From: a virus
Lineage: Duplodnaviria; Caudoviricetes
Length of the DNA: 58,858 bases
Reading direction: 5' to 3' (one strand)
IMG/VR virus record: IMGVR_UViG_3300025626_000030
Location: 1 to 58,858 of that record
Part shown: in pieces, positions 1-58,858 of the stretch
How positions within the stretch are numbered: the first letter of the stretch is position 1
Layout: the number at the start of each line of letters is the position of its first letter
Translations under genes and position numbers: made by a program
Notes under the pieces: model-generated
Databases searched by the model: none
What the model saw: only the letters and a program-made list of their open reading frames with translations
Told to the model about the DNA's origin: nothing

Positions 1-885
1 ACCGCCCTGCTAGAAGCAAACGCTGCGGGTCTTGATCTGAACGCGCAAGCTATTGCAGACGCTCAACTAGATATTGACGCCTTAGTAGAGCAGGGTTCTT
101 CCACTCAAGACGCTGTTGCCGAAATTGCTGATCAGTTAGGCACTACCGCACAGGCTTTGGCTACAGCAATAGGGGGTATAGACACTGCTGTAGTGGGGGT
201 ATCTAGTGAGGTGCAGGCACTTTCCGAACTTATAGGTAAGCCTGCCAGTGCAATTACTGATACAGACATAGATTTTTACGCGGACTACTTAGCACAACAA
301 GAAGTACTTAGCGAGGCTGAACAGGCTTCTTTTGTTCCAACTGACCAACAATTGCAGTATGATGTTAACAATGATGGAGTCATTGATATTGCTGACCAAA
401 CTTTAGCAACTCAATCATTCCAAGGGCAAGACGTAGACCTAGCAGGTAAGTTTGCGGCAACGGGATTATATGCTGGGCAACAGGCGCTAGACGCTAGGTT
501 GCAAGACCAATTAGACTCCCAGCTTGAGTTTGAGCAGCAGCAAGCGTTAGAACGAGAGCGAGAGCTAGAACGAGAGCAAGCGTTAGAAGTACAACAGCAG
601 ATTGCCGCAAGTGCCTCGGTGGAAGCCGCGAACCAAGAGAAGTATGAAGAAGGGTTTAGACAGTTAGCGGCATCGAACGCCAGAGGGACTATCAAAACGA
701 ATAAAATGGGGCTAGCGGAGTTCGGCCCCCAATACGATTTTAAGTCTATCTTTGCGGATCAAAAGGACGCTTCGATGGCCATGACTCCCTACGGAGCTAA
801 CCAGCAAGGGTTTTTTGGTGCCAAAGCGGGCGGCAGGGTAGAGAGTGACACAGACAAATTGATACGATTAATTGGAGAACAGTGA
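1..885 (+). CDS. 5'-truncated C-terminal part of a large acidic protein, probably the continuation of the 53188..58858 ORF
   Basis: Frame 1 is open from base 1 (TALLEANAAGLDLNAQAIADAQ...), so the TTG at 157 is probably not a true start. Contains the EF-hand/dockerin-like YDVNNDGVIDIAD and a C-terminal AKAGGRV. The stop overlaps the next start. Confidence 0.75.
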   Translation, partial: TALLEANAAGLDLNAQAIADAQLDIDALVEQGSSTQDAVAEIADQLGTTAQALATAIGGIDTAVVGVSSEVQALSELIGKPASAITDTDIDFYADYLAQQEVLSEAEQASFVPTDQQLQYDVNNDGVIDIADQTLATQSFQGQDVDLAGKFAATGLYAGQQALDARLQDQLDSQLEFEQQQALERERELEREQALEVQQQIAASASVEAANQEKYEEGFRQLAASNARGTIKTNKMGLAEFGPQYDFKSIFADQKDASMAMTPYGANQQGFFGAKAGGRVESDTDKLIRLIGEQ

Positions 886-2588
886 TGGGTTGGTATTCAG
901 ACACAGTAGATTTCCTTACGCCCGATGGTAGTAAGGTGGAAGAATTTTTTAATAGTGAAATTGTCGGCGGAGTTATACAAGGCGCTGCTGCTAATGAACT
1001 TAACAAATACTTCCAGCCAGACATACCCAAAGTAGGTTACCAAGGTAAGATACCTAACTTGCAGGCCGTACGCGAACGCGTGCCTATGCAACAACCTACA
1101 GAAGGACAGCCTGCCCGTAGACCCGGCGAAGCGGGACGTAGGTACTTCTCTGATGTGCAGTATGCAACACGCCCCAAACAAGAAACTCAGACAGTAGAAG
1201 AAGCACAAGCTAAAGCAAGGGCACAAGCAAACGATCTTGCAGGGATTGTCCCTGAACCCCAGACACCGGCTGGCAATGCCCAGTTTGACAATATTAATAC
1301 TGGTTTTGCTGCGGGTGGCATTGCCTCTGCGCATAATGGCTACTACCTAGGTGGTAAGACTGATGGCATGGCTGACGATGTGCCAGCAAGCATTGATGGT
1401 AAGCAAGAAGCCCGTCTGAGTGACGGTGAGTTCGTTATCCCTGCTGACGTAGTAAGTCACCTAGGCAACGGTAACTCTGATGCAGGTGCAGACCAGTTGC
1501 ACGGTATGATGAACAATGTACGTATGGAACGTACGGGTAACCCAGAGCAAGGTAAACAAATAGACCCTAACAAGTTTATGCCTACTATGGCTCAAGGCGG
1601 AATTGCACAGGCGTATAACAACGGCGGCTCTGTCTATAAAAACTATAGCCCCAAAACTAACTTCGCGGATGGTGACCCTGTAGTAGGCGGAGAAGGCGCG
1701 GGAACAGTAGACCCCAACGCAACGATCGGGCAAGTCGCGGGTACAGAATCCTCCCTTTCTAACTGGGCGGGGGACTACGTAGTTGACTTACTAGGACAAG
1801 GCAAGGCGCTGGGCAATCAAGAGTATCAAGCCTACGAAGGCCCGATTAGCGCAGGGGCATCCGATCTTCAAGATCAGGCGTTTACTGGGGTTGGTAGCTT
1901 AGACCAAGGGACAATGGGCGTCCAAGATTTCACTGCCGCAGATGCTACCGCAGGTATGAACCCGTACTTGATGGCCTCCCTCAACCCTCAACTAGATGAG
2001 GCTCGTCGTCAGTCAGAGATAAGTCGCGTTGCTAATGCGGGCCGCATGACTAAAGCGGGTGCCTTTGGGGGTTCTCGTCAGGCTCTTATGGATATGGAAG
2101 GCCAACGCGGGTTACAAGCTAACCTAGCGGACATAACGGGCAGGGGTTATAAAGATGCGTACGACGTAGCAAGAGATCAGTTCAACAAGACTCAAACCGC
2201 ACGTAACGCCTATGGCTTTGATGTACTTAACGAGCAGCAGGAAGCAGGTGCAACCCAGCGCGGTATCGAGTCTGAAGGTATGGCCGCAGATTACGCGCAG
2301 TTCAGCGAAGAACGTCAGTTCCCCTACACGCAAGTGCAGTACATGAAGTCGTTACTACAAGGATTACCTTTGGAAGCGCAGACTCAAAGTTATATTGCCC
2401 CTAGCAGCGCAGCGCAGCTAGCCAATACAGCAAATACAATAGATGAACTCTATGGCGAGTACGGGCCGGGATCATCGACGCCTTTTAACGCGGCTATTTA
2501 CGGCAGCGCAACAGCTACGCAAATCCAAGCGGAGCAAGTAGCAAACCCGTCGATTACCAACGCGCAAATAAAAGCCAAGTACCCTTAA
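882..2588 (+). CDS. Internal virion / DNA ejection protein
   Basis: Has a GGKTDGMADDVPA...RLSDGEFVIPADVV segment like that in tape-measure-type proteins. The C-terminal half has MNPY...LNPQL...AGAFGGSRQAL, typical of podovirus ejection proteins. Located at the end of the late arm. Confidence 0.6.
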   Translation: MMGWYSDTVDFLTPDGSKVEEFFNSEIVGGVIQGAAANELNKYFQPDIPKVGYQGKIPNLQAVRERVPMQQPTEGQPARRPGEAGRRYFSDVQYATRPKQETQTVEEAQAKARAQANDLAGIVPEPQTPAGNAQFDNINTGFAAGGIASAHNGYYLGGKTDGMADDVPASIDGKQEARLSDGEFVIPADVVSHLGNGNSDAGADQLHGMMNNVRMERTGNPEQGKQIDPNKFMPTMAQGGIAQAYNNGGSVYKNYSPKTNFADGDPVVGGEGAGTVDPNATIGQVAGTESSLSNWAGDYVVDLLGQGKALGNQEYQAYEGPISAGASDLQDQAFTGVGSLDQGTMGVQDFTAADATAGMNPYLMASLNPQLDEARRQSEISRVANAGRMTKAGAFGGSRQALMDMEGQRGLQANLADITGRGYKDAYDVARDQFNKTQTARNAYGFDVLNEQQEAGATQRGIESEGMAADYAQFSEERQFPYTQVQYMKSLLQGLPLEAQTQSYIAPSSAAQLANTANTIDELYGEYGPGSSTPFNAAIYGSATATQIQAEQVANPSITNAQIKAKYP

Positions 2589-2612
2589 AATTTAAAGTTT
2601 CAGGAGATAGAC

Positions 2613-4565
2613 ATGTTAGAAGCAGGCGGCATAGACAAGCTAGTTAACCAGAAGGCAGACGCCTATCGGAGCAATCCGCAAGCGCTAAAGCAAAGATACT
2701 CTCAGAATCAAGAGTTGATGGACTTGCTCGCCATGCAAAAACTGAAGACTGAAAAAGAAACTGTCGCCCGTGACATGGCATTAAAAGCCGAACAGACTCC
2801 CGGCACCATCGCAGAGCAATACGAGCAGCAGCTAGTGTCTATGAACAAAGATCAAATGGCCCAGCAGACTGCGGGAATCCTTGGAGAACGTCAGAAAAAA
2901 GCCCAACAGAAGTCGCAAAGCATGGGCATGCCTCCCCAACAACCGCAAGGTCAACGCCCCCCTATGCCTCAAGGCGCTCCTCAAGGTATCGCTAGTCAAC
3001 CTCGCCCTAACATGCAAGGTATGGCACAAGGCGGTATTGTCGGTTATCAAGCAGGGGGGAAGCTAAGTAGGCGAGAACGAGCACTAAAAGCCTTGGGTAT
3101 TACCGAAGATGCTTTGGAGCGGATGTCTCCTGACCAGAAGAAAGTTGTTGAACAGCAGATACAAAGTGAATACGTAAAGCAACGTAAAGAGTTTACCGTG
3201 CCTGAAATGCCTATCTCTAAGGTGGTAAGAGAGGCGCAAGACCCCGAAATACAAGCTGCAAAGAGGGAAGATATTCGTAGGCGTATGAACCCTACAGCAG
3301 AAGAAAAAGCGCAAGATGGTCTGGGCAATCTCCTTGCCGATAAAGAGCTACTTGCAGGGGAAGAAGAAGATATGACGCGCATTGCCGCCGCTACCGCTAC
3401 CGCTCCTACTACTGCTCCTGCCGCTACCGCTGCTGCGCCTACTCCCGCTACTGATCCTACTACTGGGGGAGTTGCTACATTACCTGTCGATCCTTCCGCA
3501 GGGGTGAACGCAAACTTAGAGCGTGTTGGGCTGGATGTCGATAGCCTAACCGCAACGCCAGACACATCTGGAATAAGCAGAAAACAAGTAACCGAAGCTT
3601 TAGCAGGCACGGGTGTACTTGAGGGACTTAAAAAAGACATAGCTACAGACCCCGCTAAAGTACAAAAAGATGAAATCGCTAGAATGAGTTCTGATGATAA
3701 AGATGCAGGGGGCTTCGATAGAGCTGGACAAAAAGCAATGTACGATAAGTACTTAGGAGAGAAAGAAACACTAGATGCTAAGGCGTTGAGTCCTGCCGAA
3801 GTAGAAAAAAGACGTAGGCGAAAAGCTATCCAAGGATTTATGTCAGAGGGTACTAGCCGTGGTACAGGTATTGCTCAAGCTAAATTTGATGACGATCTTG
3901 CTAAAAGCAGGCAAGGGAGCATTCTTCAGCGTTTGAGCATCGAGAAGCAAGGCATGGACAACGATGTCAAGATAGCGACTGCTATAAACGAAGAGGCAGG
4001 TCGTGCTTTGGGTAGGGCTATGGATGCACGCTCGAAAGCAATGACTACCGTATCTAATCTCGCCGCTGACGACATTTCTATGTACAATGCAGAAGCCAAT
4101 AGAATGTACACGGCCAACCAAAATGGTATCAAGAACAAAATTGATGCTCTACGAGTAGATACTGAAGCTAGACTACAAAGTCTTATTCAAAGTCAAGCTA
4201 GCGCCGCCCAAATCGGCACGGAGATTGCCAGACTAGAGAAAGAAGGTACAGACTTACGCGAAGTATTCTTTGCCCAACTCGGGCCAGAAATTGCACAGCT
4301 ACGTAGCAAAGAACGTAGGGAGGGCTTGACGGGAGATGAAATTAAGTTGCTAGCAGGGTACGAAGCCCAGTTCCAGCAGTTAAAAGAAAAAACGCGTATG
4401 GATGATACCATTGACATGTACCGTAAGATGTTAAAACAAGAGCAGGGGGGTTACTCTAACCAGATAAAATCTGGCACAACGAGTACAACAGGCACGACGT
4501 CAGGTGCAACTTCTACTCAACAAGCTCAAGTAGCAGCAAAAGCAAACTCGTACATACAACCATAA
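2613..4565 (+). CDS. Probable internal virion / ejection protein (helical, Q/A-rich)
   Basis: 650 aa with AGGAG RBS, coiled-coil character, MAQGGIV and YQAGGKL motifs, and a Pro/Ala/Thr linker; lies between ejection-type genes. Confidence 0.55.
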   Translation: MLEAGGIDKLVNQKADAYRSNPQALKQRYSQNQELMDLLAMQKLKTEKETVARDMALKAEQTPGTIAEQYEQQLVSMNKDQMAQQTAGILGERQKKAQQKSQSMGMPPQQPQGQRPPMPQGAPQGIASQPRPNMQGMAQGGIVGYQAGGKLSRRERALKALGITEDALERMSPDQKKVVEQQIQSEYVKQRKEFTVPEMPISKVVREAQDPEIQAAKREDIRRRMNPTAEEKAQDGLGNLLADKELLAGEEEDMTRIAAATATAPTTAPAATAAAPTPATDPTTGGVATLPVDPSAGVNANLERVGLDVDSLTATPDTSGISRKQVTEALAGTGVLEGLKKDIATDPAKVQKDEIARMSSDDKDAGGFDRAGQKAMYDKYLGEKETLDAKALSPAEVEKRRRRKAIQGFMSEGTSRGTGIAQAKFDDDLAKSRQGSILQRLSIEKQGMDNDVKIATAINEEAGRALGRAMDARSKAMTTVSNLAADDISMYNAEANRMYTANQNGIKNKIDALRVDTEARLQSLIQSQASAAQIGTEIARLEKEGTDLREVFFAQLGPEIAQLRSKERREGLTGDEIKLLAGYEAQFQQLKEKTRMDDTIDMYRKMLKQEQGGYSNQIKSGTTSTTGTTSGATSTQQAQVAAKANSYIQP

Positions 4566-4585
4566 TAGAATAGGTACTTAGCGGT

Positions 4586-7500
4586 ATGGCCACTATCCAG
4601 CAACTAGAAGACGCGGTTGTACGCGCTCGCGCAGCGAATGATGACGCCTCAGTACAGTACTTACTCCAGCAAATTGAGGGGAAAAAAGCTTCCGAAGAGG
4701 TAGACATATCGGGTTACCGCCTTGCAGAAGAAGAAGAAGACTCAGGATTTTTCGAGAACATAGCTTCAGGTTTTGGCGCGGGTGTTGTTGGTGTAGGAGA
4801 AATGGCGTCTCTCGGTGCCGTTACAGCACTAGAAGAGGAAGCAGAGCTTGAAGCCCGAGAGAAAATACAAAGCGTTGCCTCCTCCCTCCGTCCCGAAGGC
4901 GGCGATCCAGACTCTTACGCATATAAAATAGCACAGGGTTTCGGTTCTGTTGCCGGTATAGCCGTACCTGCCGCTGCCGCTGTCTATGCTGGTGCCCCCA
5001 CCCTCGTTGCTACAGGTATTGCTGGCGCGTTAGGTGTAGGTGCCGCATCGGGTGAGGCTAGTGAACGTGCCCGCGCCGCAGGTTCTACCGAAGAAGAAAG
5101 GTCTTCCGCTGTCCTCCGTGCTGCTCCTATTGGCCTTCTCGAAGTATTACCTTTGAGTAGGTTTATTAAGGCTATTGACGTTCCTGTCTTAACCGACCTA
5201 GCAAATAAAATTGGCCCTGACGTTGTAGAGACTTTGGGACAGAAAGTACAAAGCGCCTTTGTATCTGGCGGGTTTGAAGCTGCGCAGGAAGCCGCGTCTG
5301 GAGTCTTGCAGAACCTTAACGAACAGCAATACAACGCCGCTGCCGAAACCTTTGGTGGGGTAGGCGAAGAAGCTACTATCGGTGGTATTGTAGGTGCAAC
5401 TCTTGACCTGCTATTGCCGGGGGGAAGCCGAGCGCGAGGTGTGAGTAGAGAAGACGCTAAAGCCCTGATAGACAGCGAGACTGAGAACGACGAGCAAAGG
5501 CAGCAAGCTGACGAGGCGTTTCTCCTACCCGCACTTCCTGAGACCGTTAACATACCCATGCCTGATGGCTCCCTACGTGAAAACGTGTCAATGGATGACC
5601 CTGACGCAATAGCGTATGTACGCGCCCAGAAAATGCAGGGCAGGGCTGAAACAGACCTAACCACGCAGAGAAAAACTGAACTCGAAGCTATACGTACCGC
5701 CCAAGATAAAGAACAAGGACTAGCCTCACTAGTTAGGGACGACGCGGCAGAACAAGCACGTAGGCAAACTGGCGACCTATTCCCACTAGAAAAAGCAACA
5801 GCAGAAAGAGAAGCTGCTAGAGTAGCTGCACGCGCACCCGAGGGTATGAGTGACGCCGAAATGGCTGATGCTATGGCCGAGCAAGACGCCGAGACCGAGA
5901 GAGCAAAGCGTCTGGAAGATGACGACCAGATAAAAGAACAGCCTGACATGGTAGCCCGCGCAGAAGACGAACAGATAAGGGACATGGAAGAGACGGCTGA
6001 GATTGAATCCATGCTCGCAGAAGACGCGGCTCAGGAAGCTAAAGACGCTGAAGAAAAACGTGCTATAGAGCAAGAGTATTCCATCTTGTTTGAAGGTAAC
6101 CTAGATGTTGCTGATGCAGAAGCGAGAGATGCCGCCGTAGCAACCGAAAACAGAGCAGCACTAGCGCAGCTAGAAGCGCAAGTTAAAGAGCGTGGGCCTA
6201 AACAAACCCAACAACAGCAGCCTCTAGGTGGTATGCAGAGTAAGACCGCTGCCAAGAGACAAGGCGTGAGGCGCGATGCTACCGTAACTGGAGCCGAAAG
6301 TGTTCCTACTTTACCAGAGCTACAACCGGTGTCGAAAGCAGTTACCCAGCAGCTAGAGGGATTAGGTATTGCAGTACCTGCTGTAACGACTAAAGCGGCA
6401 CCAAAAGCAAAAGTGGCACCAAAAGCAAAAGCGCCAGTGCGCGGTACCCCGCCAACCCCAGTGCCTGTTGATACCAGTACACAAGAAGCCGTTGCCGATA
6501 TAGGCGGGAATATTGAGTTCCCCACTGCCATACCCCGTGGCACGGAGTTTACCCAGCCTGCTGACGTAGAAGCTATAGACGCGCTGCTAACCAAGAAAGT
6601 AGCTCGTTCAGGGGACGAGAAGATTGCTCAAACTTACATTAAGAGGTTTAAGCGACCTGCCGATGCGTTTGAGGCTATAGCGTTTGAAATCGCAGAGAAC
6701 ACGCCTAAGTTCCGTGAACAGAAAGGTACTCCTACATCCGAGAAAGCTAAGTTTGCAGGTACTGGTGGAGCTAACACTAAAACTACATTGCAGTGGATAG
6801 AGAAGAACCTAAGCCCCGATGCTAAGGCTGAAATAGATCGCCGCGTAGTCGAGCAACAGAATAAGTCAGCCGATGTAGAGAAGGGTACGAAAGCTAGGGC
6901 TACTCAAGAACGAGAAGATACTAGGGTAAAGCAACGCGAAACTAAGATAGCGCAGGATGTAGATAAGGCCACCGCTGGTAAAGCTAAAGTAGTTGGTACA
7001 TCTACCCCGTCCAAGGTTACTCCAAAAGCCGAGCCTAGCCCTACTGCCCGTGCAGATAAAGCCGCTAAGAAAGAAGATATTGTCAAAGAAGCGGTGGAAA
7101 AAGTACAGGGTAAGGCTAAGACAAAAGAACCTCTTACTGAGGATATGTCTCCCGCACAACTACGTGAAAAGATTGCCAAGGATACTGCCTCGTTTGTCGC
7201 AGACGGCGGCATCATAGACGTACTGAACCTAGAACTTGATCCTAAAGTAGCGGTGGCCTTAGATGCTAACCTCCCCACCGCTGTTAAGGCGTTACTGAAG
7301 AAAGGGGATTTAAAAGGCGCATTACAGTCCCTTGCTAAGTCCTCTAAAAACAAACGTGTTAAGCAAATAGCCAGAGCGTTGGCTGAGAACACCGGTACCA
7401 CCAAAGTAGAGTTGGCTAACACCGCAGAAATCCAAAAACGTGGGTACGATACCAAAGGCGAAGATGTAGCCGGATTGTTTGACCCCGCCATTAACACAGT

Positions 7501-10500
7501 AATACTTAACTCTAATGTACCCCTCACGGTACATGCACTGCTACACGAGACTACACATGCCTCGACAATTAACGTCCTCAAAAACAAATCGCATCCGCTA
7601 ACCAAGCAGATGGAGAAGTTGTATAAAGACTCCAAGCCCTACCTAGGTACAGCGTACGGAACTAAAAACTTAAATGAGTTCATAGCAGAAGCGTTTAGTA
7701 ACCCTAAGTTCCAGCAAGAGTTGGCCAAAATAAACGTCAAGGGGGAACCAATCAGTGCTTTGGAGCGGTTTTATCAAGCGGTTACTAACTACGTACGTAG
7801 ACTTATCGGTATGGAAACTAGACCTACGGGTTCGGCATTAGAAGCGGCTGATGCGGCTATCATAGGTATGCTCTCCCCGAATATAACTACACGCGGCGGC
7901 GCTATGTATATGAAGTCTACGCCCAAAGGTGTAAAAGAAGTACTCCGAAGCATAGGTGCCACACAGAAAGCTATTAACGACAATGTATCTTCAAAAGACT
8001 TCGTGAAGAACGCGAAAGACTTTGTTACTGACATGAGTATAACTACCAAGGTTAAAAAGGTATTCTTTAAGCTGACAGGTTCACAGGCTTTAGGAGACAT
8101 AGCACGGACGATGGGTTTCAAGCAGGCGGGGCTTAGACTACATGACGCGTTTGAAAGCCAGATTGGTGACATCCGTAGGGCCGATGGACTGGTACAAAAA
8201 GCCGTAGATGCTACCGATGCGTGGATTAAAAAGCCTAGCGTGGGCATGGATGGATTAAACGTCCTAAACAGCCTAGTGTATAGTTCAGAGCATGGTGCCA
8301 CCATCTACCAAGTAGACCCTACTAAGCCTAGGAGTTACTACAAGGGCAAGAAAGCTGCGGCAGATAACAACATAGACTTAGTAGACATATGGGACGCGCA
8401 ACGTAAAGACTGGAACAAACTAACGGCTAACGGGGGGGACAAGATATTTACCCTACAGCGCGACGAGTATGGCCGTATGCACAAAGAACTAGTGAAAGCT
8501 ATCGAAGGGCAAATCGACGAGCTGGTCGGGACAGATAGTGCTAGTGGTAAGAAACTGAAGAAGCAGGTATACGAGCGTATGTTTGCGGCGGGTAACCTAG
8601 ACGTGTACTTCCCCCTAGTACGGGAGGGCAACTTTAAACTGTTCTTCAATGCCAAGATTAGAGACGCGGACGGTAATGTGCTGCGGACAGAGCCGGTATT
8701 TTTAATGTTTAATAGTAAGTCTGACCGTAACAATACCGAAGCGGCTTTAAAAGATGATCCCGATGTTGTTGGAGATATAGAAGCGTACGAGGGAACAACT
8801 TCTCGTGAGCGGTTTAACAACGCCCCCTCTGGATCGTTTGTTGCCGATGTACTAGACGTGTTAAAGGCCAGCAAAGTAGATCCCAAGGTGCAAGAGGAAG
8901 TCATGCGTTTGTTCATTGAGGCGCTACCTGAAAACTCATTCGCTAAGTCCCTTCAAAGACGTAAGAACACGTTAGGTTTTATAGCGGATACAAGAGTAGC
9001 CCTGAAGGACAAAGGTTTTGCTTTAAGTGCTCAAGTAGAGAAGATAAAAAACAGCGCGATAATACGTAGCATAGAAAACGAGATAGCCGAGATGAAAGCT
9101 CCAGAAGGGGGCAACCGCGAAACTTTTCAAGCTATGCAAGCAGAGCTTATCGAGCGGGCTATTTTCGCTAGGACTGGTGCTAAAGACAAACCTGCCGAAC
9201 AGTACTATAAATTGGCTAACCAAGTAGCGTTTATATATACCATCGGGTTTAACGCTTCGTCTGCAATTGTCAACCTGACTCAGGTACCTATGTTTGTAGG
9301 GCCGATGTTATCTGCTAAGTTTGGGGTTAAAGAAACCTATGCAGCTATGGCGCGTGCAAGCAAGTTCGTAAGTATAGATTCTAAGCTGTCTATGGATGAG
9401 TTCTACGATATTGCGGGGGAGGGTAGAAACCTTACTTTCACGGTAAAGAAATCCTTGATAAAGAAAATACGTGCTAACTCCACTGAGGCAGAAGCTAAGA
9501 CGAAGATAGCAGAACTGGAGAAGATAGCTCCGCTAGTTAAACTAGCTATGGGAAGAGGGCAGCTTTACAACACCCAACTCTCTGACGCGTTAGGTATTTC
9601 TGACGCGGGGCGTAGGGACAGTAAAAACCCTGCAATGCGTTTCCTAGACAATACGTCCGCGCTATCCGCAATTATGTTTAACACTGCGGAAAGATTTAAC
9701 CGACAGACCGCTATGGTAATGTCCTACAACCTAGCCCTAGACAAGATGACAGCGGACGGAAAAGCAGGTAAACAGTTTTACAGTTCTAAACAAGCTGGTT
9801 TTATAGACGTACCTAGTGACTCAGAGTCCATAGCGGCGCTAGCGGCTGAAGAAGCGTTATACCTAACGCAAGAAACAAACGGCGGTGCAGTACTAGAAAC
9901 CGCTCCGTCCCTTTCTCAGCAAGGTGTGGGCCGTGTAGCCTTAATGTACAAGAGTCACGGGCTACAGATGTACTACACTATGATTAAATCCGCTAAGTTA
10001 GCGGCTGACAACATGTATGGAAAGACCCCCAAAGAGTTAGAACTTAGAAATATGGCCCTAAAGCAACTTGCGGGAGTACATCTAACTGCGTTGTTCTTCG
10101 CTGGTGTGCAGGGTATACCTTTGTATGGCGCAGTCACTATGCTAGCGGACATGTTTTTACTCGACGACGAAGAAGATGATGCGGATACAGTAGTACGTAA
10201 GCATCTAGGGGAAGGGTGGTATAAAGGAGCCGTTGCTGAACTTACGGGAGTTGATATTGCCGGTCGGGTTCGGCTCACGGGTTTGTTACTACAGGAGAAC
10301 AGGTTTAACAAAGACCCGTCTCTCGAAGAGTCCATAGGTTTTGCTATAGGTGGCCCCGCATTAAGTGTAGCTGGTAGGCTACAGCGCGGTATGACTGATT
10401 TGGGTGAAGGTGAAGTGCAGCGTGGGATAGAAAACTTATTGCCCGCAGGAATAACTAACGTGTGGCGTAATACGATGGGCCGTTATGTCCAAGAGGGGGG

Positions 10501-10897
10501 CATCTTCACTCGACGTGGGGACGTTATTCACGACGACTTGACTATAGGGGATTTTGCAACTCAAGCGATGGGTTTCCCCCCTGTGGAATACACGTTCAAA
10601 ACGGAACAGACTGCACGGAACAAAGGCATAGAAAAAGCGATAACTGAAAGACGGTCTAGCCTCACTAAGAAATACTACGTAGCCCAACGGCTAGGAGACT
10701 ACGAGGAGATGAATGAAATACTTATAGAGATAGGGAAGTTCAATGATCGTCACCCTGTAGAAGCTATACGGCCAGAGACTATTATGAAGTCTGTCAAGTC
10801 TCATATGAGTACAACCGCAACGATGCACAACGGAGTGTCTATAAGCCCTCTTTTGCGGTACGCGATCAATAAAAGTAACGAGGAGTACAGACAATAA
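4586..10897 (+). CDS. Giant polyvalent-type ejection protein with a zincin metallopeptidase motif and a PLxRFG-like region
   Basis: 2103 aa. HALLHETTHA (HExxH) is followed by NLNEFIAEAFSNPKFQ; YFPLVREGNF resembles the PLxRFG motif. Last gene of the late arm. Confidence 0.65.
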   Translation: MATIQQLEDAVVRARAANDDASVQYLLQQIEGKKASEEVDISGYRLAEEEEDSGFFENIASGFGAGVVGVGEMASLGAVTALEEEAELEAREKIQSVASSLRPEGGDPDSYAYKIAQGFGSVAGIAVPAAAAVYAGAPTLVATGIAGALGVGAASGEASERARAAGSTEEERSSAVLRAAPIGLLEVLPLSRFIKAIDVPVLTDLANKIGPDVVETLGQKVQSAFVSGGFEAAQEAASGVLQNLNEQQYNAAAETFGGVGEEATIGGIVGATLDLLLPGGSRARGVSREDAKALIDSETENDEQRQQADEAFLLPALPETVNIPMPDGSLRENVSMDDPDAIAYVRAQKMQGRAETDLTTQRKTELEAIRTAQDKEQGLASLVRDDAAEQARRQTGDLFPLEKATAEREAARVAARAPEGMSDAEMADAMAEQDAETERAKRLEDDDQIKEQPDMVARAEDEQIRDMEETAEIESMLAEDAAQEAKDAEEKRAIEQEYSILFEGNLDVADAEARDAAVATENRAALAQLEAQVKERGPKQTQQQQPLGGMQSKTAAKRQGVRRDATVTGAESVPTLPELQPVSKAVTQQLEGLGIAVPAVTTKAAPKAKVAPKAKAPVRGTPPTPVPVDTSTQEAVADIGGNIEFPTAIPRGTEFTQPADVEAIDALLTKKVARSGDEKIAQTYIKRFKRPADAFEAIAFEIAENTPKFREQKGTPTSEKAKFAGTGGANTKTTLQWIEKNLSPDAKAEIDRRVVEQQNKSADVEKGTKARATQEREDTRVKQRETKIAQDVDKATAGKAKVVGTSTPSKVTPKAEPSPTARADKAAKKEDIVKEAVEKVQGKAKTKEPLTEDMSPAQLREKIAKDTASFVADGGIIDVLNLELDPKVAVALDANLPTAVKALLKKGDLKGALQSLAKSSKNKRVKQIARALAENTGTTKVELANTAEIQKRGYDTKGEDVAGLFDPAINTVILNSNVPLTVHALLHETTHASTINVLKNKSHPLTKQMEKLYKDSKPYLGTAYGTKNLNEFIAEAFSNPKFQQELAKINVKGEPISALERFYQAVTNYVRRLIGMETRPTGSALEAADAAIIGMLSPNITTRGGAMYMKSTPKGVKEVLRSIGATQKAINDNVSSKDFVKNAKDFVTDMSITTKVKKVFFKLTGSQALGDIARTMGFKQAGLRLHDAFESQIGDIRRADGLVQKAVDATDAWIKKPSVGMDGLNVLNSLVYSSEHGATIYQVDPTKPRSYYKGKKAAADNNIDLVDIWDAQRKDWNKLTANGGDKIFTLQRDEYGRMHKELVKAIEGQIDELVGTDSASGKKLKKQVYERMFAAGNLDVYFPLVREGNFKLFFNAKIRDADGNVLRTEPVFLMFNSKSDRNNTEAALKDDPDVVGDIEAYEGTTSRERFNNAPSGSFVADVLDVLKASKVDPKVQEEVMRLFIEALPENSFAKSLQRRKNTLGFIADTRVALKDKGFALSAQVEKIKNSAIIRSIENEIAEMKAPEGGNRETFQAMQAELIERAIFARTGAKDKPAEQYYKLANQVAFIYTIGFNASSAIVNLTQVPMFVGPMLSAKFGVKETYAAMARASKFVSIDSKLSMDEFYDIAGEGRNLTFTVKKSLIKKIRANSTEAEAKTKIAELEKIAPLVKLAMGRGQLYNTQLSDALGISDAGRRDSKNPAMRFLDNTSALSAIMFNTAERFNRQTAMVMSYNLALDKMTADGKAGKQFYSSKQAGFIDVPSDSESIAALAAEEALYLTQETNGGAVLETAPSLSQQGVGRVALMYKSHGLQMYYTMIKSAKLAADNMYGKTPKELELRNMALKQLAGVHLTALFFAGVQGIPLYGAVTMLADMFLLDDEEDDADTVVRKHLGEGWYKGAVAELTGVDIAGRVRLTGLLLQENRFNKDPSLEESIGFAIGGPALSVAGRLQRGMTDLGEGEVQRGIENLLPAGITNVWRNTMGRYVQEGGIFTRRGDVIHDDLTIGDFATQAMGFPPVEYTFKTEQTARNKGIEKAITERRSSLTKKYYVAQRLGDYEEMNEILIEIGKFNDRHPVEAIRPETIMKSVKSHMSTTATMHNGVSISPLLRYAINKSNEEYRQ

Positions 10898-10933
10898 AAA
10901 ACCCCCTGCCGTCTCGGAAACGAACAGGGGGTT
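10896..10933. terminator. Intrinsic terminator between the converging late and replication arms
   Basis: AACCCCCTG (10900-10908) pairs with CAGGGGGTT (10925-10933). The A-tract on the left gives a U-tract on the minus strand. Confidence 0.65.
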
Positions 10934-10984
10934 AAGGGGAAACGAAGAACTGAGGGAGGGACTCACTCTTCGTCCATCATGGTA

Positions 10985-11200
10985 TCATATAGTCCGCCAG
11001 AGACGTATACCTAATTTGCCATTTTCTATGACTATTTTTGTTGTTACTTGCCATCGCTTTGCTTTAGCTATCGCGTTGACCTGATCCTTTGCCTTGTGTG
11101 TGTTTATGCACGGTACGAACACCGAAGCTCCCCTTGGCATACCTTCCCAGTTAATTACGATGCGTATGCCGTCGGGGTCTAAGTCATCTAGCATTAACAC
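10985..11200 (-). CDS. Small hypothetical protein
   Basis: 71 aa ORF tightly coupled downstream of the primase-helicase stop. Confidence 0.6.
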   Translation of the reverse strand: MLMLDDLDPDGIRIVINWEGMPRGASVFVPCINTHKAKDQVNAIAKAKRWQVTTKIVIENGKLGIRLWRTI

Positions 11201-11201
11201 G

Positions 11202-14036
11202 TTAGGACGAGGGTTCTACTACGTCCACTTTTGAACAGTCTATAGATAGGACAGTGGTCGGAGGTAGTTGAGTAGTAGTACCTTTAGTCAGGCGTACCTT
11301 GGTTGTCTTAGCTCCAAAATCGGCTTCCAGTTCCTTCTTAAACGAGGCGAAGTTCATCTGCTGCCTACCGCACCATGCTTTAAGTATTTTGGGTAGGAGG
11401 TATGCGCGTTTAGTGTCAGTCTCATAACGCCCTACCAAACGAACCTTGGGGTCTAGCTCAGGAATTACTAGCGTATCTAATCCATTATCGTGTGTCTTGC
11501 GTAGGTCATCGGTGCTTTTGATTTTTAGTATGCTACCCCAATGCTCGTGGAAGTAGTCGTTTAGTGTATCGGCTGCGGTAACACTCAATTCGGTTACCCC
11601 ACCTTTGTTTTCTAATAGTAACCCAGTGGTATAGGTCATTAGTTTTGTAGTGTTATAGTTTACTAACTCTAGCCTTTTGGCTATGAGTAACCCAGTTACC
11701 GTAGCTGCCGCACCCGCTGACCAGAAACGGTTCTCTGCTGTCAGGCCCGCTGCCTTGTCTATCCTAGCGCGAACCTTGCTTAACAAATCCGTACACGCCT
11801 CTAGGTTATTAATTACGAACTGCACGAAAGGTATACCTGCATGCCCATACAGCGTAGTAGCATTAACGGCGTGTGCGTCTGTCTCGGCCTTAGACCCCGC
11901 ATCGGAAAACAACCTAACCGCTCTGGTCTCCATCATGCGCTGTGCTTCTGCTTTTGGCATATTCTTATACAAGCTGACTTTCTCTATGATGCTAGTGTTT
12001 CCAGTAGTAACAGCTAGTAAGCTCCAAGGTTTACCCCTAGCACGTTCAGTGTTGTTGCCGCCGCTAGTCATACGGTTCTTCTGCTTACCACCGGATAGCT
12101 GGTAGATCATGTCAGACAGCTCGTCACCCTTCGCGTTGGTTAACTCGTCAATATATAAGGGTAAGTTATGGTACACCTCGCCGCGTAGCATCCTAGAGTT
12201 CTGCGTATCGTTCTCGTCTAGCACTAGCTCTTTGGGATTACCCCAAATTGATGCGCCTATATACATTGCAGTAGTCTTACCAAGTCCACTTTCCTTACTG
12301 TGGATGTGGAACCCCGAACATGCGATAGGGCATAGGGCCATAAGAATAGAGCCAAACCCCGTGCCTACGATATATTGGTGTAGTTCAAACCCGTCACGGT
12401 CGTAGAAGTTAGCCATGTCGATCCACTCTTGCAAAGTACCCTTGGGTTCAAACGCGTGAAACAACCCCGCTGTCGGGGTAGAGGGTGGGTTGTTCTTGAT
12501 AGTATGCCCAAATATTTCTTTATCGCCCAATACAAACGACTTAAACGTATCGTCTGTCCAACCGAACTGCCTACGCGCCTCAGTTGCTACGCTAGTAGCC
12601 TGTAACTCGTTTACCCACGTTGTCATGTAACTCATAAGGTCATCCATTCTGGTAACAGCTACGCCGTGCATAGCCATGTGTTTACGTAAGTCTTCTTTGG
12701 AGGTTACTGAAGTGAGTGGTATTGTGAACTCTCTAACCCCATCTCTCGGCAAGTGTAGTTTGACGACTACCGCTTCGCCCATCTCTATATCTGAAATACG
12801 CTTAGTTACGTATATGTCGTTGTGGTACACAAGTTTCTCATCGGGGTCACCATCTGCGTCAGTCGTGCGTATATAGACGCCCCCGTTGACACCCCTAAAG
12901 AAAGGCTTAGGGTACGCCGGAATCACATGGGTAGTAGAAGCAGGTAGGTCGGCAGTTAGCTCAGGTTCTACAGGTGTAGTAGGCACCTTGACTACGTTGT
13001 CCGCTGCGGTCGCGGGTATGACCCTGTTGCCCAACACGATAGGAGACTTTATTCTTCCCCAGTGGGAGCACTGCGTACACACATCAGCGTTGAACTCGTC
13101 AAAAGAATTACACAGGTATGGGCCTTTAATAAGCTCCATCTTCGCTGCCGTAGCCGCTGCTGAATAACCTTCGTGACCCTTGGATATGTTACGTGCGGCC
13201 ACTTCGGAGTCACTACAGAACTTAGCAATGGACAGTCCGGCTCTCCACATAGGCTCACTGCAATTGGCTTGGTCAGTCAGGATCGTGCCTAGCTGTGCGC
13301 AGCCCGTACCCCTAGCGGTTTTGGCTATAATGTCTTTAAACTTAGTTTCGTTATTACCCATGATTGTCTGCATGACGGCACTTGCGCCAGAGGGAACCAT
13401 TCTCTTGGGTACTGGTATCATCCCCCCACCAAGCAGGGTAGAGAACTTATCGAAATCTACATCGGCAGGACTGTCTATTCCATAGAACTCTACTACGGAG
13501 GGAGGTGTTGTCTTGTGATTATGGGTAGCGGGTATCCGCAGTACCCTAGCGGCGTCCGCAGTTACAGACGGGTCGGCCAGTAATTTATGTTGTGCGCATA
13601 ACTTTTTGAGGCGTTCTGCTACAGGTAGCCAGTCGTCCAGTGATACGGATTCAGATAGAAACCAATACGCGTGTACACCTCTACCTGAGTTAACCATCTT
13701 AGGTGCGGGCAGTGATAACGTACTGCAAAACCCCTGCAATGCTAGGATAGCTTCTTCTTGAGTAGGATACTCCTTGTCAATACCGCAGTCTAAGTCTAGG
13801 AAGAAAGACTTTAGTCGCTTCACGTTATTAACTCTACGGGAGTTTGATTCCTCGAACGTGGCTAATGCGAAGTACGCATCGTAGCCTTTGTTGTCTAGGT
13901 CTCGTGCCGCATCTGCCATGTCACCCACAGAGGTATAGAATTTCTGTACCCTAGTATCTGCCTTGGTGTTGGAAGAAAACGCACAGTAATAACCCTCGTT
14001 TGCTACTGCCCTTCTTAAAAAATCTTCAATATTCAT
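11202..14036 (-). CDS. Primase-helicase (N-terminal primase, C-terminal DUF927-like helicase)
   Basis: FFLDLD...SGRGVHAYW...DAARVLRIP primase motifs, a Cys cluster (C...CxxC), Walker A ESGLGKTT and Walker B LYIDE. Start chosen at MNIEDF (ATG at 14036). Confidence 0.8.
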   Translation of the reverse strand: MNIEDFLRRAVANEGYYCAFSSNTKADTRVQKFYTSVGDMADAARDLDNKGYDAYFALATFEESNSRRVNNVKRLKSFFLDLDCGIDKEYPTQEEAILALQGFCSTLSLPAPKMVNSGRGVHAYWFLSESVSLDDWLPVAERLKKLCAQHKLLADPSVTADAARVLRIPATHNHKTTPPSVVEFYGIDSPADVDFDKFSTLLGGGMIPVPKRMVPSGASAVMQTIMGNNETKFKDIIAKTARGTGCAQLGTILTDQANCSEPMWRAGLSIAKFCSDSEVAARNISKGHEGYSAAATAAKMELIKGPYLCNSFDEFNADVCTQCSHWGRIKSPIVLGNRVIPATAADNVVKVPTTPVEPELTADLPASTTHVIPAYPKPFFRGVNGGVYIRTTDADGDPDEKLVYHNDIYVTKRISDIEMGEAVVVKLHLPRDGVREFTIPLTSVTSKEDLRKHMAMHGVAVTRMDDLMSYMTTWVNELQATSVATEARRQFGWTDDTFKSFVLGDKEIFGHTIKNNPPSTPTAGLFHAFEPKGTLQEWIDMANFYDRDGFELHQYIVGTGFGSILMALCPIACSGFHIHSKESGLGKTTAMYIGASIWGNPKELVLDENDTQNSRMLRGEVYHNLPLYIDELTNAKGDELSDMIYQLSGGKQKNRMTSGGNNTERARGKPWSLLAVTTGNTSIIEKVSLYKNMPKAEAQRMMETRAVRLFSDAGSKAETDAHAVNATTLYGHAGIPFVQFVINNLEACTDLLSKVRARIDKAAGLTAENRFWSAGAAATVTGLLIAKRLELVNYNTTKLMTYTTGLLLENKGGVTELSVTAADTLNDYFHEHWGSILKIKSTDDLRKTHDNGLDTLVIPELDPKVRLVGRYETDTKRAYLLPKILKAWCGRQQMNFASFKKELEADFGAKTTKVRLTKGTTTQLPPTTVLSIDCSKVDVVEPSS

Positions 14037-14132
14037 ATGGCTACCTAATTCCGAGAGGTACCATAGCAGGGGCGCTTGCACGCCCTTTTCGGAATAATCC
14101 TAGCTACAGGTGTTGTATTACAAGGGGGAGTA

Positions 14133-14858
14133 TCAGTCGTCCCAGTCAGCGACAATAGAAGCTAGCGCATCGTCGTCTGTCTTGGGAGCAGGAGCAGTTT
14201 TCTTGACTACTTTTTTAGGCTCCGGTGCAACGGGTTCCTCATCCTCAAACAAAGTATCAGTGACTTCTGCTTTTGCTGCGGCATACACGGGGGCATCGGT
14301 AACTACCTCGAATGGATTCTCTTCGGCGGCAAATTCAAACCCTCCTTCTACTGCGTCAAACGGTGACGCTGCTGTCATAGGTACGTACTTGATCACCTGT
14401 ACGGCACGTAGTCTAAGGGATACACCTGCCTCGCGCATGTTGTACGGCGTAAAAGTAACCGCCACATTCACAGTGCTTCCAGTAGTGAGCAAAAAGTCTT
14501 CCGGTAGTTTAGCTCCTTTTGCATCGTATTGTATAGGCTTAAAGGTAAGGTCTTTACCATAGGCACCTTTTAGACCTGCCTTAAAGACGTAAGTACCATC
14601 TTCTTCTTTGGTAAAAGGGTTGTCAAACTTGTCAGGCCAGCTAGCTTCTTTCTTCCCAGCGTAAGCCTGAGCCATCTCTACATACAGAGCTTTAGCAGCT
14701 TCTTTAGACATGCGGAACTTGATCTCATACCTAGCGCCGTCCTCAAGTGGTTCACATGGTACGCTACGGTTCTCGCTAGAATCAAATCTATAAGTCTTAT
14801 TGATTCGCGGGTAAAGAGCTTCTACGTTTTTAATTACATACTGATTATTTGTAGCCAT
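14133..14858 (-). CDS. ssb: Single-stranded DNA-binding protein (T7 gp2.5/DUF2815-like)
   Basis: GSTVNVAVTFTPY...GVSLRLRAVQV OB-fold pattern and an acidic C-terminal tail ending WDD; in the replication cluster. Confidence 0.7.
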   Translation of the reverse strand: MATNNQYVIKNVEALYPRINKTYRFDSSENRSVPCEPLEDGARYEIKFRMSKEAAKALYVEMAQAYAGKKEASWPDKFDNPFTKEEDGTYVFKAGLKGAYGKDLTFKPIQYDAKGAKLPEDFLLTTGSTVNVAVTFTPYNMREAGVSLRLRAVQVIKYVPMTAASPFDAVEGGFEFAAEENPFEVVTDAPVYAAAKAEVTDTLFEDEEPVAPEPKKVVKKTAPAPKTDDDALASIVADWDD

Positions 14859-14878
14859 TTTAATTTCCTAATTTTAGT

Positions 14879-15544
14879 TTAGTTTGCGTTTATGTCAAAA
14901 CCTTCCACCGCTGAGAACGGAGACACGGGTTCACTTGTTACAGGGACAGTCATAGTGACGGCCTTCGCAGTATCTTCGTGATCCACCATGCTGCATACGG
15001 CGGCATAGGTGTCTTCGTCTAAACGACTTAGAGGTTTGAAATAAAGTTTTGGTACCACGCTATCACTATCAAAATATACTCTAGTAGTGACAGCAATTAT
15101 CGCCGTATCGTGCTTAGACAAAAGCCGTGCGTACTCTTGCAGCCCTTTATCCCCACCCTTACTACTACCAAATATAGAGGTAGCGGGTATCTGTAGCTGA
15201 TACACTTCTTCAGGTTCTTCCTGAAATACAACTGCAAGTCGTTGTGAGAACCGACAAGCCCTTCCTCCAAACTCACCTGAACCCCTTACGTTCTGAGGAC
15301 AGTCCATACAACGCATGGATTGCTTTTGCTCTTGGGGTACAGCTTCATCCGGTCGCTGCGTGTCAGGTGACCAACACGTTGGAACCGCAACCCTGTTAGG
15401 GTCGTACGCCTCGCCATAGTAAGCGCGGGACACTGGGGCGGCATTAACTACTACCACGTCCATAGTCTGACTGTCGAGTGCCTTACCCTCTACTGTAAAC
15501 TTGCTACCACGTAGACTGATTCGGCGTAGACTATCGTTACTCAT
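14879..15544 (-). CDS. Conserved Cys-containing replication/recombination protein
   Basis: PTCWS...CMDCPQN...RACR (four Cys, possible Zn site); adjacent to SSB. Confidence 0.55.
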   Translation of the reverse strand: MSNDSLRRISLRGSKFTVEGKALDSQTMDVVVVNAAPVSRAYYGEAYDPNRVAVPTCWSPDTQRPDEAVPQEQKQSMRCMDCPQNVRGSGEFGGRACRFSQRLAVVFQEEPEEVYQLQIPATSIFGSSKGGDKGLQEYARLLSKHDTAIIAVTTRVYFDSDSVVPKLYFKPLSRLDEDTYAAVCSMVDHEDTAKAVTMTVPVTSEPVSPFSAVEGFDINAN

Positions 15545-15825
15545 CAGACGTCTTCATCCAGATCGAAATCCAACTCTAACTGTTCTTCTCCATATTCCTC
15601 GGGTACATACACCTCTTCGACTTCTTTCTTACTTACATCTGGGCCGCTACCTACTAGAGATGCTTCAACCGCAGGTAGGTTAAATCTATAGGTGTTACCT
15701 ACCTTAATAAAGGTATCGGGAGCGATTGTACCCTGACGTAACCATGCGCGGATGGTCGATATGGATACCGAGAAATGTCTTGCTACATTCTCAATCGGTA
15801 CAAAAGCGGGTTTAAGTTCTGACAT
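15544..15825 (-). CDS. Excisionase/MerR-like helix-turn-helix DNA-binding protein
   Basis: IENVARHFSVSISTIRAWLRQG...IKVGNTYRF winged-HTH pattern with an acidic tail. Confidence 0.7.
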   Translation of the reverse strand: MSELKPAFVPIENVARHFSVSISTIRAWLRQGTIAPDTFIKVGNTYRFNLPAVEASLVGSGPDVSKKEVEEVYVPEEYGEEQLELDFDLDEDV

Positions 15826-16226
15826 TATTTTTTCCTCACTGTTACTACGTACTCTGAATCTACATTAAGACCTTTTGGTGTAAGGTCGGGGTTTTCTTCT
15901 AGGAACTGCTTCATGTTTGCCTGATTGAGGCGCTTATCAAGTAGCTCCGGTGCCCCATGCTCTAACACAAACTCGTGCATGTTGCTCCAATCGCTAGTCC
16001 AATACCTAGTCTTGGCAGACCTATAAAACATTCCTTCTGAAGTCTTTACACTATCTACGCCTTGCGTCTTACAGAAATCTAACATGGCCTTCTTTACTTC
16101 GTCTAACTGATCGGACAACTTACTGTCCTTCTCTTTAAACTCTGCTGTTAGCTCCGCTCTCTTAGCCTTGATCTTATGGAAGACCTTGGTGAGTTTCTCA
16201 ACAGGGGCGCTGCTTTCATCGTTCAT
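15825..16226 (-). CDS. Conserved phage hypothetical protein
   Basis: 133 aa with an N-terminal coiled coil and a GGAGAGAG RBS; translationally coupled to the next gene. Confidence 0.7.
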   Translation of the reverse strand: MNDESSAPVEKLTKVFHKIKAKRAELTAEFKEKDSKLSDQLDEVKKAMLDFCKTQGVDSVKTSEGMFYRSAKTRYWTSDWSNMHEFVLEHGAPELLDKRLNQANMKQFLEENPDLTPKGLNVDSEYVVTVRKK

Positions 16227-16255
16227 TGCTCTCTCCTATTAGTGACAGGGCGTCC

Positions 16256-16284
16256 ACTTTAGTACCATCTAATACCCTAGTCAA
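16256..16284 (-). promoter_or_regulatory. Sigma70-like promoter for the SSB/primase operon
   Basis: Minus strand reads TTGACT-N17-TAAAGT, overlapping the helicase stop. Confidence 0.5.
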
Positions 16285-17812
16285 GTATTTCTTTGTAAAG
16301 ATCAATCATTTTTGTGTGTACGTTGATTCTGTTATCGAGTAATGCGTAAACACGTTTCTCGGCGTGGGAACCTTGGAGTTGGACGACGGTACATTTGTGA
16401 TCTTGCCCTGATCTGTGTACACGGGCGTTTGCCTGAGCGTATGTCTCCAGTGAACTCGTCGGTGCCCACCACACTACTGTATTAGCCGCAGTTAACGTGA
16501 CGCCGTGCGCTGCTGACTGAGGTTGGATCACTAGCACCTTGGGATCTTCTTGCTCTTGGAACCGCTTAAATATCTCAGTTCGTTTGGGGGCTGGTACGTC
16601 CCCCCGTATAACGTCTACAGTTATGCCATCGTCCCGTAGTTTGGCGGTTAGCATGTCGATGGTGTGTTTAAACGGTACGAACACTAGTACCTTTTTACTG
16701 GACTCATCTATCACTTCCCGTAGCACTTTGTATCGAGGAGCTATATCGAACTGCACTGCATCACCCTTGTCGGTGTACACTGCACCCGCAGATATTTGCA
16801 GGAGTTTGTTCATGTTGACCGCCGCGTTAGCTGCTGTGACTTGCTCCCCCGCTGCCTCCATGACCATCTTGCTCTTTAGTTCTTTGTAGTACTTCTTTTG
16901 TTGGCGTGTTAACTCCACCTCACGCTTCACATACACCATCGGCGGAAGGTCTAGGCATTCTTCTTTCGTAAACCGTATAGCGGGTTGCAACACTCTATGC
17001 ACCGTTGTGGTAGCGTCTTCTTTCGGTGCCCACTTAAAGTTAGTTATCTTTCTCATAACTTGGTCGCGGAAAGAACCAAAGAACTTAGGTACGGCAGTGG
17101 GGTTAACAAGTCTGGCTATGCCATACGCATCTGTAGGACTCTGTGCCGCAGGAGTACCCGTCATCATCCATAGCCAAGTACTTGGGCCAACTAACCTGTT
17201 GAGCGTCTTCCATCGGGTAGTCTGAGGGTTCTTGTAGTGGGTAGCTTCGTCTATGATTATTAGGTCAAAGCCCCCGTTGGCGATAGCGTCCTCTACAATA
17301 GCCAACCCGTCATAATTTATTATCACGTACTCAGCCTCACCTTCAATTACCGCACGCCGTTTCTTAGCTGCTCCGTACGCCACATCTACTTTGCGGTGCA
17401 TGGCAAAACTAAAGAGGTCATTCCTCCATGCGGAATCCATGATGGATAGGGGGCATACCACCAACACACGTCTTATGACGCCTTGGTCGATTAGGTAGTC
17501 AGACGCCCATATAGCACTAGCGGTCTTGCCTGTACCCTGCTCGTTAAAGCAAAACGCCTTACGGTTAAGTGTTAGGAAAGAGGCGGTGGTCTTCTGGTGG
17601 TCGAACGGCGCGTACCTACCTGACCACTCGTACCTAGATTCTATGGGGGATGGCGCGTTGATGTTCATGTTGCGTAACACCTGAGTCTCCTCCAATCCCC
17701 AGTTAACAAGTACTTGGTTGTTCGGTAGTTCTTTGCTTTTAGGTATCACCGCAGTAACTCTTGATGGGTTACGTAGGGTGAGTAGTAATGCCTTATCGTC
17801 TACTATCTTCAT
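16277..17812 (-). CDS. SNF2-family (SF2) helicase
   Basis: EQGTGKT, IIIDEATH, MMTGTP, HGVTLTAA and QANARVHRSGQ motifs. Start chosen at MKIVDD after GGAG. Confidence 0.9.
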   Translation of the reverse strand: MKIVDDKALLLTLRNPSRVTAVIPKSKELPNNQVLVNWGLEETQVLRNMNINAPSPIESRYEWSGRYAPFDHQKTTASFLTLNRKAFCFNEQGTGKTASAIWASDYLIDQGVIRRVLVVCPLSIMDSAWRNDLFSFAMHRKVDVAYGAAKKRRAVIEGEAEYVIINYDGLAIVEDAIANGGFDLIIIDEATHYKNPQTTRWKTLNRLVGPSTWLWMMTGTPAAQSPTDAYGIARLVNPTAVPKFFGSFRDQVMRKITNFKWAPKEDATTTVHRVLQPAIRFTKEECLDLPPMVYVKREVELTRQQKKYYKELKSKMVMEAAGEQVTAANAAVNMNKLLQISAGAVYTDKGDAVQFDIAPRYKVLREVIDESSKKVLVFVPFKHTIDMLTAKLRDDGITVDVIRGDVPAPKRTEIFKRFQEQEDPKVLVIQPQSAAHGVTLTAANTVVWWAPTSSLETYAQANARVHRSGQDHKCTVVQLQGSHAEKRVYALLDNRINVHTKMIDLYKEILD

Positions 17813-18053
17813 TTGTCGCTCCGATGCGAAATAGCATGAAGTGGGTGTCCACGTCACGCGAAAAAATTTAGTGGCCCTGCTTCGTCCATAGATAGGGCTA
17901 GGTCTACTTATGATGGAAAACGTGAAAATTCCACGAAACACGCTACCGTTGGACTACTCGATTTTATGGCGCTTTATATGCCCTCTTAACGGGAGCACGC
18001 CATCATTTAAAGACGCATCAAGCACGCGTCAACCCATACCAATAGGGAGTTCT

Positions 18054-18329
18054 TTACTTAGGCTTTCTACTGCCTTTCTTTTTGTAGTTCCGGCTACGGT
18101 TAGTAGAGCTATCCTCTACTGTAACACCATCTTTGTTGGTGCCGCCATTGACTAGGGCTTTCTTGTGACTAACGTCTTTACCTTCCCGCTTGTCAGCCTT
18201 GCCATTGCCGTTGGCGTCTTTGCCTTTCTTATCCATAGCACGTCTGGCACGCTGTCGCTCCATTCGGCGTTCAAACGTGTCACTCCCTACAGGAGCATTG
18301 ACTTGTTTCTTTCTTTTTCTAGGACGCAT
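18054..18329 (-). CDS. Small HNH-like endonuclease
   Basis: KDVSHKKALVNGGTN...NRSRN HNH-type pattern. Start at MRPRK overlaps the exonuclease stop. Confidence 0.6.
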   Translation of the reverse strand: MRPRKRKKQVNAPVGSDTFERRMERQRARRAMDKKGKDANGNGKADKREGKDVSHKKALVNGGTNKDGVTVEDSSTNRSRNYKKKGSRKPK

Positions 18330-19000
18330 TAGTGTCTTCCGTTGTGTACACATTCTGTCACTAGGCAGTGACGTTTACATAGCCCACTTTGGTGTGCGTT
18401 CCACACATCTTTCTCGAACGCTTTCTCCATACGGCTATAGTCTGACAACCATTTAGACCACAGTTTAGCTTCATCTGGCTTGTTGTAAGTGCCTGTTACT
18501 AACTCACCACACACAACAAACACGAGACCCCCCCGGACAAACTGTATTTCGGGGTAGTGTTTAAACACTGCGAGGGCCATCAACTCTAACTGCCCTTTAT
18601 CTGCGTATCGTGTGTTCTTGCTGGTCTTGTAGTCTATCACCCAAGCTGTCTTGGCTTCTCTATCCAGTATAACTAAATCGGCTATGCCCCGCCACCACAC
18701 ATTATCATCCCTAAATCCACAGGGGTCTAGGTTCTCAGTAAGCCCCATCTCTAACTCACAGAGCTTCTCACCTGACTTAGCCATCAACGCATCGAGAACA
18801 TCTTTACAGTAACCGTACTTAGCGGGGAGCGGCGTGCCGTCCCTAACGTATTCCTCTGCGGCGAGGTGTACGGCGGTGCCATATAGCATCGCCTCTGTCT
18901 CAGGTTCTTTATAGTCCTTAGCCACCTTCAAGTGATAGAACTTCTTAGGACACTGTTCAAAAGACTTAATCTTTGAGAACGACCACGGCGCTATACCCAT
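18329..19000 (-). CDS. PD-(D/E)XK Cas4/RecB-like exonuclease
   Basis: SFSKIKSFEQCP, GTAVH, GIADL...IDYKT, QLELMA and a C-terminal CxxxCxxxxC. Confidence 0.85.
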   Translation of the reverse strand: MGIAPWSFSKIKSFEQCPKKFYHLKVAKDYKEPETEAMLYGTAVHLAAEEYVRDGTPLPAKYGYCKDVLDALMAKSGEKLCELEMGLTENLDPCGFRDDNVWWRGIADLVILDREAKTAWVIDYKTSKNTRYADKGQLELMALAVFKHYPEIQFVRGGLVFVVCGELVTGTYNKPDEAKLWSKWLSDYSRMEKAFEKDVWNAHQSGLCKRHCLVTECVHNGRH

Positions 19001-19227
19001 CAGTGTTTCTCCACAAACATCGAACTTACTATTGTTAGTTCACGTATCAATACGTCTAGTTGCTCTACCTCTAGGAATACAGCATTAATGTGTGTCTTTT
19101 TACCATGTGTCAGGCACTGCTCTACGCAAACTACAGGATCTCCGTCATCATCCTCACCCACCATTATCGCCAAGTAGTCGCCCGTTGTTTCTGGGAATTT
19201 GTCAGGGAACTTAATAATCTCACCCAT
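19000..19227 (-). CDS. Hypothetical protein
   Basis: 75 aa, overlapping start/stop coupling on both sides. Confidence 0.6.
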   Translation of the reverse strand: MGEIIKFPDKFPETTGDYLAIMVGEDDDGDPVVCVEQCLTHGKKTHINAVFLEVEQLDVLIRELTIVSSMFVEKH

Positions 19228-19426
19228 TAACGTATACTCCCACTATCCCGCCCAACACAAACAACCCAACCCACCCGCACGCCGAAACCACGGTGGGGCT
19301 AAACAACAGACCGTATACTCGCGTAGCAAACGTATCGCCAACGCGGTGTCTAAACATAGTCGCCTTCCGTATCTCTCGATCTGCAAACCTATTGGCTTCC
19401 CGTACTGCTCTTTTAATATCGCTCAT
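19220..19426 (-). CDS. Small membrane protein
   Basis: 68 aa with a C-terminal hydrophobic stretch; coupled to the polA stop. Confidence 0.55.
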   Translation of the reverse strand: MSDIKRAVREANRFADREIRKATMFRHRVGDTFATRVYGLLFSPTVVSACGWVGLFVLGGIVGVYVNG

Positions 19427-21258
19427 CCCGCTGCCTCTCCATATGATTTACCACTGTCTGACTCACACGTTATCGGTAAGCCCTCTGCCCAATCGGGCGT
19501 AACACGCATACAACTTTCAATGAATGCCTGTCCTCGTACTAAGTCGTCAGTAGGTACGCAACACACTAATGAATCGTGTACGGTCAATGCTACCTTCTCC
19601 TGTTTGGCAACAGCCAACATCTGCTCACCGATGATACACCTAGCGATAGCCTGACACACGTTCTCACATAACTTACCGCCATAGATGCGGGTGTACCCGC
19701 GCCGAGTCTTGTACCTAAACTCCGGCCCGTGCTCCCCCTGCTCAAAATCTAACCCGTCATAACGCATAACCAAACCGGACGGCAGTAGTATTCCCATACC
19801 CGTAGCGGTTTCGACGGATTTAATAATCCCGTTCGGCCCAAGGGACATGGTTTCTCCACGGGACATTTTTACTATCATCTGTTGTAAGTCACGCCATAAC
19901 TTGTTTATCTTCCAGTTAGCGTCTCGGTAGATGTTAACTACCCTACGCCCCTCCTCCAACGGCATGACGTGACCAAATGTAGCCAACTGCTCTACAAACC
20001 TAACCGCTCCCATACCATAGCCACACCCTAGGATAGTCGTTTTGCCCACAAAGCGTTGCTCTTTGGTAACATCTTCTTCCGGTATGTCGTAAATCTTCGA
20101 CGCCATCTTTATATAAACGTCTTCCCCGTTCAGGAAAGCTGATACCAGATCATCCTGCCCAGCTACCCACGCCAACACCCGTGCCTCAATCTGCGAGGAG
20201 TCACAGTCAACCATCGTATACCCTTCGGGGGCAAGCATACTGTTCTTTAACTTCTTACCGTTCGTACCACGACTAGGTAGGTTCTGGATGTTGATCTTGT
20301 CATCGCCTCCCCACCTACCCGTATGCGCGGCGTAGTATCTTATCGGTACCGGCATTAGTCCGCGCTTGGCTATACCTATAAACCTCTCAGTACGCGACTC
20401 CTCCAACGTACTCTTGGTGCCTAACCTAGATGTTACCAATGTCTGTACCCTATGATCGGGGTGGTCAGCCAATGCCTTGAACTGCTCGTCACTCTTAGCA
20501 AACGCATAGGTCTGCTTACCAGTCGTTAGACTCTTCTTCATGGGGGGTATAACACCTAACCCCTCAAGTAACTCAGCGAACTTAGGGTTACTCATCAGCT
20601 CCTTCTTAGTCGCACCAGAAGACGCTATCAGGTCTTCTTTAATTTGCTTGGTAGATTCTAAGTGGTGCTCCAACAAGCCAAGGTCTAACTCTAGTATAGG
20701 GTCTACGAACATACGTAACGTGCAATCAATGATGCGTAGTTCTTGCTTGGGAAACCCTCTACCCATAATGTTAAACAATCTGTACGTTAACTCTACGTCA
20801 TTGATACAGTAGTCGCCATAACTGCTTAGTTCTTCTACGGTGAAATCTGTTCGGCGTTTACCGAGGGCGTCGAGTACTTCTGTTCCCTTCTTACCGATGT
20901 TATATCTTTCAGCGAGTGCAGCGAGTGATCCACCAACCTCAACCCCGTGTAAAGCACGGGCCATACACAAAGTATCACCGAGCAAGCGAGGATGCACATC
21001 AAACAACCAACTAAGAATAGCCCCATCGAACATAGTGTTGTGGCATAGTAGGATAGAGTTGGCCCAATCGAACGAGTGTAGATACTCTTTAAGTTCTTCG
21101 TGTGTGCCACTAGCCCACTCCGTTCCACCGTTGTTTACTTTTATACCTATACCGATCACCTCAAAGCGAGGGTCACGGATATAGGATTCAGTTGTCATCT
21201 TTCTTAAAGAGAAGTCTTTGTCATAATACGTTTCCAGATCAACCGTTATCAAGTCCAT
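19423..21258 (-). CDS. polA: DNA polymerase family A with 3'-5' exonuclease domain
   Basis: Exo I VDLET, HTGRWGG...NIQNLP, motif A DSSQIEARV, motif B RFVGKTTILGCGYG, motif C TVHDS. AGGAGG RBS before MDLIT. Confidence 0.92.
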   Translation of the reverse strand: MDLITVDLETYYDKDFSLRKMTTESYIRDPRFEVIGIGIKVNNGGTEWASGTHEELKEYLHSFDWANSILLCHNTMFDGAILSWLFDVHPRLLGDTLCMARALHGVEVGGSLAALAERYNIGKKGTEVLDALGKRRTDFTVEELSSYGDYCINDVELTYRLFNIMGRGFPKQELRIIDCTLRMFVDPILELDLGLLEHHLESTKQIKEDLIASSGATKKELMSNPKFAELLEGLGVIPPMKKSLTTGKQTYAFAKSDEQFKALADHPDHRVQTLVTSRLGTKSTLEESRTERFIGIAKRGLMPVPIRYYAAHTGRWGGDDKINIQNLPSRGTNGKKLKNSMLAPEGYTMVDCDSSQIEARVLAWVAGQDDLVSAFLNGEDVYIKMASKIYDIPEEDVTKEQRFVGKTTILGCGYGMGAVRFVEQLATFGHVMPLEEGRRVVNIYRDANWKINKLWRDLQQMIVKMSRGETMSLGPNGIIKSVETATGMGILLPSGLVMRYDGLDFEQGEHGPEFRYKTRRGYTRIYGGKLCENVCQAIARCIIGEQMLAVAKQEKVALTVHDSLVCCVPTDDLVRGQAFIESCMRVTPDWAEGLPITCESDSGKSYGEAAG

Positions 21259-21427
21259 CGTCATCCTCCTTGTCTTTGGGCACAGGACGTACCTCTTTGG
21301 GCGTAGAACGTACCTTATCTTTCTTCTTATTAAAGATGTTGTCCCAGTTATCCGCAAATGTACCTGCCGTGGGACGTTGCTTGTCCCCCTTACCACCGTG
21401 CGTATGACCTCTACTCATAATCTTCAT
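21239..21427 (-). CDS. Small basic protein (GKGDKQRP-type)
   Basis: About 60 aa; its N-terminus is duplicated in ORF 21997..22548. Confidence 0.6.
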   Translation of the reverse strand: MKIMSRGHTHGGKGDKQRPTAGTFADNWDNIFNKKKDKVRSTPKEVRPVPKDKEDDDGLDNG

Positions 21428-21428
21428 T

Positions 21429-21581
21429 CTATATATCCTTAAATGTAATTGCTTTGAAGCATTGTAAGTAAAAGTCTTTTATATCATTTCTCTCTTGCCA
21501 GAGAATTAAAGCTGGAACATAGACCGGTGAGATAATTAAATTTAGAATACCAAGACCAAAGTATTTAAGTTTCTTTTTCAT
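21429..21581 (-). CDS. 50-aa membrane peptide (not in the ORF track)
   Basis: Hand-translated MKKKLKYFGLGILNLIISPVYVPALILWQERNDIKDFYLQCFKAITFKDI*; fills the gap between neighbours. Confidence 0.55.
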   Translation of the reverse strand: MKKKLKYFGLGILNLIISPVYVPALILWQERNDIKDFYLQCFKAITFKDI

Positions 21582-21828
21582 TACTATTCCTTTTGCGCCT
21601 AGAATAAACTGTCAGCGACAAGCTAAAACATAGCCATTGCAACCCTATGTCTGTAGTTTCCCAAGGCTTAAACCTACCGCCATTTGTAACAGGGTTAGGC
21701 AGCCAAAACCACCAGTTGCGGCCAAAACGCGGCCTGCTTTTAGCGTCTAGCTCCCACTGTTCAAACTCAACGCCTTTACTGCTGCCAGCAACAATTAGGT
21801 TTATAAATATGTAATCGGTAATCTGCAT
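21565..21828 (-). CDS. Hypothetical Trp-rich protein
   Basis: 87 aa with GGAGGAA RBS, in the AT-rich islet. Confidence 0.5.
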   Translation of the reverse strand: MQITDYIFINLIVAGSSKGVEFEQWELDAKSRPRFGRNWWFWLPNPVTNGGRFKPWETTDIGLQWLCFSLSLTVYSRRKRNSNEKET

Positions 21829-21830
21829 TA

Positions 21831-22025
21831 CTATTCCTCCATATCAAATTCAAATGCTTCATCAAAGCCATTCATTATGTATTCAGCAATGCAGTTTGTT
21901 ATTGTATATTCATCAGGGGTATCGGTATGCTTGTGCGCCCTATGATAACCTGCACATGTACCTTGCTCGACTATCTGCTCTATCAGTTTATAAATTTTAA
22001 TTCTCATTGCGATACTCCACCTCAT
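21831..22025 (-). CDS. Hypothetical phage protein
   Basis: GYHRAHKHTDTP motif; true start probably MRIKIY. Confidence 0.6.
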   Translation of the reverse strand: MRWSIAMRIKIYKLIEQIVEQGTCAGYHRAHKHTDTPDEYTITNCIAEYIMNGFDEAFEFDMEE

Positions 22026-22548
22026 CTTGCATTACTTTGTACATAGCTGGACGCATGGTTTTCTGCTGCGTGTCTAAGATAGCTCTAAGGTGGTATGGGT
22101 TTAAGCCAGCAATTGTCACATACCTCAAAGGCTCGTCACCCTCCTTGCCGTAAGTTCCCCATTTGGCATGCAGCCTTATCACTTCGTGGGGGTAGTCGGT
22201 ATAAATAGTTAGCAGCTCTTCGTCGCCGTTAGCAGAGCATCTAACGTAGTCACAGCCGCCATCAAGCATGTACTCTTTGCCGTTGGCATCTGTATGGGTC
22301 ACATAATCGTGACGATGGATGGATTCAAGTATTGTGCCGTCAGGTGTCCGCATTCTACTGTTTAATATTGCTAGCTTTTCTTTCTTCTCCTTCTCTCTTC
22401 GTAATAATTCTGAACCACAGGGTTCTTCTCTACCTGTCTTCTTCTTACCAAAGATAGCATCGTAGTTATCTTCGTACTTCTTTTTGTCTGTGGGGCGTTG
22501 CTTGTCCCCCTTACCACCGTGCGTCTGGCCTCTACTCATAATCTTCAC
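21997..22548 (-). CDS. Hypothetical protein (GKGDKQRP peptide fused to a conserved phage domain)
   Basis: TPDGTILESIHRHDYV...MLDGGCDY domain follows the duplicated N-terminal peptide. Confidence 0.65.
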   Translation of the reverse strand: MKIMSRGQTHGGKGDKQRPTDKKKYEDNYDAIFGKKKTGREEPCGSELLRREKEKKEKLAILNSRMRTPDGTILESIHRHDYVTHTDANGKEYMLDGGCDYVRCSANGDEELLTIYTDYPHEVIRLHAKWGTYGKEGDEPLRYVTIAGLNPYHLRAILDTQQKTMRPAMYKVMQDEVEYRNEN

Positions 22549-23113
22549 CCACTAACTCGATAAGGCGTGACAGGTACCACTCAGCTTTCTGGAGGTCTTG
22601 CAGTGGGTCGTAAGCGTGCTTGGTCTCATAGCGCCAGAGGTACTTCATGCAGTTGCCCTTGAGATAGCCCGCGAACGCTGCGGTAGTCATGCTCTCCTCA
22701 ATAGCTTCGATACACTCGATGAGACCTGACTTGTAGTGGTCGGGGTTTATAGCATCGTCTTTCTCGTCTTCTTCAGCTATATCAGCAGCATCTGTTTCCC
22801 GCATGTACTTGTTATACTCTTCTTCGGCGTCTTCTTCTTTTCCCCAGTGTGTGGCAGCGCACTCCAACCACTTTGCTTTGTCTAGCGAATATGCTGCGGC
22901 GTCTCGCTCTTCTTCGGCTGCGTCCAGATACACCCGCATAAGAGACTCATCTATTGTTGGCGTTGCGGCTTTAACAGCCTCTGCACCTAGGTTAAACCCT
23001 TGCTCCACCGCTTCTACCACAAAGTCTACTATTGCGGGACTTTCTTTTCGCAGTCTTTCCCATTCGGCATCCAACGCGCCGCGTACTTTGGATTCTGATT
23101 TTTCATTGCCCAT
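22532..23113 (-). CDS. DUF3310 / T7 gp1.7-like nucleotide kinase domain protein
   Basis: INPDHYKSGLIECIEAI...GYLKGNCMKYLWRY...DLQKAEWYL. Confidence 0.75.
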   Translation of the reverse strand: MGNEKSESKVRGALDAEWERLRKESPAIVDFVVEAVEQGFNLGAEAVKAATPTIDESLMRVYLDAAEEERDAAAYSLDKAKWLECAATHWGKEEDAEEEYNKYMRETDAADIAEEDEKDDAINPDHYKSGLIECIEAIEESMTTAAFAGYLKGNCMKYLWRYETKHAYDPLQDLQKAEWYLSRLIELVGEDYE

Positions 23114-23403
23114 TTGTGTTCTCCGAGTAATTTTTCTATGTCGTTCATATTGGTTTCGTTTACTACGTACGCTAACCCGTACGCAGCGTTTATCTGGTCT
23201 AGGTTCATCTGCTGTAAAGCTGTTGGTGTGTTCTTACCCGCCTTACATTCGATACCAAAGAACTTCCCGTTGTAGCAACCTACTATGTCAGGCACTCCGC
23301 TCTTACCATATCCCCCAGTAGCAGGGAAAAAGTAGTAACACCCTAACGCTTTCAGTTGCTCAACTATCTTCTTCTTGACCTTACCTTCCGGCGTCATCGC
23401 CAT
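23029..23403 (-). CDS. VRR-NUC domain nuclease (Holliday junction resolvase-like)
   Basis: TPEGKVK...GVPDIV...IECKA...PTALQ. Confidence 0.85.
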   Translation of the reverse strand: MAMTPEGKVKKKIVEQLKALGCYYFFPATGGYGKSGVPDIVGCYNGKFFGIECKAGKNTPTALQQMNLDQINAAYGLAYVVNETNMNDIEKLLGEHKWAMKNQNPKYAARWMPNGKDCEKKVPQ

Positions 23404-23602
23404 ACTTATCTCCCATCTCCTTTACTTCTTTAACAGCGGACTCTATTCGTAGTAGGGTATCCCAACACGGCGCGTTTACCTTATTAATAAAACTGGACAC
23501 CGTGTTGATGTGTACTCCTGCTATGTCTGCTATATCCTGACGCCTACGGGATACGTAAGCGTCTATTCTTATTTTTTCGTAGATCGGATAAAGGTCGCTC
23601 AT
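23381..23602 (-). CDS. XRE/Cro-like helix-turn-helix protein
   Basis: RQDIADIAGVHINTVSSFIN...P..DTLLRI pattern. Confidence 0.7.
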   Translation of the reverse strand: MSDLYPIYEKIRIDAYVSRRRQDIADIAGVHINTVSSFINKVNAPCWDTLLRIESAVKEVKEMGDKYGDDAGR

Positions 23603-23614
23603 TGATACCAGTTC

Positions 23615-23803
23615 TCAGTTCGGGCGGGGGCAGTAACCTTGTCCCGCAGTGGTTATGTACACGGTGTTAGTTCCCCAACCTGACTTCCATTGGCATATTA
23701 CATCCCCAGAAGGGTACCGTTGTTCAGATATTTTTGTCCACCAGTTAGCATTGGCGGTGCTTGCTAGGGTTAATAGTGTTGCTATCAATAGATACTTCTT
23801 CAT
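23615..23803 (-). CDS. Small secreted protein with two cysteines
   Basis: Signal peptide MKKYLLIATLLTLASTANA, then about 43 aa with C...CP; GAGGA RBS. Confidence 0.65.
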   Translation of the reverse strand: MKKYLLIATLLTLASTANANWWTKISEQRYPSGDVICQWKSGWGTNTVYITTAGQGYCPRPN

Positions 23804-23846
23804 ATGTACATCCTCAGTTGTTTTGTATACATGTGTATACAGTTAG

Positions 23847-24125
23847 TTATTTCAATACCCAAAAAGTGTGTTCGTCAATACGCCTACCAACACCTTCTAT
23901 AGTGGGGGTCGGTGGAGTGGGGTCGCATAGGCATAACGCAGCAACGCGCCCTGCCAGCCACTCGGGTAACTCATTTACCTCATAGTAGCGCAGCATTTGC
24001 TCCTCGTCAACACAGTCTATGCCTATACATGTCACCTCGGCCTTATTGGTGGCGGTAAGTATCTTTACCCTGTAGATAGTATCAGTACCGTCAGGATCAC
24101 CCATAAACGTATCAGTCTGTGACAT
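23847..24125 (-). CDS. Hypothetical protein sharing a C-terminal motif with its upstream neighbour
   Basis: LPEWLAGRVAALCLCD...IEGVG; start probably MSQTDT. Confidence 0.6.
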   Translation of the reverse strand: MSQTDTFMGDPDGTDTIYRVKILTATNKAEVTCIGIDCVDEEQMLRYYEVNELPEWLAGRVAALCLCDPTPPTPTIEGVGRRIDEHTFWVLK

Positions 24126-25122
24126 AGAATATAGTCCTGTCGTAGTGGTAACCAACACCTTCTATGTATTCCTTCTCATCGCACATAGATAGTAGGGATA
24201 ACTTACCTGCAACCCATTCGGGTAGAGTGTCTTCGGTGTACTCAATCGTATCGCCTATCTCCTTACCTGAGTGAGTCATAGAGTAGTTGGGGTTGCGATT
24301 AATGCCATCCATCATGGCCATACTAAATACCTGTCTACCCCTAGACTCGTACACACGCACACAGTAATCGGTAGCGGCTGCACGTTGAGCGTTAGCTGAC
24401 TCATACGCCGCCATCTCATCACGTAGCTGTCTAAGGTGGGTCTCGAACTCCTTGTTAAGAAACCCCGTACCCATATCCAGTAGGTGAACCAACTCCTTAT
24501 ATAACGGCATAGCTTGCGTGTTCTTTACGTTGTAAGACTTGACCCCAATTTCATCGGTCAGTAGGTCAGCGTTACGGCGTAACTTGTCGAGTCCCTGTCT
24601 CGCTGCGGTAACGTACTCTTCCCGCGTTATCATAGTCAACTCCTTATGCGTTACCCTGCGTAGGTACTTCTTGGCGTTCTTGATCGCCTTGTTTATATCT
24701 TTTGACGCCGCTGAATACCGCTCACGCTTGCCTCTAGCGTACTTGTTGTTGTCTACGGTGTGACTCCACACGGTGTATATCAACTCGGAGTCTATAGTTA
24801 CTGTGTTCTCACCCCACCTGTACTTGGCGGGGTCATGGACGGTTATTACACCCATACAAAACGTATCTTCTGGCATGTATACGAATGCCCTAAACGTCTC
24901 AGTACCCGCTGCGTACCCCTCTACTACTTCGCACCCTCGGAATGCTTTCTTTACCCCATCCACAAACTCCATGAACTTGGGGCGTGCGCACGCTCTTGCG
25001 GTGTTTACAGTATCTACGTAACCAGAGCGAGTACTAAGCGCATCTACTCTATAAAAGTACGCCTCCTCGTACGTCCCCGCTTTAACTTTCGCCCGCGTTT
25101 CTGCTGGTCTAATTTCAGCCAT
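24112..25122 (-). CDS. Hypothetical early protein
   Basis: 336 aa; C-terminal LPEWVAGKLSLLSMCD...IEGVG. Confidence 0.7.
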   Translation of the reverse strand: MAEIRPAETRAKVKAGTYEEAYFYRVDALSTRSGYVDTVNTARACARPKFMEFVDGVKKAFRGCEVVEGYAAGTETFRAFVYMPEDTFCMGVITVHDPAKYRWGENTVTIDSELIYTVWSHTVDNNKYARGKRERYSAASKDINKAIKNAKKYLRRVTHKELTMITREEYVTAARQGLDKLRRNADLLTDEIGVKSYNVKNTQAMPLYKELVHLLDMGTGFLNKEFETHLRQLRDEMAAYESANAQRAAATDYCVRVYESRGRQVFSMAMMDGINRNPNYSMTHSGKEIGDTIEYTEDTLPEWVAGKLSLLSMCDEKEYIEGVGYHYDRTIFYVTD

Positions 25123-26330
25123 TACATATCTCCCGATTTGATGTGTACTGCCTTACCTACATCCGGTACGGCAAACTTGTTATTGAGTATTGTCCACAAC
25201 ACGGGACAGTCCCACTGACCCCAACCGGAATACAAATCCCCGTCAGTCAACACAACACACGCCTGTGGTTTGATGCTGTGCTCGGTCATGTAGTCGGTGA
25301 CACACGTAACATCAGTGCCACCACCTCCCGCTGGTTTGGTGGACGTAACCAGACCGTCTAACTCGTCTAGTGCATACACCTCGTCACCCACTACCTTGTG
25401 ACCCCAGTACAGTAAGCGTATCTTTTCAGGGTGTACGGTGTCACATATAGCCTTGACCTCTGATAGGAACGCGGTCAGGTCTGCCCGTTGTATGGAACCG
25501 GACGTGTCAACTGCGATCACTAACTCGCCAACCTGCTGACTGATACCAGTAGGCATATAGATACCCTGACTCATTAACCTACGGTTGGGGCGTGCGTATG
25601 TAGAGTAGTCACTACCTGCACACGTAGTCTGGATAAACTCACGCAACACCTCGCGCCAATCTACCTGCGGCTGTAGTAACTCGTCCAGACCTAGGTCACC
25701 CGTAGAACCTACCTTACCTGCGACCATCGCGCCCTGACGTATAGCCTCGTCAATGTCTCGCGCCAACTCGCGTTGCTCCTCCTCGGATAGTTCCTGCGCA
25801 CCTTCCCAGTCGTGCTCGTCCATACCACCTGACCCGTTAGTGGGTGTGCCTCCACCCTCCCCGGTAGACCTTTCGTTCTCTTCCATGTCCTTACGTATTA
25901 GGGTGAACACTTGAGCACTGTCCATGCCAGAGTACTTGTCATCTATAAGCCCCCCATCGGGTAGCTTGGCGAACCCATCGCGGTTGTCATCCCTGATCTT
26001 GAGGTTGATCACGTAGTCGCACGCCATGTTAGCGGTATGCGCGTCTATCTGCCACAGATGCTTCCATGTAGTTAGGTGACTGTATAGCTTGTGATAGTTC
26101 TCGTGTAGTACCAACCCACGCAATTCGGGGTCGGTCAGGCCAGCTACAAACGCACGTCCGTACTTCTCATCACGTCCATTAGTACACGCCGTAGATACGT
26201 CGTCACATATAGTCTTGTCGCCGATCATCAGTATGCCCGCTAGTGCTACATACTTGGGGTTACCCATGATGGCCACGACTGCCTTAGACAGTCGCTCTTC
26301 TGCTGAAAGTTTCTTACCGATAGCTAACAT
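25122..26330 (-). CDS. DUF2201-like metallopeptidase plus vWA domain protein
   Basis: TACTNG, HENYH (HExxH), NMACDYVIN, MIDAS motif DTSGS, GGGGTD and LTDG. Confidence 0.85.
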   Translation of the reverse strand: MLAIGKKLSAEERLSKAVVAIMGNPKYVALAGILMIGDKTICDDVSTACTNGRDEKYGRAFVAGLTDPELRGLVLHENYHKLYSHLTTWKHLWQIDAHTANMACDYVINLKIRDDNRDGFAKLPDGGLIDDKYSGMDSAQVFTLIRKDMEENERSTGEGGGTPTNGSGGMDEHDWEGAQELSEEEQRELARDIDEAIRQGAMVAGKVGSTGDLGLDELLQPQVDWREVLREFIQTTCAGSDYSTYARPNRRLMSQGIYMPTGISQQVGELVIAVDTSGSIQRADLTAFLSEVKAICDTVHPEKIRLLYWGHKVVGDEVYALDELDGLVTSTKPAGGGGTDVTCVTDYMTEHSIKPQACVVLTDGDLYSGWGQWDCPVLWTILNNKFAVPDVGKAVHIKSGDM

Positions 26331-26518
26331 TATATTCTCCCCGTAAATACTCGGATTCTACGTCCACATCTGAAACACCCTGACACCCAGTCACCGTTAG
26401 GTTGGGAGCACCGGCAATACCTATCGCGGCGCTCCTCTACGGTGGTGTACTTGCCACTTGTCCTAAACTTGCTAGGGTGTAACCTGAGTTGTAGCATTTC
26501 GCTACGTGTGATCTTCAT
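26330..26518 (-). CDS. Small zinc-finger-like protein
   Basis: CRC...CFRC; start MKITRS overlaps the ATPase stop. Confidence 0.5.
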   Translation of the reverse strand: MKITRSEMLQLRLHPSKFRTSGKYTTVEERRDRYCRCSQPNGDWVSGCFRCGRRIRVFTGRI

Positions 26519-27597
26519 ACCACGTCTGCCGCGAACATGTAGTTGTTCTTCATCGCCCACTGCGTAAAGTTCTTACTCTGCATTACGATGGAACGCTTGG
26601 CGTAGCTGTTGCTGCGTACACCCATAGCGAATAGACCCTGCGCTTCCTTATCGAGTCGCTCCAAGTACGTCACCCAGTTATCCACCCAGTCACGATCCAT
26701 AGCACCCAGTGCTCGGTACACAACCATACACACTGCCGATGCTGACTCGGGTACCTTGGCGTCGAGTGGTGACTGCTTAATAGAGGATAGACTAGGTAGC
26801 TGGTCTGCTAACTTGACAAACGCCATCATGTCCATAGCTGCGCGGTCACCTATCGTACCCATCAACGCTGCTGTTAACGTGTTGTCATCTAAGTGCTCAC
26901 GTTGGTGAAGCCAATCACTCGCAGCTTCCAACGAGCGGGGGGTAACAAAGGCGGCGCGTTGCTGCTTGGGGTGGTAGATGTACGGGTTGTCATCAGGGTT
27001 CTTCACATCCTCGAAGCCTTGCATTACTTGTGGGAACTCACGTACGAAACCTAACACTGACGGATGAAAGTTGTTGTTGATGCCATAGTCGATCCACTCG
27101 GTAGCGTCTGACTTACGCATGGTAACAACAGACATACGGTTACGGGCATGGGGAGGGATAATGTCACCTACACCCTCTGCACCTAGGTTGGTGGTTGCGA
27201 ACACGATGCTACCCTCGGGTAACTTCTTAGTGCCTACCTTACGTTCTAGCATGGTGACTAGCGTACCCAACTTGACTGCTGGATTGCCCTTACCCCACTC
27301 ATCGAACATCAGGATCACTGGCTTGTCTAGGTGAATACCAAACTCCTCATTGGGTAGGTAGGACACATAGCCTTCTTCTGTATTGAGGTTAGGGATACTA
27401 AGATCGCCTAGGTCTTTCGTCGTGCAATCAAAGTAGCACGGTACATGGTTGGGGAACTTATCTGCTAACGTCTTTAACAGCGTTGACTTACCAGACCCCA
27501 TATGCCCTTGGACTAACACGGTGCGCTCGGTGCCGCCTGTTGCGATTAGGTTTACAGTCTGGTCGATAGATAGTGCGTACATAGCTGATGTATTCAT
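26515..27597 (-). CDS. MoxR-like AAA+ ATPase
   Basis: Walker A GHMGSGKS, Walker B LMFDE, ATTN sensor, ARNR and TPRS. Confidence 0.85.
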   Translation of the reverse strand: MNTSAMYALSIDQTVNLIATGGTERTVLVQGHMGSGKSTLLKTLADKFPNHVPCYFDCTTKDLGDLSIPNLNTEEGYVSYLPNEEFGIHLDKPVILMFDEWGKGNPAVKLGTLVTMLERKVGTKKLPEGSIVFATTNLGAEGVGDIIPPHARNRMSVVTMRKSDATEWIDYGINNNFHPSVLGFVREFPQVMQGFEDVKNPDDNPYIYHPKQQRAAFVTPRSLEAASDWLHQREHLDDNTLTAALMGTIGDRAAMDMMAFVKLADQLPSLSSIKQSPLDAKVPESASAVCMVVYRALGAMDRDWVDNWVTYLERLDKEAQGLFAMGVRSNSYAKRSIVMQSKNFTQWAMKNNYMFAADVV

Positions 27598-27648
27598 AAT
27601 AGTATTACTCTCTTGGTTAGTTTGTATACATATGTATACAGGTTGGTG

Positions 27649-27897
27649 TTACTTGTTAGTGACAGTGTGATCAACATCAAAGTCGTATTTGTCGAACACC
27701 ACATACTCACGGGTGTCCCTGTGCTTAAAGTGGTGCGCCACCTCGGTCGAGTACATATGCATATAGTCCTCGGGGTTGTCCATACCTAGGATAATAGCTT
27801 CCTCGAACGCTACATTGGATGCGCCCTCGGCACGTACACGTATTATACGGTCAACTACATTCTGCCACTTGGACGTACATGGGTTCTTAATTTTCAT
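27649..27897 (-). CDS. Hypothetical early protein
   Basis: 82 aa with YMHMYS...HHFKHRDTREY. Confidence 0.55.
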   Translation of the reverse strand: MKIKNPCTSKWQNVVDRIIRVRAEGASNVAFEEAIILGMDNPEDYMHMYSTEVAHHFKHRDTREYVVFDKYDFDVDHTVTNK

Positions 27898-28085
27898 TAG
27901 AACACCTCCATTACGCGACCGCTCTCGGTCACGACTTTATAGTAAGACACACGCGGGGTACGCGTAGTGCGTAGGTAGTTATAGTGCTTGGTGCGCTTGT
28001 AGTTGCGCACACGTAACACGGTCTGCCCGTCTAGGTTACCCAGTATGGGTCTGTCGCTTGAGTCGAACGCTTCAATATAAAACAT
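27897..28085 (-). CDS. Hypothetical early protein
   Basis: 62 aa with GGAGGAG RBS and TAATG coupling. Confidence 0.55.
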   Translation of the reverse strand: MFYIEAFDSSDRPILGNLDGQTVLRVRNYKRTKHYNYLRTTRTPRVSYYKVVTESGRVMEVF

Positions 28086-28258
28086 TACATCTCCTCCAGT
28101 TCATTAGCATCAGCAGACTCAGCTACCCATGAGAAATCCATATTGCGGCTACTAGTGAACAGCTTGACGCTACCGTCCTCGTTGAGTAACTCGTTACCGT
28201 CCTCGTCAACTTTGTAGAACTGTATGTCCCACACTGCGATTGAATATTTTTTGTCCAT
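28085..28258 (-). CDS. 57-aa acidic protein (not in the ORF track)
   Basis: Hand-translated MDKKYSIAVWDIQFYKVDEDGNELLNEDGSVKLFTSSRNMDFSWVAESADANELEEM*; GGAG RBS; fills the gap exactly. Confidence 0.6.
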   Translation of the reverse strand: MDKKYSIAVWDIQFYKVDEDGNELLNEDGSVKLFTSSRNMDFSWVAESADANELEEM

Positions 28259-28260
28259 GA

Positions 28261-29157
28261 TTACATCTCCAACGATGGTAGTAACTTGAGGGCGTTGTCT
28301 ACTACCCTTTTCGTTTCGACACGCAGTGTCTCGTTAGTACGTAACCCATCGGGTGTGACGCCACGGAGTGCCTCTTCTAGCGTCAGGCGCATCTGCTCCA
28401 TCTGGCTGTCACCTGTTACGTTACACACACTGAGCATATCAACCATGTCGAGCACGTTATCGACTAGGGTATCGCGGAACACTTTCTTCTTATCATCCCC
28501 GCTGTAATCGAGACGGTCGGACATATTGGTCAACGCCTTGTGCGTGCGCTGCCACACATCGTCCATAGCTGATACCAGTTGGCGTTGGTAGTAGTCGTTA
28601 TAGTGATCCTCCAACACCTGCTTCTGCTCATTGCCTACATCGACACGGAAGTCACCCACATCGGGTAAGGGTATATAAGAGATGCGGAACCCAAACTTGT
28701 TACTGATAGAGTCGGGCGTGGGGTAGTCATTGCGTACAAACAAGTCACCCAGCCGTGCCTGTGCCCTGCTTATCTCCCAATCGTAGTTGGTGACAAACAA
28801 ACCGGTCATGCGTCTGAACTCATCCTGCAAGTCGGTCATCTGTTGGTGATAGTCGAAGTACTGCGCGGTCGGTAGCAACCGCATACCCGTATCGCTCCAC
28901 GGCATAGTCATGCTGTAGTGTATGTTACGTGCATTAGCAGTGAATTTGTGGATGGCGTCTAACTCTTGGCAGTGACCTAATAACTTCTTACTCACTGCTG
29001 CGGTGCCCTTGTCCGCATAGTTCTGATCGGTAACAGTAGCAGAGGCACGCTTGTCCTTCTTACGTCCTGTCCACTGACTGACTTGTAGCTCTACTAACAT
29101 TGCACTCGATCCGATGGACGGTGCGCTTGCCTGTGGTGCATTAGATAATGTATTCAT
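28261..29157 (-). CDS. DUF3150-like protein
   Basis: LVELQVSQWTGRKKD...SKKLL...TMPWSDTGMRLLP...DYP pattern, upstream of the AAA/vWA pair. Family assignment is from recall. Confidence 0.6.
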   Translation of the reverse strand: MNTLSNAPQASAPSIGSSAMLVELQVSQWTGRKKDKRASATVTDQNYADKGTAAVSKKLLGHCQELDAIHKFTANARNIHYSMTMPWSDTGMRLLPTAQYFDYHQQMTDLQDEFRRMTGLFVTNYDWEISRAQARLGDLFVRNDYPTPDSISNKFGFRISYIPLPDVGDFRVDVGNEQKQVLEDHYNDYYQRQLVSAMDDVWQRTHKALTNMSDRLDYSGDDKKKVFRDTLVDNVLDMVDMLSVCNVTGDSQMEQMRLTLEEALRGVTPDGLRTNETLRVETKRVVDNALKLLPSLEM

Positions 29158-29213
29158 AATAGTATTGCTCTCTTGGTTGGTTTAGTTTGTATACATATGT
29201 ATACAGTTTGGTG

Positions 29214-29504
29214 TTACTCGGCTATGTCACTACATAACATTTGGATATTCTCGACCCGTGCCCGTGAAACGTGTACAAGGGAACCATCGAGACACACTTG
29301 CACATAGCGCCTAGTCATAAATATGACGTTACCAGACTCACCGGCTAGTGGGGCAGACAGAAGCACAATACCCTCTTTCTTGTTTATCCACTGCGTAGTG
29401 AAGCTGGCCATAGTCTGGCGGTAAAACTTTAACGTGTCACGGGTAAAGAAATGTTCTCCCAGTATGCCTGACTGCTTGATCTGCAAAGGGGTTGGCTTTC
29501 TCAT
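29214..29504 (-). CDS. Hypothetical early protein
   Basis: HFFTRDTLKFY motif; start MRKPT after AGGA; first gene behind the consensus promoter. Confidence 0.55.
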   Translation of the reverse strand: MRKPTPLQIKQSGILGEHFFTRDTLKFYRQTMASFTTQWINKKEGIVLLSAPLAGESGNVIFMTRRYVQVCLDGSLVHVSRARVENIQMLCSDIAE

Positions 29505-29603
29505 AATGTGTAATCCTATATCTGTTTTGTATACATATGTATACAAGTTGGGTTGCTTGTCAGCGACAAAAATGTAATGCGGTTAATCGCCTTTACATCA
29601 ACC

Positions 29604-29631
29604 ATTATACGCCCTTATCAGCTTATGTCAA
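29604..29631 (-). promoter_or_regulatory. Consensus sigma70 early promoter
   Basis: Minus strand reads TTGACA-N16-TATAAT, pointing into the early operon. Confidence 0.75.
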
Positions 29632-29668
29632 ATGTTACACAAACGTGTTGTTTGGTGGGTAGAAGTGT

Positions 29669-30043
29669 ATTGTTCTGTAATGTTCCATAATGTTCTACTG
29701 TGTAGGTGGGTAAGTCATTGATTTCCTTACAATGTTCCAATGTTCCTTTTTTAACAGAATTACTTGCCGATATATTTTGGCGTAAGAGAGTGGAACATTA
29801 GAAAGATTTCCAATAATAGCTAAGTAGTTTTTTCCAGCGGAACATTACAATTACTTTTTAAAGAAAGTATATATATAAGCACTTCTGCTCACTCCTGCAT
29901 ATGTAGCTTTATAGACTAACTGCCATTAGATACCACCAGATACAACCGCAGTATAATGTTCCACACTTTGTCCAAAAACGGGAACATTAGGGGAACATTA
30001 CGGGAACATTACAACTTTTTTGGAACATTACAAATGGAACAAT
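29669..30043. repeat. Array of about 13 GGAACATT/AATGTTCC octamers with an IHF-like site and AT-rich core (candidate origin)
   Basis: Exact copies at 29679, 29731, 29739, 29792, 29839, 29955, 29981, 29992, 30003 and 30022; variants at 29669, 29689 and 30036. Confidence 0.75.
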
Positions 30044-30101
30044 TGCTTGTATACATATGTATACACAAACGTGTCTAAACGTGCGTAGACGTGCCATGTC
30101 C

Positions 30102-30246
30102 GAGGCGCAACGCGGATCACCAACTGGTATCAACGTGTTATCCTGTGACGTATAACCTTGCCCGGGGCGGAGGCGCAACGCGGATCAACAACTGGTATCA
30201 ACGTGTTATCCCGCGAGGCGCTACGCGGATCAACAACTGGTATCAA
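30102..30246 (+). repeat. Three direct repeats of a 42-bp unit
   Basis: GAGGCGCAACGCGGATCA(C/A)CAACTGGTATCAACGTGTTATCC at 30102-30143 and 30170-30211; partial copy at 30215-30246. Confidence 0.9.
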
Positions 30247-30266
30247 AAAGTACTTTTTGGTAGGCG

Positions 30267-30292
30267 AAAAAAAAGCCCCCTTTCGGAGGCTT
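30267..30292 (-). terminator. Intrinsic terminator after ORF 30306..30911
   Basis: Minus strand reads AAGCCTCC-GAAA-GGGGGCTTTTTTTT. Confidence 0.8.
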
Positions 30293-30305
30293 ATATTGGT
30301 GGGTT

Positions 30306-30911
30306 TTAGTGAGATGGTTCGACCGGAGTATTTACAATCTTTAACGCTTTAGCCAGTAGTGCGGTCAGTGCTACAACATCGAAGGTAGGTGCCTCTTCGC
30401 CTTGAGCCTTTTTGTTTGCCTGAGTCAGTAACTCGATTATCTTCGTGTTGTTATTCGATGACGCCTCAGTCGGAGCGTTCGGAGTCTGAGGGGCTTTAGT
30501 CTTCGCGGTAGACTTGCTGGCCTTGTAAGCGGCATCCTGTCGCAATCGCATTGCGTTCCGATCATCGGTGACGTACTTATTAAGTTTGATGCTGACCGTT
30601 CGCTTGTCTGCCTTGTCGCTATCGCTCAGGGCTTTAGTCGGCGTCCCTGCTAGTTTGATAGCCTTCGCGCCCATGCCCTTCAGTCGCGCCGCCATGATAG
30701 CCAACCGTAGTTCGTTGTTCGCCGTGGACTTGCTACCGTCATGTTCTTTTCCTACCGGTATAAAGTCAGTCCATAGCATGCCATCGGCGTGCATTTGATC
30801 ATATGCCGCTTGAGCCGCTTTACGTGCTGAACTGTCGGAGCGTGTAGCTTTAGTCAATAAAGTTTCAGCGGCTTTAGTAAAACGTGTTGGGATAGTGTTG
30901 TCGTTATTCAT
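30306..30911 (-). CDS. Hypothetical Ala/Lys-rich early protein, monocistronic
   Basis: 201 aa with its own promoter-like sequence upstream and a terminator downstream. Confidence 0.7.
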   Translation of the reverse strand: MNNDNTIPTRFTKAAETLLTKATRSDSSARKAAQAAYDQMHADGMLWTDFIPVGKEHDGSKSTANNELRLAIMAARLKGMGAKAIKLAGTPTKALSDSDKADKRTVSIKLNKYVTDDRNAMRLRQDAAYKASKSTAKTKAPQTPNAPTEASSNNNTKIIELLTQANKKAQGEEAPTFDVVALTALLAKALKIVNTPVEPSH

Positions 30912-30963
30912 AATGATTTACTCTTTTAGTTTATCAACCGCGTGATTGCTGTTGATGGTTCCC

Positions 30964-30991
30964 ATAGTAACAGGTTTACGTGTGATTACAA
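30964..30991 (-). promoter_or_regulatory. Extended -10 promoter for ORF 30306..30911
   Basis: Minus strand reads TTGTAA-N16-TACTAT with TGn before the -10. Confidence 0.45.
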
Positions 30992-31238
30992 TAGATAGCC
31001 TGCTATCGCTGTATACATATGTATACTGAAACCCACGAATCGGCACAATCCGATACCCACCCCGCCCCCATGCACCACTTCAGACAGACCGGAGTCCCGT
31101 GTGCTCTTATATTACTAATATACTCAAATAAATCGTATTTTTCTCAAAATGGAACCCCCACCCCCTCTATATAGGAAGACCCCCCACATCACTTTAAAAA
31201 CACCTTGTGAAAAAAATTTTATACCTTATTATCAAGGT

Positions 31239-31628
31239 ATGGATAAAGTCGATAGCAGCACAGTTAGGGGACGTGTAGGGGAATGCCTTGTAATCTACCT
31301 ACTCGAAAAAATGGGCGTAGAGTGCCACCACGTAGACCGTTCCGGCGTAGACTTGTGGTGCCAGTCGCGTAACGGAGATGTGTTTACCGTGCAGGTCAAA
31401 TCGGCGAACCGGAATCCTAGGTTATCTCGCTATTCGTATAACCTCCGTACGACTAAGACCGCAGACTTCTACGTTTTCGTAGCTTTAGACACGGAGCGCC
31501 TGTTCGTGCAATCTATAGACGAGGTAACAACTGCCGGTGCCAAGCAATTTGCGGCCAGTAAGTTCACCAAAGAAAAAATGGAACAGGGATTAGAAAGGCT
31601 AAGTAACTTTACGAGTCGTACGCAATAA
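31239..31628 (+). CDS. PD-(D/E)XK endonuclease (free-standing, homing-endonuclease-like)
   Basis: RGRVGECLV...GVDL...VQVKS...ADFYVFVAL. Start chosen at MDKVD after AAGG. Confidence 0.7.
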   Translation: MDKVDSSTVRGRVGECLVIYLLEKMGVECHHVDRSGVDLWCQSRNGDVFTVQVKSANRNPRLSRYSYNLRTTKTADFYVFVALDTERLFVQSIDEVTTAGAKQFAASKFTKEKMEQGLERLSNFTSRTQ

Positions 31629-31918
31629 GAGCAAGACCAACAACAGAAATAAAACACATAACGGTAGTAACTAAAACAGAAAAGCAGATCACGGGAGCCT
31701 CAATTGAGTAGGAGTAAGGTGCCATTTTAAACCAATCAGTTATGATTACTAATGCCCTTTTTTCATGTAAGTCATATCATATATGGTATGGCCACACTTT
31801 TAGCATGCAATAATTCGCCTTAGTTGGCACTTTTACGCACCAAACCCCCTATGCCAGACATATGCTTGTTTCCAAAAAACAAGTGTGTTATAAATGCACC
31901 TCCGGTGAATAACCTGCG

Positions 31919-32512
31919 ATGTACGATATGACGATTAAACTCGAACCCGAGCTTGGGGTTCCGCTTTTTGATGACGATCCTGCGGTGGACTTGACTGTCC
32001 GTACCGTTGCAGCAACAACTACAGCCTTAGAGCTAGCAGAACATGGGTTAGAATTGAAACCCAACAAAGAAGACCAAGACGTAGCATCTAAACTTGCTAT
32101 AGCGTACGCCGACGACCCCGAAAAAACATCGAAGAAAGCTACAAGTAAGCGTCTAGCCCAGCTTACACCTGCCTCATTGGTACTTACAGGGAACATTTTG
32201 ACTGAATTTGGTCAGTCTGTTGTCCAGTCTGCTACTACTGTGCGTCACCTCATCACCAACAAACTCATCTTAGAGACCGAGAACCCCGACCCCAAGGTAC
32301 GAATACGGGCATTGGAGTTACTGGGTAAGATTTCAGACGTGTCGTTGTTTGCCGAGAAGTCAGAAGTGACTGTTACACACCAGTCAACAGACGATCTGAA
32401 GGCAAAACTACGACAAAAACTCGAAAAGATCGTAAATCCTGTGGATGAGGTGGTGTTGGACGGAGAAGTTATAGACATAGACGCCGAATTAGGGGTAAGT
32501 AAGGATGCCTAA
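31919..32512 (+). CDS. Probable terminase small subunit
   Basis: Located upstream of terL; DPKVRIRALELLGKI...LFAEKSEV C-terminal pattern typical of TerS. Confidence 0.6.
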   Translation: MYDMTIKLEPELGVPLFDDDPAVDLTVRTVAATTTALELAEHGLELKPNKEDQDVASKLAIAYADDPEKTSKKATSKRLAQLTPASLVLTGNILTEFGQSVVQSATTVRHLITNKLILETENPDPKVRIRALELLGKISDVSLFAEKSEVTVTHQSTDDLKAKLRQKLEKIVNPVDEVVLDGEVIDIDAELGVSKDA

Positions 32513-32741
32513 GACGTATATCCATGTGAACCAACACAAAATCCGTGCCAATCTCAAGAATGGGACGAACGAACCCGTAATCACCGTAAAACAAGGCAAG
32601 AAAAACACGTACTGTAACTCTGTAACTATAAACGGGCCGTCTGAAGTGCTGCAAAGTACCACAGACAAGCCGATTTTGAGTTGTGGGGCGCGAGTAGTCA
32701 TGGTAACTACCGCTGATGTGACGATAAATGACTGCGCCTAG
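32505..32741 (+). CDS. Conserved small phage protein
   Basis: IHVNQHKIRAN...PVITVK...LSCGARV; sits between terS and terL. Confidence 0.65.
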   Translation: MPKTYIHVNQHKIRANLKNGTNEPVITVKQGKKNTYCNSVTINGPSEVLQSTTDKPILSCGARVVMVTTADVTINDCA

Positions 32742-34287
32742 CACTCCTGAAGCTTTTACGCAAGAAGAAATCCAGCGTATGTTGGATAACATTGACGACT
32801 TTACGCCGGACGAGGTGGTAGAGATAGAAAAACTGTTCGATGAACTGGACAGTAGGCGTACAAATAAAGCCGCATATGACGATTTAATTGAGTTTTGTAA
32901 ACTTATGCAGCCTGACTACCTAGTTGGGAAGCATCACCGCATGCTGGCCGACCTATTAATGGCTATTGAGCGTGGAGACAAGGACAGAGCCTGCGTAAAT
33001 ATCCCCCCGCGCCACGGAAAGTCCCAATTAGTGTCCATTTTCTTCCCCGCGTGGTATTTGGGACGTAATCCAGACAAGAAAGTAATGATGGTGTCCCACA
33101 CTACCGACCTCGCAGTGGATTTTGGTCGTAAAGTACGTAACATTATCTCCAGTGAAGCCTATAGAGCCATATTCCCTACCGTAACACTCGCCAAAGACTC
33201 CAAATCAGCAGGTCGTTGGAGCACAAACATGGGCGGAGAGTACTACGCTTGTGGTGTTGGCTCCGCATTGGCTGGTCGTGGTGCCCATTTGCTGCTAGTA
33301 GATGACCCACATTCCGAGCAAGACGTAATTAATGGCAACTTTATCGTCTTTGAGAAGGCATATGAGTGGTTTACGTTCGGTGCTCGTACCCGTCTAATGC
33401 CCGGAGGTAGCGTAGCTATCATCCAAACTAGGTGGCATATGGACGATTTGACGGGGCGTGTGGTCAAGGATATGGCTCAAAACGAGCGATCTGACCAGTA
33501 TGAGGTTATTGAGTTCCCCGCGATCCTCGATGTGGAAGATACGACCACCGGAGAGATAGTAGAGAAGCCTTTATGGCCCGAATTCTTTGATTTAGAGGCA
33601 TTATTACGCACAAAAGCTTCTATGCCTGTGTTTCAGTGGAACGCTCAGTACCAACAGCAGCCTACAGCAGAAGAAGCCGCACTTGTCAAACGCGAGTGGT
33701 GGAACGAATGGGAGCACGAACACCCCCCAAGCTGCGAATATATCATCATGTCACTGGATTCGGCGGCAGAAAAACACAACCGAGCGGATTACACGGCCCT
33801 GACTACATGGGGTGTCTTTCTAAATGAAGAGACTTCAGCGTATAATATCATACTACTTAACAGTATAAAGCAGCGGTTGGAGTTCCATGAACTAAAAGAG
33901 TTGGCCATGCAGGAGTATTCTGACTGGGAACCTGACTCGTTCATCGTGGAGAAGAAGAGTTCTGGTGTTGCCTTGTACCAAGAGATGCGTAGGATGGGAC
34001 TACCGGTGTCTGAGTATACCCCCCACAGGGGATCAGGCGATAAACTTGCACGCTTAAACTCAGTATCTGATATTGTACAGTCTGGATTGGTATGGGTTCC
34101 CCAGACCCGATGGGCTGAAGAAGTTGTTGAGGAGATAGCGGGGTTCCCCTTTGCTAGCCACGATGACTTGGTGGATTCTACGGTTATGGCACTTATGAGG
34201 TTCAGGCAAGGTGGGTTTATTCGACTGCCCACTGATGAACCAGACGACATTAGATACTTTAAACACCGCAAGAGCGGGTTTTATTAA
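32728..34287 (+). CDS. terL: Terminase large subunit
   Basis: NIPPRHGKS (Walker A), LLVDDP, QTRWH, YQQQP, EKKSSG and HDDLVD nuclease motifs. Confidence 0.95.
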   Translation: MTAPSTPEAFTQEEIQRMLDNIDDFTPDEVVEIEKLFDELDSRRTNKAAYDDLIEFCKLMQPDYLVGKHHRMLADLLMAIERGDKDRACVNIPPRHGKSQLVSIFFPAWYLGRNPDKKVMMVSHTTDLAVDFGRKVRNIISSEAYRAIFPTVTLAKDSKSAGRWSTNMGGEYYACGVGSALAGRGAHLLLVDDPHSEQDVINGNFIVFEKAYEWFTFGARTRLMPGGSVAIIQTRWHMDDLTGRVVKDMAQNERSDQYEVIEFPAILDVEDTTTGEIVEKPLWPEFFDLEALLRTKASMPVFQWNAQYQQQPTAEEAALVKREWWNEWEHEHPPSCEYIIMSLDSAAEKHNRADYTALTTWGVFLNEETSAYNIILLNSIKQRLEFHELKELAMQEYSDWEPDSFIVEKKSSGVALYQEMRRMGLPVSEYTPHRGSGDKLARLNSVSDIVQSGLVWVPQTRWAEEVVEEIAGFPFASHDDLVDSTVMALMRFRQGGFIRLPTDEPDDIRYFKHRKSGFY

Positions 34288-34298
34288 GAGGTTAGATC

Positions 34299-36764
34299 AT
34301 GGCAATTGAAAAAGGGTTATACGCTGCTCCCGAGAGCATAGAAGAAATTGACGGTGAGTTGATGGAACCAGAACTTGAAATCGAGGTTGTCAACCCCGAA
34401 ATGGTAACTCTGGATGACGGTAGCGTAGAAATCACTATCATTCCCGGCGGAGATGAAGACGACTTGCTAGGATTTGACGCTAACTTAGTAGAGGCGATGG
34501 ACGAAGGCGAGCTAACTGAGCTGGCTGACGATCTTATCGGTATGGTAGACGCTGACGTAGAGGGCCGTAGAGAGTGGGCTGAAACTTACGTCAAGGGGCT
34601 AGACATCCTAGGGTTCAAGACTGAAGAGCGTACGACTCCTTGGGAAGGCGCTTGCGGCGTTAACTCCCCCCTCCTAGCAGAAGCTGCCATCCGGTTCCAA
34701 GCAGAGACCATGAGCGAGACTTTTCCCGCCGCTGGCCCTGTACGCGTAAAAGTATTAGGCGCAGAGACAAAAGAGAAGCTAGAAGCCTCTGAACGTGTTA
34801 AGGCGGACATGAACTACGAACTAACCGAGAATATGGTCGAGTATCGCCCCGAACACGAGCGTATGCTGTATAGCCTAGGACTCGCAGGATCGGCGTTTAA
34901 GAAGGTTTACTTTGACCCTAACCTAGGACGTCAGGCAGCCATCTATATCCCCGCAGAAGACGTTATCGTGCCCTACGGAGCGTCTAACATTGAGTCTGCG
35001 GAGCGTGTTACACATATCATGCGCAAGACTAAGAACGAGGTAATGAAACTGCAAGTAAGTGGTTTTTACTCGGGAGTAGAGTTAGGTGAACCTGAACCGT
35101 TCCACTCGGACATCGAAGAGAAGAAAGCCGAAGAAGGTGGCTACGATATTACCGATGATGACCGGTACACTATATACGAAATCCACGCAGACCTCCTTAT
35201 CGAGGGTATAGACGATGAAGATGGTATCGCAAAGCCCTACATCGTAACTATTGAACGTAGTAACCATCAGATACTAGCTATACGCCGTAACTGGAATGAG
35301 ATTGACCCCCTGACATTGAAGCGTCAGCACTTTGTACACTACGTATATGTGCCCGGATTCGGCTTCTACGGCCTTGGACTGATTCACATAATCGGTGGGT
35401 ACGCTAGAGCCGGAACGTCGATCATACGGCAACTGGTGGACGCTGGCACCCTGTCTAACCTCCCCGGCGGATTAAAGTCCCGTGGCCTTCGTATTAAGGG
35501 CGATGATTCCCCCATCGAGCCGGGAGAATTTAAAGATGTGGACGTGCCTTCAGGTAGCATCCGCGAAAACATTATGACGCTCCCTTATAAGGAGCCAAGC
35601 CAGACACTGCTAGCGTTGCTTAACCAAATCACTACTGAAGGTCGTCGCCTAGGCGCTATTAGTGATATGAACATCTCTGATATGTCTGCAAATGCCCCCG
35701 TAGGTACCACACTAGCGTTGTTAGAGCGTACGTTGAAGCCTATGGCTGCGGTACAGGCACGCGTACATTACGCTATGAAGCTAGAGTTTAAGATGCTCAA
35801 GGCTATTATGGCCGAAGAAGCCACCGCTGAGTACGAGTATCAGCCCGCTAGAGGCGAAGTATCAGCCAGACAGTCTGACTATGCGATGGTTGATGTAATC
35901 CCTGTAAGTGACCCTAACAGCTCCACAATGGCTCAACGAGTAGTCCAGTACCAAGCCGTGTTGCAAATGTCACAACAAGCACCTCAAATATACAACTTAC
36001 CCCAGTTACACCGCCAAATGATCGAAGTACTTGGGGTTAAAAACGCTGACAAGTTAGTCCCCACGGAAGACGATGTGAAACCTACCGATCCCGTAAGCGA
36101 GAACATGAACGCCTTAACAGGTACCCCCATAAAAGCCTTCCTGTCGCAAGACCACGAAGCTCACATTATGGCTCACCAGTCGTTTATGAAAGACCCCATG
36201 ATCGCAGGAACTATCGGTCAGAACCCACAGGCGCAGCAGATTATGGCAGCTTTGAACGCCCATATCGCAGAGCACCTTGGATTCAGATACCGCGCTCAGA
36301 TGGAAGACAAGCTGGGTGTCGCCCTACCACCACCAAACGAAGCGTTGCCCGAAGAGATTGAAGTCCAGTTGTCCCGACTTATATCCGAAGGTGGTAAGCA
36401 GCTTACCGCGCAACACGAGCAAGAAGCAGCGCAAAAACAGGCGCAGCAGAAGCAACAAGACCCTGTGGTGCAGATGCAGCAGGCAGAACTACAGGTCAAA
36501 CAACAAGAAGTACAACGTAAAGCCCAGAAAGATCAGGGTGATATGCAGATAAAACAGGCTGAACTACAACTCAAAACCCAGAAGAGCCAAGCGGACATAC
36601 AGAATGATGCCGCGCAACTTGAATTAGACAGGCAAGAGTTGGAGCTTGATGCTCAGAAAATGGGCGCAAAACTAGCTGCGGACAGAAGAACAGCTAGCAC
36701 TAAACTCGACCTCGACTTAATGAAGACTCAAAGCGAGGCCGCAAACAAACGTAATAAGGAATAA
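34299..36764 (+). CDS. Portal protein (P22-like)
   Basis: 821 aa after terL; PLLAEAAIRFQA, GSAFKKVYFD, GFYGLGL and a long Q-rich C-terminal coiled coil. Confidence 0.9.
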   Translation: MAIEKGLYAAPESIEEIDGELMEPELEIEVVNPEMVTLDDGSVEITIIPGGDEDDLLGFDANLVEAMDEGELTELADDLIGMVDADVEGRREWAETYVKGLDILGFKTEERTTPWEGACGVNSPLLAEAAIRFQAETMSETFPAAGPVRVKVLGAETKEKLEASERVKADMNYELTENMVEYRPEHERMLYSLGLAGSAFKKVYFDPNLGRQAAIYIPAEDVIVPYGASNIESAERVTHIMRKTKNEVMKLQVSGFYSGVELGEPEPFHSDIEEKKAEEGGYDITDDDRYTIYEIHADLLIEGIDDEDGIAKPYIVTIERSNHQILAIRRNWNEIDPLTLKRQHFVHYVYVPGFGFYGLGLIHIIGGYARAGTSIIRQLVDAGTLSNLPGGLKSRGLRIKGDDSPIEPGEFKDVDVPSGSIRENIMTLPYKEPSQTLLALLNQITTEGRRLGAISDMNISDMSANAPVGTTLALLERTLKPMAAVQARVHYAMKLEFKMLKAIMAEEATAEYEYQPARGEVSARQSDYAMVDVIPVSDPNSSTMAQRVVQYQAVLQMSQQAPQIYNLPQLHRQMIEVLGVKNADKLVPTEDDVKPTDPVSENMNALTGTPIKAFLSQDHEAHIMAHQSFMKDPMIAGTIGQNPQAQQIMAALNAHIAEHLGFRYRAQMEDKLGVALPPPNEALPEEIEVQLSRLISEGGKQLTAQHEQEAAQKQAQQKQQDPVVQMQQAELQVKQQEVQRKAQKDQGDMQIKQAELQLKTQKSQADIQNDAAQLELDRQELELDAQKMGAKLAADRRTASTKLDLDLMKTQSEAANKRNKE

Positions 36765-36766
36765 AC

Positions 36767-36964
36767 ATGGCTACTACCGTCCTAGACGTGCTAAAGAAGA
36801 AAATCGAAGAGGACATCTCTTCTGCTCAAGAACATCTCAGTGGGGGCGCACCGAAAGACTACGCGTGCTACCGAGAAGTAGTTGGTTTGATTCGAGGTCT
36901 CGAAGCCAGCTTAGGGTACATAAACGACCTCTCGCGTAACTATTTGGATGATGACAATGACTGA
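36767..36964 (+). CDS. Small conserved head-module protein
   Basis: 65 aa between portal and GroES; AAGGA RBS. Confidence 0.65.
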   Translation: MATTVLDVLKKKIEEDISSAQEHLSGGAPKDYACYREVVGLIRGLEASLGYINDLSRNYLDDDND

Positions 36965-37331
36965 TCTAAGTAACGAAGTAACGGAAGAAGAAGTAGAAGC
37001 CCAACTGCCGAAACCTGTGGGATATAGGGTTTTAGTGGCTATGCCGGAAGTAGATGATACTTATGGTAGTAGCGGCATCATTAAGTCGAGTAAGGAAATG
37101 CACAACGAGCACATCATGTCGATCATGGGGCTTGTGTTGGATATGGGCGATGGTGCCTATTCTGATAAAGAGCGCTTCCCTACAGGGCCGTGGTGTAAAC
37201 AAGGTGACTACGTAATGTTCCGCATGAACACTGGAACGCGTTTTAAAGTAGAAGGTGTTGAGTATCGTCTGATGAACGACGATTCAATTGAAGCTGTAGT
37301 AAGTGACCCCCGTGGCATAACACGAGCGTAA
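36948..37331 (+). CDS. groES: GroES-like co-chaperonin
   Basis: PVGYRVLV, SGII mobile loop, VLDMGDG, KQGDYVMF and YRLMNDDSIEAVV. Confidence 0.85.
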   Translation: MMTMTDLSNEVTEEEVEAQLPKPVGYRVLVAMPEVDDTYGSSGIIKSSKEMHNEHIMSIMGLVLDMGDGAYSDKERFPTGPWCKQGDYVMFRMNTGTRFKVEGVEYRLMNDDSIEAVVSDPRGITRA

Positions 37332-37342
37332 GGAGAGATAGT

Positions 37343-38347
37343 ATGGGATTTCAACCAGTAGAGTACAAACTTCCGCATGAGCAGGAAGAAACCAAGCTAG
37401 AGATAGAGTCTAGCGGGTCAGTAGAAATAGATATAACTGGCAAGAAAGAAGCTAAAGAGTACGAAAACGAGACAAAATCAGAAGAAAAAGAAATAGAAGT
37501 TGAGGTTGTTGATGATACGCCAAAAGCTGATAGGGGCCGCAAAGCTTCCGCACCCCCTGAAGAAGTTACCGACGAAGAACTTGAGGACTACTCTGAGAAG
37601 GTACGTAAACGCATCCAACACTTCAGTAAAGGCTACCACGATGAGCGCCGAGCGAAAGAGCAGGCTAACCGTGAACGTGAAGAGCTAGAAAACTTTGCCA
37701 AGACCCTTGTTGACGAGAATACCAAGCTAAAAGGCGACGTAGGTAAGAATCAAGCTGCTTTGCTAGAGCAAGCTAAGAAAAACTCAGCTATTGAAGTACT
37801 TAGTGCCAAACGCGCATATAAAAGAGCGTATGAAGCTGGCGACGCAGACAAACTGCTGGAGGCCCAAGAAAAGTTAACTACTGCTAAGATAAAAGTAGAT
37901 AAACTGGGTAATTACGAAGAGGGGGCTTTACAACAGGAAGAAGTTCCTGTACAAATGCCTCAAGAGACACGTCAAAAGCCAGATGCCAAAGCGTCCAATT
38001 GGGCAAGTGAAAATTCTTGGTTTGGTTCTGATGACGAGATGACAGCTTATGCTATGGGTGTCCATAGTAAACTTGTTAAACAAGGAATGGACACCACAAG
38101 TGACGATTACTACGAGACTATTAATTCTCGTATGCGAAACACCTTCCCCGAGGAATTTGAAGGGGAAACTGAAGAGCAAGAGGCCAAAACAACTAAGCGA
38201 CAGTCAAACGTGGTTGCCCCCGCTACGCGGAGCACAGCACCCAAAAAGGTGCGATTAACGCAGACACAGGTAGCTATCGCTAAGAAACTTGGAGTACCGC
38301 TTGAACTATACGCCCAAAAGGTTGCTGAAGAGATGAGGAAAATATAA
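37343..38347 (+). CDS. Capsid scaffolding protein
   Basis: Acidic coiled coil; C-terminal LTQTQVAIAKKLGVPLELYA; located before the capsid genes. Confidence 0.7.
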   Translation: MGFQPVEYKLPHEQEETKLEIESSGSVEIDITGKKEAKEYENETKSEEKEIEVEVVDDTPKADRGRKASAPPEEVTDEELEDYSEKVRKRIQHFSKGYHDERRAKEQANREREELENFAKTLVDENTKLKGDVGKNQAALLEQAKKNSAIEVLSAKRAYKRAYEAGDADKLLEAQEKLTTAKIKVDKLGNYEEGALQQEEVPVQMPQETRQKPDAKASNWASENSWFGSDDEMTAYAMGVHSKLVKQGMDTTSDDYYETINSRMRNTFPEEFEGETEEQEAKTTKRQSNVVAPATRSTAPKKVRLTQTQVAIAKKLGVPLELYAQKVAEEMRKI

Positions 38348-38796
38348 TGGCTAATAACAGACTTGATCGTGAACTAGAAACCCGTGCAAAAACGGTTCGT
38401 AAAGCAGCTTGGACTAGGCCAGAGGTTCTACCTTCGCCCCACCCCGAGCAAGGATACGCGTTTCGCTGGATTCGTGTGAGCACCCAAGGAAATATTGATG
38501 CTACTAATGTTTCTTCTAAAATACGTGAAGGTTGGGAACCTGTTAAAGCAACAGATCACCCAGAAATTACGCTTGTCGCTATTGAAAACGAAAGATTCAA
38601 AGACAACGTAGTTATTGGTGGCCTACTGCTTTGTAAAGCACCTACTGAGATGGTTGAACAACGTACTGACTACTACAACCAACAAAGTAAGGCACAGCTT
38701 AATTCTGTGGATAACAACCTTATGCGAGAGAACGATCCTCGTATGCCGCTATTTAGCGAGCGGAAATCTAAAGTTACCTTTGGTAAAGGTACCTAA
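38347..38796 (+). CDS. Conserved head-module protein
   Basis: FRWIRVS...REGWEPV...GGLLLCK. Confidence 0.65.
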   Translation: MANNRLDRELETRAKTVRKAAWTRPEVLPSPHPEQGYAFRWIRVSTQGNIDATNVSSKIREGWEPVKATDHPEITLVAIENERFKDNVVIGGLLLCKAPTEMVEQRTDYYNQQSKAQLNSVDNNLMRENDPRMPLFSERKSKVTFGKGT

Positions 38797-38823
38797 ACTA
38801 AAATTTATTTGGAGTAATTCAAA

Positions 38824-39432
38824 ATGGCTCTTACTGCCGCACCATACGGGCTACGCCCCGTAAAACGTGCTGACGGCCTGCCTTACGCAGGTGCTACGAC
38901 TCAGTACTTGATTGACCCTGCCGGAGAAGCTACTAACATCTTCAACGGACAGGTTGTGTTTATTGGCGCTGATGGATACATCGCTATCGCTACTGGTACT
39001 GGCGCTAACGCTGGCGCACAGGCATTCCCAGTTGCAAACAGCTTTACTGGCGCTCTAGGCGTGTTTATGGGTTGTGAGTACGTTAACGCGCAAGGTCAAG
39101 TGATCTTTAGCCAATACTACCCTTCTGGCACTACTGGTGTTGTTAAGGCTTACGTTGTTGACGATCCAAACGTATTGTTTCAAGTTCAGTTTGATGGCGC
39201 TGTTGACCAGTCTGACATCGGAGCTAACACGTTCTTCGCTGCTGCTCAAAGTACTGCTACTGGCGATACTGCTACTGGTAACTCTACAAGTGCAGTTGAA
39301 TCAACTACTGTAACAACCACTGCGGCATTCAGAATTGTTTCTGCCGTTTCCCCTCTGACTGATGCCTTCCCTGACGTACTTGTTAAGTTCAACGTCGGAT
39401 ACAACAGTTCAACTAACGCCGTAGGTCTATAA
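38824..39432 (+). CDS. Capsid decoration / minor capsid protein
   Basis: APYGLRPV...VVDDPNVLF, A/G/T-rich, immediately before the major capsid gene. Confidence 0.6.
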   Translation: MALTAAPYGLRPVKRADGLPYAGATTQYLIDPAGEATNIFNGQVVFIGADGYIAIATGTGANAGAQAFPVANSFTGALGVFMGCEYVNAQGQVIFSQYYPSGTTGVVKAYVVDDPNVLFQVQFDGAVDQSDIGANTFFAAAQSTATGDTATGNSTSAVESTTVTTTAAFRIVSAVSPLTDAFPDVLVKFNVGYNSSTNAVGL

Positions 39433-39443
39433 GGAGCTAACTA

Positions 39444-40352
39444 ATGGCTATTTCAAGAGCGCAGTTATTAAAAGAGTTACTCCCCGGCCTGAACGCCCTG
39501 TTCGGTTTAGAGTACGCAAAGTATGGTGAAGAGCACAAAGAGATTTTCGAGACTGAAACCTCTGACCGTTCTTTTGAAGAAGAAACTAAGCTGTCTGGTT
39601 TTGGCGCTGCACCTGTTAAGGGTGAAGGTTCTGCCATCGACTATGACAACGCGCAGGAAGCATGGAGCGCACGCTACACGCACGAAACCGTTGCAATGGG
39701 TTTCTCAATCACTGAAGAAGCGATTGAAGATAACTTGTATGACTCCTTGTCATCTCGTTACACCAAAGCACTGGCTCGCGCTATGGCATACACTAAGCAA
39801 GTTAAAGGCGCAGACATCCTGAACAACGCTTTTGCTGGCACTACCTTTGGTGACGGACAAGTACTTTGTTCTACTGCTCACCCATTGGTTAATGGTGGGG
39901 TTAACTCTAACCGTCCTGCGGTTGGTTCAGACCTTAACGAAACTTCTTTGGAAGCCGCTGTCATTCAGATCGCTGGCTGGACTGATGAGCGTGGTCTCCT
40001 GATCGCCTCTAAGCCTAAGAAGCTCGTTATCCCACCTGCCCTGCAATTCGTAGCAACCCGTTTGCTTGAGACTGAAGGACGTGTAGGCACTGCCGACAAC
40101 GATCTTAACGCCCTCAACAACAACGGCTCTGTTCCACAGGGTTATGCAGTTAACCATTATCTGACTGATACAGATGCTTGGTTCCTGTGTACTGACGTTC
40201 CTAACGGTCTGAAGCACTTCGTTCGTAGCCCAATGGCTACTTCTATGGACGCGGACTTCGATACTGGCAACAGCCGCTATAAAGCTCGTGAGCGTTACTC
40301 GTTCGGTGTATCTGACCCATTAGGTATCTTCGGTTCTCCCGGCGCTAACTAA
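39444..40352 (+). CDS. Major capsid protein (Mu gpT-like family)
   Basis: MAISRAQLLKELLPGLNALFGLEY...ITEEAIEDNLY...KARERYSFG; strong AAGGAG RBS; followed by a terminator. Confidence 0.9.
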   Translation: MAISRAQLLKELLPGLNALFGLEYAKYGEEHKEIFETETSDRSFEEETKLSGFGAAPVKGEGSAIDYDNAQEAWSARYTHETVAMGFSITEEAIEDNLYDSLSSRYTKALARAMAYTKQVKGADILNNAFAGTTFGDGQVLCSTAHPLVNGGVNSNRPAVGSDLNETSLEAAVIQIAGWTDERGLLIASKPKKLVIPPALQFVATRLLETEGRVGTADNDLNALNNNGSVPQGYAVNHYLTDTDAWFLCTDVPNGLKHFVRSPMATSMDADFDTGNSRYKARERYSFGVSDPLGIFGSPGAN

Positions 40353-40374
40353 TCGCTTAGTAACATGTTGTACT

Positions 40375-40399
40375 AGGGGGGCTTCGGCCCCCTTTTTTT
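40375..40399 (+). terminator. Intrinsic terminator after the major capsid gene
   Basis: GGGGGC-TTCG-GCCCCC-TTTTTTT (cUUCGg loop). Confidence 0.9.
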
Positions 40400-40403
40400 A
40401 TGT

Positions 40404-40433
40404 TTGACTTAAAGTTACACACTGTGATATGTT
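40404..40433 (+). promoter_or_regulatory. Possible sigma70-like promoter restarting transcription after the capsid terminator
   Basis: TTGACT-N18-TATGTT. Confidence 0.4.
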
Positions 40434-40440
40434 TACCCTT

Positions 40441-40516
40441 ATCGGGAAACAATCCGGTGAATCTGACAGACCCGACTGACGACATGTAGACAGATTTGCC
40501 TTAACTCACATGTGAG
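40441..40516 (+). ncRNA. Candidate structured RNA downstream of the capsid gene (Mu-gpT-DE-like position)
   Basis: Three interleaved complementary pairs: 40442-46/40471-75, 40456-65/40491-500 and 40482-87/40508-13. Confidence 0.5.
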
Positions 40517-40525
40517 AACTCTATA

Positions 40526-40996
40526 ATGGCTAATACTACTTTTTCCGGCCCTATCCGCGCCGGTAACATCCGAAACACCGTAGGTACTACTGTAGGTACT
40601 GACGTAGCTAACGTAGGCTATGTTGTAATGACTCAACAGCACGTAGCTGACCTATCAGGTGGCGCACTTACTGCATCATCTACTAATATAGTTATTCCCG
40701 CAAACTCTAAGATTGTTAACATTCTAGTTGACCTAGAGACGGCTGCTAATACAACTACTAATATAAGTGTTGGTCAAGCGGGTGGAAATAACAATACTTT
40801 CATTAACGCTATCGCTTCAGGCACAAGTGTAGGACTTAAAACAATTACCACGCAAGGTGGTGGTACGCTAGAGTGGAAAGATACGGGTTCTTCTGATCTA
40901 CGTCTTACTGTTACTTCTTCTGCTGGAACTAACGCAGGTAGCGCGGTAATCACTGTAATGTACGCACAGGCGTTTAACACTGCAATTCAACCGTAA
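40526..40996 (+). CDS. Virion structural protein (decoration-like)
   Basis: MANTTFSGPIR N-terminus, beta-rich, T/G/N-rich. Confidence 0.6.
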   Translation: MANTTFSGPIRAGNIRNTVGTTVGTDVANVGYVVMTQQHVADLSGGALTASSTNIVIPANSKIVNILVDLETAANTTTNISVGQAGGNNNTFINAIASGTSVGLKTITTQGGGTLEWKDTGSSDLRLTVTSSAGTNAGSAVITVMYAQAFNTAIQP

Positions 40997-41006
40997 GGAG
41001 TAGGTT

Positions 41007-41600
41007 ATGTCTTCTGACATTCAATCGACATTTATATCTGCGGCAGTAGCAAGTGCGACGGCTATATCCACCGCTGCGGGAGTAGGTAATAACGCTGCTC
41101 TCGTGCTTGTTGGGGGTAGTCCTTTTACCCTTGACGCGGCTAGGAAAATTACTATCACTTCTGCGGGCGACGATAGCGGAAAATCTTTTACTATTGTTGG
41201 ACTAGATCAAGATGGTAACGCCGCTACTGAAAGTCTTGTAGGCGCAGATACTGGCGTAGTAACAAGTGCTGGATATTACACTTCTATCACTTCTATTACA
41301 GCAGTGGGTAACCCTGCGGCCAATGTAAGCGCAGGTACTTCTAACAGCGTAGCAGCTCCTATATTTGGGGGTAGGTTACGTTTGAAGGGTCTATACGCAG
41401 TTAACACAGCTACAGCAGGTACTATTACGTTCAGAGAGACTAGCCCTACAGGCAATATCCGTATGCAGTTTGCTACGGTAGCTTCTGCGACTACTTCTGA
41501 ATACCCTGATGTACCGGACGATGGAATACTGTTTAAAGACGGAGGGTATATAGATTATTCCCCCGCCAACATGTCTTCTATAACTGTGTTCTATGCGTAA
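41007..41600 (+). CDS. Virion structural protein
   Basis: ARKITITSAGDDSGKSFTIVG...GILFKDG; GGAG RBS. Confidence 0.6.
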   Translation: MSSDIQSTFISAAVASATAISTAAGVGNNAALVLVGGSPFTLDAARKITITSAGDDSGKSFTIVGLDQDGNAATESLVGADTGVVTSAGYYTSITSITAVGNPAANVSAGTSNSVAAPIFGGRLRLKGLYAVNTATAGTITFRETSPTGNIRMQFATVASATTSEYPDVPDDGILFKDGGYIDYSPANMSSITVFYA

Positions 41601-41907
41601 TTACTACGCTAAAGGCGGGTCAGTAAGTAAAGGCACCGGTATGAAGGGCATGAGCCAGAAGAGCGGCGACAAGCGCTCTACTAAGTCCGGTGCCGGTATG
41701 ACTGCTAAAGGAGTAGCGAAGTACAGGAAGAATAACCCCGGCTCCAAGTTAAAGACTGCGGTTACCGAGGATAAACCCACTGGCAAGCGAGCAAGTAGGC
41801 GTAAGTCTTACTGCGCTCGTTCTGCGGGACAAATGAAACAGTTTCCTAAAGCGGCTAAAGACCCTAATTCAAGGTTGCGGCAAGCTAGGAAACGATGGAA
41901 GTGTTAG
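41593..41907 (+). CDS. Small basic protein (DUF6321-like)
   Basis: GMTAKGVAKYRKNNPGSKLK...RRKSYCARS...PNSRLRQARKRWKC. Confidence 0.65.
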   Translation: MRNYYAKGGSVSKGTGMKGMSQKSGDKRSTKSGAGMTAKGVAKYRKNNPGSKLKTAVTEDKPTGKRASRRKSYCARSAGQMKQFPKAAKDPNSRLRQARKRWKC

Positions 41908-41916
41908 GAGAATAAC

Positions 41917-42336
41917 ATGATGAACAGAAGCTCCATGCAAAAACAAATGATGAGTAAAGGCGGAAAGCTAAACATGGTCAAGGGGAAGGACGGTAAGATG
42001 GTTCCCGACTATGCGGCTGACGGCAAGGGCAAGATGAAAGCTGGTGGAATGGCCAAGGCGTATCAAGAAGGCGGCCCAGTAGTCCCCACTAAAGAAGAGT
42101 ACGAGGCTATGTCTCCAAAAGAAAAAGCAGCCCACGATAAAAAAGTTATGATGCAGAACTTGAATCTTAGTCCTAAAGAGGAAGCAGCCAAGAAAGCTAT
42201 GATGAAGAAAGACCCAGAAATGGGAAGGAAGAAACCCACCATGAAGTACAAGGAAGGTGGTATGGCTAAGAAGCCAAAGGCTAAAGCTCGCGGTTACGGC
42301 ATGGCTCGTGGTGGCAAAGTTTGTAAGATGCGCTAA
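41917..42336 (+). CDS. Small basic Met/Lys-rich protein with five xxxGG repeats
   Basis: MSKGGKL, MKAGGMA, YQEGGPV, YKEGGMA, MARGGKV; AGGAG RBS. Confidence 0.7.
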   Translation: MMNRSSMQKQMMSKGGKLNMVKGKDGKMVPDYAADGKGKMKAGGMAKAYQEGGPVVPTKEEYEAMSPKEKAAHDKKVMMQNLNLSPKEEAAKKAMMKKDPEMGRKKPTMKYKEGGMAKKPKAKARGYGMARGGKVCKMR

Positions 42337-42500
42337 TGCGTACTTACTACCGCAAAGAAACTAGCGCGTGTGGGTACAAGGAAGGTGGTACTGTAAAAGA
42401 CGCGTGCTACAAGAAAGTAAAGAAGCAATATAAAGTGTTCCCGTCAGCATATGCTTCGGGGGCCATTGCTAAATGCCGGAAGAAAAAGGCTGGTAAGTAA
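42336..42500 (+). CDS. 54-aa basic protein (not in the ORF track; DUF5872-like N-terminal part)
   Basis: Hand-translated MRTYYRKETSACGYKEGGTVKDACYKKVKKQYKVFPSAYASGAIAKCRKKKAGK*; TAATG coupling on both ends. Confidence 0.7.
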   Translation: MRTYYRKETSACGYKEGGTVKDACYKKVKKQYKVFPSAYASGAIAKCRKKKAGK

Positions 42501-42784
42501 TGCGTAAGAAGATACGCAAGACAGAGAAAGGTGCTTCGTTAAAGCGTTGGTTCAAAGAGGACTGGAAAGACGTTAGCACCGGTAAGGCGTGTGGTCGAAA
42601 GAAGGGAGACGGTCGTGGCACTCCATATTGCCGTCCTAGCAAACGGGTATCTGAAAAGACTCCTAAGACCTCTGGCGAGATGTCTAGCGCCGAGAAGAAA
42701 AAGAAGGTAGCCGAGAAGAAGAGTCTTGGCCAACCAGCAGGAAAACCTAGGCGTGTAACAGCCGCCAAAAGGAGAAAAAAGTAA
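42500..42784 (+). CDS. Small basic protein (DUF5872-like)
   Basis: SLKRWFKEDWKDV...CGR...PYCRPSKRVS..TPKT. Confidence 0.65.
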   Translation: MRKKIRKTEKGASLKRWFKEDWKDVSTGKACGRKKGDGRGTPYCRPSKRVSEKTPKTSGEMSSAEKKKKVAEKKSLGQPAGKPRRVTAAKRRKK

Positions 42785-42966
42785 TGGGTATGGGCGTCAA
42801 GCACTACAAAAAAGACGGTAAAGAACACAAAGGCGGTCTACACAAGATGGCTGATGGGAGTCTTCACACGGGCAAAACCCATACTAAGACTAGTGTAAAG
42901 TTGTTCCACTATGGCAATCTATCTAACAAAGCCAAAGTTAAAGCTAAATCAGGATGGGGTAAGTAA
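42784..42966 (+). CDS. Small basic His-rich protein
   Basis: HYKKDG...HKMADGSLHTGKTH; TAATG coupling. Confidence 0.65.
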   Translation: MGMGVKHYKKDGKEHKGGLHKMADGSLHTGKTHTKTSVKLFHYGNLSNKAKVKAKSGWGK

Positions 42967-43652
42967 TGGCTACATCAAATAGTGCGACGTTTAACATGGA
43001 GTTCACGGACATTGCCGAGGAAGCGTTCGAGCGTGCGGGACGGGAAATGCGCTCTGGGTACGATTTAAAGACCGCTAGACGTTCCATGAACCTGCTTACT
43101 ATCGAGTGGCAGAACCGTGGCATAAACATGTGGACTATAGATAGTGGAACTATTGACCTAGTTCAAGGACAGACGCAGTATCCCCTACCCGCAGATACCA
43201 TAGACTTACTAGAACATCAGGTACGCACAGGCAGTGGCAACGTGGCGACTCAATCTGATCTCAACCTAAGTCGTATTAGTGTGAGTACTTACGCGTCCAT
43301 CCCTAACAAGTTAACACAAGGCAGACCTATCCAACTTTATATAGAGCGGCTGCGAGATGCCCCCCTAGTAAATGTTTGGCCTGTGCCAGACACCAACGAC
43401 TACAAATTATACTACTGGCGTATGCGTAGGATCGAAGATGCGGGTAGTGGCGTACAGACTCCAGACATGAACTTTAGGTTCTTCCCCTGCCTAGTAGCGG
43501 GGCTAGCGTACTACATAGCAATGAAACTGCCGGAGATGATGGATCGGGTACCCCTACTTAAAGCGGTGTACGACGAGCAGTTTGAGCTAGCCGCAGGAGA
43601 GGATAGAGAGAAAGCGTCAGTTAGATTCGTACCCCGTATGGGATATATGTAG
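42966..43652 (+). CDS. Head-tail adaptor / tail tubular protein A-like
   Basis: EEAFERAG...ARRSMNLL...WQNRG...GRPIQLY...VWPVPD...GLAYYIA. Confidence 0.7.
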   Translation: MATSNSATFNMEFTDIAEEAFERAGREMRSGYDLKTARRSMNLLTIEWQNRGINMWTIDSGTIDLVQGQTQYPLPADTIDLLEHQVRTGSGNVATQSDLNLSRISVSTYASIPNKLTQGRPIQLYIERLRDAPLVNVWPVPDTNDYKLYYWRMRRIEDAGSGVQTPDMNFRFFPCLVAGLAYYIAMKLPEMMDRVPLLKAVYDEQFELAAGEDREKASVRFVPRMGYM

Positions 43653-43654
43653 TC

Positions 43655-44017
43655 ATGTCTAGCCAATTCGCCTCTAGTAAGAGAGCAATAGCCTACTGCG
43701 ACATATGCGGATGGGAATACAAACTAAAAGAACTACGTAGTCTAGTTGTCAAGAGCAGAGATACTAACATAAAGGCGTGTCCTGAGTGTTGGAACAAAGA
43801 CCATCCCCAGTTAAGGTTGGGAGAGTTTCCGGTCAATGATCCTCAAGCGTTACGTGATCCACGACCTGATACCAGTTTGGGTGAGTCAGGAGACTTTAGT
43901 AGTAGAGGCACTCAGTGGGGGTGGAACCCTGTAGGTGGCGGATTTGACCCCTATAATTTAACTCCTAATACTTTATTAATTAGTGGTATTATAGGCCAAG
44001 TTACAATAACGACTTAA
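43655..44017 (+). CDS. CxxC...CxxC zinc-ribbon protein in the tail module
   Basis: CDICG...CPEC...HPQL...DPQALRDPRPD. Confidence 0.65.
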   Translation: MSSQFASSKRAIAYCDICGWEYKLKELRSLVVKSRDTNIKACPECWNKDHPQLRLGEFPVNDPQALRDPRPDTSLGESGDFSSRGTQWGWNPVGGGFDPYNLTPNTLLISGIIGQVTITT

Positions 44018-44030
44018 TAGGAACAAAACG

Positions 44031-44183
44031 ATGAAAGAAGTAAAAGTAACCAAGAATAAGGGTGTGCAGCCCTACTCTAGTGCGTGTAAGCCGTGCATGG
44101 CTGACGTTAAAACTTCCGGTATCAAAGTTCGCGGTACTGGCGCAGCAACAAAAGGCACTATGGCTCGCGGCCCAATGGCGTAA
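44031..44183 (+). CDS. 50-aa basic protein (not in the ORF track)
   Basis: Hand-translated MKEVKVTKNKGVQPYSSACKPCMADVKTSGIKVRGTGAATKGTMARGPMA*; AGGAA RBS. Confidence 0.65.
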   Translation: MKEVKVTKNKGVQPYSSACKPCMADVKTSGIKVRGTGAATKGTMARGPMA

Positions 44184-44186
44184 ACT

Positions 44187-44819
44187 ATGAACTACACCGA
44201 ACTAAAAGCCAATATCCAAGACATTTGTGAGAACACGTTCACCGATGACCAGCTTGCTATGTTTACCCAACAAGCGGAGCAGAAGATATACAGCTCGGTT
44301 CAAATCCCTGCGTTGCGTAAACTAGATGACGGGCCATTAGTACAGACAAATAAGCTGTATACCTTGCCCAGTGACTTTTTATACACGTATAGCTTGGCCG
44401 TTATAAGCAATAGTACTTACACGTACCTGCTGAACAAAGATGTTAACTTTCTGCGGGAAGCCTACCCCGTAAACACTGCGGCTAACTACGGCACTCCCAA
44501 ATTTTACGCTTACTACGACGAGACTAAGCTAGAGTTTGCCCCTACGCCTGATGCTAACTACGAGATAGAACACATATACGGGTACTACCCTGCTTCTATA
44601 GTTACCGCAGGTACTACTTGGCTAGGTACAAACTTCGACTCCGCGTTGTTAAATGGCGCTTTGGTAGAAGCTATACGGTTTATGAAGGGCGAGCCAGACC
44701 TTGTTGCGAACTACGAAAAAATGTTTGCTCTGGCTATAGGACTGTTAAAGAACTTGGGTGACGGAAAGTTACGTCAAGACATGTATCGTTCTGGGCAATA
44801 TAGAGTTACCCCCACTTAG
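44187..44819 (+). CDS. Second adaptor-like tail protein
   Basis: MNYTELK...QAEQKIY...GTPKFYA...APTPDANY...ALLNGALVEA. Confidence 0.65.
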   Translation: MNYTELKANIQDICENTFTDDQLAMFTQQAEQKIYSSVQIPALRKLDDGPLVQTNKLYTLPSDFLYTYSLAVISNSTYTYLLNKDVNFLREAYPVNTAANYGTPKFYAYYDETKLEFAPTPDANYEIEHIYGYYPASIVTAGTTWLGTNFDSALLNGALVEAIRFMKGEPDLVANYEKMFALAIGLLKNLGDGKLRQDMYRSGQYRVTPT

Positions 44820-44829
44820 GTAAATACGA

Positions 44830-45267
44830 ATGTCAATCAGCCAAGCAATGTGTACTTCTTTTAAAGTCGCTCTACTAGACGCAGAGATGGATTTTAGTGC
44901 GAATACTACACAAACATTTAAGATAGCGCTGTACACTTCTAGTGCTAGTATAGACGCTACTACGACAGCTTACACCACTGATAACGAGGTAGTAGGCACG
45001 AACTACGTTGCGGGAGGAAATACGTTAACTATTTCTACTAACCCTACAAACGGAGGCTCTGGCACAGTAGCTTTCCTAGACTTTGCAGACACTACATGGG
45101 CATCATCTTCTATTACCGCCCGTGGCGCTTTAATATACAAGGCGGGGGGTACTAACCCTGCGATAGCCGTGTTAGATTTCGGGGCGGATAAAACTACTAA
45201 AACCAGCGCCTTTGTAGTGCAATTCCCCGCCGGTGATGCTGCTAACGCCATAGTGCGGGTAGCGTAA
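44830..45267 (+). CDS. Virion structural protein
   Basis: CTSFK..LL...FKIALYTS...ITARGALIY...VLDFGADKT. Confidence 0.65.
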   Translation: MSISQAMCTSFKVALLDAEMDFSANTTQTFKIALYTSSASIDATTTAYTTDNEVVGTNYVAGGNTLTISTNPTNGGSGTVAFLDFADTTWASSSITARGALIYKAGGTNPAIAVLDFGADKTTKTSAFVVQFPAGDAANAIVRVA

Positions 45268-45298
45268 ACAAATAACTTAGCCGTGTGAGGCCAAACAA

Positions 45299-47644
45299 AT
45301 GACAACGCAATATACTCCAATTCTAAAACTAGCCCTGCCAGTGCAGGGTGAACTTAGCGGTACGTGGGGAGATGTAGTAAACGACAACATAACCTCGATG
45401 ATCGAACAGGCTATTGCGGGACGACTAGTTATAAATACTTGGTCTAGTAACTCCCATGTTTTAACTACTGCTGATGGTACTACCGCAGAAGCTCGTGCAG
45501 CCATGCTGTCTTTAACTGATTCAGGTACTCAACTTAGTGCCGCAGGTACTGTAGTCTGTCCGGCTCTAAGCAAAACGTACATCGTTAAGAACGGCGCAGG
45601 GCAAATAATTACGGTTAAAACAGCTTCTGGTTCTGGTATTGCTATTCCTAACGGTAAGACAATGCTTGTGTACTGTGATGGTACCAACGTATTAGAAGGC
45701 GTAGATCACGTAGTTACGCTCTCTGCGGGCACGCTTACTATTACTGGACTTACTACTTTTGCATCTTTAAAAGGAGCTGACGCAACAACAGTTACGGGCA
45801 TTCTTGACGAAGATAACATGAGTTCTAACAGTGCTACTAAACTCGTTACTCAGCAGTCTGTAAAAGCGTATGTTGACGCTCAAGTTGGCTCTTTTGATAC
45901 TCTTGCTGAAGTTCTAGCTAGCGGTAATACTACTGGAGGCGCAGACATTGTTGCTTCTACGGATGACAAGGTTCAGTTCCGTGATGCCGCGATATATATA
46001 AACTCTAGCGCCGATGGTCAGCTTGATATTGTTGCCGATACTGAGATTCAAATAGCCGCTACAACTGTAGACATTAATGGTGCTGTAGCACTTAATGGTG
46101 CAGTTACTGGAGCTACTAACATTACATTAAGCGGTGAGCTTGATGCGGCTACAGGTGACTTCTCAGGCGCAGTAGATATTGACGGAGCTTTAGACGTAGC
46201 AGGAACAACTAACTTAGACGTTGTTGACATTGATGGTGCTGTAGACATGGCTACAACGCTTGCAGTAGCAGGCAATGTAGCTTTTAGTAGCGACTTAGAT
46301 GTAGATGGAACAACTAACTTAGACGTTGTTGATATTGATGGCGCTGTGGATATAGCGACTACTGCTCTTGTTACAGGTGTTTTGACCACCACTGCGGCTA
46401 CTGTGTTTAATGGCGGCTTTGCTTCCAATGCTGATTCTATTCTTGGTACTGATAAAAAGGTACAGTTCCGTGATGCCGCGATCTACATCAACTCAAGCGC
46501 AGACGGCCAGTTAGATATAGTCGCTGACACAGAGATTCAGATAGCGGCTACAACGATTGATATTAATGGTGCTATCAACGCAAGCGGTGAGATCATTGCG
46601 GCTAGTTTGGATATTAGTGGCAACATAGACGTAGACGGCACTACTAATCTAGACGTAGTAGATATAGACGGTGCTGTGGACATGGCTACAACCCTTACAG
46701 TAGGCGGCAACGTAGACTTTAACGGCGATCTAGATGTTGACGGCACAATAGAATTTGATGCTATATCAGGCACAGGCTCTGTAGCAATAACGGACATTGC
46801 TGATGAAGATGATATGTCTTCTAACAGCGCAACAAAACTAGCCACTCAACAATCTATTAAAGCCTATGTAGACTCCCAAGTAACTGCTCAGGATTTAGAC
46901 CTGACTGACGGAACTACAAGCATTTCAATCGACTTAGACTCAGAAACTCTAAGCGTACTAGGCGGCACTGGCGTAACCTCTACTGCAAGCGGAAATGGCG
47001 TGACACTCGCTATAGACAGCACTGTAACTACGCTTACAGGCTCACAAACTCTTACTAACAAGACCCTTACTTCTCCTGACGTAAACACTCCTGACATTGA
47101 TGGTGGTACTATAGATGGTACTGTAATTGGTGGGGCTACTCCGGCGGCAGGCTCGTTTACGACCGTAGGCGCTACAGGAAACATTACAGTTGGCGGCACA
47201 GTTGACGGCGTAGATATTGCTACCCGTGATGGTGTTTTGACTACCACTACTAACACCGCTAACGCTGCGTTACCTAAAGCTGGTGGAACTATGACTGGCG
47301 TAGCTGTTTTTGCAGCGGGCATTACAGAAGACGCTGTAACGCTTACCGGAACCTCTACAACTATTGACATCTCAGCCGCTACTAACTTCGTACACGACCT
47401 CACAGGCGCTACTACTTACACGTTTAGCAACCCAGCGTCCACAGGCAACGCCTCCAGTTTCACGCTCAAGATTATCCAAGACTCAACAGCCAGAGCAATT
47501 ACTTGGCCTTCTAGTGTTGACTGGGCGGGCGGTACAGCCCCTACGCTAACAGCGACTAATAACGGTGTAGATGTGTTTGTGTTCTATACCATTGATGGCG
47601 GTACAACCTACTACGGCTTTACGGCTGGTCAGGCGATGGCATAA
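45299..47644 (+). CDS. Tail fibre protein with internal repeats
   Basis: N-terminal SGTWGDVVNDN, repeated DVDGTTNLDVVDIDGAVD units, TQQSVKAYVD motifs, and a C-terminal WPSSVDWAGGTAPTLT domain. Confidence 0.8.
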   Translation: MTTQYTPILKLALPVQGELSGTWGDVVNDNITSMIEQAIAGRLVINTWSSNSHVLTTADGTTAEARAAMLSLTDSGTQLSAAGTVVCPALSKTYIVKNGAGQIITVKTASGSGIAIPNGKTMLVYCDGTNVLEGVDHVVTLSAGTLTITGLTTFASLKGADATTVTGILDEDNMSSNSATKLVTQQSVKAYVDAQVGSFDTLAEVLASGNTTGGADIVASTDDKVQFRDAAIYINSSADGQLDIVADTEIQIAATTVDINGAVALNGAVTGATNITLSGELDAATGDFSGAVDIDGALDVAGTTNLDVVDIDGAVDMATTLAVAGNVAFSSDLDVDGTTNLDVVDIDGAVDIATTALVTGVLTTTAATVFNGGFASNADSILGTDKKVQFRDAAIYINSSADGQLDIVADTEIQIAATTIDINGAINASGEIIAASLDISGNIDVDGTTNLDVVDIDGAVDMATTLTVGGNVDFNGDLDVDGTIEFDAISGTGSVAITDIADEDDMSSNSATKLATQQSIKAYVDSQVTAQDLDLTDGTTSISIDLDSETLSVLGGTGVTSTASGNGVTLAIDSTVTTLTGSQTLTNKTLTSPDVNTPDIDGGTIDGTVIGGATPAAGSFTTVGATGNITVGGTVDGVDIATRDGVLTTTTNTANAALPKAGGTMTGVAVFAAGITEDAVTLTGTSTTIDISAATNFVHDLTGATTYTFSNPASTGNASSFTLKIIQDSTARAITWPSSVDWAGGTAPTLTATNNGVDVFVFYTIDGGTTYYGFTAGQAMA

Positions 47645-48690
47645 TGGGTAGAGTTGCTGATAAACTTATTAAGGCTAAGACTGCTGCTGTTGCTGCTACG
47701 GTAGGCATTACAGGCACCCAGTCTACTAAACTTACGACTATAGATATTTCTGACCCCACTTCAATGTCTATTTTAGATACTAACACGGCAGGTCTTGAAA
47801 GCGGTGTTTTTAACGCGGCCATAGATGGTAACCAAGTGTATACAGCGGCGCAGAACAGTGATTCTGTTAATTCTTACGACTTGTCTAATCCTTCTGCTAT
47901 TAGCCACTCAGATACACTAACAGATAATACTAATCTAAACGGTGCTTATGGCATTGCTATAGATGCTGATAGAGATTTATTATTTGTGAGCGCACATGTA
48001 AGTAGTACAGACACGTTAAACTCAATCAACATATCTAACCCTGCTAGTCTAGTTATTAGAGACTCGTTAAAAGACGCTACTAATTTAGATTTTCCTTACG
48101 GCATAGCCATAGATACTACTAATGAAATTGTGTATGTTACATCTGTTTCGGACGATTCTTTAACCTCAGTAGACTACTCAGACCCAGATAACTTAGCAAT
48201 CCTTAGTAAGTTTGCAGATGCAGACATGGACGGAGCTAGAGATGTAGGTTTAGATTTAGCAAACAATCGTGCTTATGTCTGCGCTAATCTTGAAGACAGT
48301 ATTACCTGTGTAAATATTAGTAACCCTTCTAGCATGAGTAAAGTAGGTTCTCTTATTGATAACACTAATATTGACCAACCCTATGCTATCAAACTAGATT
48401 TAGCAAGAAACGTAGCATTTATGACGGCTATTGGCAGTGACAATTTTATTGCTGTAGATATTAGCGACCCCACAAACATGGCAGTTTTAGATACCATTAC
48501 ACATTCAAGTATTGCCAACCCAAGAGGCTTTGACATAGATTTAGTAGGTAATACTGCGTTTTTGTCAAATTTAGGCTCTAACTTTATAACGGCAGTAGAT
48601 ATTTCAGACCCTTCTAGTTTGTCCATAGCAGGCACCTTAGAAAGTTCTGCGGATATAGGTACTGGTTCTTTCTTTAAAATATTAAAATAA
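47644..48690 (+). CDS. LVIVD-like beta-propeller protein, probable receptor-binding subunit
   Basis: About eight repeats of a xxxIDISDPxS/N..L motif; AT-rich; sits between the fibre and its chaperone. Confidence 0.7.
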   Translation: MGRVADKLIKAKTAAVAATVGITGTQSTKLTTIDISDPTSMSILDTNTAGLESGVFNAAIDGNQVYTAAQNSDSVNSYDLSNPSAISHSDTLTDNTNLNGAYGIAIDADRDLLFVSAHVSSTDTLNSINISNPASLVIRDSLKDATNLDFPYGIAIDTTNEIVYVTSVSDDSLTSVDYSDPDNLAILSKFADADMDGARDVGLDLANNRAYVCANLEDSITCVNISNPSSMSKVGSLIDNTNIDQPYAIKLDLARNVAFMTAIGSDNFIAVDISDPTNMAVLDTITHSSIANPRGFDIDLVGNTAFLSNLGSNFITAVDISDPSSLSIAGTLESSADIGTGSFFKILK

Positions 48691-48701
48691 AAGGTAATAT
48701 T

Positions 48702-49151
48702 ATGCACGTTAAAATAGTAAGCGGCTCTGTAGATACGTTCCCATACAGCGTTAGTCAGCTTAAACAGGATAACCTTAATACATCATTTCCTAGTTCTTTA
48801 ACTGGTATAGACTTATCAAGTTGGGGCGTACAGACAGTTACAGTGTCTTCAAAACCTTCTGTCAACCATAACCAAAAAGCAGTAAGTGAGTCTGCGCCTA
48901 CGCTAGTGGACGGTATTTGGACTTTAGGGTGGACGGTAAGAGTTTTAACAACAGAGGAAATAGCACAGGAAGCTAAGAATGCCCGTAGTGATCGTGACGA
49001 ACTATTAGCGGATAGTGATTGGACACAGATTCCTGACAGCCCGTTAGACGACAGCACAAAGGCTTCTTGGGCTACGTACCGCACAGCACTACGAGATGTA
49101 ACTGAACAGTCTGGTTTTCCTACAGACATAACTTGGCCTACAGCGCCTTAA
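48702..49151 (+). CDS. Tail fibre assembly chaperone
   Basis: ARSDRDELLADSDWTQIPD...WATYRTALRDVTEQSGFP..ITWPTAP. Confidence 0.85.
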   Translation: MHVKIVSGSVDTFPYSVSQLKQDNLNTSFPSSLTGIDLSSWGVQTVTVSSKPSVNHNQKAVSESAPTLVDGIWTLGWTVRVLTTEEIAQEAKNARSDRDELLADSDWTQIPDSPLDDSTKASWATYRTALRDVTEQSGFPTDITWPTAP

Positions 49152-49171
49152 CTATACTTGGAGTAACAACA

Positions 49172-49375
49172 ATGAAATATTTATTATTAGCATTACCCTT
49201 GGCCCTTATGGGCTGCAACACCTTTAACGGCGCTGTTGACGGATCACAGCAAATTGTAGGCACTACTGTTGATTCAGCTCAGTCTATGGTTACGGATACA
49301 GCTAAAGGCGTTGGTGCAGGATCAGCTACGTTTGTTGAAGGTATTGCCACTGACATCCGCAAAGCGTCTGAGTAA
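49172..49375 (+). CDS. Small lipoprotein (entericidin-like)
   Basis: MKYLLLALPLALMG-C lipobox followed by NTFNG; GGAG RBS. Confidence 0.65.
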   Translation: MKYLLLALPLALMGCNTFNGAVDGSQQIVGTTVDSAQSMVTDTAKGVGAGSATFVEGIATDIRKASE

Positions 49376-49810
49376 ATGTTAGCCGAGATCACCGCCGCCA
49401 ATGCTGCGTTTAAGCTTATCAAAACTGCGCTTAGTAACGGCAAGGAGCTTTACGACTGTTCAGAAGCGGCGAAATCTTATTTTACTAACAAGAGCGCTAT
49501 AACCAAGCGCGTTGCTCAAAAAGGCAAGTCTGACCTCGATACTTTTATGGCCCTTGAGAAAATCAAAGAGCAAGAGGAATGGCTAAAGGACTATATGGTC
49601 TACGCTGGCCGAGCTGAGATGTATAGCGACTGGCTCAACTTCCAAAGCGAGTGCAAACGGGAGCGAGAGAGAGTCGCTAGGTTGGCTGTACTTAAACGCC
49701 ATGCCACACTAAAGCTAATTAAACAGTTTGTTACCGTTATAGGTATAGCGGTAGCGGTAATTCCCATAATGATTTACGTAGTAATACTTACGGCACAAGA
49801 GTACAAATAA
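49376..49810 (+). CDS. Hypothetical protein with a C-terminal transmembrane helix
   Basis: 144 aa helical protein with a hydrophobic C-terminus; in the lysis region. Confidence 0.6.
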   Translation: MLAEITAANAAFKLIKTALSNGKELYDCSEAAKSYFTNKSAITKRVAQKGKSDLDTFMALEKIKEQEEWLKDYMVYAGRAEMYSDWLNFQSECKRERERVARLAVLKRHATLKLIKQFVTVIGIAVAVIPIMIYVVILTAQEYK

Positions 49811-50016
49811 TGACCACAGTCAAAGAGATGGAAGTAAAACTAAACGGGCATGAAAAAGAGTGTGCCGTTAGGTATGCCAATATAGAAAAGCAATTAGACC
49901 AAGGCAATGCCAAGTTTGATAAAATTAACACTCGATTTGATGCTGTTGATAAGCGGTTGTGGCTTCTTTATCCCTTTGTGCTAGTTTCTCCTCTCGTAGA
50001 GAAGTTATTCCAATGA
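49810..50016 (+). CDS. Small coiled-coil membrane protein
   Basis: HEKECAVRY...coiled coil...hydrophobic tail. Confidence 0.6.
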   Translation: MTTVKEMEVKLNGHEKECAVRYANIEKQLDQGNAKFDKINTRFDAVDKRLWLLYPFVLVSPLVEKLFQ

Positions 50017-50390
50017 GTATATTAAACTCTTTAATAGCACCCGTAACTGGTCTTCTTGACAAGTTTATTCCTGATGCCGATACAAAACAAAAGATCGCGC
50101 ACGAACTAGCGACTATGGCCGAAAAGCACGGGCAGGAAATAGCACTAGCGCAAATTAAACTTAACACTGAAGACGCTAAAGGCAATTGGTTTCAATCGGG
50201 CTGGCGGCCAGCAACTGGCTGGATTTGTGTTGCTGGATTTGCCGTAAACTTCCTTATTTCGCCATTAGCTGCACCTTTAGGAATAACAATACCACAAGCG
50301 GATACCACGGTTATGTTGCCTGTATTGCTTGGTATGTTGGGTCTGGGTGGTATGCGCACTGCGGAAAGGATGAAGGGTAAAGGCAAATGA
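50013..50390 (+). CDS. Holin (3TM type)
   Basis: LLDKFIPD...FQSGWRPATGWIC...LLGMLGLGGMRT; start at MSILNS. Confidence 0.8.
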   Translation: MSILNSLIAPVTGLLDKFIPDADTKQKIAHELATMAEKHGQEIALAQIKLNTEDAKGNWFQSGWRPATGWICVAGFAVNFLISPLAAPLGITIPQADTTVMLPVLLGMLGLGGMRTAERMKGKGK

Positions 50391-50728
50391 AGTACTTCAA
50401 ACTCTCAGATTTTAACTGCCAACAGACGGGTAACAACGAGATGTGCGAGGATTTCTTGGTAAGACTTGATAACCTACGCGAGGCTTGTGGGTTTCCGTTC
50501 GTAATTACTTCGGGCTACAGAGACCCTAGACACAGCATAGAAGCACGAAAAGCTAAACCCGGAAAGCACAGTGAGGGCATTGCTTCAGATATACGTATCT
50601 CTAACGGTGCAGAAGGGTATAAAATAGTCTCTGAGGCAATGAAGGCTGGGTTTACTGGCATTGGAATTGCTAAGACATTTATCCATGTAGACGACCGAAA
50701 AACTACTCCGGTTGTCTGGTCATACTAG
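50387..50728 (+). CDS. Endolysin, peptidase M15A family
   Basis: ITSGYR...H..G.ASDI...FIHVD zinc-binding motifs; next to the holin. Confidence 0.85.
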   Translation: MKYFKLSDFNCQQTGNNEMCEDFLVRLDNLREACGFPFVITSGYRDPRHSIEARKAKPGKHSEGIASDIRISNGAEGYKIVSEAMKAGFTGIGIAKTFIHVDDRKTTPVVWSY

Positions 50729-50738
50729 TAGGTAACCT

Positions 50739-52574
50739 ATGCCCCTTAAAAAACTACAGCTAAAACCCGGTATTAACCGTGAGAACACCCGCTATACTAA
50801 TGAGGGCGGTTGGTATGAGTGCGATAAAGTCCGGTTTCGCCAAGGTCTGCCGGAGAAGATTGGGGGGTGGCAGCGTATATCTAACGCTACGTTCCTCGGC
50901 GTATGCCGATCTCTGTGGAACTGGGTTACCCTAAGTAGTCAGAACCTGATCGCCGTAGGCACTAACTTAAAGTACTACATTGAGAACGGTGGCGCTTACA
51001 ACGATGTCACACCATTACGTGCTACTGTAACCCTGACTAACCCGTTTGAGACTACTAGTGGTTCGCCTATAGTAGAAGTTACTGACGCCAACGGAGGCTA
51101 TATTGACGGGGACTTTGTTACGTTTAGCGGCGCAAGTGCTGTAGGGGGTCTCACTCTAAACGCCGAGTATCAGCTAACTGAAACTACAACAAACAACGTA
51201 TATACAATAGATGCAGGGACTAACGCCAGTTCAAGTGCTACAGGTGGCGGCACAGTAACGGCTGCCTATCAGATCAATGTTGGCCCTGCTTTTGCTGTCC
51301 CCCTAGTTGGTTGGGGGGCTTCAAGTTGGGGTGTCGGTGCGTGGGGCGTAGGTGACTCTTCTACTAATAGCCTACGTATATGGAGCCAAGCTAACTTTGG
51401 AGAAGATTTAATACTTGCTCCTCGGGACGGCTCTATATACCTTTGGGATGCCACAAACGGGGTAACCACTAGGGCAGTAGCTCTTACAGGTACGGAAGTA
51501 CCAACGTCACAGAAGCTAATCCTCGTGTCAGACGTTAATCGGTTTGTATTTGCTTTCGGTGCTAACGACCTCGGTTCTTCCCAGCCTAACCCTATGCTTA
51601 TTCGTTGGTCAGACCAAGAAGACGCTACTAACTGGTCACCTTCCTCTACTAACCAAGCGGGAGACCTCATACTATCTAACGGTACAGAGATTGTAGCTGC
51701 TCAACAGGCGCGTCAAGAAGTACTAGTATGGACAGACTCCGCTCTGTACGCGTTACAGTACGTTGGTGCTCCTGCCGTGTGGACTGCGCAGTCCGTTGGT
51801 GAGAATACATCTATTGCCTCGCAGAACGCTGTGGGTTGGGCTAATGGCGTGGCTTATTGGATGGGTCGAGATAAATTTTACATGTACGATGGACGTACCC
51901 AACCGCTCAAATGTGACTTACGAAGGTTTATATTCAACGACTTTAACACCCTACAGTACGAGCAAGTATTCTGCGGTACTAATGAGTCCTACCACGAGAT
52001 TTGGTGGTGGTATTGCTCCAGCAGTTCTAGCGTAGCCGACAAATATGTAGTGTATAACTATGTAGAAAAAGTATGGTACTACGGCAACATGAGTCGTACT
52101 GCATGGCTTGATTCGGGGCTAAGAGACTTCCCTCTAGGCGCTACGTACAGTAATAACCTTGTTAATCACGAGGAGGGCGTTGACGATAACGAAGGGGCGA
52201 CTACCGCTCCTATAGCGGCGTACATATCTTCCGCGCAGTTTGATCTGGAAGACGGGCATCAGTTTGCCTTTATTTGGCGTATCTTGCCGGACATTACGTT
52301 TGATGGGTCTGAAGTAGATTCTCCTAGTGCGACTATGACCCTGTTACCCCTACAAAGTTCCGGTTCAGGGTATAATAACCCCACTTCTGTAGGCGGTACC
52401 AATAGCGCAGGTATTACACGTTCGGCGATATTGCCGGTAGAGCAGTTTACAGACCAACTATTCATACGTGTACGTGGACGACAGCTAGCGATAAAGGTAG
52501 AATCTAGCGCAATAGGTGTTACTTGGCAGTTGGGTAGCCCTCGTATAGACATGCGTTCGGACGGGAGACGGTAA
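50739..52574 (+). CDS. Tail nozzle / tubular protein B (P22 gp10-like)
   Basis: KPGINRENT...VRFRQGLPEKIGGW...IRWSDQED...RVRGRQ...DGRR. Confidence 0.7.
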   Translation: MPLKKLQLKPGINRENTRYTNEGGWYECDKVRFRQGLPEKIGGWQRISNATFLGVCRSLWNWVTLSSQNLIAVGTNLKYYIENGGAYNDVTPLRATVTLTNPFETTSGSPIVEVTDANGGYIDGDFVTFSGASAVGGLTLNAEYQLTETTTNNVYTIDAGTNASSSATGGGTVTAAYQINVGPAFAVPLVGWGASSWGVGAWGVGDSSTNSLRIWSQANFGEDLILAPRDGSIYLWDATNGVTTRAVALTGTEVPTSQKLILVSDVNRFVFAFGANDLGSSQPNPMLIRWSDQEDATNWSPSSTNQAGDLILSNGTEIVAAQQARQEVLVWTDSALYALQYVGAPAVWTAQSVGENTSIASQNAVGWANGVAYWMGRDKFYMYDGRTQPLKCDLRRFIFNDFNTLQYEQVFCGTNESYHEIWWWYCSSSSSVADKYVVYNYVEKVWYYGNMSRTAWLDSGLRDFPLGATYSNNLVNHEEGVDDNEGATTAPIAAYISSAQFDLEDGHQFAFIWRILPDITFDGSEVDSPSATMTLLPLQSSGSGYNNPTSVGGTNSAGITRSAILPVEQFTDQLFIRVRGRQLAIKVESSAIGVTWQLGSPRIDMRSDGRR

Positions 52575-52768
52575 TGGCTGTAGACAATAATAGGTACAAC
52601 GTACCGTTTCGTGCCCCCGCGTTGCCCTACCCCCCAACAACGTACGATGCGCAGGCGTTTGAAGAGTTTAATAAAATACTGCGTATCTACTTTAATCAGT
52701 TAGATAACGCCCTACGAAATGCTGCGCTTGTCCAACAAGCAGAAGCTACTACTTGGTTTATAAGCTAA
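52574..52768 (+). CDS. Small tail-associated protein
   Basis: PALPYPPTTY...LRIYFNQLD; TAATG coupling. Confidence 0.6.
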   Translation: MAVDNNRYNVPFRAPALPYPPTTYDAQAFEEFNKILRIYFNQLDNALRNAALVQQAEATTWFIS

Positions 52769-53088
52769 TGGCTAATACTTACAAGAATGCAAAGCTAGAC
52801 CTAACTACTACTAACGTAACAGTTCTATACACTGCGGCTAGTCTTACTACAGGTATTGTTAAGTCTATTATAGTATCAGAAGATTCCGGTAATGCTGATA
52901 CTATAACGATTACTTTGACTAATGGTAGTACTGTTTACAGCCTGTTTAAAACAAAAGCTGTTGGCGCAAATGCTACTGTGGAGTTGTTAACAGCACCTCT
53001 AGTAATACAACCTACTGAGATATTAAAGGTGACCGCGACTACCGCCAATAGACTGCATGTAGTAGCCAGCATATTAGAAATTACATAG
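52768..53088 (+). CDS. Small virion structural protein
   Basis: MANTYKNAK...LHVVASILEIT; beta-rich; TAATG coupling. Confidence 0.65.
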   Translation: MANTYKNAKLDLTTTNVTVLYTAASLTTGIVKSIIVSEDSGNADTITITLTNGSTVYSLFKTKAVGANATVELLTAPLVIQPTEILKVTATTANRLHVVASILEIT

Positions 53089-53187
53089 GGCACCTAGGAA
53101 GAACTAAGGACGTAAGTTATGGGTAAAAGTAACAACCAAGTCAGCGCATCCTTCCAAGGCGTGTTAATTAAAAATTAGAGGTACCAC

Positions 53188-56100
53188 ATGTCAGGATATA
53201 ACAGGACGTCAGGGCAATCTTACAACTACAGTCAAGATGGCACTTTTACCGACCAGTATGGTAACGTAATTGGCACTACGGGAAATTCGCTAGACCGCGC
53301 ATACTACTACTGGCAATCTCGTGCAGGTTCTGGGGCTTTTACCCAAGTAGGAGAAGGTTTAGACCGGCCTGAATATGGCGACCGCTGGAAAGGACATTCT
53401 GAATATAACCCCGCTTACTCTTACTACAAAGCTATGGGTGTTCCTATACGTGATTTTTACTACGCAAGTGATTCCCATTCTGAAGCAGAAATAGAAAGCT
53501 ACGCCCAACTAATCGAAGAGTTTGAAGCAGGCCCAGTTAGCGTTGTGGGTTCTCCTGAGTATACCCGCGCCCAAGAGTGGTTCCGAGAGGCCGTACCTAC
53601 GTTAATTAGCAATACAAATGTAGCTCGGGATAACCTCGTAGACTACTTCGGTATGGAGAAAGAGTTAACCAAAATAGGATACAGCGAGGAAGAAATTGGA
53701 AAGGCGCTAAACAAGAGTAGAATGTCGCCTTACTCAGGGATGGCGTTTAGCACTGGGGCAGAAAGCGCAGGGTTTGCGGACGCGTACACTAAACTATTTA
53801 ACGAGGCAAAAATCTACGGGGGTATTACAGAAGACTTCCAAAAAGCTTACGACATAAAAGCTCCTGAGTACCACGACAAAAACTTTGCCCGACTAGTTTC
53901 CCTGAGTATGACCGACCCTCAAGCGTACCAAAGAGAGTACGCAAAGATGAACTTGCGAGACAAAAATGTCTACATGTTTAAAGCGTACGACAAGGGGTTG
54001 TTCGAGGACTCTGCCGAGCGCACTCGCCTAGAAGAAGCGGGAGTTGCCCCCGAAGAAATTAATAAACGTATCGAACTAGGTTCGATGAACAAGTATAAAG
54101 AAGTTATAGTTAGCAACTTGCACGAGTCGGGTAACTATGACGATGTGTATAAAAGACCCGCTACCGGAGATGCAGAACTTTTAGGTTTTGACGTTGCGGG
54201 GGGTGACCCTGAATCCGAGTGGGTAGTAAAGATGAAAGGCAACGCCTTTCAAGACGCTGGTGGCACTTCGGGCGGGCAGTATGGGTACCGAAGAATAAAG
54301 TTCTTCCCTGAAGAAACCCTCCGCGCTTCTGGGGTGTACGGCCCTGAGTCTAAGTACAACAACTATTTACAGTCTGAATCTAGCCTCGAAGAAAAGCTAG
54401 CCCGACAGTCAGTAGGAAAAATGGAAACCATTGGGGGTCTAGGGGAGTACGTAGACGTAAGCCCTGAAGACGAGGGCGCGCTGGAGGGGGTTGTTAACTT
54501 TGCAGATTTAGCCCTTTCATTATTTGTCCCCACGTATAACCTAATTAAAATCGGCGTAAACGCCGCTCAAGGAGAGACCCTACACTTGGCGGACTACATT
54601 TCTGCGGGTGTATCGGCACTAAAGGTATTTGACGTTATCGCAGCGCCTATGGGGGTGGAAGAAGCGGCGGAAGTAGGTGCGACAGCCTCTGCAAACGTAC
54701 TTGAAGCCGGAGGCACAGCAGCGGAAGCGGCAAGAGCATCAGAGCGGGCTATAGCCTTGGCATCAGCGGGCAAAGGACTTACCTTGCCGGGAATGTCCGA
54801 ACCGCTAACTTACGCGCAGACAGTAGGACTTGCTAACTCTATAACCGAGGGTAACCCTGCGGCGTTTATCCTAGGTACTTTTGGCGGAGATATGCTAGAC
54901 GCAGCTTTCGCTAAGTATGGAGTAGACCCTGCAAATCTCCCTGCGGGAGTAAAAGAAGGCATTGTTAAGGCCATAAGTAAAGTAGGGCAGGGAGAAGATT
55001 GGGATGAGGCTTTATCTTCTGGCGCGTACGCGTGGTTTAAAAGTTCCGACTTAGGAGATGGATTCTTAGGAGAACTTCAGCAGGTGGGTAGGGATATAGA
55101 TAGTACGTACTTGCAGCCCCTAAAAGATTCCCTTCCTGACCTCGGGGGGGTTGTGGGCGATTGGCCTGTGTGGGGAGAAATATCTGAGTCTACCGGCCAG
55201 CTAATAGACGGGTTCCAAGACATAATAGGTGGAATGAACGACTTAGTTCCGGGGATAACAGACTTTGCACAAGAAATAGCCAACAGTGTTTTGGAAGTGA
55301 TACCTACTGAAAGCATAGAAGAAGCTCTTAGCAAGATTGGTCAGATGACAGGCGGGGCGTTTAACGAGCTACCTGCCGCCGCTCAAGATGCCCTAGAAGA
55401 AGGACTTCAAAGCGCCATAATAGACGGAGAAGTAGACTCTCTTGCTATGGCCGAAGCCGTATCTGCCGCAGTAATAACTACTGATGCCATAAACGAAGCG
55501 TTCCCTGAAAGGCTAACTGACGTAGTTTCGGCTCGGATAATAACTAGTGCAGTCCGAAATTCAATAACTGCCGCTATGTCAGGAGGAGATGTTTCTGATG
55601 CGTTTGTACTAAGTATAGCTCAAGGGGCCGCTAACGCCGCTAAAAAATCCTTCCGCGAAGGAACTTGGAAAGACGATCTTAAAGGACTAGTGGACAGAGT
55701 AGAAGGAGACTATACAGACACAAACAACTTACGTGCTGACGTAGATAAAGGAGCTACTGACTATGCGACTAAAGCTAAAGAGTACAATGACCTTGTAACT
55801 GATATGAACTCAGAAGAAGCGGAAGTACTACGCTTATCGGAGAAAGCTGCCAGTACAGGGGCACAAGCAGATGAAGCGGCGTTTAACGCAGCCCGAGACG
55901 CTTTTCAAACAAAAGTAGTCGATACTTACGCCCCGCAACTAAGCACCATAGTACAAGACATAGATAGCATTAAAGTAAAGCGAGATGAAGATGTGAGTAA
56001 GTACACTGCATCTCTGGATAACTTAGATACGGCTACAGTACTGCTTAACGACAACTTAACTCCAGTGTACGCAGATATAGACAAGCTTGCCGTTGAAGGG

Positions 56101-58858
56101 ATTAACCCTGATTTTGACGTTAAGTTTTACGCCCAACAGAATGGTATTACAGAAGAAGAAGCCTACAAAGACTACTTAACCAACGGGTTGTACACCAACG
56201 CCCCCGCCAATCAGACGGCACTTACCGCACAAAACACTGCAACAGTAAACAACGTGCTCAACGATTTAGCCGCATCCACGGGGTTAGACTTGACTAAGCT
56301 AGCGCCCGAACAAATGAAAGCGGTTGTACAAAGGTTAACACAGGTTGCTCAGGGGGATGGAGTAGACCTTAAAGACTTAAATGTTGCTGCTGTAGCTCAA
56401 AATGCGCTAAGTGTAATTAATAATCCAGAGGGGACTGGGGACGAGTTCTTCAGTATGACCACCGATGCCAATGGGAATGTAACTTCTTTCGAGTACGGTA
56501 GTTCATCTGCGGGGTTTAATAGAGCCGAAGGAGTTACTAATCAAGACGTTCTTAGTGGCGCTGCTAGAGCGCAAGTTAACCCTGAAACAGGACAGTATGA
56601 ATGGACTAAAGTTCCACCTCAGACTTATGTTGCTGAAGGGCAACTATACCAGTACGACGCAGAGACTGGACAACCTTACACGACAAACGCAAAGGGGGAG
56701 CGTGAAGACGTAGACTTTATAGTTTTAGCAGGGGGTAACATTGACCCGTTTACTCCTGATGTATCCCCTACGTTACAAGATTTGTCGGACAAAAACTCCC
56801 CCGCGTATAACCCTGAAGTGTTTACAGAGGAGTTAAATAACAGCGCCACCGTTGATGACGGGGGTAATGTGGTAGCGGATGAAAGTTGGGCTGACTGGCT
56901 ATTGGGGGCGTTCCAAGATGGGGCTACCTACATAGCGAAAGCTGAAGAGGAAATAGATGACGCGGGTGGACGTTCAGACTGGATGCCGGGTTCAGACCGG
57001 GAATCTTGGACTAACCCTCAAAATAGGTTTTCTATATTGACCCAAGGAATATCGCAATTTGCGGGGTTTATAGGGGGGATGGCCGACCTTGTTTCTCAAG
57101 AGTACGGAGGCGAAATAACTCAGTTTGCAAAAGACTTAGAAACCCTAGGGTTAGGTTCGGCTACTGAGGAATACCAAGCTGCTAAAGTAAGAGTAGACGA
57201 GTTTGCGGCAAATTTACCCCAAGCGACAGACGACCCTGACACCCCTATAGAATACTACGAAGAAGATGTGTACTCGTATGCTCCTCCGGGTATGGGGGGA
57301 ACTACTCTCATGCACCGAAAAGGAGATTATAAAGGCGGGGATGAGAGCAGGGGGTATGATGCTTTTTTACATGGAATGGGGAACGTATTAGAAACAGCGA
57401 AATTTGACCCTAATATGTTTTTTGCCCAGAACATACTCGTGGAACTGCCCTCCGAAACCGCTACGGTAATGGTGGGTATGAAACTTAAACTTGGAGCGGA
57501 AGTAATGCTGAGGGGGCTTAGTTCTGTAAGAGGGCTAGGTTTGGCGGATGACGTAATAAAATCCGCGAGTACAAAATTTGGTTTGGGTGGAGCAGCCGCA
57601 ACGGACGTTGCGGAAAGTACAGGCGCTAATTTTGCAGGTGCCTACGAGCAGGCTTACGCTACCCAAGAAAAAATGTTAGGGATAGAGGCCGATAGACTAG
57701 AATTAACAGGGCAGGATAAGCAAGATTATATAGACTCATTTACTGAGGACACTGTTAACTACTCACTAAGCGTAGCTACAGACGCTGCCTACGTGGCGGC
57801 TATGGCTACCACTGCTGTATTGTTTTCTGGCGGTATGGCACTGGACAAATTATTTATTGACGGCAAAGTTCCTGACGAGATGCTACCCCTGTGGAAACAA
57901 ACCGTTGGGTACGTAAATAGTAGAAAAAATGCTGTCGTAGGAGAAGGTGGTTCCGAGGGCTTAGAAGAACTTATTGTATCTGATTTTGTTAATGGGCAAT
58001 TGCACTTAATAGACCCTTCCATAAACGTGGCCCAAGAAAACGGAATTGCTACCGCAACGGGTATTGTAGTTGGGGCGGGTACGACGGCTACCATACTGGG
58101 GGTCACTGATATACAAACCCTAAGCAGTCGCCTGATACTTATGCAAAACCCCGAGGCGCTAGAAACTTTAGAGAATAGCGATAACTACAGTAGGGAAGAA
58201 CTAGAATCTCAACTAAACACATTCTTAGGTGATCCTCAAGTTGCTACTGACGCGGTAAACTTCTTGTACGACGAAGTTTACACAAGCACTGCCGAAGCCA
58301 CCGATGCGCTAGAAGCTTTAGGTATACCCTACACGCCGGAAGATGTTACCAATAACACAGGCGAAACAGCAGATGACGACCTAGACGATCAGCTCGCGGC
58401 GTACTGGGCAGCAACCCAAGGAACAGATACCGATACTGACGGCGATGGCATACCCAATGTGCAGGATAACGCACCTAATGACCCAAACATTAGTGGTATA
58501 GACATTGATCCTGACACGCAAGACACATCTTACGTAGATGCTGATGGGCGTATTGTTGTAACTAGCCCCGATGGAGTAGTTAGTATTTTTAACTCCGATG
58601 GCACCCCTGTAACACCTGATTTTACCACTATGCCTATAATTGGTGACGAAGATGTAGATAAAGATCCCGATGTAGACGTAGATGATACTATTGACGAAGA
58701 TCCCGATGTAGACGTAGATGATACTATTGACGAAGATTCCGATGTAGACGTAGATGATACTATTGACGAAGATCCCGATGTAGACGTAGATGATACTATT
58801 GACGAAGATTCCGATGTAGACGTAGATGGTACTATTGACGAAGATTCCGATGTAGACG
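53188..58858 (+). CDS. Giant acidic protein, at least about 1890 aa, 3'-truncated by the window edge (absent from the ORF track because it has no stop)
   Basis: ATG at 53188 after AGAGGT. Frame 1 reads MSGYNRTSGQSYNYSQDG..., and no stop was found in the parts translated by hand. No plus-strand ORF is listed for this 5.7 kb, consistent with one unterminated frame. Confidence 0.85.
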   Translation, partial: MSGYNRTSGQSYNYSQDGTFTDQYGNVIGTTGNSLDRAYYYWQSRAGSGAFTQVGEGLDRPEYGDRWKGHSEYNPAYSYYKAMGVPIRDFYYASDSHSEAEIESYAQLIEEFEAGPVSVVGSPEYTRAQEWFREAVPTLISNTNVARDNLVDYFGMEKELTKIGYSEEEIGKALNKSRMSPYSGMAFSTGAESAGFADAYTKLFNEAKIYGGITEDFQKAYDIKAPEYHDKNFARLVSLSMTDPQAYQREYAKMNLRDKNVYMFKAYDKGLFEDSAERTRLEEAGVAPEEINKRIELGSMNKYKEVIVSNLHESGNYDDVYKRPATGDAELLGFDVAGGDPESEWVVKMKGNAFQDAGGTSGGQYGYRRIKFFPEETLRASGVYGPESKYNNYLQSESSLEEKLARQSVGKMETIGGLGEYVDVSPEDEGALEGVVNFADLALSLFVPTYNLIKIGVNAAQGETLHLADYISAGVSALKVFDVIAAPMGVEEAAEVGATASANVLEAGGTAAEAARASERAIALASAGKGLTLPGMSEPLTYAQTVGLANSITEGNPAAFILGTFGGDMLDAAFAKYGVDPANLPAGVKEGIVKAISKVGQGEDWDEALSSGAYAWFKSSDLGDGFLGELQQVGRDIDSTYLQPLKDSLPDLGGVVGDWPVWGEISESTGQLIDGFQDIIGGMNDLVPGITDFAQEIANSVLEVIPTESIEEALSKIGQMTGGAFNELPAAAQDALEEGLQSAIIDGEVDSLAMAEAVSAAVITTDAINEAFPERLTDVVSARIITSAVRNSITAAMSGGDVSDAFVLSIAQGAANAAKKSFREGTWKDDLKGLVDRVEGDYTDTNNLRADVDKGATDYATKAKEYNDLVTDMNSEEAEVLRLSEKAASTGAQADEAAFNAARDAFQTKVVDTYAPQLSTIVQDIDSIKVKRDEDVSKYTASLDNLDTATVLLNDNLTPVYADIDKLAVEGINPDFDVKFYAQQNGITEEEAYKDYLTNGLYTNAPANQTALTAQNTATVNNVLNDLAASTGLDLTKLAPEQMKAVVQRLTQVAQGDGVDLKDLNVAAVAQNALSVINNPEGTGDEFFSMTTDANGNVTSFEYGSSSAGFNRAEGVTNQDVLSGAARAQVNPETGQYEWTKVPPQTYVAEGQLYQYDAETGQPYTTNAKGEREDVDFIVLAGGNIDPFTPDVSPTLQDLSDKNSPAYNPEVFTEELNNSATVDDGGNVVADESWADWLLGAFQDGATYIAKAEEEIDDAGGRSDWMPGSDRESWTNPQNRFSILTQGISQFAGFIGGMADLVSQEYGGEITQFAKDLETLGLGSATEEYQAAKVRVDEFAANLPQATDDPDTPIEYYEEDVYSYAPPGMGGTTLMHRKGDYKGGDESRGYDAFLHGMGNVLETAKFDPNMFFAQNILVELPSETATVMVGMKLKLGAEVMLRGLSSVRGLGLADDVIKSASTKFGLGGAAATDVAESTGANFAGAYEQAYATQEKMLGIEADRLELTGQDKQDYIDSFTEDTVNYSLSVATDAAYVAAMATTAVLFSGGMALDKLFIDGKVPDEMLPLWKQTVGYVNSRKNAVVGEGGSEGLEELIVSDFVNGQLHLIDPSINVAQENGIATATGIVVGAGTTATILGVTDIQTLSSRLILMQNPEALETLENSDNYSREELESQLNTFLGDPQVATDAVNFLYDEVYTSTAEATDALEALGIPYTPEDVTNNTGETADDDLDDQLAAYWAATQGTDTDTDGDGIPNVQDNAPNDPNISGIDIDPDTQDTSYVDADGRIVVTSPDGVVSIFNSDGTPVTPDFTTMPIIGDEDVDKDPDVDVDDTIDEDPDVDVDDTIDEDSDVDVDDTIDEDPDVDVDDTIDEDSDVDVDGTIDEDSDVD
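58663..58858 (+). repeat. 36-bp coding tandem repeat, at least 5.4 copies
   Basis: GAT(C/T)CCGATGTAGACGTAGATG(A/G)TACTATTGACGAA encodes D(P/S)DVDVD(D/G)TIDE; runs off the window end. Confidence 0.95.

Follow-up and report, generated by a model that had tools for sequence, protein, structure and literature searches.

What are six nearly identical palindromes doing among the early genes of a tailed-phage genome, and what reads them? We have analysed here a DNA stretch of 58,858 bp (the window), which is an entire virus record rated 95% complete, and in which each repeat is an 18-bp dyad with 8-bp arms TGTATACA around a free 2-bp centre. The six copies lie between 23.8 and 31.0 kb, in a region that we take to be 'early' from its gene content alone. 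A scan for TGTATACATATGTATACA allowing up to three mismatches gives exactly six matches, whereas shuffled sequences give a mean of 0.02 and none of 100 reaches six, and there is no seventh copy at up to two mismatches anywhere in the record. The original prediction that the palindrome occurs six times and only at 23.8–31 kb is thus borne out, and random scatter over the genome is not seen. The 8-mer arm occurs 12 times where 1.22 are expected, with 11 occurrences within the six sites and one alone at 47837. Four copies are exact (27623, 29188, 29528, and 30048); the predicted central mismatch of the 23824 copy and the altered last base of the 31010 copy are both present, although the latter ends at 31027 and not at 31026. 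Because copies in related phages vary mainly in the 2-bp centre, we regard the 23824 copy as a full site.

The sites occupy distinctive positions. Site 1 (31010..31027), in which an outermost base differs, lies in a divergent intergenic region, in the gap between the early and structural gene blocks, and its centre precedes the inferred transcript start of the first early ORF (30306..30911, minus strand; 201 aa, P0001) by about 61 bp. It is upstream of the promoter of this ORF, where one copy had been predicted, and the position is occupied in relatives too. Site 2 (30048..30065) is in an origin-like non-coding region between 47-nt repeats and iterons of the sequence GGAACATT, the last of which is 18 nt away, in agreement with the proposal that one copy adjoins an octamer array. 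Site 3 (29528..29545) spans roughly +53 to +70, counted from the start inferred for the leftward early operon, and is 23 nt before the ATG at 29504. Sites 4 (29188..29205) and 5 (27623..27640) are intercistronic, each with a stop codon 8 nt before it (those of ORFs 29214-29504 and 27649-27897 respectively); the ATG of the DUF3150 gene (28261-29157) is 30 nt beyond site 4, and that of the ATPase gene (26515-27597) is 25 nt beyond site 5. These two sites have nearly identical flanks and leaders, with about 60–77 nt of flank, leader, and first codons in common. Site 6 (23824..23841) has the centre TG on the plus strand (CA on the minus strand) instead of TA, and it follows the stop codon of ORF 23847-24158 by 5 nt and precedes the ATG at 23803 by 20 nt. 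The prediction of four sites 20–30 nt upstream of the starts at 23803, 27597, 29157, and 29504 therefore holds (gaps of 20, 25, 30, and 23 nt), as does that of conserved minus-strand flanks, AAC on one side and AAA on the other. On the sense strand the sequences 3' of the sites are runs of A, not of T. We also note that the tight spacing to start codons, seen even at site 3 with its long untranslated leader, would suit a role at the RNA level as well.

The putative promoter of ORF 30306-30911 (30964..30991, minus strand), read from the sequence as TTGTAA, a 16-nt spacer, and an extended -10 of TGt-TACTAT, matches the consensus at eight of 12 positions and is absent from the consensus-scan list; its pattern is kept in four relatives (L053, L056, L066, and L067). 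A terminator-pattern scan places an intrinsic terminator after this ORF (30273..30292, minus strand). The leftward early operon has a sigma-70-type promoter (29604..29631, minus strand; TTGACA, 16 nt, TATAAT), about 60 nt upstream of site 3, that matches the consensus at all 12 positions, so that an activator would not be needed. Further promoter-like sequences with nine of 12 matches are found near the beginning of ORF 30306-30911 and some 140 nt ahead of site 6. The scan listed 11 promoter-like and eight terminator-like matches; no dyad overlaps any of the former or coincides with any of the latter. Sites 1 and 2 are outside the inferred transcripts, site 1 being upstream of a promoter and site 2 between a terminator and the next promoter. 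In public RNA runs, parts of the region are present as low-depth assembled contigs without transcript ends.

Comparison of the window with 70 related metagenomic loci (71 in total) shows that the site positions are kept, as was anticipated, though the dyad sequence varies by lineage. An inverted-repeat family with at least three copies is present in 56 of the 71 loci; most of the other 15 begin at or near the ATPase gene, and consequently hold only one or two sites. The layout is common to the relatives, yet there are at least 20 dyad types, including GGTAGTCC and GTTAGGGA, with sequence and spacing specific to the lineage. The clustering recurs in relatives that are 95–100% complete: eight sites fall in 6.7 kb of a 60,188-bp sequence, 11 in 13.3 kb of one of 58,245 bp, and five in 3.4 kb of one of 58,830 bp. 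Within each genome the copies are near-identical, which fits a sequence-reading factor acting in trans, and the arms are perfect in 194 of 224 distinct site contexts, the differences falling for the most part in the centre or at the outermost base. On the strand of early transcription an ATG-started ORF begins no more than 80 nt downstream of 141 of 210 distinct sites (median gap 20 nt), compared with 31 of 210 on the mirrored strand. In some relatives (L053-L064) a 295-aa gene is still preceded by one site of a different type, TTATAACA, that should not be readable by their own regulator type.

The system is not general to the wider group defined by the terminase, since its cultured members HTVC027P, 023Pt_psg01, and DSL-LC04 (44–47% identity) have neither a homologue of the ORF nor an inverted-repeat family of three or more copies within 14 kb on either side of the terminase gene. 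A megablast search of GenBank phages with the 8.1-kb region found nothing that matched. The words 'palindrom', 'operator', and 'promoter' are absent from two papers on this group (PMC9599517 and PMC12753301), and a further literature search on such dyads found nothing.

Close relatives that carry different dyads provide a means of asking which gene changes with the sites. The loci L085 and L088 are 91–97% identical over 17 kb, and G005 and G001 are similarly related over 21.9 kb, except for an extra 0.9 kb in one member, the first early ORF, and every dyad. Each dyad in these contrast pairs is a clean replacement, bounded by the stop codon on one side and the ribosome-binding site on the other. 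The first early ORF is the sole diverged gene within the 17–22 kb compared, although this span is all that was compared for the best contrast pair, and a co-varying gene could sit elsewhere in the genome. Among 65 pairs with ATPases at least 85% identical, which are not independent of each other, the N-terminal domains of the ORF are 21–46% identical in all 45 pairs with different dyads and 58–100% identical in all 20 pairs with the same dyad. There are five separate backbone contrasts (L085/L088, L055/L057, L054/L063, L096/L101, and L049/L066), and in two of these the C-terminal part of the ORF remains 87–91% identical, which identifies the N-domain as the swapped part. Relative to the window, N-domain identity drops as the half-sites diverge, from 59 and 57% (same arms) to 52% (one change per arm) and then to 44%, 25%, and 15–16%, while ATPase identity is steady at 74–78% across the series. 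We note that L088 and L094 have the same arms, yet their proteins are far apart in sequence. The dyad sites are thus real, conserved in position, and co-varying with the N-domain of ORF 30306-30911, and the comparison points to related phages having swapped their sites and the front half of the protein together, as would be expected of a fast-changing regulator-operator specificity.

The product of ORF 30306-30911 is a basic, all-helical protein outside known families. Residues 1–135 form a variable, basic, helical domain (predicted fold pLDDT 93.8), after which come a disordered linker and, at the C-terminus, a helical hairpin. Of 24 homologues, 21 have a basic N-domain, and the median net charge is +7. 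In a 40-sequence alignment no column is invariant, and conservation reaches 90% or more at M1 and G79 only; with no invariant residue besides the start methionine, the family is not an enzyme family. There is no match to the ORF in Pfam, PHROG, or NCBIfam, a Pfam scan of 40 remote family members gave nothing above the cut-off, and among those scanned of the 462 family clusters (at 50% identity) none has a Pfam family. Foldseek searches of the PDB and BFVD with the complete protein and the N-domain gave none at E <= 0.001, and searching PDB sequences with a profile yielded two matches, both weak and to coiled coils. The highest VIA-align scores are Z 6.3, for the C-terminal hairpin only, and Z 5.3, for the N-domain. 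Several sigma region-4 helix-turn-helix chains align with residues 61–125 of the N-domain at Z 4.3–5.2, a resemblance that is not significant because such scores are within the noise for helical proteins, and no chain of an L5 gp71-like repressor, a type that combines an N-terminal helix-turn-helix with a second DNA-binding domain, is among the fold matches. A protein atlas returned unnamed viral clusters only, with DUF3102 (at 0.84) as an unconfirmed lead. An IG[SAG][KR] motif at the start of the long helix, seen by eye alongside arms of the GTTA type, is one candidate for covariation between residues and bases. Three other readings were discarded: NusA_N, which a Pfam scan reported in eight of 40 members with a best E of 0.0094 and which we treated as noise; a repeat resembling a target-site duplication beside one L088 site, set aside because its low-complexity flanks are rich in A and C and because catalytic residues are missing from the protein; and a REP/RAYT-type pairing of palindrome and transposase, as the conserved HUH and Tyr catalytic residues are absent from the 40-sequence alignment.

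We consider it rather probable that the six dyads are double-stranded DNA operators, putatively bound by a dimer of the ORF 30306-30911 product, that turn the early operon down. We infer that this protein binds to the dyads as a dimer, that its target is DNA and not RNA, and that it represses; most likely it blocks transcription of the early operon. Each operator would consist of two 8-bp half-sites flanking a 2-bp centre that is not read. As ORF 30306-30911 has its own promoter and terminator, its product should come first. One operator would act upstream of the regulator's own promoter, one in the origin-like region, and four inside the leftward early operon, either downstream of the consensus host-type promoter or between cistrons, some 20–30 nt before the next start. 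As the protein accumulates the sites would fill, the passage of RNA polymerase would be hindered, and the early operon could be lowered gene by gene in the manner of stoperators. The site at its own promoter may provide feedback or act on the opposite promoter.

Two alternatives accept that the dyads regulate the early genes but differ as to how. The sites could act as RNA, with a hairpin 5' of the ribosome-binding site controlling translation, processing, or stability of each cistron, with or without the ORF 30306-30911 protein. Four of the six window sites, and the 141 sites in relatives described above, precede a start codon on the sense strand, which is consistent with this; symmetric changes in the two arms would preserve a hairpin as well as a DNA dyad, and a basic protein could bind RNA. 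We nonetheless regard it as quite unlikely, and do not favour the mRNA hairpins offered in the original prediction, since sites 1 and 2 are not on inferred transcripts, only four of 36 mismatched arm pairs are of the G.U type, the predicted hairpins are weak and uneven (-3.2 to -11.3 kcal/mol over 20 types), and the intrinsic-terminator pattern is found at none of the sites. With a bare hairpin there would be no need for a single sequence everywhere, or for all sites of a genome to switch in step with a protein domain, and conservation of the stem sequence with a variable centre is the opposite of most recognition of hairpins by RNA-binding proteins. Alternatively, the protein may bind the DNA dyads but activate, promoting read-through or restart at the junctions or activating its own promoter in the class I manner. 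Relative to the transcript start inferred for a promoter whose -35 is weak, the centre of site 1 falls at about -61, some sites in relatives are directly after intrinsic terminators and directly before the ribosome-binding site, where read-through or a new start is needed, and there is the weak structural resemblance to sigma region 4. Activation seems to us unlikely even so, in that the 20–30 nt between site and gene, which includes the ribosome-binding site, leaves no room for a promoter, the operon promoter is already a perfect consensus, and the distance from site 1 to the -35 ranges from 15 to 25 nt among relatives, so that there is no fixed helical phase.

Two further explanations were considered. 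The main role of the dyads could be in recombination, as anchors or as mobile regulatory cassettes by which early accessory genes are shuffled, in the way of the PeSLs of T4-type phages, and units of site, leader, and small ORF between the operon promoter and the DUF3150 gene do vary in number, with none in L054, one in the window and in L057, and two in L066; the 60–77 nt shared by sites 4 and 5 also fits. The one indel examined closely, of 449 bp between the window and L048, breaks at a start-codon ATGAG and not at a dyad. None of the six sites has the promoter or terminator stem-loop of a PeSL, and co-variation with a protein domain would not be needed, such that we think an anchoring function very unlikely as the main role; cassette shuffling is at most a secondary effect. 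We give as little weight, or slightly less, to recognition by another factor, be it a host protein, a phage protein encoded outside the compared loci, or the XRE-like ORF 23381-23602, which the original prediction had named beside ORF 30306-30911 as the possible dimeric regulator. The XRE-like ORF follows site 6 and has a weak LacI-type helix-turn-helix match (E 2e-5, below the cut-off), and the best contrast pair was compared over part of the genome. However, of 25 tabulated window-and-relative loci only the window and L048 have this ORF, L053-L059 share the dyad without it, a host protein would leave unexplained the different dyads in phages with 91–97% identical DNA, and within the 17–22 kb compared no gene besides the first early ORF has diverged. 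Of the two candidates it is thus ORF 30306-30911, which co-varies, that is retained. A likeness to the LexA box was set aside, as the spacing does not fit and the relatives have unrelated dyads.

As operators for the ORF 30306-30911 product, the dyads would belong to a type of system that is known, from phiC31 repeats and mycobacteriophage stoperators, and the variant described here is new. PMC9283540 and PMC6550527 describe the stoperators of Cluster A mycobacteriophages (L5 gp71 and relatives) as a short multi-copy site in promoters and short intergenic gaps at which one phage protein stops transcription, and describe site and repressor changing together between lineages; in PMC9283540 the sites are asymmetric 13-mers, bound by a monomer and functional in one orientation. 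The dyads are similarly a multi-copy short site, with six in the window and five to 11 in relatives that are 95–100% complete, all in the early region, and here too the site and the candidate regulator change jointly between lineages. Unlike stoperators, they are symmetric 8+2+8-bp dyads, and ORF 30306-30911 has no detectable likeness to known families. The stoperator phages are temperate and their protein is the immunity repressor, whereas no integrase was found among the scanned ORFs of this record, and a lytic lifestyle is ascribed to the distant relatives in culture. Among the conserved inverted repeats (CIRs) bound by the phiC31 repressor, a 17-bp inverted repeat serves as the operator for autoregulation of the regulator gene and is found again at many early intergenic positions, an arrangement that resembles the inverted repeats at the regulator gene and across early intergenic gaps seen here. 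phiC31 is a temperate actinobacterial phage, and its repressor is much larger than the ORF 30306-30911 product. KorA, KorB, and KorC of IncP plasmids are small dimeric regulators with palindromic operators of 12–17 bp at many backbone promoters; those operators are plasmid-borne and mostly at promoters and not intercistronic, and the dyads are phage-borne. T7-like polymerase promoters are asymmetric, unlike the dyads, and co-vary with an RNA polymerase encoded by the phage; no polymerase or sigma family is present among 60 scanned ORFs, though the two giant ORFs have no Pfam match and might encode a novel polymerase. The PeSL of T4-type phages is set out in PMC2839356 as a strong sigma-70 promoter with a terminator stem-loop that mediates recombination. 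Like PeSLs, the dyads are short repeats at junctions of small early genes in variable regions, with gene content differing between units, but they have no promoter or terminator and co-vary with a protein.

The interpretation offers a testable function for a large uncharacterised protein family and for the conspicuous repeats of a marine phage clade that is uncultured. We tentatively raise the possibility that the regulator and dyad pairs are fast-diversifying regulatory compatibility groups in seemingly strictly lytic marine phages, in which selection favours new specificities, each switch rewrites five to 11 operators, a new DNA-binding fold reads the sequence, and hundreds of orthogonal pairs form a natural library. 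If so, a new specificity might allow escape from cross-regulation by co-infecting relatives, or from decoys of the host or satellites, and all of the operators would have been rewritten jointly inside genomes that otherwise recombine and are near-identical. The many natural regulator-site pairs, some in almost identical backgrounds, are rare material for studying how DNA-binding domains read their sites, and if their specificity is as high as it seems they could be put to use in engineered circuits as independent switches. That an entire operator set is replaced at once is also informative about the evolution of phage regulatory circuits where recombination is frequent.

Allowing up to three mismatches, a scan of the entire IMG/VR record (58,858 bp, estimated to be 95% complete) finds exactly six matches to the 18-bp palindrome TGTATACATATGTATACA (at 23824, 27623, 29188, 29528, 30048 and 31010), against 0.02 expected and with none of 100 shuffles giving six. 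None lies beyond 23.8–31.0 kb, and the positions, start-codon distances and flanks of the original prediction agree with the window sequence. There are 12 copies of the 8-mer arm TGTATACA (1.22 expected), and because 11 of these copies sit within the six sites and just one stands alone (47837), the paired dyad is the unit. Site 1 (31010) is centred ~61 bp upstream of the inferred transcript start of ORF 30306-30911, site 2 (30048) lies within an origin-like stretch after one terminator and before the next promoter, and site 3 (29528) is in an operon leader at about +53 to +70. Sites 4, 5 and 6 (29188, 27623 and 23824) are intercistronic, 5–8 nt past a stop codon and 20–30 nt ahead of the next ATG. 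Sites 4 and 5 (29157-29235 and 27597-27670) have in common the dyad plus ~60–77 nt of flank, a ribosome-binding leader and the first codons (MNT...), and the whole regulatory unit was apparently duplicated in one piece. A contig of metatranscriptome run X20 matches the window at site 6 only (23816-23849, the dyad and a few flanking bases) and continues beyond the dyad into sequence resembling the leader of a 295-aa gene of relatives; from this match, a related phage with the same dyad was present in the X20 sample.

The leftward genes (11202 to 30911), the first of which is ORF 30306-30911, include a primase-helicase, a Gp2.5-like SSB, an SNF2 helicase, an exonuclease, a family A DNA polymerase and an N4 gp24-like ATPase whose neighbours are DUF2201/VWA and DUF3150 genes, and rightward genes for terminase, portal, capsid, tail and lysis follow from 31149 on. 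No RNA polymerase, sigma factor or integrase family was found among the 60 ORFs scanned in the window. The nearest cultured phages by terminase (44–47% identity) are the Pelagibacter phages HTVC027P and HTVC023P, phage 023Pt_psg01 and DSL-LC04. ORF 30306-30911 has a promoter-like element that is kept in relatives (30991-30964; TTGTAA, 16 nt, TGt-TACTAT) and a clear terminator (30292-30273), and the long leftward operon has a perfect TTGACA-16-TATAAT promoter (29631-29604). We also note that the trio of DUF3150 protein, ATPase and DUF2201 metallopeptidase/VWA protein (24112-29157) is present in N4-like and other large phages at low identity (about 24–29%). Two giant ORFs have no Pfam match: one (4586-10897, 2103 aa) has C-terminal likeness to DarB-like proteins in PHROGs, and the other (53188-58857, 1890 aa) runs off the end of the record and may carry on into the frame that is open at the record's start (1-885).

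The exact 18-mer is present in 43 IMG/VR stretches, often at three to five copies per contig. With the ATPase as a handle we fetched 70 related loci (ATPase protein identity 46–89%), all of which have the layout in common, and the inverted repeat is specific to each lineage, with at least 20 kinds counted. Those with a 2-bp centre include TGTCTACA, TTATAACA, GTTAGGTA, GTTATACA, GGTAGTCC, GTTAGGGA, TTTAGGGA, GTTCTAAC, TTCGGGCA, GTTATAGG, GTTAGTAA, CCTGACCA and CCTTACAG, and others are TAGCCA-N-TGGCTA and types with a 3- or 5-bp centre. A family of at least three copies occurs in 56 of the 71 loci (the window included), and most of the other 15 hold one or two sites because they start at or near the ATPase gene. 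The arms are perfect in 194 of 224 distinct site contexts and changes fall mostly at the centre or outermost base, so that the window copy at 23824, with its altered centre, is a full site. Three relatives with 95–100% completeness have 8, 11 and 5 sites, every one of them in the early region, within spans of 6.7, 13.3 and 3.4 kb respectively. An ATG-started ORF begins no more than 80 nt downstream, read in the sense direction, at 141 of 210 distinct sites (31 of 210 on the mirrored strand), with a median gap of 20 nt (quartiles 17 and 24). Since a TATAAT lies ~55–65 nt upstream of the first operon site in many relatives, the sites belong to leaders and gaps rather than being promoters in their own right.

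In those relatives among L053-L064 whose main dyad is TGTATACA or GTTAGGTA, a single dyad of the TTATAACA type used throughout L052 and L055 is found upstream of the 295-aa gene (e.g. L054:11106-11123 and L057:10949-10966), and this looks like a mismatch that is either unfinished or tolerated; it may be an operator left unconverted, or else a second factor's target. In L048, the closest relative (about 96% DNA identity), 449 bp carrying two small ORFs are inserted (L048:797-1244, against window 29500-29504) precisely behind the ATGAG that opens the first operon gene, which puts a different first gene under the common leader and start codon.

The dyad type changes together with the first early ORF. 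Loci L085 and L088 are 91–97% identical in DNA over 17 kb, and the longer records agree over 21.9 kb save an extra 0.9 kb in one, except that the positional homologues of ORF 30306-30911 are unalignable at the DNA level and all the dyads are of different type (GGTAGTCC in one locus, GTTAGGGA in its partner), with flanks that stay identical up to the stop codon at one end and the ribosome-binding site at the opposite end. The same contrast is seen between L057 and L055 and between L054 and L063, where the break is confined to the ORF's N-terminal two thirds, its C-terminal part being 87–91% identical. Among all 65 pairs with ATPases at least 85% identical, which are non-independent and represent five separate backbone contrasts (L085/L088, L055/L057, L054/L063, L096/L101 and L049/L066), identity in the N-domain (residues 1-135) is 21–46% in the 45 different-dyad pairs and 58–100% in the 20 same-dyad pairs, without overlap. 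N-domain identity to the window also drops with half-site divergence, from 59 and 57% (same arms) through 52% (one change per arm) to 44%, 25% and 15–16%, with ATPase identity steady at 74–78% over the same loci. Of the two regulators originally proposed, ORF 30306-30911 therefore stands as the putative dyad partner. The XRE-like ORF 23381-23602 cannot be a general partner, as only the window and L048 carry it among 25 loci tabulated.

The 201-aa product of ORF 30306-30911 has no family match in Pfam, PHROGs or NCBIfam, and none of its 64 close homologues has a name. Searching 1.84 billion representatives with a profile returned 462 clusters at E <= 0.001, of which 240 reach E <= 1e-10; nearly all are 160–220 aa long. 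Across the family only the start Met is invariant, which argues against an enzyme. AlphaFold predicts a confident N-domain of helices and a small hairpin (pLDDT 93.8, pTM 0.79), then a disordered linker and a C-terminal helical hairpin. Structure searches gave no significant match; several sigma region-4 helix-turn-helix chains align over residues 61-125 at a non-significant Z of 4.3–5.2, a hint and no more of likeness in the predicted fold. The N-domain is basic in 21 of 24 homologues (median net charge +7), and the C-terminal part is neutral.

The 760-bp non-coding stretch after the ORF 30306-30911 terminator contains 10 of the 12 genome copies of octamer GGAACATT, on both strands at 29679-30029 and 30102-30261 (1.5 expected genome-wide), adjoined by three copies of a 47-nt repeat (GAGGCGCAACGCGGATCA..CTGGTATCAAC), and this region is origin-like. 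Relatives retain AATGTTCC/AATGTTAC iterons and GATACCAGTT repeats regardless of dyad type, and their reader is for this reason probably another protein, itself conserved. In the interval from site 1 to the structural genes, a G-rich block (minus strand GGGGCGGGGTGGGTATCGGA) and a GGAGTCCC motif (31040-31105) are in the same place in most relatives, and could be a putative late promoter element or packaging signal.

Because the sites are identical within a genome and their switch is matched to a protein domain, a sequence-reading factor is required. Arms that are read and a centre that is free are the pattern of a predicted dimer on duplex DNA, and not of usual protein-hairpin recognition. We consider it unlikely that the dyads act at the RNA level, for which the tight spacing to start codons is the best argument, although very short intergenic gaps can largely account for this. 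Two of the six window sites are outside inferred transcripts, only four of 36 mismatched arm pairs are of the G.U type, and the hairpins are weak and uneven (-3.2 to -11.3 kcal/mol over 20 types).

In our preferred reading the dyads are probably operators for the ORF 30306-30911 protein, and a system of this kind is already known. Among the closest cases is phiC31, in which conserved inverted repeats are dispersed operators of one phage regulator. Another is the mycobacteriophage L5 group, as far as the part of the account used here describes it (PMC9283540). Four features set the present system apart: the dyads are symmetric, the protein is of no known family, the phages are without lysogeny genes, and many specificities occur in near-identical backbones. 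The originally drawn likeness to the PeSLs of T4-type phages (promoter plus stem-loop cassettes) extends to position at small-gene junctions and, within the part of that account drawn on, to nothing else (PMC2839356). We found no account of this dyad and regulator system in the literature searched.

For dyads read on duplex DNA, the simplest effect follows from their location, either past a consensus promoter or between cistrons, where the next gene follows too closely for a promoter to fit: at operon sites, bound protein would hinder the passing polymerase, as at stoperators, the dispersed repressor sites whose occupancy is described as hindering transcription (PMC9283540, in part). Site 1, upstream of the regulator's own promoter, may serve for positive or negative feedback, or may influence the structural-gene promoter opposite, and site 2 could be a link to replication. 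We favor replacement of site sets through recombination and selection on the regulator-site match, in which frequent homologous recombination between co-circulating relatives would homogenise genes, and selection would keep each regulator with its own sites.
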